From Octopus bimaculoides (taxonomy: Eukaryota), in assembly GCF_001194135.2 (NCBI RefSeq), contig NC_068988.1, positions 42,376,000 to 42,439,999 of the forward strand: a stretch of 64,000 nucleotides of DNA, given 5' to 3'. The notes under the pieces are model-generated. The model was not told the origin of the DNA. It did not search any database and worked only from the letters and a program-made list of their open reading frames with translations. The translations under genes were made by a program, and so were the position numbers. Of the stretch, positions 1 to 64,000 are shown piece after piece. Numbering within the stretch: the stretch's first letter is position 1; every line of letters starts with the position of its first letter.

Positions 1-1437
1 CGGACGTTAGACGACGATGATGATGATGATTTATCAATTACTGAAGTTAGTTAGTTTATGGATTCATGACGAGTAGGAAGGAAGCATGGCAAACCGAGAC
101 AGAGCCAGGTATTTAACTCTAGTTTTTGCAAAGTTGATGTGCCCCCCCCCCCATAACATTCTAAACAAACTCCTAGTCTGTTGTAGCTGGTTTTCCTCTT
201 ATTTTATAGTCTGTTGCTGACAGCTATGCATAAAGCAACCTACAAAGAGATTCAATGGAATAGTGGTTGTTGTTTTGAACTAGTAACTCAAGGGCATTTA
301 GTCTAGTTAATCAATAATCTGACCATTTGGTCTTTTTATCTCTAGTAGTAAATCCCTGTATGTAGCCTACAAACATGTATCAAATGTCTGTTCTGTAACA
401 TCTGAACATGCAGGTCATTATCATAATCATCTTTAAAATGTCCATGTTCCATGGTGGCATAGGTTGGGTCATTTGACAGAATTCAATGATTCTGAGGACT
501 GCATCATGCTCCAGTGTTTTCTTAGGCATAATTTCTGCTTCTGGATGCCCTTCCTAATGCCAGTCACTTTATAAAGTGCATTTAGATGCTTTTTTTTTTT
601 CTTGTTTCTTGGCACCAGCAGGTGACATCTCAAAATTATTTTATAGAATCATGGCTTAGCTCTCAACTGATGATTATACACATATGTAGCTGGGATGGAT
701 GATTAGGGATAAAATGAGTTGTATCGAGTTGACATTCTAAATGGTACCAACTGGCAACTCTGAATGAATTTTGTGATAATTTCTGCAAATCAGGAATGGT
801 TAGAACTACTTCTGTTGGTTTTCTCAAGAAAGAAAAAATATATTTATATTTTTTTGCCTGTTTGAATGAGATTCTATTCAATGAAGCCAGTGAAATTAGC
901 AAATTTCAAGTTAGAAAATTCATTAGTAGAAAATATTGTCTGGAGAAGTTGTGTACAGCACTGAAAATAACTTGGACTGTGTTGCTTTCAGGGAAATACT
1001 GCAGCCTGCAGAGGAGTTTGAAAATAAATGTTTGAAATATTTGTACTTTTAATTGAGAATTCTTTATGGAATGAGTGAGTGGGGAAGAAGCTGAGATGTT
1101 TTAATTTTGATTCAGAAGTTATTTTTATACATTGAAGCTAAAGGTTGACAATAACTGCTGGTTACAGTTAATACATTTGATCTACTCAAGGAAGCCCCCT
1201 CACTAGTTAAGTTGTTTATTAGAGGAGGTGATTATAGCTTAAAACCACCACATATGCTATATATATATATATATATCATATCATAGTAATGGTAGAATGT
1301 ATGCCATGTTTGCAGATGTGGGTTTGAGTCTTATGGTCAGCCCTCAACTTTTTTATGCAATGGTTTTTTTTTTTCCAACCCAATATTTACATGTTGCTAT
1401 TTACACCATTATCTGCTTTGAGATTTCCTGTCTCTCT

Positions 1438-1472
<35 letters not shown>

Positions 1473-1544
1473 TGTGGCTGCTTTCTCATATACAAGCAAA
1501 GCAATTGCTAGAAAGAATCATTGAAATGAGTCATTGATAATGCA

Positions 1545-1712
1545 ATGTGAGGCCCTTATATGCCTCTTGAGCCCTGCCAAAGATTTACACATTTTATTGT
1601 ATAATGCACAGTTGTGCTGGCCAGCAGAAGGAACAGGTGCCACAGTATGAAGTCTTTTGACATGTCTTTTTAATCCTCCAACTGAACAGCACACCTTTCC
1701 ACAGGTTGCACA
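1545..1712 (-). pseudogene. Decayed double C2H2 zinc-finger fragment, probably a LINE ORF C-terminus
   Basis: CATCGKVCCSVGGLKRHVKRLH and CALYNKMCKSLAGLKRHIRASH; the second finger has Y in place of its second Cys. Confidence 0.5.
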
Positions 1713-1762
1713 TGTTCTGTTATGAACAATAGCAGTATCATATGTACATACGTATAACATAT

Positions 1763-2140
1763 GGAAGGAGTAGACCCAGAATGATGTAGAACAAAGTGGT
1801 GAGAAATGATCTTCAGATGTTGGGCCTCACAGAGAAGATGACGAAGGACCAAGACTTCTAACGGTTTGCTGTGCTTGGGAAAACACATGCAGCTAAGTAA
1901 AATCTTGGTTGTCCTTGCATACAGGCATATCCCCTACATCCCACTTCAGCTGAGTGATGCTTACCTTGTGGGCTCATAGGTGCTTGTGCTACATAAAAAG
2001 CACCCATGCCAGTGTCATGTAAAAGCACTCATGGTGGTGCTGCATAAAAGCACCCAGTACATTGTAAAGTGGTTGGTGGTAGGAAGGGCATGCAACCCAT
2101 GCCAACCCATGGAAAATGTGTTAAATGATGATGATGATGA
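1763..2140 (+). mobile_element. 5'-truncated RTE-clade LINE: ORF2 C-terminus, 3' UTR and (GAT)n tail
   Basis: 1763-1900 reads GRSRPRMM*NKVVRNDLQMLGLTEKMTKDQDF*RFAVLGKTHAAK*, matching the RTE GRGRPxxTW...DRxxWR end with both Trp codons mutated to stops. Followed by AAAAGCAC repeats and a GAT tail. Confidence 0.7.
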
Positions 2141-2245
2141 TCATCATCATCATCGTTTAACGTCCGCTTTCCATGCTAGCATGGGTTGGACGATTTGATT
2201 GAGGACTGGTGAAACCGGATGGCAACACCAGGCTCCAATCTAATT
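2141..2245 (-). mobile_element. RTE-type 3' end, inverted, tail-to-tail with the previous copy
   Basis: (ATC)n then GTTTAACGTCCGCTTTCCATGCTAGCATGGGTTGG, the reverse complement of the family 3' end. Confidence 0.75.
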
Positions 2246-3241
2246 TGGCAGAGTTGATATATATGGTAAATGAAAGATGGAAAGTACAAGAATTTTTATT
2301 AAGCATGACAATTGTTTCGACACATCTACCATCAATCCCTCACAGGTGGATACTTAACAACTGGTTCAGGAGCATCCAACGGTGCAGATGTGTCTCTACT
2401 TGTGATAAATAGATATAACTCGTTAAAATCAGTTTCACTATGTATCTTCTCATTTCATGTAAAGAAAAGCAGCAACACAAAGGATATAGCTTCATTTACA
2501 TAGAAGATGAAAAATAAAATAACAGATGCAAAAAAAACAAACAAATAAACATGCAATACAGCAAGAAATGTTTTAAAATTAACCATTAATGGATATGGAT
2601 GTATAAACGCCCTCGCACAAGCTGCATGGCGCCTGTACACTCACTCATACAAGGTGAAAAGGGAACTCAATACAAGACATAGCATTTCATTATCTTTATT
2701 GGTAGTTGAACATTTCACTAACTGTTACTATAATTTTTGTATTTCTGATCTTCAGACAATAGTGGAGATCAGAATAAGGACAGCTAGTATACATTCCCTT
2801 ACAGATGGAACAAATCTTTTACAAAGCAAGCATCTGTGAAAAAGACGACCGCCTCAAAATGTTAGAAACTTTGAGAAGGATACTACATTAAAATGTCTGC
2901 TTTCTTCTAGTAATATTTTGTTAGATGGAGAGCTGACTGACATAAATACAGCTTTAATTACTTCAGTAATTAAATAAATAATTAAATAATTATTTAATTT
3001 TATACAAGTCATTTCATTACTCTTACTCATTATCTTCTGATATTTTGATAATTACAAAATGTGTTGCAGAGTTGCTAGAATTCTTTGAATATTCCTGAAT
3101 TCAGCTGCTAATTTGATGTTAAAGGTATTAACATTTCATTAATGTTTCTTATATTTAGAAAATTAACATTTTAATTATTAATGTTAAATATTTTTTGTAT
3201 TCGTTGTTAATTTAATTTTGTTTGTTTGTTTTTTTTTGCAG

Positions 3242-3272
3242 AGGAATTAAAAAATGACAACAAAAGTAAAGG
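3242..3272 (+). CDS. ARFGEF1: BIG1/2 exon 2, 31 nt, phase 1 to 2: (E)ELKNDNKSK(G)
   Basis: Long T-rich tract + TGCAG acceptor and GTATGT donor. Phase 2 end joins the 19166 exon. The peptide aligns with recalled human EEIKAETEKQS. Confidence 0.8.
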
Positions 3273-3489
3273 GTATGTTTTAATTTTTTTTAAATTTCTG
3301 TATTTTATGTTTTATTTTGTACTTTTAATGTTTCACATATATATTTGCATATATATGTATCTGTAGAAAGCAGAAAGGGGCTTGATCATTAGAATACCTA
3401 TTGGAACACCACATATTTTTACTAAATTGCAGTTTATTTTAATAAATTGTGTGTGTGTATATATATATATATACAGAAATCTTTTATGT

Positions 3490-3637
3490 TTCACTCACTA
3501 GACTGAGGCCATACTGGGGCATCACCATTGGTCAGCCTAAGGTTGTAGTAGAAGACACTTGCCCAAGGTACCACGCAATGGGACTGAACCCAGGGCCATG
3601 TAGTTGAGAGGAAGCTTCTTACCACACAGCCACACCT
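3490..3637 (-). mobile_element. tRNA-derived SINE family B (working name)
   Basis: Reverse complement of TGTGTGGTAAGAAGCTTC...GGGTTCAGTCCCA...CCTTGGGCAAGTGTCTTCTAC, a motif repeated about 10 times in the window. Confidence 0.75.
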
Positions 3638-3650
3638 GTGTATATATATA

Positions 3651-4148
3651 NNNNNNNNNNNNNNNNNNNNNNNNNNNNNNNNNNNNNNNNNNNNNNNNNN
3701 NNNNNNNNNNNNNNNNNNNNNNNNNNNNNNNNNNNNNNNNNNNNNNNNNNNNNNNNNNNNNNNNNNNNNNNNNNNNNNNNNNNNNNNNNNNNNNNNNNNN
3801 NNNNNNNNNNNNNNNNNNNNNNNNNNNNNNNNNNNNNNNNNNNNNNNNNNNNNNNNNNNNNNNNNNNNNNNNNNNNNNNNNNNNNNNNNNNNNNNNNNNN
3901 NNNNNNNNNNNNNNNNNNNNNNNNNNNNNNNNNNNNNNNNNNNNNNNNNNNNNNNNNNNNNNNNNNNNNNNNNNNNNNNNNNNNNNNNNNNNNNNNNNNN
4001 NNNNNNNNNNNNNNNNNNNNNNNNNNNNNNNNNNNNNNNNNNNNNNNNNNNNNNNNNNNNNNNNNNNNNNNNNNNNNNNNNNNNNNNNNNNNNNNNNNNN
4101 NNNNNNNNNNNNNNNNNNNNNNNNNNNNNNNNNNNNNNNNNNNNNNNN
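3651..4148. other. Assembly gap (others at 10614-10849, 11976-11985, 44255-44264, 51108-51557, 53843-53973)
   Basis: Runs of N, mostly abutting microsatellites. Confidence 1.
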
Positions 4149-4366
4149 GTCTTGTTTTTGTTCTCCGTAATTGTTTTTCCACACTAGTATGGTTTATTTG
4201 TTAAAGCAAATTATTCTCTTTTTTTAACACCCTAATGCTTTTTGTATTTCTAATCTCTCAACTATGAAATAGTAGTGGAACCTGTTTTTTTAATGGCAGC
4301 CAAAACAAAACCAAAGTAGGCAGAACCATGAGCCTCAATTAATTACATTATTATTTTTATTATTAA

Positions 4367-4588
4367 GGTGGTGAGCTGGCATAATTGTTAGCACACCAGG
4401 CAAAATGCTTAGCTGTATTTCGTCTGTCTTTACGTTCTGAGTTCAAATTCCGCCTAAGTTGACTTTGCCTTTCATCCTTTCAGGGTTGATGAGAAAAGTA
4501 CCAGTGAAATACTGGGGTCAATGTAATCAGCTATCCCACTTCCTCAAAATTTCAGGTCTTGTGCCTATAGTAGAAAGGATTATTATTA
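4367..4588 (+). mobile_element. tRNA-derived SINE family A (working name)
   Basis: GGTGAGCTGGCA...GTTCTGAGTTCAAATTCC (B-box-like)...GACTTTGCCTTTCATCCTTT core with an ATT tail; many copies in the window. Confidence 0.8.
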
Positions 4589-5779
4589 CACTGTATTGGT
4601 GCTCTAGTAATGATAGCAAGATGTTATTTTTTACCACAAAGTATTTTTTTTTTACAGAGAAAATACCTAACCACTGTTTTGCAATCTGTAACACCTCATA
4701 CTTTGGATTTGCATGTTGCAGAGCATTGTCAAAGCTCTCCCAACTAAGTTACCTGCTGTTTAGATTCTCATCTATTTATTTGATATTATTCTTTTAATTA
4801 CCCACTTCCATACTTTCAAAGACTGTCTCTTTGCTTTCATGGTTCTATCAACTATATTATTCTATCACTTTGTTTCTATCCAGCCTTGCTGGAACCTTGC
4901 TCCACAGATCTCATCTGTGGCCTGCATCAAGTTGTCTTATAAAAACTCACAATTGTGTTCTGTGCTATAAATCTCTAATTCCTTTTTTATGACACATCTA
5001 TTTGCTACCTAATATTTCCTTGAATCTGTGTGACCTAGGGCTATTTCAGCTGTAATAGCTTCCTTAACCAGATTATCTTTTGTCTTTGGGTCCATCTACC
5101 TCTTAAACTGATTACTAGTCTGTGTTGAGTGGTGCATTCTTCACTTGAAAAAAAAAAAACATTAATATTCAGAATGTTTTTTTGTTGTTATTTCACAAAG
5201 TTTATTTAACATATGTTGTTTGAGTGATGGGTGCTCAGGTGGCTGGTTGGTTTCCTGAGGTTAATGTTGCAAAAATGGCTAGGTTATTTGCATTACAGAG
5301 CCTTCAGAGCTTTGATCCTTCTCCATTCCAGGTTATATAACAATATTTTCCATGTACATCCAGATAGACATCATTGTGTTACCTAGTATGTCTGTTAAAG
5401 TCACAAATCCAAATTAGTGATAATGCAATTACTGCATTGTGTTATTCAAATAGTTTGCTGGGGGAGCTCATAGAAATGTACCTTTTATTCATCTGTCTCT
5501 CCTGATTGTGTTTCATATGTCAAAATCACCATTGCTGGCTATTCCCAATGACTAGTCTAAGCTTGATTTATTCTATTACTCTTTCTAAATTACTTTACCT
5601 TTCAAAATTACTTGACCTTTCTAAATTACTTTTCTGAGTTGTAGTATTGTTAGCAGTAGCAGGATTGGAGTTGGTGACCATGGTGTTAGTAAAGTAATGT
5701 AACCTCATAGCTACTGGGATTACAAAAGTGTTTTTATTGTTGATTAACCTCAGATTGAATTTGTTTAAATGGGTTTTCA

Positions 5780-6790
5780 TTATAGAGGTAGGACTTGAAT
5801 ATTTAGGAGCTCCACAAGTTCTGTACTCCACAGTCTGTTTTTGACTAGAAATGCAGCACAGCGCTCTTGATAAGATCTGAATAATGGGGCTCTCAGTCAA
5901 TGATGTGAAATCACAGTGACTTCACCAGGGGCTAGCCTAATTCAAAGTATTGTATAGTGGAAGGTATTGGAATACTGAAACAGCAGAGTGTTGGAGTAAA
6001 TGTATGGCAGTATTTAGGATTAAGGTTGTTGTACAACAAAAACAGTACAGTTGATTCAGCAAAAATCAACATATATTACACTAAAAATATAAATGTTCTG
6101 AAACTAATATTAAGTAGTATTCTCAAAAGATTTTATGGAAAAAAATGTGTATAAATGCATTTAAAACAACACTTTTAAATGCCAATAAATATAGATTTAG
6201 CTTGATAAAATACCTAAACATCTGAAATGAAATTTTCTTAATAAGATAATAAATTTTAGGACTATTAGTTTTTTTAATTTAGAGGTGATATTTACATCCA
6301 TGTTTTAACAGAACTGATCTTGAGTTTTCATTAAGTGTTGTATTCTGTTGCATATGACTGGATTCAAATCAGGAGCCCTTGTTTGTGAACTAAGAGTTTA
6401 GTTTAAGCATCTAGTGGTTAATAAAATCATTCTGGATGCTCTTCATACCATCAACTACTTTACAGTCAGGACTGCAAAATGATTGGCGACAGGAAGGGCA
6501 TCCAGCTTTAAAAATCATACCAGAAATGGAATGAAGAAATAGAGATGTTTACTCTGCAAGCTGCAGGACTGGTAACCTACCCAGGAGACCAGTAACTCTG
6601 AATTAAAAAAACGAAAATTATACAAAGAGAAGAAAAGATTCTTTTGTCTTGTTACAGACGATTTCTCAGGTGTCAGTGGCATGATATACCTCCAGATTAT
6701 GACAACTTGCTGTAAGACTTGTCCAACCCATACCAAATATTGGAAATTCAATATTTGAACAGCTAGATATGAACTTGGAGTTATTCTCAA
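5780..6790 (-). mobile_element. Highly decayed CR1/L2/Jockey-like LINE 3' pieces
   Basis: Minus-strand peptides FQYLVWVG, SVTRQKNLFFSLYNFRFFNSELL and RLWS...NIQV resemble the post-RT region of such LINEs; weak and interrupted. Confidence 0.3.
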
Positions 6791-6892
6791 ATTAAGGTGT
6801 GAAGATGGGGTTAGACAAGGTATCTGACTATGAATCGGAAGATTGTGTGTTTGAGTTTCATTGCGGTTGCAAATAATGCTTCTTTTATGGGT

Positions 6893-7045
6893 GCAGGCTT
6901 GGCTGTGTGGTTATACATTTGCTTCCCACCTGCATCGTTTTTGGGTTCAGTCCCACTGCATGACACCTTGAAAGTACCTTCTAATATCCTCAGGCCAACC
7001 AGAGCCTTGTGAATGAATTTTGAAGAGGGGAACAGAGAGAAGCCT
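6893..7045 (+). mobile_element. SINE family B copy
   Basis: GGCTGTGTGG...GGGTTCAGTCCCACTGCATGACACCTTG...AGAGCCTTGTGAATGAATTT. Confidence 0.65.
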
Positions 7046-8217
7046 GTAAGTCCAGGATGTTAATTTGTTTCACTAAACCCTTCATGCTAGTGCTCTAGCA
7101 TAATTACAGTCCAATAACTGAAACAAGTAAAAGATAAGATTTTGCATTAAATTAAAATAAAAACGATTCATTACGGATGGCCATATGTTTCACTCTGTAT
7201 GAGTTTATCAAATAAATTTAATATATATTTTACTTGTTGCATGATTGCAACTTCAACCATATTTTGTATCATCCTGTTATATTCTTACATGGTGTGGAGT
7301 TCAGATTTCATTTCCTTACAAAATCATACTTAAAATACAGTTATTATAGAACAGAATTCTGAATCTGTGGGACTGTTTGATTGTGTTGTACATGAATATT
7401 AAGTTTAGAAACGGAGGACAGCTGTTCCCTTTTCAGTTCCATATTGATTTCTCACATTGGCACAATGTCACAAATTTGCAGTTGATTATAGTTGATGGAA
7501 TCAACCTTGTTTTACTACTGATGCCTTTTTGTCAGCTTTGAGAGATTGAACGATAGAATCATTGTTCTCAGAATTTCATTTTGAGATGTAAATGGATATG
7601 AATAAATGCCAGAATGCTCAGCGCTTTCCCGGCCATTTCTGCAAACATGGAAATCCTGTGTTTGTGATGGTTAGTTTTATATATATGAAAATAGTGCAAT
7701 TCAAGATAACTTGCTCTGTTGTACTGTGATATTAGATAAAGCATGGAATCAGATTTTGCCTAGGTTTATATATAAGATATATAAGCTTATAAATTAGTGG
7801 TACAAATAGAAGCAAAATAGCTGCACATACTTGCAACTTGCTAGTAACACTGCACTATCAGTATAGAGAGACAGCTGCACTGATTATCACTGTAGAAACC
7901 TTCTGCTCCATTTGCAACTGAAATAACAATCAAATAAATTTGATGTACTCTTGTTACCTGTTCACTTTCACAATTCTGCTGCATTCCAGCGACTGATTTG
8001 TAGAGGTACAATGAAATCTTTTGACACTTGGTAATGTATACTATTAAGAAATGAAAGGAATCTCAAAGTTGTTTTTGTGTTTCGAATGGTTAACATGATT
8101 TCCTCCATGTAATTGTTTTAGCTTCAACACACAGTCTCAGAATAAGTTCCTTGCCAAGCAAGTACAGCTCCAAAATCACATTCTCTGATTCTTTCTTACA
8201 TGTGAAAATCACACAGC

Positions 8218-8640
8218 GCAGGTGTAGCTGTGTGAATAAGAAGCTTGCTTACCAACCATGTGGTCTCTGGTTCGGTCCCACTGCATGGCACCTTGGGCTT
8301 GTGTTTTCTACAAAATTCCCAAACCAACCAAAGCCTTTTAACTGGACTTGATAGATGGAAACTGAAAGAAGCCCATCATGTGTATGTATGTATCTATGTT
8401 TATGTGTATGTATGTATACTCTTGTCTTGACCTCGTGATGATTGTGAGCATCAACAAGCAATATTGCTTGTTTCCAGTCTTCCATGGAAAACATGCTTGG
8501 CCATGAGTAAATGTTACCTTTCTGGGAAACAGGTGAGGGTTAGTAACAGAGAGGGCATTTGGCCATAGAAAATTTGCCTCAGCAAATTCTGTCTGACCCA
8601 TGCAAGCATGGAAAAAGGTTGTTTTGGAATGACGATGATA
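8218..8640 (+). mobile_element. SINE family B, long form ending in an RTE-like 3' tail
   Basis: Family B head, (TATG)-like spacer, then AGGGCAT...GAAAA...CCCATGCAAGCATGGAAAA and a GAT-like tail. Confidence 0.7.
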
Positions 8641-9338
8641 TGAGGACTTCTCTCTAATGCTGCTAATAGTGATTAGGCTAATGTCACGTTTCCATTGGAA
8701 GATATCTGTATTACATGCCTCTTCGTAGTGTATTTATCTTGTGCAAGTAGGATTCTACCATCAAGATAACATAGACATCAACCTATTGATTTTGAGTTAA
8801 CAATAATGCTTTCTCCATTGATTCAGTTAGGGAAGTCAGTCAGGCTGACAAACATTATGTTGGCATTATAAGGCCAGTCAGTAAAATCAGTTGGCTTGTG
8901 AAAGGTCTTCATTGGAATAAAAAGTTTGAGATCCTCACTACACCAAAATCCAGTGTTGCGTGTCATGATATAAAGTGATGACTAAGGTCTAATCCTTTTG
9001 ATACCAACCTGCCCGGAACAGCTTGTCGTTCTATGATACAAAATTCATCTGAAGATAAAATGTTCAATCAAAATTTTGTGTTAATTTAGGTTCCAAACAC
9101 CAGGTGAATAATGAAGTTATTTTGCTAAGTCCTTCATTATTTTAAAAATTAATTGAACTAAAGGCAGTATATCTCAGAAGAAATATAGTAGCAAAAGGGT
9201 TAAGACCAGTTCCTTAAGCAGAGAAAAACATTCTCATGGTTATTTTGAAGAAAATATATTGTGATGGATATTATTTAAAATATATGAGAATTCAGTTGAC
9301 AGCTGAGACATTCAACACAACTCTTCATATTCATAGGT

Positions 9339-9720
9339 GTAGGCATGGCTGTGTGGTAAAAAGACTCGCTTTGAAATGACATGGTTTTGGGTTCAGCCCT
9401 ACTGTGCAGTACCTTGAGCAAATGTCATCTATAACCTGGGGCTGACCATTATCTTGGAAGTAAATTGGGTTGACAGAAAACTGTATGGAAGCCTGTCATA
9501 TAAATACATGTGTATGTGTTCTGTGCATGTCTTTATGTCTGTCTTTGCCCCACTACCACTGCTTGACAACTGGTGTTGTTTGTTTATGTCCCCACAACTT
9601 AGCAGTTCAACAAAAGAGGAGATAAATACTAGATTAAAAAAATGTACTTGGGTCAACTTATTCCACTAAAACCCTATAAGGGTTTTCAGTTCACTGACTG
9701 AAACAAGTAAGTGATAAAAG
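9339..9720 (+). mobile_element. SINE family B with an alternative 3' module
   Basis: Family B head followed by GCTTGACAACTGGTGTTG...ACTGAAACAAGTAA, also seen at about 43330-43570. Confidence 0.65.
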
Positions 9721-11985
9721 GTATTTCAGAAATTTTCTTTTATAAATTAAAGGCTCTACTTTTTTTTTTTTTAACTCCATCACATTTATCAGCCATTAGA
9801 AATAATCTGATAGTCTGTTAGAGATTATCTGTTTGGATAATCTGATAGGATTGTTTGAGAGGCAGTTCTAGAAAGACATGGCAAGTGATGGGGCACAGGT
9901 CTCAATGTTATGCTTCGCAGACAAAATAAAAGGTTTGAGACTAATAATGACATGTTAAAAAAACATATATCCAATTAAAATTAAATTTAAAATGAGCCAA
10001 TGTAGGAGTTTCTACATGGCTACACAAGCTGTTAGAATTAGCAGCCTAATCTCTGAAATTACACTCTATCACCTCTAAAATTAAATGGACATATTGGATA
10101 ATGTAGTTTGCAATAAATTGTGTGTGAAGAGTCAGTGTGGTCATACCGAGAATGTCTTTGATTATAGTTCTATTCAGTCAAGGCTGACTGGGAGCTGAAC
10201 ATACCACTATCATCACCACACAATTAACTAACATGTCCATATTCCATACACTCATCTCCAATACAACTCTAAGCCAATGAGAGAGCTGCTTCATAGTTGC
10301 TGAACCTGTTAAAAAATAAGTGAAATCTCTTATATAACAGGCTACCATTTTTTTTTTTAAAGTCTTTGGGCATCCATATAAGATTTTGTTGTTAGAATTT
10401 ATCTGCAATAAACTGGTTATACTTCTATAAAACAGAATATTTTAACAATTTCTTTTTATACAATTCCTAATGATATTTAATTATAAAAATATAGTGATTT
10501 TTCTTAAACATTGTATCGCTAGGAGGGTCCATTTGAGTAAAATAGGAATGGAAAAGGTTCATAAGTAAAAAAAATGGTTGAGAAATACTGCTCTATAACG
10601 TTTCAGTTACATANNNNNNNNNNNNNNNNNNNNNNNNNNNNNNNNNNNNNNNNNNNNNNNNNNNNNNNNNNNNNNNNNNNNNNNNNNNNNNNNNNNNNNN
10701 NNNNNNNNNNNNNNNNNNNNNNNNNNNNNNNNNNNNNNNNNNNNNNNNNNNNNNNNNNNNNNNNNNNNNNNNNNNNNNNNNNNNNNNNNNNNNNNNNNNN
10801 NNNNNNNNNNNNNNNNNNNNNNNNNNNNNNNNNNNNNNNNNNNNNNNNNTATATATATATATGTATATATTTATGTGTTTGTATATGTGCATATTTGCAG
10901 TTCTATATTTGTGTGTGTATATATATATATACACCACATCAGTACTATTCAGCTGCTATAATCATAGAGCAGAATATGCACATATTTCAACCCCACTTTT
11001 GTGCTACTAGTTACCTGCTTCTCTTGCTGGAACCACTTTTAGAATCTATTCCTCGTTCTCAATATTATCCCTTCCCCTTATATTTTCCACTGATTACTTC
11101 TTGTGCCTCCCTGAGATACATCTTAGAACTGTCATTACCTTACTTTTAACTCTACCTCTTATATGCTGCCATTCTCATCACTTTGGCATAGCTGCCCTTG
11201 ATGGCCCTTCTCCCACCTTTCTCTCCCACTCATAGCCACCCCTACATACTTCTGACATCCATTTCTGTCATTGTACATCTTTCTCCCCGTCCCCTAACCA
11301 CCACACTTCCTAATCTATTGCTCTCCTCCTTTCATATTTAGCCTCTTATCACTTCCTCCTTCTTGAGCTACTTCTATTCTCTCAGCCTCCATATTTAACA
11401 TCTGCCACACCTCCATTCATTCACATCAGCATCCACCTTTCACCATCTGTCACTCTCTCATATTCTAATGAATTCATCAACCCACTCTTCCTGATTCATT
11501 ATCTGTATTCTTTCTTAAACTCAGTTGTATCATGAAAGTATATCGCGATACCTTGTCACTTCCATTATTGTCTTCTTTCCATCTACTCTCACTGACTCTT
11601 GTATAATATTGGGTAGTCATGTATCTCCTCCATAGTAAGCTGCCTATGCCTATCCCTCTGTCATTTTAGCCTCTCAGTGACTAGCATAAAGCCACCTCCC
11701 TCTCTGCTGCTACTACCCCACTTAGTCAAGGGGTCTTTTCTTTGTCTTGTGAATTATTTGGCAACCTCATTAGTGCTGGTGCCGGAAAAAGAAGTACCCA
11801 GTATACCCTGTAAAGTAGTTGGTTTTAGAAAGGGTACCCAGCTATAGAAACCCTACCAAAACAGACATTGGAGCTTGTCAAACTGTCCAAATCAATACCA
11901 GCTTGGAATATGGACAATAATGATCATGATGTGTGTGTGTGTGTGTGTGTGTATACACATGTATGTGTATATATANNNNNNNNNN

Positions 11986-12035
<50 letters not shown>

Positions 12036-12469
12036 CATATATATGCACGTGTGTGTGTGTGTGTATACACATACGTGTATGTGTGTGTATATATGAATAT
12101 ATTTGTGTATATATGTGTGAGTGTCCATGCTATATATGTGTATGAGTGTCCATACTAGCTACATATATATACGTTCCCCATGCTATCTTGTTGTTTCATT
12201 CCTATTAAAAGTTCTTTTCATTTCCTTTGTACTTGGATGTCTTTCCTGCTGCTAAGCACTTTCAGCTTAAACTGAAAGCAACATCTATGCTTGGTAAGGT
12301 AAATTAAAGTAATGAGTGTAACCTCATTTACTCACTGACACACCTAGTGGGTGTGTTATTTATAGGTTTGAACTAATTAATCTTGTAATCAGCTGGAATA
12401 TTCTACAGTGTGGGTTGTGTAGAACAGTGATCTTCTTACTACTGCTATTGCAGCCAGTAATAATAATAA

Positions 12470-13238
12470 TAATAATAATTCTTTCTACTAAGCACAAGGC
12501 CTGAAATTTTGTTGCGAGAGGGCTTGTCGATGACATCAATCCAAGTACTAGGTTGCTACCTTATTTTCTTGATCCCAAAAGAATGAAAGGTGAAATTGAT
12601 CTTGGCAGGATTTGAACTCAGAACTTACGCTGGAAATGCTGCTAAGCATTTTGTCTACTTTACCAATAAATTACAGTGGTTTCAAATTTTGGCACAAGGC
12701 CAGCAATTTTGGGGGAGGGGTAAGTTAAGTGCATCGACCCTAGTACTTGACTGGTACTTATTTTGTCGACCCCCCAAAAGGATGAAAGGCAAGGTCGACC
12801 GTGACAAAATTTGAACTCAGAATACAAAGATGGATGAAATACCGCTAAGCATTTTGCCTGGTATGCTAACAATTCTGCCAGCTCACTGCCTTACCAATTA
12901 TAATAATCCTTTCTACTAAAGGCACAAGGCCTGAAATTTTGTTGGGAGGGTTAAGTCGATCACATTGACCTCAGTGCTCAACTGGTACTTATTTCATCGA
13001 CCCCAAAAGGATGAAAGCCAAAGTTGACCTCAGTGGAATTTGAACTCAGAACACAAAGACGGACAAAATGCCACTAAGTATTTCATCCGATGTGCTAACA
13101 ATTTTGCCACCTCACCACCTTAATGATGATGATGATAATAATAATAATAATAATAATGGTTTTCAATTTTGACACAAGGCCAGCAATTTTAGTGGGAGGG
13201 ATAAGTCAATTACATTGACCCCTAGTGCTCAACTGGTA
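12470..13238 (-). mobile_element. Head-to-tail array of four SINE family A copies
   Basis: The family core (GATGAAAGG...ATTTGAACTCAGAA) is repeated; units are separated mostly by (AAT)n. The fourth copy is split by a MITE and resumes at about 13790-13870. Confidence 0.8.
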
Positions 13239-13788
13239 CAGTAATGCCTTGATATACAAGTTAATTTATTCCCGGAGACCACTTGTAAATTGAAAACTTG
13301 TAAAGCAGAGCAATAATTTCCCATAGTAGCACTGTTATAAATCGTAATTCATTGGCAGAAAAATATTTTACCGATAAAATTTATAACACTTGTAAATAAG
13401 TGGCAGTAAGACAACAGTAGAATGGTAAAGAATATTTTATGTAAAGTAAAAAGAATGTCAAAATCGTTTATAATGAAAAATATTATTATAATTGTTTTCT
13501 GAATCATTTTCACTCACACTACTCGTGCACACCTTCACTTGTAGACACTACTGCCGATTCACAAGCACTCATAGTAGATTTCTTGTAGATTTCTTTTTAA
13601 AAAACAAGTCTAGAGTTGTTTGCTTAGAAGAAGTTTTTTTGTTTTTTTTTATTCTCTATAAATTTGTCGGTAACACGCAGAAGCATTTGTTATGGTAGTA
13701 GAAACTTTTGCACTTCATTCAAAATTTGGATCTTGTGCTTGAAAAATAAAACTCGTAAAGTGAGTCCTTGTAAAGTGAGCTATTATTG
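13239..13788 (+). mobile_element. pogo/Tigger-like non-autonomous DNA element inserted into a SINE
   Basis: TA|CAGTAATGCC...TATTATTG|TA termini. Removing it rejoins a SINE A sequence (AACTGGTA-TTTATTT...GATGAAAGG). Confidence 0.6.
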
Positions 13789-15173
13789 TATTTATTTTAC
13801 TTACTCTGAAAAGATGAAAGGTGAAGTTGGCCTTGGTAGAATTTGAATTCAGAAGGTAAAGAGCTGTAAGAAATGTCTGCCTTCCATGCTGGCATGGGTG
13901 GGACAGTTTGACAAGAGCTGGCCAGGCAGAAGCCTGCATCAGATTTCTGTAAATGTTTTGGCAGGATTTTTACAGGGGTAAAAGAAAATACAGGAGGATC
14001 AATTAATTATGATTTTATTGAACATATTCCTGTCTCAGATTCACACTTCTTGCAACAGTCCTTCAGTTTTTCTAAGCCCTGTAAAAGAACTTGGAAGGTT
14101 GGGCCTCCAACTAAGCCTTTTGCGATACCCTTAAAGCCTGGAACTTTTTAGTACCCCCTCATATGTATCTTGACATTGACAGTTAACAAGTGTCAGCCAT
14201 ACAAGCAGTGTCATTCATTTCCAATATTCTACATGAACATATCAATGGAGAAGTATCACTTTGCTTGGAAACGAGATGGTTGGTGATAGGAAGGGCATCC
14301 AGCTATAGAAAATCTGCCTCAAACTCCATCCAACCCAGGCAAACATGGAAAAGTGGATGCTCAATGATGATGATGATTTCAGTTTTTGTTCCACGTGGCT
14401 ATTTTTCTCTACATTCCACTGATAATTTCTGACTTTGGTTTACTACATTGGCTGTGTTGTGTATGACAGGCCTTCAGTTCTTCATAACAACAAACAAAAT
14501 ACTTCTCTGTGCTTAATTATGCTCCCAAGTTCAGTTCTGTCAAGGTCGACTTCGCCTTTCATCATTTATAGTGTGGGGAGTCATAAAGTGAAAGTACCAG
14601 TTAAATAGGGAGAGATGGGTTGAAATAATTGATTCCACCCCCACTCCAGTATGTGTGGCCTTGTGCCTTTCTTAGAAACCATATGGATTCTAGGGAAGAA
14701 TTCTCTTTTGTTGATGTTTTTTTATTTTTGATGGGTTCTATCGTAATATTTTGTGTGGTTTTGGTTGTTATTGTTGTTGCCCTGAATTGAGAACTTCTTG
14801 CTTGCTTGCTAACCGAGTTAATAATTTTTTCGTGTTGTAACATGAATTGAATTGTCAGACAAAATGTAGTACTGTTTTGCTTGTGGTACATAAAAAATCT
14901 TTGTATCTCTTTATCCCAATATCATCATCGTCATCACTGCCATCATCACCATTAACATCATGATCGTCATCAGTTCCCATTACCACCACCACCATTCCCG
15001 TAACTTCTATTTTCATCAACAGTACTGTCATCACCATCACTGTCATCACCACCACTACCACCACCACTTCCATCACTGTCTTTTTTTTTTTCTTCCCCTT
15101 TACCCTCTTCAGAGTTGGTTTCCATGTATACCAGATATAACAACACAATGACAATATGAAAACCCCCTCATGT

Positions 15174-15217
<44 letters not shown>

Positions 15218-16568
15218 CTGTTATCCTTCATCCTCCACCTATCAATACTGATTTGTCTCCACCTTGACAGCAGTTGCCATGCCCACAGAATGATACCAGA
15301 GAAGCGTGGACAGATGTATAGCTAGCTAGCTATATGATGATGGTAGTGGTTTAGACACACAAATAAAAACAAATAAAATAAAATCAAGAAATTACTCAAC
15401 AGTTGACATTCTTTTTTCCTTTATTAATTTGTTTATAAATAAATAACTATTGCCACCACAATCACTATCATTACTATCATCATCAACACCACTCTCATTT
15501 TACTCTTGCTTTCTCTATACACTTAAGTTCACTCCGTGGATCTCTCTCTCTCGTGCACACACACACTATCTCTCTCATACACTCTCTCTATCTCTAATGC
15601 ATGCTTTTTATGTGTGTGTGTGCTGATTATTATATGCCTCCACTCTTGTTAATCACTCACTACATTCACCTCTACCCCACCTCCATCTTTAACCATTTGT
15701 TACTCTCCTCTCACTCTCTTACGAAATTATCCCCCACCCTCTTTATATCCACTGTCCATATTCTCTCTTACACTCACCTTCATATCATACCTTGAGACTT
15801 TGCTCTGGCACCTTGTCACTGATTTCTTTATCTTCTCAGTTACTCCCACCTGCCCTTGTATAATGCAGGCTAACCATGTACCTCTATAAGAAGGCATCTG
15901 TATTTGTCCCTCTATCATAGTTTAGCCTTTTAACATCTGGCATAAACTCAATGCCTCCTCTCTCAAATACCCTCCCACCCCCATTTAGTCGAGGTGGGGG
16001 AGGTGATATTTCTTTTGTTTTGTTGTTCTCTAAGTTACTTGGTGTCCTCACATGCAAAAAGTACCCAGGAAGAGCATCCAGCTGTAGAAACCACGCCAAA
16101 GCTAACTGGAGTTTGGCACAGTCTTGCAGTTTATCAGATTCTATCAAATTGTCCAATCCATACCAACATGGAAACTGGGTATTAAAAGATGATGATGATC
16201 ATACATATATATGTATGTATATCTCTTGCATTTCAGTTGGGTTGACTATACCTCCTTATGGTACTTATTTTTGATTTGATGGTGTGTATTTTTTTTATAC
16301 AATTATCATTGAATTTACATTTGTATAGTACAGTCTACATTGCTGTAGAAATTGTGCTTCATCATTATACTTGTTTATGAGTCAACTCTGAGTGAGTAGG
16401 ATTATAATTAATGACATTTCAGCCATGACCATCCCATCATTTTGTACATCAAGGATTATATTCAATTTCAATATAAATAATTTATCTCAACCACAAAATT
16501 ACAGCATATTAATGATGTATGAACAGATAAAACAGAGAATAGAACAATTGTGGTTGCAGGTTTGTAAC

Positions 16569-17509
16569 AAAGACAAAGAATTGGTTGCAGGCCGTCAAGA
16601 AGCCATTGTGATTTTTATAGCTGAAACTAGCAAAAAAAAAAAAAAGAAACAAGTATTTAAAATTGGATTGAAGTATTTACAATTATGAAGGCACATGGCT
16701 CAGCGATTAGTGTCTGGCTCACAATCATGAAGTAGTGAGTTCAATTCCTGGACTGGGCTGTGTGTTGTGTTCTTGAGCAAGGCACTTCATTTCATGTTGC
16801 TCCATTTCACTCAACTATAGAAATGAATTGTGACATCACTGGTGCCAAGTTGTATTGGCTTTGGGTAACATCAGTGGTGTGGAGAGGGGAGGCTGGTATT
16901 CATAGGTATCTGCTGGTCTTCTTTAAACAACCTTGCCTGGACTTGTGCCTTGGAGAGGAGTTTTCTAGGTGCAAATCCATGGTCATTCATGACCGAAGGG
17001 GGTATTTACCCTTTACTATTTACAGTTAAATTGACTAGCTCACTTAGTTGTCTTGAGCCAATGCGAAGGGCAACATTGTTGTTGGGAGATTAAATATTGA
17101 CTCTTAAGCAACATCCTGGTCAGTTATGTACTCATAGTGTTCAGTTTCTTACATGCTCAACATCAGCTGCAAGACTCATGCTTGGAAGAAAGTTCTTGTA
17201 TAACCATCAATACTTGATTAAATGTCTTGGACAAATGAACAATGAGTGTAATCTTAGCTGTATAGTTTGTGTTTAATATTGAACTCATGTACAAATTTGC
17301 AACCACTGGTGCAATCACACCCACCTACTCCTTCAAAGCAATGCTCCAGCATGACCATAGCCTCTGATTGAAATGAGTAAAAGACAAAGAATTGGTTGCA
17401 GGCCGTCAAGAAGCCATAGCTGAAACTGCAGCAAAAAAAACCCCAAAAAAACAAGTATTTAAAATTGGATTGAAGTATTTACAATTATGAAGGCACATGG
17501 CTCAGCGAT
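16569..17509 (+). repeat. Pair of about 135-nt direct repeats (16569-16707 and 17380-17509)
   Basis: Both read AAAGACAAAGAATTGGTTGCAGGCCGTCAAGAAGCCAT...AACAAGTATTTAAAATTGGATTGAAGTATTTACAATTATGAAGGCACATGGCTCAGCGAT, differing by internal indels. Confidence 0.9.
16689..17010 (+). mobile_element. Older tRNA-derived SINE (third family)
   Basis: TGGCTCAGCG A-box-like and GAGTTCAATTCC B-box-like head, then GTTCTTGAGCAAGGCACTTCATTTCATGTTGCTCC, shared with 19716-19915. Confidence 0.55.
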
Positions 17510-18464
17510 GTGAGCAGGCCAATCAGTTTATTCACATCTGAAGATTTTGGTAAAGAGAGGTTTAATAAATTCAATCTGAGTGTGACAACTGTCATGGTTC
17601 TGCACATATCTCTGGTGACATACATCCAAGTACAGTATGCAGGTTAATGAGATAACTGCTGTTTTTTGGTGCCTTGACTAAGTGCAGGAATGACATTGTT
17701 AAGATGGTGGAACTGTGTCCTAAGGTGTTTTGGAGGGGTTGTAGCTATGTTTGGACTAAGCAGTGTAGTTTTCTTAGGATGGGTGCTGTATTATTATTTA
17801 GACTTAGGTCAGCCTTGAAGAAGATTTATTGTCAAAGGTATTCTATTGGGGACCATCCTGTTTTCTTTGCATATCCAGGGCTGTGTCATATCAACGTATT
17901 TGTTTTGTTTTTTTTTAAAGCAATAGTTAGCAATTGAGGGAACTTTGCTGCTATTCCTAGTAGTTCAAATGACCACATAGAGGTTCTCTCATTGGCTTAT
18001 TATTGATGCCTGAGATTTGAGAGTCATTGTGCAGTAATAATGAATAAAGCTCCTAATATATCTGTATAGCTTCTATATTTTGTGCATTTTCATTTTATTG
18101 TGCAGATGATCTGTAGAAATGCAGGAATTGTGATTTTGTCTTCTTTTCATTTGTTATTGGAGAGATTGTGGCTCAAGGCAGGACTAACATAAATCTATGC
18201 TGTATCTATGTTGTTTGCACACTAATGTTGCTGTTTCTTTCTGTCAACTCAATGTGGTAATTGTGAATGCTTTAGTTAGGCTTGTGTTATTTTGCTTTTT
18301 AGACTACATCTATTTGTTCTGTGAATATTGTGGATAGTTGTATAGAATTGATACTGTTTTAGTCTCCATTATGTTGAGTGTGATGGTGGAATGTATCTGA
18401 TGTTTTCTGATATAAATATTTTTTTAGTATCCTTTGGAAGTCCAAGATATATACATAATATCCA

Positions 18465-18804
18465 CTGTGGGTTCAATTCTACAGCACAACACACCTTGGG
18501 CAAATGTTTTCTATTGTAGCCCTGGATCAAAGAAAGCCTTGTGAGTGAATTTCGTAACTGGATACCAAAAGAAGCTCATTGTGTGTGTTTATATATATAT
18601 ATATGTGTGTGTGTGTATGTTTACCCTTGTCTTGACATACAAGTTCCTTTCCAGTCTTCCTTGAGAAACATGTCTGGCCATGGGGAAATATCTTCTTTGA
18701 AAAAGGTGTGAGGGTTGGTAACAAGAAGGGCATCCAGCCATAGAAAATTTGCCTCAACAAATTCCATCTGACTCATGGAAAAGTGGGTGTAAAATGATGA
18801 TGGT

Positions 18805-18805
<1 letters not shown>
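18465..18805 (+). mobile_element. SINE family B long form
   Basis: GGGTTCAATTC...CACCTTGGGCAAATG...AAGCCTTGTGAGTGAATT...RTE-like tail. Confidence 0.65.

Positions 18806-18888
<83 letters not shown>
18806..18888. repeat. (TA)n microsatellite
   Basis: Direct reading. Confidence 0.95.
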
Positions 18889-18892
<4 letters not shown>

Positions 18893-19165
18893 CCATCTCT
18901 GTAATGTATAAAAACATTTTCATGTTTTTTTTTTTAGAGTGAGAATGCTGACAGAAATGACACTTGAAAAAGTATCAAGAATAACTGATAAGATCTAGAG
19001 CATCATCATTTGTCCTCTCATCCATATTTGGTGTAAAAATGTGATACATAAATGTGTTACATATTGCAGAGATTTTTAGATTTGAAAAAAAAAAAAAATT
19101 AAAAGAACAGTTTTGCTGATTAGCAAAAGAACACTACTTAAATATTGTTTTGTTTTCCATTTCAG

Positions 19166-19310
19166 ACAAGGAACAAAAGCTTCCTCAGCTTTGCCCCTTC
19201 CGAAATCTGCATCCGAATTTGTTGAGACTGACAAGTATTTCTTGCCCTTTGAACTTGCATGTCAGTCAAAATGCAACCGCATTGTCAACACTGCTTTGGA
19301 CTGTTTACAG
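19166..19310 (+). CDS. ARFGEF1: BIG1/2 exon, DCB domain: [48 protein letters not shown]
   Basis: TTTCAG acceptor, CAG|GTGAGT donor, 145 nt, conserved [14 protein letters not shown] motif. Confidence 0.97.
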
Positions 19311-19715
19311 GTGAGTACATAGATTAACTGTTTAGCATTTTAACTGGCCACATCCGGTCCGGATATGCTACCTGTTTTATGTTCTAACCAGCCAGATCTA
19401 GCCTGTCACACCTACCCTTCAATGCCATTATAAAATATACAATCACATCGTCAAAATTTTGAAGTTACAAAATAATGCATAATTAATTAAAAGCAATGTG
19501 AATGAAAAACCATTAGACAGAATAATTTGAATGCTCAAGGGTTAACAACCTGTCCATCTCTCCAACAACATACTAATGTCGTTGTTTACATACTTCTCTA
19601 AACCCTAGTCATCTGTACTTATTACTAAGGTCTATTTCCCTCCCCCTCTTTCCATGTTTCTTTTTTTCATTGCTCTTTACTTTTCCATTTTCTTTCTGTC
19701 ATCTCTGTCCCTGAA

Positions 19716-19915
19716 CGTGTGTGGCCTAGTGGTTAAGGTGTTGCACTCATGACTGTAAGATCACGGTTTCGATTCCAGGTTCAGGCGGTGCATTGTGTTC
19801 TGGTGTAAAACACTTCAGTACATGTTGCTCCAATCCACTCAGCTGCAAATGAGTTCCAGCAATAGCTGGGAAGCTAACCCTGTGACAGACTGGTGTTTTG
19901 TCCAGCAGGTAGTTT
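19716..19915 (+). mobile_element. tRNA-derived SINE (third family)
   Basis: TGGCCTAGTGG A box, GGTTTCGATTCC B box, then TTGCTCCAATCCACTCAGCTGCAAATGAG core. Confidence 0.65.
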
Positions 19916-20724
19916 TGTAATCTTAGTTGCTTATTCACCATGCAAAGCTGGTTAAGTTCCAGTTTTATGAGTTCTAAGGCTAAGCCGAAGTCTGTACCTC
20001 CACTTTCTCTCCTCCTTTCCTTTATCCCTCTTTTTTTTTCTTTCCTCCATTGACTACTTTTTATCATGGCTATCCTTTCTCTCTTCTCTTTTCATCTCAT
20101 TTCTTCATTAAATCTCTTTCCTTTCTTTTTACAAACAAATAATGGCAGTGAGAAAAAGAACAGGCTTGCTTTCCTTTCCCTCTTTCTTTCATTCTTCTAA
20201 TACCAAAAACCACCACCCTTTCAGATATGCCCTCCATTTCCCGCCAAAAATCATTTCACTATTTTAGGACCTACTGTTATTTGATCTGAGACCACAACTA
20301 TAATTTATTCTATAAATATGACTAATATAACTTACATATACATTTATGTGTTTGTTTTGCAAAATTCAAACCGTGTGCTGAAATAGATATTGTTATACTT
20401 GGAGATAGTTATATTTTGCCAATAAAATACATACACTATATATTTGGTCTTCATTCCATTTTGGGAATAAGTAGAACAAGAGGAGACATGGGATAGAGAG
20501 TCGCTGAAGACATCACAGGATGTGTGATGAAAGAACTTTGACAAAGAAACTAAAATAATAATGATAAGGGTAAAGTGAGGACCAAATATATAGCAAGTGT
20601 GTTTAATTGACAAAATGTGACCAACCCCAAGTATAACAGTAACTTATATATACATGCATACATTTGTGTTTTAATTTTGTGTATGTTTATATAACTTTGT
20701 GTATCTGTGTTTTTCTTTCATTAG

Positions 20725-20871
20725 AAACTCATTGCCTATGGTCACCTGACTGGCAATACTCCAGAGTCTTCTACACCTGGCAAAAGGCTTATTGACCGTA
20801 TTGTTGAGACAATATGTGTTTGTTTCCACGGGCCGCAGACTGATGAGGGCGTCCAACTGCAGATTATTAAG
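20725..20871 (+). CDS. ARFGEF1: BIG1/2 exon, DCB domain: [49 protein letters not shown]
   Basis: TTAG acceptor, AAG|GTAACT donor, 147 nt, phase 0/0. Missed by the ORF track. Confidence 0.97.
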
Positions 20872-22657
20872 GTAACTTGTTTTTTATAGAATCATTGCTA
20901 CCAGACTTGTTGTTTTTAACATCATCTTTCTTAATATTGTTATGTTCTGGAATCTTGTTTTCACTACTCTGTTACTGTCACTTCATCCTGGTTTTTGTTG
21001 CTGCCATCCTTGGTGCTGTTAGCTTCATCATCTTCCATCTCTATCATTGTTATTACACTTAACATCTATGGCCTTGTTGCTATTGTTGTTGCTGTTATTA
21101 ATTTTCTTCTCATTGTCATTTATAGCTTTGTTGTAAGCATCAGTCTCATCGTTGCCATTGTCTGCCCTATACTCTAGATCTGTCAGCAGTTCAGTTTCAG
21201 TACAACTAAACACGTTACGTAGTCTACTTAATTGAACTAAACAATATAAATACATTGTCATTATTTTGTTGATCTTGGTGAAATTTCTTTTCTGTTTTGA
21301 ATTTAGATCTTACTACAGTCAACTTCGCCTTTCATCCCTCTGAGGTTGATAAGAGTAAACTGCCAATCTAGTATTGGGTCAGTGTAATAGGAACTGAACC
21401 CGCTTCTCACCCTGCCTAATTTAGAAACAAGTTGTTTGTTGCTCAATGGACTGGGCCACTATTACCTATCACTGCACTTGGAAACAAGTGGATAATTGGC
21501 AATAGGAAGGGCATTTGGCTGTAGAATAATTCTGCCTCAACATACTCTTGCAGGCCTGGAAATGTAGACATTAAATTCCTGAAGTGGAGGAAGATATTTT
21601 TTTTTTTTTTTTACTTAAGTTTCAGCTTAGAGCTGCGGCCATGCTGATGCACCACCGTGAAGTTGACCTCGGCGGAATTTGAACTCGGAACGTAGCGACA
21701 AGCGAAGTACCGCTAAGTATTTCGTCCAGCGTGTTAACGATTCTGCCACCTCGAGGTCTATATGTTTATATAAAATTTATAATTCTGCCAAGTTTGATTT
21801 TTAATTTCACCATTGAGGTTGATAAAGTTATTGCAGTCAAGTAATTGTTGATTAAATAGACTACATGTATCTTCTCAAATTTCTGGCCTTGTACCTATGT
21901 GGAAGAGCTGTAAAGAAATCATTGTTAATTTTTGTTGTTGTTGCTCAAATCATGCCTCGTTAAATCATTAACTTTACATTTCATTCATTTGGAGTCAATA
22001 AACTCCTTATCAATCCATGTGCTGGGATCTTTATATTACCATCTGGCCTCGTGCCAGTTTTAGCAATCACTGTGCTACAGTAATAATTGTAACAATAGAT
22101 CATCTGGCAAAATGCTGTAGGTGTGTTTGTTTATGATCTGAGTTGAGAAACTTCTATGATGGACTCATTCTTTCAAACTTCTGGGACTAGTAAAACAAGT
22201 ACCAGTCAATTACTGGGGCCAATACAGGTACTGGTGTGGCTGTGTGACTGAGAAGCAGGTTCAAATCCAATGCATGGCACCATGGGCAAGTGTTTGATTC
22301 TATTAGCCCCAGGCCAACCAAACCCATGTGAGTGGATTTAGTAAGAAGGACACTGAAAGGAGCTGTGTGTGTGAGGATTTCAGACATTTTATTCAAAAGC
22401 TTTGGATCCGATCTGCTCCTGAGGTTTTCCAATTTGGTAGCATTATTACCTGCTGCAGTTGATAGTTATTGTGATTGACTCTTTATCTCTACTATTCAGT
22501 TCTGTTTTGTTTTGATCTATACTACATTTTCATTATATAATCAGGTGCCTCCGAGTTCCATATTATTATCCTGTTGAGATTGACTTTGCTTTTTTATCTT
22601 TTAGTGTCAATAAAGTGAGTACCAGTTGAACTTTGGGGTCGATGTAATTGACTAAAC

Positions 22658-23690
22658 CAGTGGTTCCTAAACTTTTCTTACTCATGGCACACCTTACAAG
22701 AAGTTAGAATATTTTGGTACTCTTAGTGCATAAATTCTAAAATTTATTCAAAAGGTGTTTAATACATATTAGCATAGCATAAACTATAAAGTAGTATATA
22801 GGTAATTAAAGATACAGAAAAATTGCATTACTTTCTCTTTAATATATGAAGCAAAGTTATCAATGAGAAACATTGCGCTTGATGTGTTTTGTAAAACATT
22901 TTCAATATTGGGACATATTTGAGAAAGACAAACCCTCGTTTCCTCTTCAATGCAACAGAGCCTCTCTCTTTTTTGGTGGGTGGATTTGAAATTGAGGGTT
23001 GAAAATCCCAATTCACATGAATACTATGTGGAAAACTGCATCAAAACAGATAAAGCTTTTTTTTTGCTACTCAGGGGTATTCTCCCATAATGGCAATCCA
23101 AAATTTATTAATAGGTAACTCAGCATACTTGATTTTAGTCTGCGATCACTGGATGTAGATGTCAGTTCTTTTTCTTCACATATTTTCAAACCAATATTAG
23201 ATGGAATTTTTATGAAGGGATTTCGAACCCAATCATACTCTTCTGTGTTCAATGGCAGAAAATAAAAGTTTATTTTTTCTTCCAGATTTTTCAAATGTTC
23301 AAATACGATAGGAGTCATTTTTTTATGCAGCTTTTATGTATCAAGGGAAACATTTCGAAGTTTAGCTCTATATTTCCAAATTACAACTTTTTAAATGAAA
23401 TCATCTTATCTGTTGAAGTGAGAATGTTTTCATTTCTACCTACATACTTGTGTTGATGTTATCAAGTTGTGCAAATATCTCTGTTAAATATTCCAGCTTG
23501 GAAACCCAAAATTCACATTGTAGATATTCCAAGAAACGTTCATATTTTTTTTCTTTGAAAAATGCATGCAATTCCTTCTGGAGTTCTTGTATGCAATGTA
23601 GCACCTTACCTTTTGAGAGCCATTAGACTTTTGTGTGTAAAAGTAAGCGCTTGTGTTGGGAATCCATATCAACACAAATTTGTTCAAGTA
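22658..23690 (-). mobile_element. hAT (Charlie/Buster-like) transposon 3' remnant
   Basis: CAGTGGTTCCTAAACTTTT terminus at 22658. Minus-strand peptides MDSQHKRLLLHTKV*WLSKGKVL (HTEVRWLSRGKVL motif), YDWVRNPF and GFSTL...KRERL...RVCLS (hAT dimerisation domain), with stops and frameshifts. Confidence 0.85.
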
Positions 23691-23819
23691 AGCAACACTT
23701 CAACAGTCTACTTTTAATATAATTAGCCATTTCAACAACTTGGTTTAATACTTGCTTTAACTCAACTGGTATTGTTTTTGAAACTTGTACCTCCCTATGT
23801 ATTTAATCCTACCCTTTAA

Positions 23820-24125
23820 GACTGGGGTTGATGTAATCACTTTCCCACCCATCAAAATTACTGGCCTTATCCCAAAGTATGGTAGAATAATTATTATTGT
23901 GTTACGTTAGTAGAATTGTTAGAGATTTGGACAAAATACCTAGTAGTATTTCTTTTGGCTCTTTGTTCTGAGTTCAAATCCCACTGAGGTCAAATTTGGC
24001 TTTCATCCTTTGAAGGTTGATAAAATAAAGTACTGATCAAATACTGGAGGAGGGTGTCAACGTAAGTGACTAACCCCCTCCCTCCTAAAATTGTTGATAC
24101 TGTGCCTAAATTAGAAACATTCATC
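23820..24125 (+). mobile_element. SINE family A, two tandem copies (first partial)
   Basis: Family core TTCTGAGTTCAAATCC...TTTGGCTTTCATCCTTT. Confidence 0.65.
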
Positions 24126-24748
24126 ATTGTGGATAGATCTTAGTATTTTTACACTCCCAAGGGTTGAGTCATAATCAATGACAAAGAGCTATTTGAGATT
24201 TTTTTATCAGCCAAATTTTCTAGTGAATTCTTTTGTAGTTAATTATGTAGTTTTCTATAGTAGCTATATACAAATCTCAGGTCCAGTCTTCTCCAACCAC
24301 GATTTCATTTTCTTTGTTATTTTACCAAGTATCCATATTCGTAGCACAATTTCAACTTTGCTTTTGCAGTAATAATTGTAACAATACATCTGTTTGCAGA
24401 TCTTTGTTTTTCTCAGTTTTTATTATTATTGTTGTTGTTATTAGATTTTACTTCTCAAAGCTCTCGATCTTACCTGCTCCAGTTAATTCTCTGAGAGCAG
24501 ACTGCAATCTGTTGTCAAGGGTCTCTCACGGTCTCTTTCTACAAATTATAAGACTAGGTACTTAGATGTTAAGTATTGTGGAAGATACTTAACACGCATA
24601 TACCAATCTCAAAATCTTCACTGTACTTGATACAGCAGTTTTTTGAGCATACTCTACCCTCCTGTCAATTCTAATTTTTGTGACATATTTCTCAAACTTG
24701 ATTGTTAGTTCTCCAGGTGCCCCTACAACTACTGGGATGACAGTTACC

Positions 24749-24793
<45 letters not shown>

Positions 24794-24795
24794 CA

Positions 24796-25630
24796 TTATT
24801 GCCTCCACCTTAGTGAAAGCGGAGATATTGTTTTCAGTCATGTTTGTTTGTTTGTCCATGGACAAGATCTCAAGTACCGCTGGATGGATTCAGATGAAAG
24901 TTTCAGGGGTATTTGGCCTCATGACTGGCACAAACTGGTTAGATTTTGGAATCAATCCGGTACTGGACAAGGATTCTGGATTGTTATACTTACTTTATAT
25001 GATTATAATCTTGCGTTGACTTTCAAGTCTTTCTCAATTATCTCCAAAGTTTCCAAAGTTTTATTTTCATTTCTCTATTATTAATTTTACTCCTGTCTCT
25101 ATCTTAGTAGAAACTGATGGATAAAGAAATCAAACTACATAAACAAATGGCAGCAAAACCATTCAGAAATTAAACAGCACTAACATATTTTTATAATATA
25201 TATATATTACATACATATTAACACTTTACAGTATACTTACATGTATACATACATTTATACATCGATCTAAAACAACAGGAATAATAAAGGAAGGCTGGAA
25301 TTTAAGAGAAGAGAAAGCCAAAAGGTCTCATGCTATTTATTTAAAAATTCCTAAGTAGAACTTATTATTACCTCTGCCTTTAAAACTATTTTTAATGGTG
25401 AATTTGTTAACTTTGGCTTGTATTAAATAAGGATAAACTATTTATTACTATTGCTAAATTTTCTACAGCTACCTTCACATTCCATGACTACCATTGGGAT
25501 CCATCAGGTACCGGACAAGGATTCTGGATTATTTTTCTGAGTGTTTTACTTAATTTTTGAGAGCAGTTGGATTCATTTTTAATATTCTCGCTTGTGAGAG
25601 CAGTCGAGTTAATTTCAGATATTCTCATTT
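24796..25630 (+). mobile_element. Helentron-associated (HINE/DINE-1-like) non-autonomous element
   Basis: Starts in (TTA)n with a CTCCAC...GCGGAG short hairpin and a GTTT microsatellite. The GGACAAGGATTCTGGATT block occurs twice (about 24965 and 25514). Family call is by recalled architecture. Confidence 0.45.
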
Positions 25631-25694
25631 TAAAAATCATGTCTGACTAATCGTTGAGAGTACGTTGGTGTTGCTTTGGCGGAGGTTTGTGCTC

Positions 25695-25731
<37 letters not shown>

Positions 25732-25736
25732 TACTA

Positions 25737-25945
25737 AGGCAGTGGGCTGGTAGAATTGTTAGCACACTGGACGAAATGCTTAGTGGTATTTTGCCTGTCA
25801 CTATGTTCTGAGTCCAAATTCTGAGGTTGACTTTACCTTTCATCCTTTTGGGGTTGATAAAATAAGTACCAGTTACGCACTGGGGTTGATGTAATCAACT
25901 CATCCCCTCCCCCAAAACTGCTGCCCTTGTGACAGAATTTGAAAC

Positions 25946-25979
<34 letters not shown>

Positions 25980-26410
25980 GAAGGTGACATGTTGAGAGAA
26001 TAGTTACTAGACAAAATGCTTATGGCATGTCTTCCAACTTTACTTTAGGAGTTCAGATTCTGCCAAGGTTGACTTTGCCTTTCATCTCTTCAATTGAGCA
26101 TTGGGCTCAGTGTAATCAATTAACCCCTTCTCACAAAATTTCAAGCCTCATGCCTATTACAGAAAGAATTATTACTGTTATTATTATTTCTCTTTAAGGC
26201 AACAAGCTGGCAAAATTGTTAGCACATTGGATGAAATTCTTAGTGTCTTGCCCATTGCTATGTTCTGAGTTCAAATTCTGCCAAGGTCAACTTTGCCTTT
26301 CATCCTTTCAGTGTCGATAAATTGAGTACCAGTGAAACACTGGGGTTGATGTAATCGAATAGTCCCTTCCCTCCCAATTTCAGGCCTTGTGCCTTTAGTA
26401 GAAAGGATTA
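25737..26410 (+). mobile_element. Head-to-tail array of three SINE family A copies
   Basis: Three cores, each preceded by (TTA)n. Confidence 0.8.
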
Positions 26411-26522
26411 TTATTTCTCTTTGTCAAGTCCTCCATTGTAATTTTGAAATAAAAGAAATTATTACAGCTACTAATGTTATGATTATCAATATTATCATTA
26501 TTGTTATTGCTGTCTCATTTAG

Positions 26523-26702
26523 GCTTTGCTAACTGTAGTGACATCAAACAACTGTGAGATCCATGAAGGAACTGTTCTACAAGCAGTACGTACCTGTTAC
26601 AACATCTACTTGGCCAGCAAGAACCTAGTCAACCAGACAACAGCCAAGGCCACGCTCACTCAGATGCTTAATGTTATCTTCTCCAGAATGGAATCCCAAG
26701 CT
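26523..26702 (+). CDS. ARFGEF1: BIG1/2 exon, end of DCB: [60 protein letters not shown]
   Basis: TTTAG acceptor, GCT|GTGAGT donor, 180 nt, phase 0/0, near-identical to the BIG1 consensus. Confidence 0.97.
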
Positions 26703-28399
26703 GTGAGTTTCTTTGTCTTTCCACATCTTGTATCCATGAATTGTGACAGTTATTGATGCTTGTGTAAATGTATTGAGTGTTATCCTTCACCCCAGTAAAA
26801 AACTGAGCCACATTGAATTCTCTCTTGTTGATTGATGATGAAATAACTGTAGTGGCATGTGAATCCGTGACTTATGGTTTTCTTCCTCATACACCTAATC
26901 ATTTTGCTTTATCCATGTGTGTGTATATGTATGCATGTATATGTGTCGGTGTATGATTTTGATGTAATGATATTTGTTTGCATCTATTGTATGTGTGTTT
27001 GTGTAATTCCTTCAAAGAAAGACTCTTGCATGAATCATTAGATTCCACCTTTCCTTACAACATGAACTTATTAGATATCTTACCAAACTTCTGTGTATCT
27101 TCAGGCCAACCAGAGCCTTGTGAGCCAATTTAGTAGATGGAAACTGAAAGAAACCCACTGTATATGAACATATATAAATATATATTTGTCTTCAGAATTT
27201 AAAATATGTCACAAATATATTTTAACTAACCTAAAGTTTGCTCATGTCTAAACTCTGCTTGGTGCTGATACTGTTGTAATTTTTACCACCCTAACGGTCT
27301 AATGGCGCAACTCAGTCAATGTGGACTGTGTTTTAGTCAAAACCATGACTCTAATAAGTCTGTCCAGAGTTGCCTCTCTTCAGTATTTCCCATTCATAAT
27401 GCCTAAAGGGCTAGAAATGCATCTAGGAATCCTACAGGAGCCAACACTGGACAGATATGGAATTTTTTTCCTTGGTAACTGCAGTGAATTTGCCTTTAGA
27501 GGTTGAAATATGTCACAAACATTTTAACTAACCTAAAGTTTGCTCATGCTTGAACTGGTTGACCTTGATACTGCTGTAATGCACACACATACACACACAC
27601 GTGTGTGTGTTTGTGTTTCCTTGTCTTGACATTGCATAATAATTGTAAAATGGTTGTCATTGTCATACAAGTAGCGTCATTCATTTCCAATATTCTACAA
27701 GAATATGTCTAGGCTTCGAGGAAATTTTCCTTGCTTAAACACAGGTGAGGAATGGTGATAGGAAGGATATCCAGCTGTAGGAAATCTGCCTCAATAAACT
27801 CCATGAAAAAGTGAACACCCAAATGATGATGATATGCATATATGGTACAAATTACGATTAAGGCATGACCATCATTTGTTCCCTGCGTATGTTTCACCAT
27901 TGTGGTTATTTGCCTCCTCAGCAGTGAATGATTTCTCTTTGCAGTTGGATGTTGGACCTCAATAGTTCTTAGGGGAGATATGTGTAGCATAATGCAATAA
28001 AGTGTTTCACTGATAAGTTGTGGTTCAGTATCCAATTATACATGAGACATCCACTTCAGAGATGCAAGTAACCACAGCATGAAGCATGCATAGGGAGAAA
28101 AAAATTATATTAACTGCATTTTGGGTTTATCATGATTTTCCCTATGTTTGCTCTGTATATTGTAACTACTAACTATAATATAACAATACTACTAACTATA
28201 ATACTAACCACATTACTATACTGAAAGTAGACTGGGTGATGATATTCTACATGGAGCCCTAAACTCACCAGTAGTAGTTATACATTTAATGGCACATGCG
28301 ACATACTATATAGAAAATCTGCCTCTATAAACTCTCTCCGACATTTGCAAGCATGGAAAAGGAAAGGTGTTGTTTAAATAATGGTGGTGACACATGGCA

Positions 28400-28772
28400 A
28401 GCTAAGTAAAATACTGTATGCAAGGACAACCACAATTTTACTTTGCTTGACATATGTGCTTGAGAAGTCATGTCAAGTTAAGTAAAGTTGTGGTTGTCAT
28501 TGCATACAGGCTTGTCCCTTGCATCCCTTTCCAGCTGAGCGTTCTGAATCATGCAGGCTCATGGGTGTTTGTGCCACATAAATGCACCTATGCCAGTGCT
28601 GTGTAAAAACACCCTGTACACTCTGTAAAGTGATTGGTGTTAGGAAGGGTATCCAGCTGTAGAGACCATGCCAAAACAGATATGGAGCTCAGGCAACTCT
28701 TCAGTTGGCCAGCTCCTGTCAAATTGCCCAACACATGCCAGCATGGAAAACGGACATTAAATGATGATGATT
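28400..28772 (+). mobile_element. RTE-type LINE 3' UTR fragment
   Basis: TTAGGAAGGGTATCCAGCTGTAGA...CATGCCAGCATGGAAAACGGACATTAAATGATGATG. Confidence 0.7.
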
Positions 28773-30194
28773 ATATATATGTTAGTGGTTTAGCTGCTGA
28801 GTTAAATGATTGTTAGTTCAAAACTTAGTACTGTAATGTTGTCAAAGAACAAGGCACCTAATTCTGCTTTCTTTAGTTTGTGTAATTGGATAGAAATGGG
28901 TTTTGCAACTACCTCTCTAGCTTAACGATTAGTCATAAGGATGATCCAACAGTAAAAACAATTTACCTGACAAAAAGAAAAACATGAGAGAAAAAAACAT
29001 CTCACCCAGTAATACACACATGTATACAGACATGGACACACTATCATTTATATGCATATAATATTTGGAAGTTTGTTTGGAAGTTAATGTTGGAGAGTAA
29101 TATATATTTTTTTATTTGAAGATGAAACAATCTGTAACTTTAGTGAGTTAGAATACATACACATAGACACGTGTATGCACACACACACACAAACACACAT
29201 GTACTATCTGTACTTGCATATATATGACTATTTTAACATATAGAATCAGTCAACAAATGTTTGCTGTAATAAACTTACCTGACATAACACATACATGCCC
29301 TCTCTTTCTCTCGTGCGCACGCACACAGACATAAAAAGCACATGTAATAGACATAGAAACATAAAAAAGGAAAAAAATTATATACAAATTGAAAATTCAG
29401 AGAATGAACTTGAAAAAAGAGATCGTGCAGGTATTGTTAGTTAATTGGTGGTGGCAGTAGTGGTAGTGGCAGTAGGGTAAAGGAAGTAAAGAAATAAACT
29501 AATGAACTTTGTTCCTTTTTGTCTTCCTTTTTCTCTTCTCTATATAACATGAAATGACACAGTTTAGCTGTATTGAATTTAGGCTAAAACCTTTTAAATG
29601 AATCGTAGCACTTGTTGTACAATCAGAAGAGATAGTTTGACATATTGAAGTATTCTTAAACTGCCAGCTGAGTTTAGAAATGCTACTTCACATTTTTGTT
29701 CACATTCAGTCAATAGAAGAACAAACTTGTGCTTTTCACCATTTTTACTTTTTATTTATTAGTTTTTTTCAGGCTTGGTTATAAGATAATTAATTAGATG
29801 TTAGTTGTGTTAGAAACATGGCATTTAGGAAATCAAAATTTAACCTTTGATGCTGAAATAGGGCTAATTAAAAAAAAAAAAACGACAAAATAAAATGTTG
29901 AAACATCATAAGAATTTATAAACTTTGAGAAAACATGAAATAATTCTGTTTTTGGAATGGTGAAACTTGAAGCAGGTAAAGTTATAAATCATAGATTTTA
30001 AGCTTTTAGCTTTTACTTGTTTCAGTCATTAGACTGCAGCCATGTTGGCACACTACCTTGAAGAAGTTTAGTCAAGTGAATTGACTCCGGTACTTATTTA
30101 TTTATTTTTTTAAGCTTAGTGCCTATCCTATTGGTTTCTTTTTGCCCAGTTACTAAATTATGGGAATGTAAACTCACCAACACCAATTGTAAAG

Positions 30195-30392
30195 CAGTAG
30201 TGGAGGATAAACACAGATACAAAGATGCACACAGGCTTCTTTCAGTTTCCATCTATCAAATCCATTCACAAGGCTTTGGTCAGCCTGAGGTTATAGTCAA
30301 AGACACTTGCTCAAGGTGTCACACAGTGGGACTGAACCTAGAACCATGTGGTTGGGAAGCAAACTTCTTACCATACAGCCACACCTGCACCT
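30195..30392 (-). mobile_element. SINE family B copy
   Basis: Reverse complement of the family B head and body. Confidence 0.7.
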
Positions 30393-32633
30393 ATAGTGTG
30401 TAAATATTAGGTTAAAAATCCTTTTGGATAGTAAAAGTTGAATGCTATTATTTATAGCTTTATTTGCTTCAAGTTTCACCATTCCATAATGTTATGGTTT
30501 GTGTCATAGGTAGATGGGTAGTGTCCATGATTTTATGCATGGGGTCTGAGACTGGTAGGAAGAGGAGGAGTTATTTTCAGCCCAGAAACCTACCTTGAAT
30601 GCTTGCAACAACAGAATGGACTCCACTAAGGACCAAGTGTCAGTGTTAAAGCAGGCGATGGATTAAGTCTACTACACTGGGACAGGTACAGTTTAAGGGC
30701 TTTCCATACTGCTTCTGTTCTCCCGTTTTCACTCAGAATATCTTCTACAATGCTCCAGGGTATTGTAGAAGACATTGATTCAGGGTACCACATAGTAGGG
30801 TTAAGCTGAGAACAACACACTGCAAAGTGAATTTGACAATGTAGTCATGCCTGCTGTTATTGTATATGTATAGCAACTCTGATCCAGCTCTGACCGTCTT
30901 CCCTTTTTTCAGACAGTGTATCTAGGCCTGCAGGGAGTCCATTATATGTTTGTGTGAGAATATTGATATTCCACATTTGTCCCCATTTAAGTGAGATGGT
31001 GATGATGTTAACATTTTTTTGTTGATATTATGATCAGTTGCTCTGCAGTGTCAGATATCTCCATTAATAAAACAAAAAAATATAAGCAGCTACTTGAAAA
31101 ATAGTCAAGGGTTAGCAACAGGAAAAGCACCCAGCTGTTAAATCCTGTCTCATGTATGTCTCCATCTAAATTCTTGCTTGCTTGCTTGGGTAAAAATAAA
31201 ACAAAAGCCAATATTGAATGAATAAATAGATACTATGTAAATTAAAAATCTTAATCATAATAACATACATGGAATGTTTGTTTTAAGTATAAATCACCTT
31301 GATAGCAAACAACCAAGAAAATTGTATTGAGTTTCTCATGAGAAAAGGAACAATATTATCCACAGAAATCTCAGCAAGTAAATCTTTTTTGTTGTACATC
31401 AACATAAAAATTTTGAGTATTTCGTTTGATTGCCTGGAGTGTAACAGGAGTTTTAGTATTCTTAATGAATACTCGTTTGCAACTAACTTAAGTGAATAAC
31501 TAACTAGCTTAAAAGATATTTATAAGCTAAGAACAAATTTTAAGGAAACAACAAATCAGACATTTCTTACATGTTCCAAGCATGAAACAGGACTGGAATT
31601 TATATTGAATTTGAAGTATGAGCAGTTGTGATTCTAAGGGTCTGTTTGTTGTAAGTTCACCATTCAAAGTTTTTGGAAAGTGGTCAAAGTTTAGGATAAA
31701 AAGACTGCTTTTAGTTAAGATCTTGTCCAAACCTAAACTGTAGATGTTTGTCAAGGTTTCTGGTGACAACTCATCTCCTTTGGATTCTTTGAAACAGCCT
31801 GGATTAAAACATATTGTCTTGTCCTCTTTTACAGTTTCACAGCAGTTAGAAATACTTGTAGTGAAAGCTCAAAGAGATATTTCTACCATGTAATGATCCA
31901 CTAACCATCAATACTTACATCATTATTCAGTTCACCTGACATTTGTTACCTCCCTGATGTTGTAATTTTTGTGAATTCGCATTTTATTACAATATCACTT
32001 TCTACATCTGATTTAATTACTTCATCGAAATGTCTTGTTTTAAAACCTCTTTCACATTTTCTACCACTTCTTACCATTCATCATCCTCTCATCTCAATCA
32101 TTCTGTATACTGTCACACACTTGTTCTCTCCTCACCCATCCTAGTTCTTTCACTGCTGTTTTTGTCTATTCAGCTCCTAATTACATAGCAGCTGAGTGAA
32201 TGAACATGTTATAGAGCAGCAAGGACTCTTTAATCACACAAGGTATAAGGCGTTCCTGTTTGTGTTGGTACCACTGTAACAGGAGGACATCGGGTTTAAG
32301 CTGGCTTCTGATTTTAGATTGGCCAATAAAGTATTCTGGTTGCCCATCTGCCAACTTTGTAACAAAATAATAAATTCCTGGCCCATCATTGCTGTGTCTT
32401 GAGTACTATCCATTTGTGTAGAATTTTGTCAATTCCATTAGTGATGTTTGGCTTCATAATGATTTAGTTGGCTGTTAGTATATGCATTAGCATAGCTACT
32501 TAATAGGCTGTTTACTGTTGTTTTGGGTAGCATCAATACCAATTTTCCATATCCTTTGGATTTTCTTTTCAATTGGGTTCTTTTCCCAGCCTTTACAAAC
32601 TACGACTTAGCATATACGGCAAAGTGATGGGAG

Positions 32634-32636
<3 letters not shown>

Positions 32637-32673
<37 letters not shown>
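32637..32673. repeat. (GA)n microsatellite
   Basis: Direct reading. Confidence 0.95.
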
Positions 32674-32676
<3 letters not shown>

Positions 32677-33106
32677 TTTCAGTGACATGATAGCTGTTAG
32701 TAAGGAGATTGTACATGACCATGAAGGTGATTGAACTAGAGTGAGGGGAGAGAAACAGAATGATCAGATTAAGAGAGTAATAGAGTAATGGAAGACAGTT
32801 AGTGAGTGATAGTTATTTGATGATTATGGGACAGGATATTGAGTGGAAGTTGTATGAGTGAGGGAGAAATAAGTGCAAATATAAATATCCAAACTTCATG
32901 GGTACATTCAGTGTCTGCATATTTGGCTCAGAATTTGCTGGGGTTAAAAAGAGAATAACAGTAAAGAGACAAGATGATAAAAGAGGGAGTAATGGGGAAA
33001 AAGAGTGTGTGTGTGTGTCAATAAGAAGTGATAGAGGAGAGTGAATGGTGGATAGCAATAAAGGTAGGTGATACTAAGATATTTGTATATGTATATTGTT
33101 TGCCAG

Positions 33107-33172
33107 GATCAAGAGAAACAGAAAGATAAGCAAGTCCAGAAAACAGAAAGGAAAAGTGAATCTGATTTGGAG
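33107..33172 (+). CDS. ARFGEF1: Duplicated 66-nt linker exon, copy 1: DQEKQKDKQVQKTERKSESDLE
   Basis: TTGTTTGCCAG acceptor, GAG|GTGAGT donor, phase 0/0, open frame, paralogous to three downstream copies. Confidence 0.8.
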
Positions 33173-33759
33173 GTGAGTGTCATGTTTAGGACAGTTGACC
33201 TACTGGAAGGTACTGATTTAATTTAGGATCCCTGCCATTTATAGAAGTATCCTGTCAGGACCACGGCTGTCATACAGGGAAGAAATCTAGCATGATTCTA
33301 ATGTAGTCAAAGATTGTTCATTGAGAAAATAATCTATTTTTATTGAATATTTAATTTTAAATGCTTCAACTCTCTTTTTTTGTTTTGGTTTTTGCACTTG
33401 CTGGGTCTGGAGGAAGTGGCAATGCATATGGACTTTGCAGGCCCTCTTGGACTAGTGAGATTGATGCTATGAATGTTCCTCATGAGCCATTTTAAATTAA
33501 CAGTTGCATGAATGATAATGAGCAGGGTGGGAATTCCTGAGGGCTGATGTTTTGGGAAGGGAGGAATGTGCATCATGAATAGTGTGAGACCGGACTGTTG
33601 GACACTACAAGGATAATGAGCTAAAGAGAGATGAGTAGAATGCTTGAATTGAAGTGACAAGAACCTAATCAACTTTGAGAAGCAAGGGCCATTATCGTAT
33701 CAATAGGATACGAAAAAGCACAGAAGTGATAGAACACCTGTGATCAGGTGGATAAAGCA

Positions 33760-34044
33760 TATCTGTGAGTGGATTTTCCAGGACAAGGCTCATTTTCTAG
33801 GCTGTAGTTTCCAGCTCGGAATTTCTGGAACCACTGTTGATACTGGTTTATGTTTATTGTCCTATCCCTACATTCTGCATTAATATTCCTCACACTTTCC
33901 ATTGTGTTGTTGCCTTTATTGAATTCATCAAGCAAAATATGCTGAATATGCACCTTTGTCACTTCCATTATAGCTTTGAAAAAACAACTGTTAAAATTGA
34001 ACTGCACTTTTCAAAACTTGCACTAAAAATAAGGACAAGGTGTA
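33760..34044 (-). mobile_element. mariner transposon 5' fragment (HTH region)
   Basis: Minus ORF from ATG 33968: MEVTKVHIQHILLDEFNKGNNTMESVRNINAECRDRTININQYQQWFQKFRAGNYSLENEPCPGK, matching the mariner HTH/WFxxF/DEPRxGRP pattern; a probable 5' terminus near TA 34043. Confidence 0.85.
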
Positions 34045-34544
34045 ATTACTACCTGCTTTTATTGCAAGTTGATGCAGGTAGTTTATCCTGTCCCCCTCCG
34101 ACTTGAAGTTCATACAATTGAAAACACTGCATTATTTATGGGATGATCCAATACATGTTATTCTATCAGCCACTTACTACTATATGTAGCTCTCATTTTC
34201 TCATGTACTAGAATGTAGTTGACCTTATTAGCTTCCATGACAGCTATAAATCATTGAGTAGCTTCTTTATAGCTTGAAACTGTTTAATTCAACAACTGGA
34301 CAGATTATATATTACATTACTTATGAAAATATGACCATAATTTGCATGTTTTATTATAGTGATTGGCCTGCCTTACCTATATTTTTATTCTTTTTGCTTA
34401 TTTTTGAATTAGTGTATACAATTTAAATTTTATACACTCTATAAAGTAACTTAAACGTTGCAGCTTGCTTTACAGAACCAGACTGAAATAAATTTTAGTT
34501 TAATTATCATAGAACAACAATTAAATCATGAAGAAATAATAATA

Positions 34545-34675
34545 ATCATCATCATCATCATCATTTAACGTCTGCTTTCCATGCTGGCATGGGTTGGATG
34601 GTTTGTCTAAGGACTGGAGAGCCAGGAGGCTGCACCAAGCCGGGAGGCTGCACCAGCTGGGAGGCTGCACCAATA
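34545..34675 (-). mobile_element. RTE-type 3' end with a short internal tandem (GGAGGCTGCACC x3)
   Basis: (ATC)n + TTTAACGTCTGCTTTCCATGCTGGCATGGGTTGG. Confidence 0.7.
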
Positions 34676-35511
34676 TATTCAAATTTCACTTGGGCAATGA
34701 AATACACAAATAATACACACAGATACAGACACATATGGCTTGACTATTTGACAACTACCAGCATGGATTACATCATTCAGGCCTTCTATCAGATTGCAGA
34801 ATGATCTAGTTGAGAAGCCACCAATAAAATATACATTATGTACAAAAACAGAGGGTACATAATTCACACTATATGAATATATGGTGTTTTTACTGCTAAC
34901 TACTGTACATATCTTTCATTTTTTGATACTAGCATGTAACTAACCTCAAAGATTTAAATTACTGTATTAAGCTACTTGAATAAGTAACTTCTTTCTAGCT
35001 TCAAATTCAACAACTAGACAGAATATTTAATATTGGATTATTCATGAAATTAGAAGCATAACTTGTACATATTTCTTCTATTATCAGCTTGCCTTCCCAT
35101 GTAGTTTAGTTCTTGTTTGTTATTTCTTAAAATGTTGCTTAATTTCGAATTAAGTGAAATAGAATTTAAAATTTAATGTTATGTGTTGCAGTTTGAATTA
35201 CAGGTTCTAAAACTGATCTAAAACGAATTTAAATTTAATTATCGCATAACAACAATAAATAATCAGCTACAATAAAACATGAAATATAATTAAAAATGAT
35301 GAAGCAGTAAGAAAGATTGAGAAATCTTTTTTTTTTAAGCAGACATATCTACATATGCCGTCAAATATTCTATCATCAAAAAAAAGAGGCTCAACTTAAG
35401 GCTCACCAGGAGATTTCCTAGTATCCTAGTGGACCAGCTCAACATTGGTATGTCGTTATCTATGTGTATTTGTATGTCTGTGGGTATATATATACATATA
35501 TAGATATATAA

Positions 35512-35562
<51 letters not shown>

Positions 35563-36830
35563 TGTGTGTGTGTATGTATACATACATATGTGTTTTAGTG
35601 TGTGATGATCATAATATGTCTGCTTTTGCATGCTGGCATAGGTTGGATGCCATTCCACTCTGAGTCAGTTCTTATTTTGTATCTATAGCCTATTTGACTT
35701 ATAGACTACACAATTTGTATGTTGAATATTTTTGTCATAATTTTTACAGCTGGACACCCTTCCTTTGACCAACCACCTTATTGAGTGTCCTTGATGCATT
35801 TTATATCACTAGTACCAGAGATGTTTTCGTTTTTTGCTTCTGGCAGCTAAAGATTTCTCTCAATTGAATGTTGTCTCCAATTTATTTATCAGCAGTAGAA
35901 AGATAGCTTTGCCCCTCAGCAAGACTAAAGATTGTTACCTTATCCCTGCATTGTCCCTGTTTATTCCTTTCTTTCCTGCACTATCCAGTGCAAGAGAGTG
36001 AAAGGAATGAGAGGATGTGTGATAGCTACATGATGGTTATTGGCAAGGGTATTGAATAAAAGCAACATAACCATGAGTGTGACATGAGAGAAAAAGAATC
36101 TAATGGAAAAGGACCAGAGTGGTAAGAGTGAGAGTAATGCAAGAGATGAATTGGCAGAGTTGTTAGAATTACAGTGTTTCTTATAACTGAACTTAAGTCA
36201 CACCAAGGTGAACTTTGCTTCTCATCTCCATAAAAAAACAAAAAGTAAAAGCCCAAGTCTGTTGATCAATTGAATTGTTAGATTGTTAGGCACAGTGTTT
36301 TGAAGTCTGTTCTGACAGCAATGCTTATGATTTCATTGATATCTAAATGTATTGGTTCATGTTGGCAGTTTCTCTTTTAGATAAGCATTAATAATGTGGA
36401 GAGGAGAGACTGGTGTCCAAAGGCAACTGATAGTTTCTTTGCAAAATCTTGCCTGAAGGCTTTGCATACATGTGCAAATGCATGATGGAAGATATATATA
36501 ATAGAAAAGCGAATGAGAATGTGATACACAGCCTTATGACTGTTGTTGGTTATGAAACTGATGAATACAAAATAGCAAGAAGTGAGATTTAACTGCAAAT
36601 ACTTAACATCCAATCCTCTTGGGCACACCTCAACAATTATGTCTGGTTTGGAATTTACTAAGGTGGCATGATGATGGAAGAGAGATTAATAGGAGAGACA
36701 CAAAAGGGTTGGTTGAGAGAGTGATGGTTGTCAATAATGAGCGTTAGAGAAGAGTAATGTGTGAGAATTAAGGAAAGCAACAATGATAGTAGAGGGTAAG
36801 ATATATTTATATGTGTATATTGTTTGCCAG

Positions 36831-36896
36831 GATCAAGAGAAACAGAAAGACAAACAAGTTCAGAAAGCAGAAAAGAAAAGTGAATCTGATTTGGAG
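36831..36896 (+). CDS. ARFGEF1: Duplicated 66-nt linker exon, copy 2: DQEKQKDKQVQKAEKKSESDLE
   Basis: Same acceptor and donor as copy 1; 5 of 66 nt differ (3 synonymous). Confidence 0.8.
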
Positions 36897-37919
36897 GTGA
36901 GTGTCATGTTTAGGACAGTTGACCTGTAGGAAAGTTTTGGCTTCATTTAAGGTTACTAAGTAGTAACCTGTTGGAACCACTGTTATAGGACTTGCAAGAT
37001 CTCAAGCATATTCAGGTGACAATTTTGGACATCATTGCTCATCTGCAGGCACTGTCTTCTCAAGTAAAAGTAAACTGCGGAAAAATTGTTTATTGGAAAA
37101 ATAAACTGTTTTATTGAATTTTCAAAGTTTAAACACTTCAGCCACCCTCATATTTGTATAGTTAATGAAAGGATTGTTTACATCATTCAAATATATATGT
37201 AATATATTCAAATCCTTCTCCTCATGCACATGGGCAGTGAAATACACAGATAACCATAAGACACACCTGGTTACTGTCAGGTGGCAACTATCCATTACAC
37301 TATTCAGGTTCTTCCACTAAGTGTTTGTACAGTGTTTGACATTAAGAAACTGTGCAATAATACAATATACATACATGATTCAAATAGTGTATGTGAAACT
37401 GTAGCCACCACTAACTATGCATATCGCTCACTTTCTGGCATTAGCATGTCACTGTTATTATAGGCTTATATGAACAAGAACAGTACTATACATTAGGCAA
37501 TGTAATCAAACACTTGTAGTAGTAAAATTGGTGGTTTCACAAATAACTTATTCAAAATTTCTTAATCCAATTAAAGACTCATAAACTGAGTAATATAGAG
37601 AGCAATTGAGGTCACTCCTAGAATGAAGAAGGATGATGGATATACATGAAAAGGTTGGGCGTGAGTTTTTGTATGGTGTTATGTCCTGTCACATAATTTG
37701 ATGTGAAATATTTCAAATTTTGCCTGGTAACAGTGATATGCATGATCATAAAACTATGGCTTTCTTGTTTGCAAGCTAATTATACTTTCCAACCGCATTT
37801 TCCAGTTTGTGTAATGATTGTTTGAGGTTCTTGTGTGTAAAAATATGGAAAAGGAGGGTTTCATTGCAGGGCTGGAAGAAGTGCATGCATTTTCGATAAC
37901 TGGGGTGAAGCAGCACACA

Positions 37920-38170
37920 TGTTCAGGCTAGCCTAGTAGCTATGCTGGTATAGGTTGGACAATTTGACTGAAGACTGGCGAACCAGATGGCTGCACCAGG
38001 CTCCAATCTGATCTGGCAGATGCCCTTCCTAATGCCAACCACTCTGAGAGTGTAGTGGGTGCCTTTACGTGCCACCAGCACGAGGGCCAGTCAGGTGGTA
38101 CTGGCAAAGGCCACACTCAAATGGTGTTTTTTACATGCCACCTGCACAGGAGCCAGTCCAGCGGCACTAG
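37920..38170 (-). mobile_element. RTE-type 3' UTR fragment
   Basis: GGCTGCACCAGGCTCCAATCTGATCTGGCAGATGCCCTTCCTAATGCCAACC. Confidence 0.65.
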
Positions 38171-39507
38171 AAAAGCTTTATAGTTTATAGTTTTAAACTG
38201 TTAAATTCAACAAACTAGACAGATTATATTTTATTATTCAAGAAAATATTCTAATTTATCTATTTTTTACTGTAGTAATTAATCTGGCTGTCTTGTATTT
38301 TTGTTCCAATGTATTTCTTAATGTTGCTTATTTTTAAATTATTTAAAATTTAATATGTTCTATTAGATAACTTAAATGTGGCAGCTTACTTTACAGAACT
38401 GAAATTCCAATTGAAACTAGTTTAAATTTGATAATTGTATAACACTAAGCAACCACAAAAAAAATATGATAATTGAAAATTGTGAGGCAGTAAGAAGTGA
38501 ACATATTTACCAATAAATAGTCTACCATTAAAAGAAGGCTCAACTTAAAGAGGCTCACTAAGCAATTTCCCAGTATTTTGATGTACCAGTTTGGTACTGG
38601 TATATAGTTATCAACTTGTATTTGTTTGTAGATATATATACATGTGTGTGTGTGTTTATATATAAATAAATAATAGCTATGTGTATGTAAAAACAGCTAT
38701 ATATGTATCTCATTTTATGCCAGTTTTTACATGCTGGCATGGGTTGGTTGGCATTACAGTTCAAGTCAGTTGTTATTTCAAGTTACTAATTTGCTGGATT
38801 AATCAAAGACTACATTTTTTGTATGTTAAATTTTTTGGACTAATTTCTGAAGCTTTTTGCTTTTCCTATGGTCAACTACCTTATTGTATGTCCTTGGTGA
38901 ATTTATTATGATACAAGCTCTAGAAAGGTTGTCTTGTCCTGGAAAGATTAAAGAGTTCTCTCTACATAATGTTTATTAACATCAGAGTCAGCTCTTTCCT
39001 GTATTGTCTCTGCTTATTCTTCTCTTTCCTGCATGAGTAGATGAGACTGAATCTAGAGCTAGAGGGTAATAGAATACAGTGAATGAGTAACAGCTTTATG
39101 ATGGTTGTTGGTAAGGATATTGAATAGAAGCATCATTGTTGTGAGGGTGATAAGAAGAAAGGATAATGGAAGAGAATCAAAATGGTGTGAGTGAGAGTAT
39201 TAGAAAAAAGAATGAAAGAATGATAGTTAACCTCTTCATGGTTTTTGGTCAGAAAATTAGCTACAAACAACTCAAAAGAATGAGTTTTAAATGTAACTAT
39301 TTAACATCCTATCTTCTTACGTACATCTACAATTGTATGTTTGGTATACAATTAGATAAGGTGGTAGAAGAAAAGTGACAGTCATCAGAGAGAGAGAGAG
39401 AGAGTGAGTGGTGGTTGTCAGTAATGAGTGATAGAGGAAAAAGTCATTTCAGAGTGTTGGATAGTAATAAAGGTAGATGATAGTAAGATATGTATATTAT
39501 TTACTAG

Positions 39508-39573
39508 GCTCAAGAGAAACAGAAAAATAAACAAATCTTGAAAACAGAAAAGAAAAGTGAATCTGATTCAGAA
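39508..39573 (+). CDS. ARFGEF1: Duplicated 66-nt linker exon, copy 3: AQEKQKNKQILKTEKKSESDSE
   Basis: ATTTACTAG acceptor and GAA|GTGAGT donor (both weaker), open frame; 6 of 66 nt differ from copy 4. Confidence 0.7.
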
Positions 39574-40669
39574 GTGAGTGTCATGTTTAGGACAGTTGAC
39601 TTATAGGAAACTGCTGGTTTTAGGATCACTATTCTTTATAAAGAAGTAACCTGATAGAACAACTATCATAGAGAGGTCATCTTGTAAAATACATCTGATA
39701 AGGTCAGAGGACATTTTTGAACTTCTCTCATTTTTCGTGGTGTCTCTTGCGTGTATAGTGCTCAGGTACATTACTAAGTGTCAGAAAAGGTTAAAAAAGG
39801 GACAGAAAGGATACATGAAGTCAAGAAGGCATCAATGAAGGGTAGATGTTCACAGTACACAGAATAAAAGACAAAAAGATAAAAAAGGAACATAAAGAGG
39901 AAAGCATGCATAGGTATATCAAGAATGATGTTGAATTTCCAGAAGCATTGAGTTTTGAAGGATGAAGTGTACTGAGAGCTGGTAACTGACATGAACTATT
40001 TCACTCCATGTGTCAACAATTCTGAGTGCTCATGGGTGCTGCTCTGTTTTTTGTTTTGTTCAAATTTTTTAAAGTATATTCACAAATTGTGAAGGTATTG
40101 AATTCAAAATGGTAGCCAAAATTGTTTATTGAAAAAAAATGAACTATTTTTATTGAATTTTAAATTTTAAAAACACCTGCTTGAATTTATATTTAATGAA
40201 AGAATCAGTTAAAATATTTGAATATATATACATATATATATTCAAATTCTACTTCTATCATGCACTTAGGCAATGGAATAATAAACAGACATACATGGTT
40301 TGGTTTGTAGGTGACAGCTAAGAAGTTTGACCCTGTTTCCACCAAGACTTTGTAGTATGTTCCACATTGAATAACTACTAATTAAATATACAAGATGTGC
40401 AAAAACACAGCAGATATGATTCAGCCAGTGTGTGTTTGGCTTAGCATTTGGTGAGGTGGCATGAGAAAAGAGAAAGGGAGAGAGTAAGAGACAGGAGGGT
40501 TGGTAGAGAGAGTGATGGTTGTCAATAAGTGTTAGAGGAGAAAGGGCAATGTGAATGAGTGAGATGGATGCTGATAATGAGAGAGTAAGAGAGAAATGGG
40601 AGAAAATGATGAATAACAATATAGATAGATGATAGTAAGATATATATATGCATGTATATTGTTTGCCAG

Positions 40670-40735
40670 GATCAAGAGAAACAGAAAGATAAACAAATCC
40701 TGAAAACAGAAAAGAAAAGTGAATCTGATTTGGAG
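40670..40735 (+). CDS. ARFGEF1: Duplicated 66-nt linker exon, copy 4: DQEKQKDKQILKTEKKSESDLE
   Basis: TTGTTTGCCAG acceptor, GAG|GTGAGT donor; 4 of 66 nt differ from copy 1. Confidence 0.8.
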
Positions 40736-41848
40736 GTGAGTGTCATGTTTAGGAAAGTTGTCCTATTGGAAAACACTGATTTAATGAAGGATCACTATCA
40801 TTATAGAGAAGTAACTTGGCAGAATAATTGCCTTGTGAGGAAGTCATCTTGCAACATTTCTGACACAGATGGCATTTTTGGATCTCTGTCATCTATTCTG
40901 GTGACACTTGGGGATGCTGTCATCTTTTGTTGTGAACCTTGGGGATGCTGTCTATTATAGTAACTTGTGGGGGCATTGTCATCTGTTATGGTAAAACTTT
41001 ATTTTATGAATCCTGAAGGGACAAAAAGTAAAAGTTGACCTTGATGGGGTTTACACTCAAATTGGAAAGAACTGGAACAAACACCACAAGGCTTTCTTTT
41101 TTTCTTTTTAATGCTGTAGCAATTCTGTTAATCCACGACCATAACAATAATAATGGTCACTCTTACCAATTTTGCTGTCTGAGTTTTTGAAGGAAAGAAT
41201 ATACAAAAAAAAAAGATAAATAAATAAAAATAAAGAAGTTGCATCTATTTGGAATGGATGTATAAATGTAATCTGAGTTCAGGTATGGATTTTGCTATTA
41301 AGTCACAATGAGGAAAAATGATGATTTCAATTTTGCCTGGGATTGGACAATGATGAATGACTTTTAATTAAAGTCACACAGCCACAGAATTGACTGGGAC
41401 TGCAGAGAGATGAATAGTGAAGTTGGTCTCTTGCAGGATTTGAACTTAGAACAAACTGATATCATTAAATACCATAATCTATTATTGTAATTGTTCTGGC
41501 AGTCCACTAGCCTTCATAATCACTAACTAGGTCACAAATTTGAGAGAGAGAAGTTAGAGTTGATAAAACTGCTGGTACATAATTTATCAACTCCTAGCAA
41601 GATGACACGATCCTGGTAGGATTTGAACTTAGAACATGAAAGAAAGCAATGAAGTACAGCCCTGCTTTTTGTTGAACACTTTTCTGGTCTCTCTCAAAAT
41701 TATCCTGACTCTTTAGTTGTCTTGTCCTAAAATGTCCTCAGGTTTTGTTTGGTACTATCTTGGTTTGAAAAGGTGTGAAGAATAAATGAAAAATAGTGGG
41801 GCAAAATATCATGCGTGCAATCCTCTAAATTGTCTTTTGTTTTTGCAG

Positions 41849-41975
41849 GATACAAAAGAATCCAGTCCTGTATCACCAGATAACAAGGAGAACTGTGCAG
41901 AGTCACCAGCTCCAGATAAAGAAACTGGATCCACACCTCTATCAGATGGGAATCAGAAAAGCTTGGAAAATAATT
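41849..41975 (+). CDS. ARFGEF1: BIG1/2 linker exon, 127 nt: DTKESSPVSPDNKENCAESPAPDKETGSTPLSDGNQKSLENN
   Basis: TTTTTGCAG acceptor, T|GTAAGC donor. Phase 0 to 1 supplies the shift needed to reach the downstream exons. S/P/E-rich, likely disordered. Confidence 0.85.
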
Positions 41976-42120
41976 GTAAGCTTTTCTTTTTTCATTTCAT
42001 TGTCATTTAGTATCTGTTTATCCATGTTTGCAGGAGTTGGAGAGGTGTTGTTCAGATCATTTCACTACTTTTTCAGGCTTTCTTCTTCTGCAGATTTTTT
42101 TCCACTTGTGCTGCTTCATT

Positions 42121-42160
<40 letters not shown>

Positions 42161-42375
42161 CAGTAATCCCTCACCATATTACAGTTCACCTATCGCGGTT
42201 TATTATTTAAGCTTATGTTGATTCCTCCATGGTGTTATTTTGCATTCATAATAAAATAAATATATACAAATGATAAAAATAAAATATACAGTACAGTACT
42301 GTTTCTACTTCATGGATTTTCACCTGTTGCGGTGGGTTTGGGAACATAACACTTGCTATAGTCAAGAGACTACTG
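42161..42375 (+). mobile_element. Tigger-like MITE (215 nt)
   Basis: TA|CAGTAATCCCT ... AGAGACTACTG|TA imperfect TIRs with TA target duplication. Confidence 0.65.
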
Positions 42376-42445
42376 TATATAGATATATGTATCCATCCTT
42401 AAACATTTTGTCACCTGAATGATTTTGTGTGGCAAGGAGCAGCAT

Positions 42446-42671
42446 GGTGGCGAGATGGCAGAAACGTTAGTGCGCCAGGCGAAATGCTTAGTGGTATTTT
42501 GTCTGCCATTATGTTCTGAGTTCAAATTCCGCCGAGGTCGACTTTGCCTTTCATCCTTTCGGGGTCGATAAATTAAGTACCAGTTACGCACTGGGGTCGA
42601 TGTCATCGACTTAATCCCTTTGTCTGTCCTTGTTTGTCTCCTCTATGTTTAGCCCCTTGTGGGCAATAAAG
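42446..42671 (+). mobile_element. Young SINE family A copy
   Basis: Full core retaining CpGs. Confidence 0.85.
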
Positions 42672-42927
42672 TTCTAAATAATATCAGTACAAGCAGTGCG
42701 ACTTGTTGAATTTATTGACCATAACATCTAACATGCTGAAGGAATGAACTTAAGATGTGACTTGCCTTTTTTTATACAGGCATGGCTATGTGATTAAGAA
42801 GCTCATTTTGTAAACATTTGTTTTTGAGGTTCAGTCCCACGGCATGCCACTTTGGGCAGATGTCTTTAATTATAGGCCTGAGCTGACCAATGCCTTCTGA
42901 GTAAATTTGATAGAAACTGTATGGAAG

Positions 42928-43157
42928 GCGGCGAGCTGGCAGAATCGCTAGCACGCTGGGCAAAATGCTTAGCGGTATTTCGTCTGCCATTACGTTCTGA
43001 GTTCAAATTCCGCCGAGGTCGACTTTGCCTTTCATCCTTTCGGGGTCGATAAATTAAGTACCAGTTACGCACTGGGGTCGATGTCATCGACTTAATCCCT
43101 TTGTCTGTCCTTGTTTGTCCCCTCTATGTTTAGCCCCTTAAGGACAATAAAGAAATA
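42928..43157 (+). mobile_element. Young SINE family A copy with a 16-bp TSD, inserted into a family B SINE
   Basis: AGAAACTGTATGGAAG flanks both sides (42912-42927 and 43158-43173); host SINE B head at 42777-42911. Confidence 0.9.
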
Positions 43158-44175
43158 AGAAACTGTATGGAAGTCAGTATCAGGACACAATTCCCTGGAC
43201 AAATATTAAACAAAAATATCAACTAATAAATATTTAAAATTTTTTCATAAAATTTCTCTTTCCTAAAATATTTTTATTGTAAAGAAAGAACAATATAATG
43301 GTGGATATTGACTGCTGGGGGGAAAGCCTGTTTTGTGTATGTGTACATACGTGTGTGTGTGTGTAACTGCTACCACCACCACCTGACAACTGGTGTTGGT
43401 TTGTTTACATTTCTATAAGTTAGCAGTTTGGCAAAAGAGACTATAGGATGATTACCAGACTTAAAAACATTAGTACTGGATTTAATTTATTTGACTGAAT
43501 ACTCTTCAAGGTAGTGTGTCAATATGGCTACAGTTCAATGGCTGAAACAAGTAAAAAAAATGAAAGATAAAAGTATTTAATACACTTGAGTGATTTTGAA
43601 GACAAACAAGTCTGACACTTTATCATTGGGTTACTGATGTCATTTCTGTTGTATGTAATATCTATGGAATTCCTTTATGTTGATAAGGTTCAATTTTTTG
43701 TTTTCAACAAAGTTTCCATTTATAGTCTTGTTGGTGTACTCTTATCTATTTTTAGACCTGGCCCAGTTTTCTTTATTATGGAAATGATATATGATAATAC
43801 AACAAAAATATAAAAACACATTAACTTAGCTATACAATTAATGTCAGCTCCCTTCCCTGTTTCATTGTTGAGTGGTTAGTGATAGGCATGATCATCACTC
43901 GGTTGTAAAGGCCCAGGCATTGAAAAGTAGATGTAAGCTTATATCTTAGGCGTCAACGTTTGTCTACAATGAAACAATGTCCACATTTCTCAGTATATGT
44001 TTTCTTGTATTTGCACTCAAATTCAAAATCATCCAGAAATAATGCATGAAGTAAAAACTCCCAAGGTCAAGTGCCTTGTGGGTAAACTGAGTTTATAAAA
44101 GACTGATATTTGTAATGGAGTACTAAGTTCTCCCTTACTATTCCATTCCAACTATCAGTACCCTTGTCTCACTAA

Positions 44176-44192
44176 TTTTCTCTCTCTCTCTT

Positions 44193-44239
<47 letters not shown>

Positions 44240-44279
44240 TTCTCTCTCTCTCTCNNNNNNNNNNCTCTCTCTCTCTCTT

Positions 44280-44326
<47 letters not shown>

Positions 44327-44340
44327 TTCTCTCTCTCTCT
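44176..44340. repeat. Compound (CT)n/(CTTT) microsatellite with a 10-N gap
   Basis: Direct reading. Confidence 0.95.
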
Positions 44341-46000
44341 CCCACACACACAACCATTTTCATATTCAGAGGCTATTTGCACAATCCTGGGATTCATGCA
44401 TGAATGTGTGTATTCATCTCCCCTTATCTTGACATCATGCACAAACTGTATACGAATGTCACCATATAAGTGTTGTTCACTTGCAATCTTCCATGAAAAC
44501 ATGTCTGACTATTTTGTTGTACCTGTTCAAAGGACAAGCAGAAATATTACCTTGTTTAAAAATTATAACTAGGTGGTGCTTGGCCATAGAAAATCTGCCT
44601 CAAAATTCACCTCTAACCCATAGAAGCATGGACTATAGCATGAATTTAGATGAGGAGGATGATGATATATCATGCACATTCACACACATACACATTCTTC
44701 TCTCTGCTCTCCTACTTTAACATTCTTCCCTGTAGTCCCACCTATACCTCATAGGGGCACCATCATGACATCTGGCATGTATTGGACATTTTAAACCTGC
44801 AGGGGACCATCCTTTTCTAGGTTACTGCTCCGCAGCCTTTTTTTCATTTGCGGTACACTTATATTCTTTTCAAAATTTCGCAGCACACCTGAACTAAAAA
44901 CAATAACTAAAAGTATAGGGGAAAAAATTATATTCAGGTTACATTGTGGCATACCAGTTGCAGAGCTCTGCTTTAGGTTTGAACATACTCAGTTTCTTTC
45001 AAGAAGCATGTGTGTGTGTGAGAGAGAGAGAGGAGAAGAAGAGAAAGAATTGATCCCTAGTATTTGATTGGTACATTATTATTTGATCTGGAAAGGAAGA
45101 AAAACAAAGACCGCTGCAGTATTTAATCTCAGGGTGTAGAGAGCTAAAACAAATACCACAAAGCATGGTATCTGGCCCTTATGATTCTGCCAATTGACCT
45201 CTTATATATGTATAAATACACACACACCCTCCCATATATAGTAGATGTGGTCATAGCAAGAGAAGGTAATAGATTTGTCACCTATCACCTACACTTGCTG
45301 TGACCATCACTGTCATTGCCTATGTCACCCTTCTCATTTCTATTCCAACATCTCTGTCTCTGCTGTCCTACTTTTGCTGCTTTTTCCCTCCCACTCTGGC
45401 TTTCTGTTGTTCAAACTCCTCCTGAGCATAAGTACATGTTTTAGGCTACTGTCTACTTACAGTATATAAACACCCCATCCACCTGTGGTTGTGCCATGAT
45501 TGAAAGCTCCTCTCTACATATTCTCTAGAGGAATCGGTGAGTGAGCAGAGGTGGAGTTGAGATGATCCTTAGTCCAATCTTGTCAAGGACTTTATGACAT
45601 CCCTAATGCTGATGCCATGAAAAATACACCCAGTCCTTTTTCTAAAATGAATTGCAAACAAGTGAAGAAAGCATAGTGTTGTGAGATCCCTTTTGTCCTG
45701 TTTTGTCAAGTATTTACAAACCTCTTTAGTTCAGTGCCATAAGAAAATGTATTTGGTACACTCTTTAGATGGGTTGATGATAAGATGGACATTTGGCCAA
45801 AGAAACCATACTGAACATTGTTTGAGTCTTGCCAGGGAACCTGTTTCTCATTTCTGATTTAAACTGGTGCTTATAATGTATAATTTCTTCATTGTGCAAC
45901 CTATACTCATCTACTACTAATAAATATATCTGTGTGCACATGTGAAAATGGCCTTGTATTCTAATTTGCTGATTGTTGGTGTTTACTTTCTATTTTTAAG

Positions 46001-46090
46001 ATGAGACAGAAAAGAGTGAGAAAATAGAAGAAAATGGTAAGGTAATAGCTGAAGCTATACTGAATGACATTCTGGATAAAGTTACAGGAG
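46001..46090 (+). CDS. ARFGEF1: BIG1/2 linker exon, 90 nt: (Y)ETEKSEKIEENGKVIAEAILNDILDKVTG
   Basis: TTTTTAAG acceptor, GAG|GTAAGC donor, phase 1/1. The helix aligns with recalled BIG1 PQDIVQNIVEEMVNIVVG. Confidence 0.85.
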
Positions 46091-46399
46091 GTAAGCTTGT
46101 TTCTAATCCTTCTTTCATTACCAGTTTCCCAACTTCTCATTTATTTATTTCTCTATCCTTGAGATCATGTTACCTAGCACTTAGCTCAACCAAGAATGTT
46201 TATCTCTCTATAATACAATATCAACTCATCACAGTCTTTCCATGGTGCAATGACAGCTTCTCACCCAAAGCGTTCCTATTCTAATTAAAATCTCAGCCAA
46301 AACCCTGTTGTTACCTGAATACTAATAGAAACAAATTTCAATCGCAGTTTTATGTTTGCATTAAGTTGTATTCCAAACACCAGTTTAATCATTATCATC

Positions 46400-46830
46400 A
46401 TCATCATCTTCATTTAATGTCCATTGTCCATGTTGGCATGGGTTGGATGGTTTGATCAGGGCTGGCATGCTGGAAGGCTGTGCCAGACTCCAGTCTGATT
46501 TGGCATGGTTTTCTATGGCTAGAGGCCCTTCCTAATGTCAACCAACCCGAGAGTGTAATGGGTGCTTTTACATGCCACTGGCACAGATGCCATTTGCATG
46601 ACACTGGTATCTGCCACGACTGCGATTTTGCTCAGCTTGACGGGTCTTCTCAAGCACGACATAATGCCAAAGATCTTGGTCATTGCCTCTGTGAGGTCTA
46701 ACACTCAAAAGGAACTTGGCCACTTTGCTTCCATGAGGCCCACTCCTCAAAAGGAACTCAACCACCTCGCTTCCGTGAGACCTGCTCAAAAGGAACTCAG
46801 CCACCTATTCTTCATGAGGCCCAACACTCA
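46400..46830 (-). mobile_element. RTE-type LINE 3' end including ORF2 terminus and internal tandem units
   Basis: Minus peptide DQDLWHYVVLEKTRQ matches the RTE end seen at 1763-1900; AAGGAACT...CAC repeats at 46700-46850; (ATC)n tail at about 46390-46415. Confidence 0.7.
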
Positions 46831-48842
46831 AATGGACCTCAGCCACATCTCACCAAGTTTCTGTTATTTTTAGACACCAATTAAAGTTGGCAGTCTTTGA
46901 TGAGATAGTCATGAAGAGTTCAGTTGAATCCATTTTTCTGCTTTAGTATAAAAGCTCAGTTTAATAAATGTTACATTAAAATCTTCAATAAGCTTCCTAT
47001 AGTTTTAAAAAGGAGAGCCCATAAAAGTCATCAGTGAGTTTTTCTATATACTTGATTAACCTGCTTGATGTTGCTGTTAAGATCTTATGTAGGTAACCAA
47101 CTTTGAAATAGAGAATCACGAGTCATTTAATATTTTATTTTTGTATTTTTCCTTGAAATTTTCTTCCCTGCTCAGATAAGTGTGTTGATATATTATTTGG
47201 GTTATCTGTTTTTTTATCTGGCTGGTACCCTTTTTTAGCTGGTATCTACCTAACTGTGAATGAATATCCTTACCTATATGGATATAAAATGTACAACATA
47301 TCAGTGTGTGTCAGTATTTTGGCTCTTGTTGCAATTTTGGTTTTAAAGAGCAACCTGTCTTAAGAAGTAGTAAGATTTGTGTGAAGTTATATTTGGCTAC
47401 TATACTTGAGTAGACCAAGAAGTTATATAGAAGATTCCTCATTGAGCCTTTTCGTTTTATTTTATAGAAAGCAAGGAAATTTAGATGAAGTAACTTTATG
47501 AAGGTCCACTTGCTGCTTCATGTGGTTCCTACTTAAAATGAAAGTAACTTCTGTATGCTATCTCAGTCTTTTCAACACACTTTCACAAATTTCAGGGAGT
47601 GGGGATTTTGGAGAAATTGAGCTAATAAATAGAAACTCTCTTCATGTGTATCTCAGATATTTCTGTTGGCAATAAAGGTTTCTCTGTTTTTCTACATACA
47701 AGTTTAAATGTAAAATGTGTGATGCTACATGGTAACTGACTAGGCTCAGGTACTGAATGCCAAGTCGGAAGAGAGAGTGAGCATAATCTGTTGGATGTGT
47801 CATATTAATTTACATAGAAGGTGAACTGTGAGCAAAGGGAATAGCAGCTAGGTACTAAAGATATCAGCCAGTATGTGCAGAAGAGACAGTTACACTGTTA
47901 TAAGGATGAGTATTAGATAAAATATGTGGCATATGCTGATGGCAGAAGGTACATGCTGCAGAAAAAGATCAAGGAAGATATAAAGAGTGGGGAGGAAAGC
48001 ATCAGGATGCTGAGTTTTGCAGCTCAGCTGAGAAAGTATACTGATAAGTGATAATATTCTCGATAGCAGATCTGACCAACAGGTTTTTTTTTCCCCAGTG
48101 TTAGAATATGAAGACAGTTTAACATCTCCCACTTGCAATGTCTCAATCCACTGCACCCAAAATGTAGTTTTAAAATGGTTTTTAGTGTTTGTGTCATTAT
48201 CATCATTGTTTCTGTGTTTGCTTTTCTTTGTTGACATGAATTGGATGGGGCTTTTATTTTATGGCTGAATTCCCTTCCTGGCACCTTTAATGTGTCTTAC
48301 TAAGTATTGACATTCACCACTAACATAAACACCAGTTTATTTCATCAAAACAAAACTTTTCATTTTTTTTCTCTTTTCTTTTAAACTTTTTTCTTTTGCT
48401 TTGTTATTTTTACTCTCCATTTCTTATGTTTATTTTGTAAATTTTTCATTTTACTCTTTGCCTCTATCACCTAATGTCTTTCTGTTCTTTTCACTCTGTG
48501 CTTATCCCTCTGTCTCTCACTTTGTTTCTGTCTCTCTCCATCCTTATATATCTATTTATAACTTTCTATGTTTATCCTTACCTTTGTTTACATGTCTCTC
48601 TTTGCTTCTATGAATTTGTATTTGCTACCGTTTTGTCTTTGTCTATTAATCCTTAATTTCTCTTTCTGCCTATCCATCTTTGCTACTTTGTTTGTCTATT
48701 CTTGCCTCTCTCTCTCTTCTCTTTATTATTAAGCATGGTAAGATAAATTGTCCTCCTATATATATATATGTATATGTATTTATTCATTTCTGTGTTCATA
48801 TATTTTTTTTCCACTCCAATCCAATTTTTTTTTTGCTGATAG

Positions 48843-48950
48843 AGCAGGACAAGAGGCCAAGTGAGACAGGTGTTGAGGTGGTATCCCCTAGCGTTCCAGC
48901 TACCGAACAAAGGAAGACCTCTCTCACTACTCTATCCCCCGTACTGGGAG
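48843..48950 (+). CDS. ARFGEF1: BIG1/2 linker exon, 108 nt: (E)QDKRPSETGVEVVSPSVPATEQRKTSLTTLSPVLG
   Basis: Poly-T tract + GATAG acceptor, GAG|GTGAGG donor, phase 1/1, open and GC-richer than its flanks. No family motif, so support is structural only. Confidence 0.7.
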
Positions 48951-50954
48951 GTGAGGAGATTCATGCTGTGCTCATGTCACCCTTGCACATTCTAGTTATT
49001 GTTGGTGTTGTTATTGGTGGTGGTGGTTGTTGTTGTTGTATTTGTGTTTTTGTTATTGGTGGTGATGGCATTGTAATCATTACTGATGCTGCTTTGCTTC
49101 AGGGAAATTTTGCTCACTATAGACAGCACTGTTGTTAATGTTAGAAAAACAGTAAAATTCATTGTCTTATTGGTATTGCCTCCTCATAACCACTGGACAT
49201 TTAGGACTTATTTTACTTTCTTGTTAAAAACAAAAGTTCATTCATTGAAACACTACTCTTTTAATCACTGCTGACTTGTGTTCTCTCTACTTTTTCTACC
49301 ACTACTACTATGATCCCTGCTCCTTTGAACTTGCCAAGTGTGCACTGACTAAAGCACATATCTCATCACTTCACTTTTTCTTCATTTCCCACCTGTGTCT
49401 CACCTCTAGACTCAAACATAATCACACTTTTCACTAATTCTTCTTTTCAGCACTAACTCTTTCAACTAACATGCACATTTTATACTCACACTTGCTCTCT
49501 CTCTCTCTCTCTCTATAGATATATATATATAGAGAGAGAGAGTTCTTTTGTTGCATTTTCAGTCATTGGATTTAGGCCATGTTGGGGTACCACTTGTTTT
49601 AGAGTATTGTCAGTTATATTAACCCCACCCACCCAATGCTTAGTCTTTTTCCATTCAAAAGATGAAAGACAGAAGTAGACTTGGGTAAGATCTTAACCCA
49701 AAATACTAATGGATGTAACCAAATGCTGCTTCTTTGGCCCATCTGCTGTAATATACCCACATGTTATTTTTATTATAATATAAAACAAAGAAGAGTGATA
49801 AAAGCCATCACTGAGCTGTAGAAACAGAAAAAAACCCACTTAAATCCATATATCAGCATTAATAAATATTAATTTTAAAAATTCCCTCAATGATGTGAGG
49901 GCTTTTTTTTCCTTTTAGGGGACAGTGGTGTTCTGTTTTTTTTAACTATATTCCAATAAGTAGTTTTTTAACCCTTTAGGATTTAGATTACTCTGTCAAT
50001 TGTGATGCTTATTTATTCACAATGTTTTGAATTTGTCATGCATTATCTCATAGCTTTAAGATTTCTATAATGTAATTGTTTATTTATAGTATGACATTGT
50101 AGAGTAAGTGCAAGAGGCTAGATGTGGCCAGTTTGAAAGTAAAACAGATAGAATATTTTGGCTGGATATGGCTGGTTTAATTTCTAAAGGGTTATAATAA
50201 CTTATATTTGAGTTTACTGTGATGTGTTGGTTGCAGCAGTGATTCAAACTGGATATACATATGGTCACTCATTTTTAATACAAACCAGAATCCAAGGAGA
50301 GAACTGAATTAATTCCTGCAAACGCTCATTGTTTAGCACTCCTACTGCACACACAATGAGGTATGCCTCTTTATGGTATTCCTTTTGACAGCTAGATGGA
50401 CTGGGCCATAGAGGCTAATAGCTCTTCTGGCTTTCAGCATAGTATCATGAAGGTGATGAGGTACAAATCTTTGACCCTCTGCTTGTTGTTCTGACAGCAT
50501 GTCTACCCAACCAAGTTCAAGATTAGATGTTGAACCACGGTATATTTTAGCTAAATAGTCAATGTTTTTGGACATTGAATTTGGATATACCTACATATTG
50601 CATAAAATCAATTCATAAATATCACATGATCATACCATGTGACAATGACAAATGCTTTTTTGTTTTTCATTTTTTCTCTATTTGATCAACTTTATTGTTC
50701 AATTAACTGTATCCTCTTTTCCAAAATATATGGCCTTGTGCCTATGTTTCTATCCTTATAAATTTTTAATTTATTAATGTTATTGAATTAATCTGTTCTG
50801 ATTGTTATTCTTTAAGTATTTTGCATGCTATGCTGGTTTTGCACTAATTTATATGCAGATATTACTCAAATACTAAAAATGAATTCACTGAACATATACA
50901 ATGGAAAGATAGATTCTCTATTGGCAACCTTACTATAGACTGATGTGGTTGTTG

Positions 50955-51075
50955 AAGGATTCTAAATGAATGTTAGAGGCAGTTCTACTGGAATGTTAGG
51001 GTAGAGTTCTATACAGAATGCTATATGGGTTTTATAGGCATGTTCTAAGCGGTTCTAAATGGTTGTTAGAAGGGG

Positions 51076-51107
<32 letters not shown>

Positions 51108-51557
51108 NNNNNNNNNNNNNNNNNNNNNNNNNNNNNNNNNNNNNNNNNNNNNNNNNNNNNNNNNNNNNNNNNNNNNNNNNNNNNNNNNNNNNNNNNNNNN
51201 NNNNNNNNNNNNNNNNNNNNNNNNNNNNNNNNNNNNNNNNNNNNNNNNNNNNNNNNNNNNNNNNNNNNNNNNNNNNNNNNNNNNNNNNNNNNNNNNNNNN
51301 NNNNNNNNNNNNNNNNNNNNNNNNNNNNNNNNNNNNNNNNNNNNNNNNNNNNNNNNNNNNNNNNNNNNNNNNNNNNNNNNNNNNNNNNNNNNNNNNNNNN
51401 NNNNNNNNNNNNNNNNNNNNNNNNNNNNNNNNNNNNNNNNNNNNNNNNNNNNNNNNNNNNNNNNNNNNNNNNNNNNNNNNNNNNNNNNNNNNNNNNNNNN
51501 NNNNNNNNNNNNNNNNNNNNNNNNNNNNNNNNNNNNNNNNNNNNNNNNNNNNNNNNN

Positions 51558-51589
<32 letters not shown>

Positions 51590-52055
51590 GTTTGAGGGGG
51601 CTGTATAGGAATATTTACAGGGAGTTCTATAGGAATGTTATGGGGATTCCAAAGGGATGTTAGAGTAAGCTCTGTAGGAATTTAGAGGGGGTTCTACTTG
51701 AATATTAGAGAGGGTCATTTAGCAGTTTTAGAGGCAACTCCATTGGACTGTTAGAGGTGGTTGTATAGGAATGTTAGTAGTGGTTCTTTAGGTCAGTGGG
51801 AGTTTTGTAGAAATGTTGGAAGGGATAATTCTGGCTTCTATAACAATGTTGTGTATGTTGTTGTTGGTAGTGGTGGGGAGTCTCTAGGATTATTAGGAAT
51901 TTTAGAGCAATGTTAGAGGTGTTCCTATGAGAATGTTAGAGTGGGTTCTATAGGAATGTTAGAAGCGTTTCTATAGAAATGTCAGAGTGGGTTTTGAAAG
52001 GATCTAAGAGCTAGTTATACAGTCTTGTTAGAGAAGGTTCTATCGAAATGTTTGG
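50955..52055 (+). repeat. Degenerate about 22-nt minisatellite (consensus near GAGGGGTTCTATAGGAATGTTA), interrupted by (TA)n and an N gap
   Basis: GTTCTA(T/C)AGGAATGTTAG variants recur roughly every 22 nt on both sides of the 51108-51557 gap. Confidence 0.85.
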
Positions 52056-52619
52056 CAGCTCTACAATAGATTGTTCAGTGTGGGCTGTAGCACTTTAATC
52101 TTGACAGTAAGTTGCATGATTTGCATGTTCCATATGTAGACTTCTGCTTATAACACAGTGAACAGCATTTAAAAAAAAAAGAAGAAAAGCTAATCCCTGC
52201 CATCATAAAACAAGATCTTATGTTACATGGATATAAACTCCAGCAAAACTCTTGCTTGTTTCTCTATTTGGCTAACACGCTTCACTTCTCTGCTACATTG
52301 TTCGGTCCTTAGAAGTAGGAGTATAAGTATTGGTATCTGGCTAAAAACGGTTGCTGCCAAATTACACATGCGACAAATATTTTCTAGCATGGGAAAAAAT
52401 GATTGATAAAAACAATTAATTTTTCTTAAATGAAATAAAAGCAGACAGTAAGTTTGATAGTAGCACGAACAGGTAGATATGAACTGGCTGTGACAGATAA
52501 AATTTAAAATCAAAAATGAATTTTTTGTCAATAATTTTCAAAATAAAACCAAACATTGCATCTATAGGCATTATTTCATTAATTTTACTGGTAGTTGCTG
52601 TGATGATGATGATTATTAT

Positions 52620-53285
52620 TATTGTTTTTATTAGAGAAATAGGTGGCAGAATTTATAGAACATCACATGAAATACCTTATAGTATTGAGTTCAAATTTCT
52701 GGGGTAGTTAAAATAAGTACTAAGAGTCAATAAAAATAATTATGACCACACCCCTCTACTAAAATTGCGCTCAAACTTAGGAATTATTATTATCATTATA
52801 AAGCAGTGAGCTGGCAGACTTGTTAGCATGCTGAACAAAATGCTTAGCATGTCTAGCTCTTTACATTTTGAGCTCAAATTCCAATGAGGTCAGCTTTGCC
52901 TTTCATCCTTATGGGGTCAGTATAGTAAAACACAAATCAGGTACTGCAGTTGATGAAATTGACTCACTCCTTCCCATCAAAATTGCTAGCCTGGGACCAA
53001 AATTAGGAAAAACTCATTATTATTATTACTATTATTAATGAGAGTTCAATTCCTATAGATATTAACTTTGCCTTTAATGTTTTCTTGTACCAGTAAAATA
53101 GTAGAATTGGTTTAATCAATTATTTCCACTCTCAGTGTGTCCGTCCTTGGACTTACATTATAAATCATTATCATTATTATTATTGATGATGGAAAGTTGG
53201 CAGAATTGTTAGAGCATCAGAATAAATACTTTGCAGTATTTCTTCTGACTTTTTACATTCTCAGTTGAAATCCTGCTAGGTGGAG
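52620..53285 (+). mobile_element. Cluster of decayed SINE family A copies in tandem
   Basis: Cores at about 52680, 52800-53010, 53040 and 53190, separated by ATT-rich linkers. Confidence 0.65.
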
Positions 53286-53778
53286 GTCTTGTGGTCTCAG
53301 ATAGCTGAAATGATAGGGTTTGTTGATCATATCTCTTCACTGGCACTGTCTTGTATCTGCAGTCAAGATGACTTGAAACAGAACCTACCCATCCAGCTAT
53401 AAAAAAATGTGCAATGGAATGTATTGTCAGTTGAGAGTTGGTTGCAGTGAGAGCTTTCTAAAATTATACAGTTCTTCAACCACCCACAAACAATTGTTCC
53501 ATTAGCTTGTATCTGTGAGTTTAATTTTGCCAATGGGCTGGATAGTACAACAAGAACAAGTTCCTATAATTAATCTGAGATCAGTGTCTAGGTCTATTGG
53601 TCAGGCTTATTTTTCATTCTGATTATAGAATATATGTGATGGAGTAGGGCATGATGAGCAACAGTTTCCTACATAACTCACTCAGCAATGTGTCTGCACA
53701 TCGAATAATTTATTCACGTACCTATGATGTGTGGTATATACATGTATACGTACGTGTGTATGTGTGTGTGCGAGTGTG

Positions 53779-53789
<11 letters not shown>

Positions 53790-53842
<53 letters not shown>

Positions 53843-53995
53843 NNNNNNNNNNNNNNNNNNNNNNNNNNNNNNNNNNNNNNNNNNNNNNNNNNNNNNNNNN
53901 NNNNNNNNNNNNNNNNNNNNNNNNNNNNNNNNNNNNNNNNNNNNNNNNNNNNNNNNNNNNNNNNNNNNNNNNNACACACACACACACACACATAT
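53790..53995. repeat. (CA)n microsatellite spanning an N gap
   Basis: Direct reading. Confidence 0.9.
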
Positions 53996-54265
53996 ACATA
54001 TATGACAGTGAAGAGGAAATGATAGATTTTATTATGATACTGCTCAGGATTGAAACCTAGGCATCCATATATTGAAGAAAGTAAATGATCTTCAATCCTG
54101 TTAACTCAAGATTAAGAAATTTGTATTTTTTTTATGACTATTTATACAGATTGTTACAAAAGACAATAGGCTCTTCACTGGAAAGACCCTATTGTTGATC
54201 TCATTAATAAGTTCTCTTCAGTAAACAATGTATTTATCTGTATTATTAATTTTCTTCCTCTCTAG

Positions 54266-54434
54266 GTTCAACTAGTCACCGCATATCAGATGACAACCTT
54301 GACAATTGTGCAGATGGAGCAGAGCCTGCTGCAGGTGCATTTGCTCACATTCTACAGAAAGATGCTTTCCTCGTGTTTCGCAGCCTGTGTAAACTTTCCA
54401 TGAAACCCCTTTCTGAGGGGCCACCAGATCCCAA
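54266..54434 (+). CDS. ARFGEF1: BIG1/2 exon, start of HUS region: (G)[55 protein letters not shown](K)
   Basis: CTCTAG acceptor, AA|GTGAGT donor, 169 nt, phase 1 to 2, conserved [19 protein letters not shown]. Missed by the ORF track. Confidence 0.97.
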
Positions 54435-54574
54435 GTGAGTTTTTCTTTCAATAAGAGGTAGACTTGTAAATATATGATAGTTCAATAGATGTATAGTTAG
54501 AAATATTGTAGACTTGCGTACTCAATAAGACCGATACTCTGTAGCACAAGTGTTAAGACCAGTCCCTCTAGTGG

Positions 54575-54800
54575 TGAAAAGCATTCATGGCAGTGCCATG
54601 TAAAAGCACCTGTGCCGCATAAAAGCACCTGTACAATGTCACATAAAAGTGCCCGTGCAGTGCCACATAAAAGCACCCTTGTGGTGTCATGTAAAAGCTC
54701 CCATGTGATACCACGTAAAAACACATTCTGTAAAGTGGTTGACATTCGGAAGGGCATCCAACCATAGAAACCATGCCGAATCAGACTGGAGTCTGATGAT
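54575..54800 (+). mobile_element. RTE-type 3' UTR fragment with AAAAGCACC tandem units
   Basis: About 21-nt units (GTGCC...TAAAAGCACC) then GGAAGGGCATCCAACCATAGAAACCATGCC. Confidence 0.65.
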
Positions 54801-54918
54801 ATCTGAAAAGAAACAGTAATTTTAGCAAAGCATATTAAGCAACACTAACAATAAATCAAAAAACAGAGATAAATAAGCATTTGACGGTTTCATAGATATT
54901 TCAAAATTATGATGCTAG

Positions 54919-55230
<312 letters not shown>

Positions 55231-55469
55231 TAACCTGCTTCATATTATGCATCCTTTATAATTTTCACAAAAGAAAATAGTTCTGTCTGTTAGTTTATTT
55301 CTTGTACAAGTTGTTAGTAACATACTTTTAAAATGTTCTGTTTGGTTATTAGTTGAGCAAACATATTTTACAAGCACAAGGACACAGATTTTAGAGAAGG
55401 CTTTAATTAGTTTTATCAATTACTTAGGTGATACTTATTTCAGCAATTCAGCTAGCTCCCATAATAGTC

Positions 55470-55679
55470 TTTTCTGCTATAGGCACAAGGCCTGGATTTT
55501 GTGGAGAGGGGAACAAGTGATCACATTGACCCCAGTACTCAACTGGTACTTAATTTATTGACCCCCAAAAAGATGAAAGGCAAAGTCAACCTTGGCGGAA
55601 TTTGAACTCAGAACATCATGGCAGACGTAATGCTGTTAAGCATTTCACCTGACGTGCTAACAATTCTGCCAGCTCGCCA
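55470..55679 (-). mobile_element. SINE family A copy, antisense
   Basis: GATGAAAGGCAAAGTCAACCTTGGCGGAATTTGAACTCAGAAC...AATTCTGCCAGCTCGCC. Confidence 0.85.
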
Positions 55680-55799
55680 TAATAATGAAAGCTTCCTTTG
55701 AGGGGATTTGAACTCTAACTGTAAAGAGACATGGTTATTTGCTACAAGGCATTTGTCTACTACTCTACTAATTCTGTTGTCTGTTACTTGTAAAATATA

Positions 55800-56118
55800 A
55801 TAAAAGCACCCATACCAATGCCATGTAAAAAAAGCACCCATGCCGGTGCCACATAGGAAACACCTGTGCCTGAGCCAAAAAAGCACCTGTGCTAGTACCA
55901 TGTAAAAAGCACCTTGCCAGTGCCACATAAAAAGCACCCATGTTGGTGCCATGTAAAAAGCTCTGTAAAGTGGTTAGTGTTAGGAAGGACAACCAGTTGT
56001 AGAAACCATGCCAAAACAGATGATGAGAGCCTGGTGCAGCCCTCTGGCTTGCCAGCTCCTGTGAAATTATCCAGCCCATGCCTGCATGGAAAATGGACAT
56101 TAAATGATGACGATGATG
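55800..56118 (+). mobile_element. RTE-type 3' UTR fragment with AAAAGCACC tandem units and GAT tail
   Basis: Same structure as 1900-2140 and 54575-54800. Confidence 0.7.
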
Positions 56119-56639
56119 TTGATCTTTGCCTGTTCCAAACACTGAACTGTCTAAGGCACGAGTGAATATGTTTTTCTCACAGATAATTATTTCCAGTTTA
56201 GACACAAGTTGTTAGAAGCAAACTAAATGATATCTGACTTCAGTCTTATACGTAAATTGTACGCATACATTGAGTGGAAATAGTCTTGTGAGAAGGTTGT
56301 AAATGATAGGAATAGATAGTGTTAGGATTATTAGGCTGAATCTTTGCATTGTGAAGCTTATGATAAACAAGTGATGTTATCAAGGAAACCAATGGTTGAT
56401 GTATTCAGTTGGTCAGCTCTAGACTCAACCCAGTGACATTATAAATAGTTACTCAAATATTGGGAACAACAGGACCATGCTTTAATGATTGGCTATGTGA
56501 TGCAAATTGTGATCATCTGGGTTTCTTCTGTCCAGTTCACTGAAGAGTATGACTTGGTATGTCCATTGTTTGATGTGGAAATTGTAACAGATATATACTA
56601 GGTGGACTTAGTTTCTTCACCTTCATTTTCACACCCACT

Positions 56640-57022
56640 TTTCCAAGCTTTGCATGGATTAGATTGAGGCAAATTTTCTACAGCCAAATGTCCTTCTTGT
56701 CACCAACCTTCACCTGTTTCCATGCAAGGTAATATTTTCCCCTAGCTTGACATGTTTTACACTGGAGACTGGAAACAAACAACCTTGCTTGTTTGATGTT
56801 GATGCTCATTTACAACCATCACATGATGTCTATACACACATGCACACATATATACATATGATGGACATTTTTCAGTTTCCATCTACAAAATGCACTCAAA
56901 ATGGTTTGGTCAGCTTGGGGCTATGCCAGAAGGTACTTGTCCAAGGTACTGTGAAGTGGAACTGAACCTAAAAGCACACATGTGAGAAGCAAGCTTCTCA
57001 ACTGCACAGCCATTCCTGGGCC
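56640..57022 (-). mobile_element. SINE family B long form
   Basis: Reverse complement of the 8218-8640 structure. Confidence 0.65.
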
Positions 57023-57364
57023 TAGTTTATGTATGCTGATTTTGCTTTCAATAGATTTATTATCGAAGCTTAAAAATTTATGTTGAAGGTCTGCATAATT
57101 GAAGCTGATATTTTTATTTTAATATCTGGGAACATATCAACTGACAGAAGTCTTATTTTTCTCAGTGTTCTTCATTGATTTATTTCCATGTTGGTTTATG
57201 AGGGATAATGTGCACATACACTACCTATATTCAATGTCACATTCACTTGTACCCATGTTCACGCTCTCACACACCTTCACTCGCATATACTCTTTCACTG
57301 ACATACACCCTCTCACTGACATTCATACACACACTTTCTATTATCCTCATGTTTGCACACACTC

Positions 57365-57438
57365 TCCTTCGCTCTCTCAGGTTCACACACACACACACAC
57401 ACACACATACACTCACACACTATCCCCCTCTCAGGTTC

Positions 57439-57473
<35 letters not shown>

Positions 57474-57530
57474 ACACACACTCTCTCAGGTTCCTACACT
57501 CTCTTTCTCAGATTTATACCTTCTCTCCCA
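57365..57530. repeat. Compound repeat CTCTCAGGTTC(CTA)CACAC... x3-4 with (CA)n
   Basis: Direct reading. Confidence 0.8.
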
Positions 57531-57655
57531 TGTTCATTCTGTTTCTCTCACACACACTAGCCCACATTCAAATTCACATACTCGTCTACACATGCCACAC
57601 ATATTAAACACAATACATCTTATAAATGACTATATTCACCCATTTTTTTTTTTAG

Positions 57656-57755
57656 GTCTTCTTTAAAGAAATCTTCCTGTACATTCTCGAAACAACTAGC
57701 AGTTCATTCGAGCACAAGTGGATGGTAATCCAAGCACTAACCAGAATATGTGCTG
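57656..57755 (+). CDS. ARFGEF1: BIG1/2 exon: [33 protein letters not shown]
   Basis: Poly-T + TAG acceptor, G|GTAAGA donor, 100 nt, phase 0 to 1. Confidence 0.97.
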
Positions 57756-58589
57756 GTAAGATCTCCCTTATATTGGAGTTAACTTCATTCAGTAGATTGC
57801 TGTTATTTAGCTCCTGCTTAGTCCTTATTGAGAAAATCTCTGGTCAAAGACTTTACAACTGCAAGCATCACATTTTTTATTCCGACATCGTGCACCTAGA
57901 CTAAATAAGTTGCTTGAAACTTTCATATTCTCTTGATTTGCATCTGGCATGATAACAGGTGTATCACATTTCTCAATAGGTATAAAATTTGTATGACATA
58001 GGTATGTCTTTCAAGGCCTTAATAACTGAGGTCACTAGTTTTATAGCTACTGGAAGTTTACAACCTAATCTGCCCTAAAACCACATGCAGCACTAAGAAG
58101 ATTCATTTGGGACTATCAACCATAGTTTCAGTGCTTCAAGAAAGTGGGAGACATTTATGTTTGTCAAGTAAGGCAATAACCAAAAGGATGGGATACAAAG
58201 TTAACCTCAGCAGGATTTGCACACAGAACATACAGGGCTGGCATTAAGTACTTCCAAGCATTTGAAGGGGTTTAAGCTTCTATTTTTAGCAGGGCAAACA
58301 ATGCATAGGGTCTCCCTGTTGTCATCTTTAAGGAACTTTTGCTAAGATCTCTTCCAAACACTGCCTTGAGGAAAATGTCAGATATTTTATTAAATCTTTT
58401 CAAAATCCTATCTTAAGAAATGACAGGGTCAGTGTGATTCATGAGAAACATGGTCACAAAAGGGTTTAAAAACTACCACTCTTGTACCTACCTGGTTGCT
58501 GTCATTATCAGTCTTTACTCATCCGTCTGATTGAACATATGTATGATCAAAGGTGTTCTATTCATAATCATCTCTTTTTTCACTGACAT

Positions 58590-58740
58590 ATGGCGTTAGG
58601 AAAGGCATCCAGCTGTAGAAACTTTGCCAGATCAGATTGGAGCCTGGTGCAGCCTTCTGGCTCACTAGTCCTCAGTCAAACCGTCCAATCCATGCCAGCA
58701 TGGAAAACGGACGTTAAACAATGATGATGATGATGATGAT
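58590..58740 (+). mobile_element. Well-preserved RTE-type 3' end with (GAT)n tail
   Basis: TGGCGTTAGGAAAGGCATCCAGCTGTAGAAAC...CCATGCCAGCATGGAAAACGGACGTTAAACAATGATGATGATG. Confidence 0.8.
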
Positions 58741-59231
58741 TCACTTTTTTTTAAAGATACTTTGTGTGATTTGATGGAGATTTGGTTGATATTTCTAAAA
58801 GCTTTTATGGTTGTGATCAGTCATAAAATGAACTGACACTGAAACAGTATTGGTGTCATAATATTTTTTGATAACATAGGTCTAACCAAATACTTAACAA
58901 ACTAACAAAAGCCTTGTAGCAAGGGTAAATATATAAATGTATGTACTTTGAATAGTGGAAGCAAACTTTCTCTTAAAAAATGGCCTTTGTTAGTTTGTTT
59001 TACATAACAGCACTGATATTGGTTCATGTATAATCAGAAAAACACAAAATCTCATAAGTATTCACCTTCACCTGAATCTTCTAGTTACTACCTACCTATG
59101 ATACGAACATAATATTAGGGGACTGGGGCATATATTTTCAGCTTTCTAGTTGTTGTCATGATTGTCCTTGCATGGTGTTCTTTACCAAATAAATGAATAA
59201 AGTTAATATGAAATGTAATTTCTCTTTTCAG

Positions 59232-59354
59232 ATGCCCAGTGTGTGGTGGACATCTATTTAAATTATGACTGTGATCTTGCTTTGGCAAACATATTTGAAC
59301 GTTTAATCAATGATTTGTCAAAGATTGCGCAAGGCCGGCAAGCTCTTGAACTTG
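59232..59354 (+). CDS. ARFGEF1: BIG1/2 exon with HUS box: (D)[40 protein letters not shown]
   Basis: TTTTCAG acceptor, G|GTGAGT donor, 123 nt, phase 1/1, NYDCD HUS-box motif. Confidence 0.97.
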
Positions 59355-59484
59355 GTGAGTTGACTTCAGTTTCTAACCTCTATATTTTGTTTGTGTTTCA
59401 GTAATAAAAATAATAACGATGTCAACTTCTTACATAGGCATGATCTTGGATGTGACACTTATCTTCCCAAAATAATTCCTTATA

Positions 59485-59915
59485 TAGGCACAAAAGCACA
59501 ATTTTTATTCTTTTGTGTGTAGCATTTGGGGATTAGCTGTCGACCCCAGTATTTGACTACTATGTGTTATTGAACCCAAAAGTATGAAAGGCAAAAACAA
59601 CTTTGTTGGGATTTGAACTCAGAATGTCAAAAGCTGTAACTAAATACCACAAGGCATTTCATCTAATGCACTAACAAGTCTACAAAATTTACTGCCTTCT
59701 TATAACTATTATATAGGCACAAAGCTTGCAGTTTGGGAGGAAGAAGTTAGTTGATTACATCAACACCAGTACCTAGTTGGTGTTTTACTTTTTCAACGCT
59801 AAAAGTATGAAAGGCCAAGTTGATCTTAACAGGATTTGAACTCAGATATGTAAAGTGGGACAAAATGTCACTAAGCATTTTGTCCAGTCTGCTAATGATT
59901 CTGGCCTCCTCCTCA
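59485..59915 (-). mobile_element. Two tandem SINE family A copies
   Basis: Two ATGAAAGGC...ATTTGAACTCAGA cores. Confidence 0.7.
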
Positions 59916-60036
59916 CTGTCACCACCCCTGATGATGATGATTTTTAGAGTGATACAACTGCTTTTTGTTGTTTTCTCATCTCTACTGGGTCTCATCCATC
60001 AAACTCTTGCTCTCAGTACAACCTTTTCTCCCTACT

Positions 60037-60432
60037 GTGTGGTTTTGGGTTCGGTTCTACTACATGGCACCTTGGGCAAGTGCTTTCTACTATAGCCCTG
60101 GGCTGGCCAAAGCTTTGTGTGGGGTCTCCTAGACAGAAACTGAAAGAAGCCTGTGTGCATGTGTATGAGGATGTGTATTATTGTCTCATTGTCATGCAAT
60201 AGTTGTTAACAAATGTCACCATCATACAAATCATGTTTTATTTTGTTTTTTTTGTTTTTTTGCAATCTTCCATGAAAACATGTCTGGCCATGAGGAAAAA
60301 TTACCTTGCTTGGAAATAGGTGAGGATTGGTAACATGAAGGACATCTGGTTGTAGAAAATGTGCCTCACCAAATTCCTTTGAAATCTGTGCAAGCATGGA
60401 AAAGTGAATTTTAAAATGATGATGATGACGAC
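60037..60432 (+). mobile_element. SINE family B long form with GAT tail
   Basis: GGGTTCGGTTCTACTACATGGCACCTTGGGCAAGTG...GCAAGCATGGAAAAG...ATGATGATGATG. Confidence 0.7.
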
Positions 60433-60617
60433 CACAAATTACATTTAATATTTTTCCCCAATTATAATTTTTCCAGAATCAATTAAGATTTTTTTAAAAA
60501 CTTTTCTTTTTGAGTTACTTTTTTTGATTAAAAATTTTTTTTTTTTTTGCTGGCTTTATCCATTTTGCTGTGGCATACTTGTTAAATTATAATGTCATGG
60601 GTCACTTTTTAGAAATA

Positions 60618-61147
60618 CAGGGTAATTCAAAAAGGAAGGGTACACCTACCTTAGCATGCTGTCCATTTGGTTGTTGCTCTGGTTGGAAGGAGACGTGCCT
60701 GACTTCATTATGCAGCAAGGCAAAGCCTCGCCACATTGACATAGACAAATACATGACTGCTTCAACCAGCATCTTCCAGAAAGCTGGATTGGCTGTTGAG
60801 GGATGAATGATTTGCCATTGATGGTCTGCTCCACTCCTGGTCCCCCCAGCCTTGCAACTTTTTCCTTTGGGTATATCTGAAAGACAAGGTGTTCATACAC
60901 TTACCTCCACATGACTTAAAGGATTCAATTGATCAGGCTATTCTGGCATGAGTGTGGCAAGAAGTTGACCATTGTGTAGACATCTGCTGTGTGACAAAGG
61001 GTACTCACATTGAACATCTGTGACATTGACTGTCAGTAGAAACTAGAAGAGTTAACCTTTCATGTAATACCTGTATTTTTGCAATATATTCATTACAACG
61101 CTCACATATATGTCTAGCTTTTGTACCATTCATTTTCAATAACCCTG
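60618..61147 (+). mobile_element. Internally deleted Tc1/mariner-superfamily element with both TIRs
   Basis: TA|CAGGGTAATTCAAAA ... TTTTCAATAACCCTG|TA. 60850-61023 reads PCNFFLWVYLKDKVF...VWQEVDHCVDICCVTKGTHIEHL*, the C-terminus typical of WPPRSPDLTPxDFFLWG...HIEHL transposases. Confidence 0.85.
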
Positions 61148-61201
61148 TATTTTATATTATTTATTTGTTTATTTACTAGATGATTTGTTTCTGTATTACA
61201 G

Positions 61202-61327
61202 GGGCCACACCCAATCAAGAGAAAAGTATGCGCATTAAGGGACTTGAGTGTTTGGTATCGATACTACGTTGTATGGTGGAGTGGAGCAAAGACTTGTACA
61301 TTAATCCACACACACAGTCTAACTTGG
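61202..61327 (+). CDS. ARFGEF1: BIG1/2 exon: (G)[41 protein letters not shown]
   Basis: TTACAG acceptor, conserved [19 protein letters not shown]. The 3' end uses a weak G|GTCTGT donor, so that boundary is less certain. Confidence 0.9.
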
Positions 61328-61808
61328 GTCTGTATAACATAATTATTGTATGTTCTTCAGTATTTGATGCAAGTTTTTCATGTACCATCATACACCTTTA
61401 TTGTTTTTTGTGTGTGTGTGTGTGTGTGTGCAAATTATTAACTTTACGGGTGTGAGAAGGTTTTTGTGTTCCATTTAATTTGCCATATTGTGAATTTGTC
61501 TGTTGTATCTTGTATTTTGGTGTTTTTTGTTTAGGGTGGGGTTGTAGCAGTGGGGGTTATATCTATCCTTGTTTACTATTGATTCATTCATCACTGATCC
61601 AGGATAATATTGTATGCCAAATTATGCTTATCACAAATTGAACTGTTATAACATAGGTTGGTGATCAGATTCTGTTTGTACCACAAAAATACACTCCCCA
61701 TTGACCATCTGTAATGCCTAGCTACTCAGAATGCACTGACTGTTTCTTCGGTTTACTTAACTGTACTGGAGGTTGCATTTTGTTTTTATATGGATTTATA
61801 TAATCATA

Positions 61809-62197
61809 TTGTGTTGGCACTCCGTCGTTTACGACGTCGAGGGTTCCAGTTGATCCAATCAACGGAACAGCCTGCTCGTGAAATTAACGTGCAAGTGGCT
61901 GAGCATTCCACAGACACGTGTACCCTTAACGTAGTTCTTGGGGATATTCAGCGTGACACAAAGTGTGACAAGGCTGACCCTTTGAATTACAGGCACAACA
62001 GAAACAGGAAGTAAAAGTGAGAGAAAGTTGTGGTGAAAGAGTACAGCAGGGTTCGCCACCATCCCCTGCCAGAGCCTCGTAGAGCTTTCGGTGTTTTCGC
62101 TCAATAAACACTCACAATGCCCGGGCTGGGAATCGAAACCACGATCCCATGACTGCGAGTCCGCTGCCCTAACCACTGGGCCATTGCGCCTCCACAG
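61809..62197 (-). mobile_element. Young full-length tRNA-derived SINE (fourth family) with a 12-bp TSD
   Basis: Head GGAGGCGCAATGGCCCAGTGGTTAGGGCAGCGGAC...GGTTTCGATTCCC (A and B boxes), CpG-rich; TATATAATCATA at 61797-61808 and 62198-62209. Confidence 0.9.
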
Positions 62198-63970
62198 TAT
62201 ATAATCATAACCTACCCATCAACATGCCACCAGTGAACAGCAAAAGTACAAAGGTGTTTGATCCTAACAAATGACACAGACTGGAAAAGGTACAGATGAT
62301 TAGGAAAATATGTAACAGTGAAAGCTTTGTAGCTGTAAGTTTGGCAACAATGAATCTACCATTCATTCCGTTTGTGTAGAGATGATTCATACACCACTGG
62401 TTTTTTGAACCAAACCCCCTATAATGAACAAAGATAGATGTAATTGTATAGAAAATATGTTGTGTAAGTTGTGTTATAGAATCAGGAGGTAATTGAGTAA
62501 AATAAGCGCTGTGTGAGTTGGGAGGTGGTTATGTAGAATGTACTGTGTGTTTGTATGCTGTAAGTTAATGAATTAAAAGCGTCATGTTTCCTGTATGGGC
62601 TAATGTTTTGGGGTTGTGTATAAAATTGTAAATTCTGGTTTGGTTTTTATACTTATATTCTACTCAGAACACCAACTATTATTGGTACTGATTTTTACTC
62701 TCATGTTGTATTCATTCATTTTACCTATTTTTGTTTTGTGATTTTTGTGAAAATAGTTATGACTTACTGATTGATATGTCCATCAGAATGCAAGGATTGT
62801 CTTTCTGTTTGTATTATATCTGTGTGGTTTGTTTTGATTTCTTTGTTTCAAATTTTAGTATTCATATTGTCACATTTCAGATCTGCTATATGTTTAGACA
62901 ATTCATTTTCTGTTTTGATGTACAAATGTCTGCATTGCTTCATGATCAATAACTTCTTATATATGTACCAACTCATGTTTACTGATATTGTATGTTATCA
63001 TCCATGTATCATGCATCATTCATTTTTGTCTCATTTCCATATCAGTATAGTTGTTTATCAGACAATACTTCAAATGTTCCTGTAATTTTTTGTCTGTTTT
63101 CACTTTAACTTTCCTCACTAGTCCACTTTTCACACATTCTGGTAGGTCACACACAACTGGATCCACTCTTACCCTCTCTCTCAGTTCATTGTTTCCTTTT
63201 TTATTCACTGCCCCTCTTTCATTCCTTTGCAGCACCACTCTTCTAAGAAAGGCAAACAAATTATTCTGTTATCTTAAGTTCAATAGTTATAAAAGTACAG
63301 AAGCTATCAAGTTACTGCTAGACTTTTGACCATACAGTCATTGTTACCCTTGTAATAACAAGCACGACTGAACACAATTTACTTCAGTTGTATATCTCTG
63401 GTCATCTCTAATGGAGCTGACTGATGGCTGAACAAATAGGTGTAATCCATGAATCCAGCATTGCAGATACACCATACCTCCATTTAGTTGAGGACCTCAC
63501 TTTGTACTTGAAAGTTAGTTTATTGAATATGTGGTGCACTATGATAGTGCAGGTGCATTACATTTTCTCCATTGTGTTGTCTGTATCCTGGGTAAGAGTC
63601 ACTGGTTGCTCTTCCTCTACACTTAACAGTCAGCATACAACTGGGTACAGAATTTGAAGTTAACAAGGTTATTGATGCTGTTTATAATTTTGTGTATGCA
63701 AATTTTGTATTTATCTGAACTGAGTAGGAGCAAGAGTGCTCCAAACTACTACTTCTAATTCATTACAACAGCTTGGGCAAAGTGAGAGAGTGAGGTTTAC
63801 TCTGCTCCTGCTGACCTGTCTTAAGTACCCTACATCATAACCACTACTACCACCACACGTGAAAACTGCAAGTACCCCTACTATCATTACCACTATCTTC
63901 ACTTCCACCACCATCACTGCCATCAGCTTCTATACTATCATCTCTACTAAAATGTATGTTATTTTATCAG

Positions 63971-64000
63971 GTACAGATAATAAGCCACAGCTACATGAAA
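63971..64000 (+). CDS. ARFGEF1: Probable start of the next BIG1/2 exon, truncated by the window: (G)TDNKPQLHE
   Basis: ATTTTATCAG acceptor; open in the required phase 1 (phase 2 hits TAA). Only 30 nt visible. Confidence 0.45.

What the first reader, a model, noticed from the sequence alone, without database searches (positions are those of the whole stretch)
33107..40735. Array of four paralogous 66-nt exons in the DCB-HUS linker of a BIG1/2 Arf-GEF
Seen: four 66-nt, phase-0, stop-free exons, each with AG and GTGAGT borders, encoding DQEKQKDKQVQKTERKSESDLE, DQEKQKDKQVQKAEKKSESDLE, AQEKQKNKQILKTEKKSESDSE and DQEKQKDKQILKTEKKSESDLE. The three pairs counted differ at 4-6 nt with no indels. Any subset keeps the frame between the exons at 26523 and 41849. 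Established: BIG/GBF proteins have a variable linker between DCB and HUS; I recall no such exon array in vertebrate ARFGEF1/2. Inference: either a mutually exclusive cluster (four isoforms) or a length-tunable charged spacer of 0-88 aa. Each unit ends in S-E-S-D-x-E, two overlapping CK2-type S-x-x-D/E sites.
Basis: partly seen in the sequence, partly recalled or inferred. Interest (0 to 1): 0.85.

Follow-up and report, generated by a model that had tools for sequence, protein, structure and literature searches.

The report
Four-copy exon array in Arf-GEF loop
A Golgi trafficking regulator gene (BIG1/2-type Arf-GEF) of a probable mollusc carries four old, selectively maintained tandem copies of a 66-base exon where a scallop has one, so its disordered regulatory loop can hold up to four charged 22-residue repeats; which copies enter the mRNA could not be tested.

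Summary
Four 66-nt, phase-0, stop-free units lie at 33107, 36831, 39508 and 40670 (+ strand). They sit between the last DCB exon (26523-26702) and the next linker exon (41849-41975) of a BIG1/2-type Arf-GEF.

- **They are real, old exons.** Distal intron flanks have decayed to about 45-75% identity. The exons remain 83-94% identical with no indels, and non-synonymous change is well below synonymous change.
- **A 30-nt intron block after each exon is conserved too** (90-97% identity).
- **The unit is ancestral.** It matches the start of the linker in other animals (xQExKQ directly after a conserved phase-0 intron). A scallop has one such exon, so the array is lineage-specific.
- **The window holds exactly four copies.**

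None of the four known ways of enforcing mutual exclusivity shows here. The exons look like small regulated cassette exons, so I favour independent, additive inclusion over a mutually exclusive cluster. The linker is a disordered loop on a single DCB/HUS fold, not a spacer between two domains. This is a new instance of tandem exon duplication, of moderate interest.

The parts
26523..26702 (+). Last DCB-domain exon (180 nt, ...[11 protein letters not shown]). It ends in phase 0 at an intron position conserved across animals.
   Evidence: - Pfam DCB hit.
- tblastn with scallop, insect-like and vertebrate proteins.
- Same 180-nt exon in the scallop locus L001, 15544-15723.
- Many truncated gene models in other animals read through this same donor.
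33107..33172 (+). Unit 1, a 66-nt phase 0-0 exon encoding DQEKQKDKQVQKTERKSESDLE.
   Evidence: Acceptor ...ttgtttgccag, donor GAG|gtgagt.
36831..36896 (+). Unit 2, a 66-nt phase 0-0 exon encoding DQEKQKDKQVQKAEKKSESDLE.
39508..39573 (+). Unit 3, a 66-nt phase 0-0 exon encoding AQEKQKNKQILKTEKKSESDSE. It is the most diverged copy and has the weakest splice signals (tactag acceptor, pyrimidine fraction 0.52, GAA|gtgagt donor).
40670..40735 (+). Unit 4, a 66-nt phase 0-0 exon encoding DQEKQKDKQILKTEKKSESDLE.
33173..33202 (+). Conserved intron block after unit 1: donor plus +7..+30, GTGAGTGTCATGTTTAGGACAGTTGACCT. It contains a UAGG and a GU-rich stretch. Candidate intronic splicing regulatory element.
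   Evidence: - 90-97% pairwise identity, against 60-77% for +31..+100.
- 20 of 24 columns of +7..+30 are invariant, against 26 of 70 for +31..+100 (Fisher P 1e-4).
36897..36926 (+). The same conserved intron block after unit 2.
39574..39603 (+). The same conserved intron block after unit 3.
40736..40765 (+). The same conserved intron block after unit 4, with two substitutions (GGAAAGTTGTCCT).
33067..33106 (+). Conserved 3' splice-site region of unit 1 (-40..-1). The equivalent regions of units 2-4 are 36791-36830, 39468-39507 and 40630-40669. The polypyrimidine tract is short and weak.
   Evidence: - 80-90% identity among copies.
- Pyrimidine fraction 0.52-0.62 and longest pyrimidine run 3, at the bottom of the range among the 15 exons modelled.
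41849..41975 (+). Next linker exon (DTKESSPVSPDNKENCAESPAPDKETGSTPLSDGNQKSLENN). It starts in phase 0.
   Evidence: - Splice sites and frame continuity with exons 46001-46090 and 48843-48950.
- No homologue found in the protein databases.
46001..46090 (+). Linker exon carrying the conserved helix motif ...AEAILNDILDKVTG.
   Evidence: - Frame-consistent model.
- Counterpart VVSNVLEDILDKVTQ in the scallop.
54266..59354 (+). HUS-domain exons: 54266-54434, 54987-55221, 57656-57755 and 59232-59354.
   Evidence: Pfam HUS hit, E 7.7e-57. Exon model.

Best explanation
The ancestral first exon of the DCB-HUS linker of a BIG1/2-type Arf-GEF was amplified in this lineage, by old tandem duplications of about 200-450 bp, into four independent 66-nt exons.

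**Proposed mechanism**
- Each copy kept its own 3' splice site, a consensus GAG|GTGAGT donor and a 30-nt intronic element just downstream.
- The exons are phase 0-0, a multiple of three, and separated by introns of 1.1-3.7 kb. The spliceosome can therefore use them additively.
- The mRNA would carry several copies, possibly all four. Inclusion of each small, purine-rich exon with its weak polypyrimidine tract would depend on exonic enhancers and on the shared intronic element.

**Proposed product**
- A longer disordered loop leaving the end of DCB helix 8.
- The loop would be made of one to four K/E/Q-rich 22-residue repeats.
- Each repeat ends in S-E-S-D-x-E, which holds two CK2-type S-x-x-[DE] motifs.

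**Shown here**
- The exons, their borders and their phases.
- The age of the duplications.
- Purifying selection on the peptide and on the intronic block.
- A single copy in a bivalve.
- No detectable device that would enforce mutual exclusivity.

**Inferred, not shown**
- That more than one copy is spliced into the same mRNA.
- That inclusion is regulated.
- That the serines are phosphorylated.
For: **1. Each copy is under selection.**
- Exons are 83-94% identical with no indels.
- Intron beyond about 40 nt upstream and 30 nt downstream is 45-77% identical and full of gaps.
- Fisher test, exon against +31..+100: P 3e-7.
- pS is 0.10-0.44, similar to intron divergence, and pN is 0.04-0.12.
- About 6 synonymous and 7 non-synonymous events fall on about 10 synonymous and 56 non-synonymous sites (binomial P 0.008).

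**2. The unit is ancestral and needed.**
- Other animals start the linker with xQExKQ straight after the conserved intron:
  - vertebrate BIG1: LQEAKQMEKER;
  - scallop: IQETKQRER.
- HMMER aligns DQE-KQKDKQ with human BIG1 LQEAKQMEKE at the end of the crystallised DCB constructs 5EE5 and 5J5C.
- The scallop has one phase 0-0 exon there (L001 16312-16407).

**3. Nothing enforces exclusivity.**
- The introns are 1.1-6.4 kb.
- All sites are GT-AG with U2-type consensus.
- Exon length is divisible by 3.
- The conserved flanking blocks pair with the rest of the pre-mRNA no better than shuffled versions do (fraction of shuffles at least as good: 0.48, 0.28 and 0.07).
- No stable local fold: z -0.8 to +0.2.

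**4. Cassette-exon profile.**
- The exons are 66 nt and a multiple of three, with conserved flanking intron.
- Their polypyrimidine tracts are at the bottom of the range for the gene, and purine content is 0.73-0.76.
- These are the features reported to separate alternative from constitutive exons (PMC1635713).

**5. Additive use is tolerable.**
- The repeats lie in a disordered linker of about 100 residues that tolerates length change (PMC4764562, PMC4956616).
Against:
- Three protein searches and one exhaustive search found no close relative carrying this linker.
- The selection tests rest on 13 variable sites in four short sequences.
- Short-tract gene conversion could add to the exon and near-flank similarity. 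However, synonymous sites have diverged about as much as the intron has.
- The conserved intronic block would suit a constitutive enhancer, a regulated element, or a selector whose partner I failed to find.
- Tandemly duplicated exons are classically linked to mutually exclusive choice (PMC9013439).
Confidence: 0.5

Rival explanations
1. Mutually exclusive cluster. Exactly one of the four units enters each mRNA, giving four isoforms of equal length that differ at 2-6 residues, chosen by tissue or stage.
For: - The units are tandem homologous exons of identical length and phase with co-duplicated flanking intron, which is the classical setting for mutually exclusive exons (PMC9013439, PMC6071210).
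- A 30-nt block conserved downstream of every unit sits where selector sequences lie in some clusters.
- A 9-nt complement of that block (TGTCCTAAA, about 41724) lies 125 nt upstream of exon 41849.
- The ancestral state is one copy.
Against: - Joint inclusion keeps the frame, so nonsense-mediated decay cannot police it.
- The introns are at least 1.1 kb, so there is no steric block, and every site is U2-type GT-AG.
- The best complementarity of the conserved blocks is no better than that of shuffled blocks. About 1.4 chance 9-mer complements are expected in the 15-kb region.
- The four peptides are nearly the same, with changes such as V/I, K/R, T/A and D/N, so exclusivity would buy little diversity.
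- The segment lies in a disordered loop, not in a fold that needs exactly one copy (PMC4956616).
Confidence: 0.22
2. All four units are constitutive. The gene simply encodes an 88-residue fourfold repeat, with no alternative splicing.
For: - The donors are strong consensus sites, the exons are purine-rich and enhancer-like, and the introns are of ordinary length.
- All four copies are under purifying selection.
- Exon-amplified repeats that are all included are well known, for example the obscurin exons discussed in PMC9013439.
Against: - The polypyrimidine tracts are at the bottom of the range for the gene.
- The exons are very short and a multiple of three.
- An intronic block is conserved more strongly than synonymous sites are. 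This profile fits regulated exons better (PMC1635713).
- This rival overlaps the best explanation and differs only in whether skipping occurs.
Confidence: 0.2
3. Only one copy is a working exon, and the others are intronic relics that happen to stay open.
For: - With 4-11 differences per 66 nt, an open frame is easily kept by chance.
- Unit 3 has the weakest signals and the most amino-acid changes.
Against: - The exon-sized island of conservation, with its sharp edges, is present in every copy, while the flanks have decayed to 45-75% with many indels.
- No copy has an indel or a damaged splice site.
- Substitutions are biased toward synonymous sites, in unit 3 as well (3 of its 6 private changes).
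Confidence: 0.06

Closest known systems
Single-copy first linker exon of BIG1/2 genes in other animals (scallop Ylistrum balloti, GCA_031769215.1 contig JAUZWB010000474.1; human ARFGEF1 residues LQEAKQMEKER...)
   Same: - It occupies the same position, directly after the conserved phase-0 intron that follows ...RMExQA.
- It opens with the same xQExKQ motif, followed by a basic/acidic, serine-containing stretch.
- It is phase 0-0 in the scallop.
   Different: - There is one copy, of 96 nt, in the scallop, against four copies of 66 nt here.
- In the scallop the exon runs on into sequence that here lies in a separate exon.
Mutually exclusive exon clusters born of tandem exon duplication (Dscam exons 4/6/9, 14-3-3zeta, MRP, srp, tropomyosins)
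   Same: Tandem homologous exons of equal length and phase, with co-duplicated intron flanks that carry a conserved element next to each variant.
   Different: - Exon length is divisible by three.
- The introns are long, and all sites are U2-type.
- No docking/selector pairing above chance was found.
- The variants are almost identical and lie in a disordered loop.
- Exclusivity itself is untested.
Exon-amplified repeat regions whose length is set by how many symmetric exons are included (titin PEVK exons, from my own knowledge; obscurin exons, PMC9013439)
   Same: Symmetric, in-frame exons of fixed length, each encoding one repeat of a charged or modular segment. Any number keeps the frame.
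   Different: - There are only four copies, of a 22-residue low-complexity unit.
- The gene is a membrane-traffic regulator, not an elastic or structural protein.
- Variable inclusion has not been shown.

Membership tests
BIG1/2 (Sec7/BIG) large Arf-GEF | N-terminal DCB domain | tested here: met
   PF16213 hit, E 1.2e-23, 84 bits against a cut-off of 25.6. 5EE5 and 5J5C, the human BIG1 DCB structures, match at E 2e-61.
BIG1/2 (Sec7/BIG) large Arf-GEF | HUS domain downstream of a variable linker | tested here: met
   PF12783 hit, E 7.7e-57, covering profile positions 2-161 of 161.
BIG1/2 (Sec7/BIG) large Arf-GEF | Catalytic Sec7 domain and HDS domains | not tested
   The modelled exons stop in the region after HUS at about 61300, and I did not look for Sec7-domain exons in the last 2.7 kb. 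In the scallop locus the neighbouring gene model carries HUS, Sec7, HDS and BIG2_C.
BIG1/2 (Sec7/BIG) large Arf-GEF | BIG rather than GBF subfamily | tested here: met
   All named best hits are brefeldin A-inhibited GEF 1 or 2. The DCB part is 82-92% identical to BIG proteins.
Mutually exclusive exon cluster | Adjacent homologous exons of the same length and phase | tested here: met
   Four 66-nt phase 0-0 exons, 83-94% identical.
Mutually exclusive exon cluster | One and only one exon per transcript (bridging junctions present, joining junctions absent) | not testable with these tools
Mutually exclusive exon cluster | Enforcement by frame shift and nonsense-mediated decay, by steric hindrance, or by U2/U12 incompatibility | tested here: not met
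   Exon length is 66 = 3 x 22. Introns between units are 3658, 2611 and 1096 nt. All sites are AG...GTGAGT.
Mutually exclusive exon cluster | Competing RNA structures (one docking site, a selector by each variant) | tested here: inconclusive
   - Best duplexes of the conserved flanking blocks against 26703-41848 are no better than those of shuffled blocks.
- One 9-nt complement lies near exon 41849 but is within chance.
- No orthologous sequences were available for a covariation test.
Regulated cassette exon | Sequence profile: short, multiple of three, conserved flanking intron, weak polypyrimidine tract (PMC1635713) | tested here: met
   - Each exon is 66 nt.
- The +7..+30 block has 20 of 24 columns invariant among old paralogues.
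- Pyrimidine fraction is 0.52-0.62 against 0.62-0.86 for the other exons.
- The conservation was measured between paralogues, not orthologues.
Regulated cassette exon | Both inclusion and skipping isoforms observed | not testable with these tools
   No RNA data.
CK2-type phosphorylation site | S/T-x-x-D/E motif | tested here: met
   K-S-E-S-D-L/S-E is invariant in all four units: S17 has D at +3 and S19 has E at +3. These codons are also identical at synonymous positions.
CK2-type phosphorylation site | Phosphorylation actually occurs | not testable with these tools
   Needs phosphoproteomics or a kinase assay.

The most novel reading that the evidence does not exclude
The four exons form a combinatorial 'copy-number dial'. 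A shared intronic element next to each donor lets cells include from one to four copies, with up to 15 in-frame combinations. This would set the length, the charge and the number of CK2-type phosphorylation sites (two to eight) of the disordered loop at the DCB/HUS junction of a trans-Golgi Arf-GEF. That would be a lineage-specific way to tune Arf activation or partner binding by exon number. The alternative novel reading is a four-way mutually exclusive cluster in a core trafficking gene.
Probability: 0.25. Interest if true: 0.6.

Novelty: new member of a known kind. Interest (0 to 1): 0.4.

Why it matters
- **An unusual gene for this.** BIG1/2 Arf-GEFs are highly conserved housekeeping regulators of trans-Golgi traffic. 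I found no report of an exon array in their DCB-HUS linker.
- **A structurally interesting site.** The linker leaves the solenoid at the DCB/HUS junction. One structural study proposes that this linker could let the two domains separate (PMC4956616).
- **A testable handle.** If the number of charged, phosphorylatable repeats varies between tissues, it would give a simple, natural way to probe what this loop does.
- **A clean example for splicing research.** Duplicated exons have stayed under selection together with a 30-nt intronic element while the rest of the duplicated segment decayed.
- **If all four are simply constitutive,** this is an ordinary lineage-specific repeat expansion.

Tried and rejected
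- **RNA reads.** I did not try to reach runs by any other route, so read laying was never used.
- **Protein searches for close relatives or isoforms.**
  - A DCB-plus-linker query returned only fragments of 420 aa or less. The best was a scallop protein.
  - A linker-only query scored nothing at E <= 1.
  - The non-repetitive linker exons had 22 word candidates, and none scored.
  - An exhaustive search with exon 41849 gave one unrelated low-complexity hit, P0121.
- **Docking/selector pairing.** Several plausible-looking duplexes appeared (28531, 29799, 41718), but none beat shuffled controls. The first scan timed out.
- **Local RNA structure.** The consensus fold has two apparently compensated pairs among four sequences, but the folds have z-scores near zero. 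I rejected this as unsupported.
- **Extra degenerate copies.** None found.
- **Transposon or opposite-strand gene in the array.** There are no notable ORFs, and the units are not part of the SINE-like family of the window.
- **Database matches.** Rfam gave no hits. Pfam on the linker gave nothing, only Mitofilin at E 4.4.
- **Literature.** No paper links these Arf-GEFs to such an array or to cephalopods.
- **Taxon.** The nearest available relative is a bivalve.

Full report
**1. Observation**

| Unit | Coordinates | Peptide |
|---|---|---|
| 1 | 33107-33172 | DQEKQKDKQVQKTERKSESDLE |
| 2 | 36831-36896 | DQEKQKDKQVQKAEKKSESDLE |
| 3 | 39508-39573 | AQEKQKNKQILKTEKKSESDSE |
| 4 | 40670-40735 | DQEKQKDKQILKTEKKSESDLE |

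- Each unit follows an AG and precedes GTGAGT.
- Pairwise differences are 4-11 nt with no indels. Unit 3 is the outlier.
- A profile of the core finds these four copies (E 1e-47 to 1e-56) and no other in the window. tblastn with the peptides agrees.
- There is no assembly gap between 11986 and 44254.

**2. The gene**

- The + strand carries a BIG1/2-type Arf-GEF.
- The exons at 20725-20871 and 26523-26702 hit Pfam DCB (E 1.2e-23). The preceding exon, 19166-19310, matches the DCB region of BIG proteins by tblastn.
- The exons at 54266-59354 hit Pfam HUS (E 7.7e-57).
- tblastn with a scallop protein, an unnamed transcript-derived protein and an unnamed protein with a vertebrate-type BIG1 linker places the same exon borders.
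- A frame-consistent model joins fifteen exons from 19166 to 61300: the DCB exons, the four units, three further linker exons, the HUS exons and one exon beyond them.
- Exon 26523-26702 ends in phase 0 and exon 41849 starts in phase 0, so any subset of units stays in frame.

**3. The unit is the ancestral start of the linker**

- In other animals the sequence right after ...RMExQA begins xQExKQ.
  - Vertebrate BIG1: LQEAKQMEKERHRQ.
  - BIG2: LQEARELEK.
  - Scallop: IQETKQRERTASKLSTKRDEDRD.
  - An unnamed transcript-derived protein: EQENKQRERSNSK.
- Many truncated gene models read through into the intron exactly after QA, so this phase-0 intron is old.
- HMMER aligns DQE-KQKDKQ with human BIG1 LQEAKQMEKE, at the very end of the crystallised DCB constructs 5EE5 and 5J5C.
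- In the scallop genomic locus (L001):
  - the 180-nt exon is identical in length and phase (15544-15723);
  - a 588-nt intron follows;
  - then comes one phase 0-0 96-nt exon (16312-16407) that opens with the unit-like sequence;
  - no second copy exists.
- The four-copy array is therefore a lineage-specific amplification of an ancestral exon. An mRNA with no unit would lack a motif conserved from molluscs to vertebrates.

**4. Age and selection**

An alignment of the four copies with 350-nt flanks shows homology for about 250 nt upstream and 200 nt downstream, but it decays quickly.

| Region | Pairwise identity |
|---|---|
| -250..-121 | 52-67% |
| -120..-41 | 52-77%, with many gaps |
| -40..-1 | 80-90% |
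| Exon | 83-94%, no gaps |
| +1..+30 | 90-97% |
| +31..+100 | 60-77% |
| Beyond +100 | about 33-64% |

- Invariant columns:
  - exon: 53 of 66;
  - +7..+30: 20 of 24;
  - +31..+100: 26 of 70.
  - Fisher tests against +31..+100 give P 3e-7 for the exon and P 1e-4 for +7..+30.
- Within the exons, pS is 0.10-0.44, comparable with intron divergence, and pN is 0.04-0.12.
- By parsimony there are about 6 synonymous and 7 non-synonymous events on about 10 synonymous and 56 non-synonymous sites (binomial P 0.008).
- Replacements are conservative (V/I, K/R, T/A, D/N, Q/L). K-S-E-S-D is invariant.
- Synonymous sites have diverged about as much as intron, so recent gene conversion does not explain the exon islands.
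- The duplications are old, and all four exons, with a 30-nt block after each donor, have been kept by selection. The counts are small, which limits the strength of this conclusion.

**5. How the exons might be used**

RNA evidence was not obtainable.
- No close relative with this linker exists in the protein collections.

I therefore tested the sequence for the known ways of enforcing mutual exclusivity (listed in PMC5740500).
- **Frame and nonsense-mediated decay:** not applicable, since 66 = 3 x 22.
- **Steric hindrance:** no. The introns are 6404, 3658, 2611, 1096 and 1113 nt.
- **U2/U12 incompatibility:** no. All sites are AG...GTGAGT.
- **Competing RNA structures:**
  - I scanned 26703-41848 with the conserved downstream block and two upstream blocks.
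  - The best duplex energies (-19.9, -17.5 and -17.5 kcal/mol) fall inside the distribution of shuffled blocks (fractions at least as good: 0.48, 0.28 and 0.07).
  - A 9-nt complement (TGTCCTAAA, about 41724) lies 125 nt upstream of exon 41849 and is the best-placed candidate.
  - About 1.4 such matches are expected by chance in the 15-kb region scanned.
- **Local folding:** not better than shuffles, z -0.8 to +0.2. The consensus fold is weak.

The units do have the profile reported for regulated cassette exons (PMC1635713).
- They are short and a multiple of three.
- Their flanking intron is conserved.
- Their polypyrimidine tracts are at the bottom of the range for the gene: pyrimidine fraction 0.52-0.62 and longest pyrimidine run 3, against 0.62-0.86 and 4-14 for the other exons.
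- Their donors are strong, and purine content is 0.73-0.76.

The block GTCATGTTTAGGACAGTTGACC contains a UAGG and a GU-rich stretch. From general knowledge these resemble binding motifs for hnRNP A1-type and CELF-type factors. I could not test this.

**6. Most likely mechanism**

- I favour additive use: more than one unit per mRNA, with inclusion of each small exon dependent on its purine-rich body and on the shared intronic element (confidence about 0.5).
- Of the 0.5, purely constitutive inclusion of all four is a sub-case I cannot separate (about 0.2 on its own terms).
- A strict mutually exclusive cluster remains possible (about 0.2). It lacks any detectable enforcing device, and the four peptides are almost the same, so it would add little diversity.
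- A single working copy with three relics is unlikely (about 0.06), given the exon-shaped conservation in every copy.

**7. Protein context**

- Structures of Sec7 and BIG1 show that DCB and HUS pack into one unit.
- The junction helices project from the solenoid and are joined by a poorly conserved, disordered linker of about 100 residues.
- Part of that linker (helix 9) packs back on the repeat. One study suggests the linker might allow the two domains to separate (PMC4764562, PMC4956616).
- The units begin at the position aligned with the C-terminal end of the crystallised DCB constructs. They precede the conserved ...ILNDILDKVTG exon (46001-46090), which has a scallop counterpart.
- The array thus lengthens the first disordered stretch of a surface loop by 22 to 88 residues. 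It adds K/E/Q-rich segments, each ending in two S-x-x-[DE] motifs.
- 'Spacer' in the sense of setting an inter-domain distance is not the right picture.
- Phosphorylation is an inference from the motif alone.

**8. Comparison and novelty**

- This is a new instance of a known process, tandem exon duplication.
- It resembles mutually exclusive clusters in layout.
- It resembles exon-amplified repeat regions in its symmetry and in its tolerance of any copy number.
- I found no report of such an array in ARFGEF1/2, Sec71 or cephalopod genes.
The closest sequence available to me is a bivalve's.

**9. Verdict**

- Observation: confirmed.
- Interpretation: partly supported.
- Interest: moderate (0.4). 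It is a clean, selected, lineage-specific exon array with a conserved intronic element in a core trafficking gene.
- Its splicing behaviour, which is what would make it remarkable, remains untested.

Noticed in passing
window 4337-4587, 12677-13157, 25700-25947, 26167-26415, 42446-42671, 42927-43152, 52786-53004, 55461-55690: An interspersed SINE-like repeat family of about 230-250 nt, with at least 10 copies in both orientations at 75-87% identity. The 93%-identical pair at 42446 and 42927, reported as a direct repeat, belongs to it. One copy ends about 110 nt upstream of exon 26523. The 66-nt units are not part of this family.
   Followed up: partly
window 41718-41741: TGTCTTGTCCTAAAATGTCCTCAG, 110-130 nt upstream of exon 41849, contains a 9-nt exact complement (TGTCCTAAA) of the conserved block that follows each unit. 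The duplex energy is about -21 to -22 kcal/mol with units 1-3 and -15.5 with unit 4. This is within chance by the shuffle test, but the position is right for a docking site.
   Followed up: partly
window 46001-46090; L001 17676-17771: This linker exon carries a motif conserved across animals (AEAILNDILDKVTG here, VVSNVLEDILDKVTQ in the scallop, IVQSIVEEMVD in vertebrates). It is probably the linker helix that packs on the solenoid in the Sec7 structure (PMC4764562).
   Followed up: partly
window 41849-41975, 46001-46090, 48843-48950: The non-repetitive linker exons have no detectable homologue in 5.8 billion clustered proteins, nor in the 1.84 billion representatives. Either the lineage is absent from those collections or its linker is highly diverged.
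   Followed up: yes
window 44179-44341: A (TC)n microsatellite of about 160 nt surrounds a 10-N gap (44255-44264). Other N runs lie at 3651-4148, 10614-10849, 11976-11985, 51108-51557 and 53843-53973, which fits a scaffolded short-read assembly.
   Followed up: no
window 1-19165: The first coding exon of the gene (MFLTRALEKIL... in relatives) was not found upstream of exon 19166. It may lie beyond the window or inside an N run.
   Followed up: partly
output: The word-indexed protein search returned only proteins of 420 aa or less, although full-length BIG1/2 proteins of about 1800 aa are common. Candidate selection seems to favour short sequences, so the absence of long annotated proteins from its list is weak evidence.
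   Followed up: no
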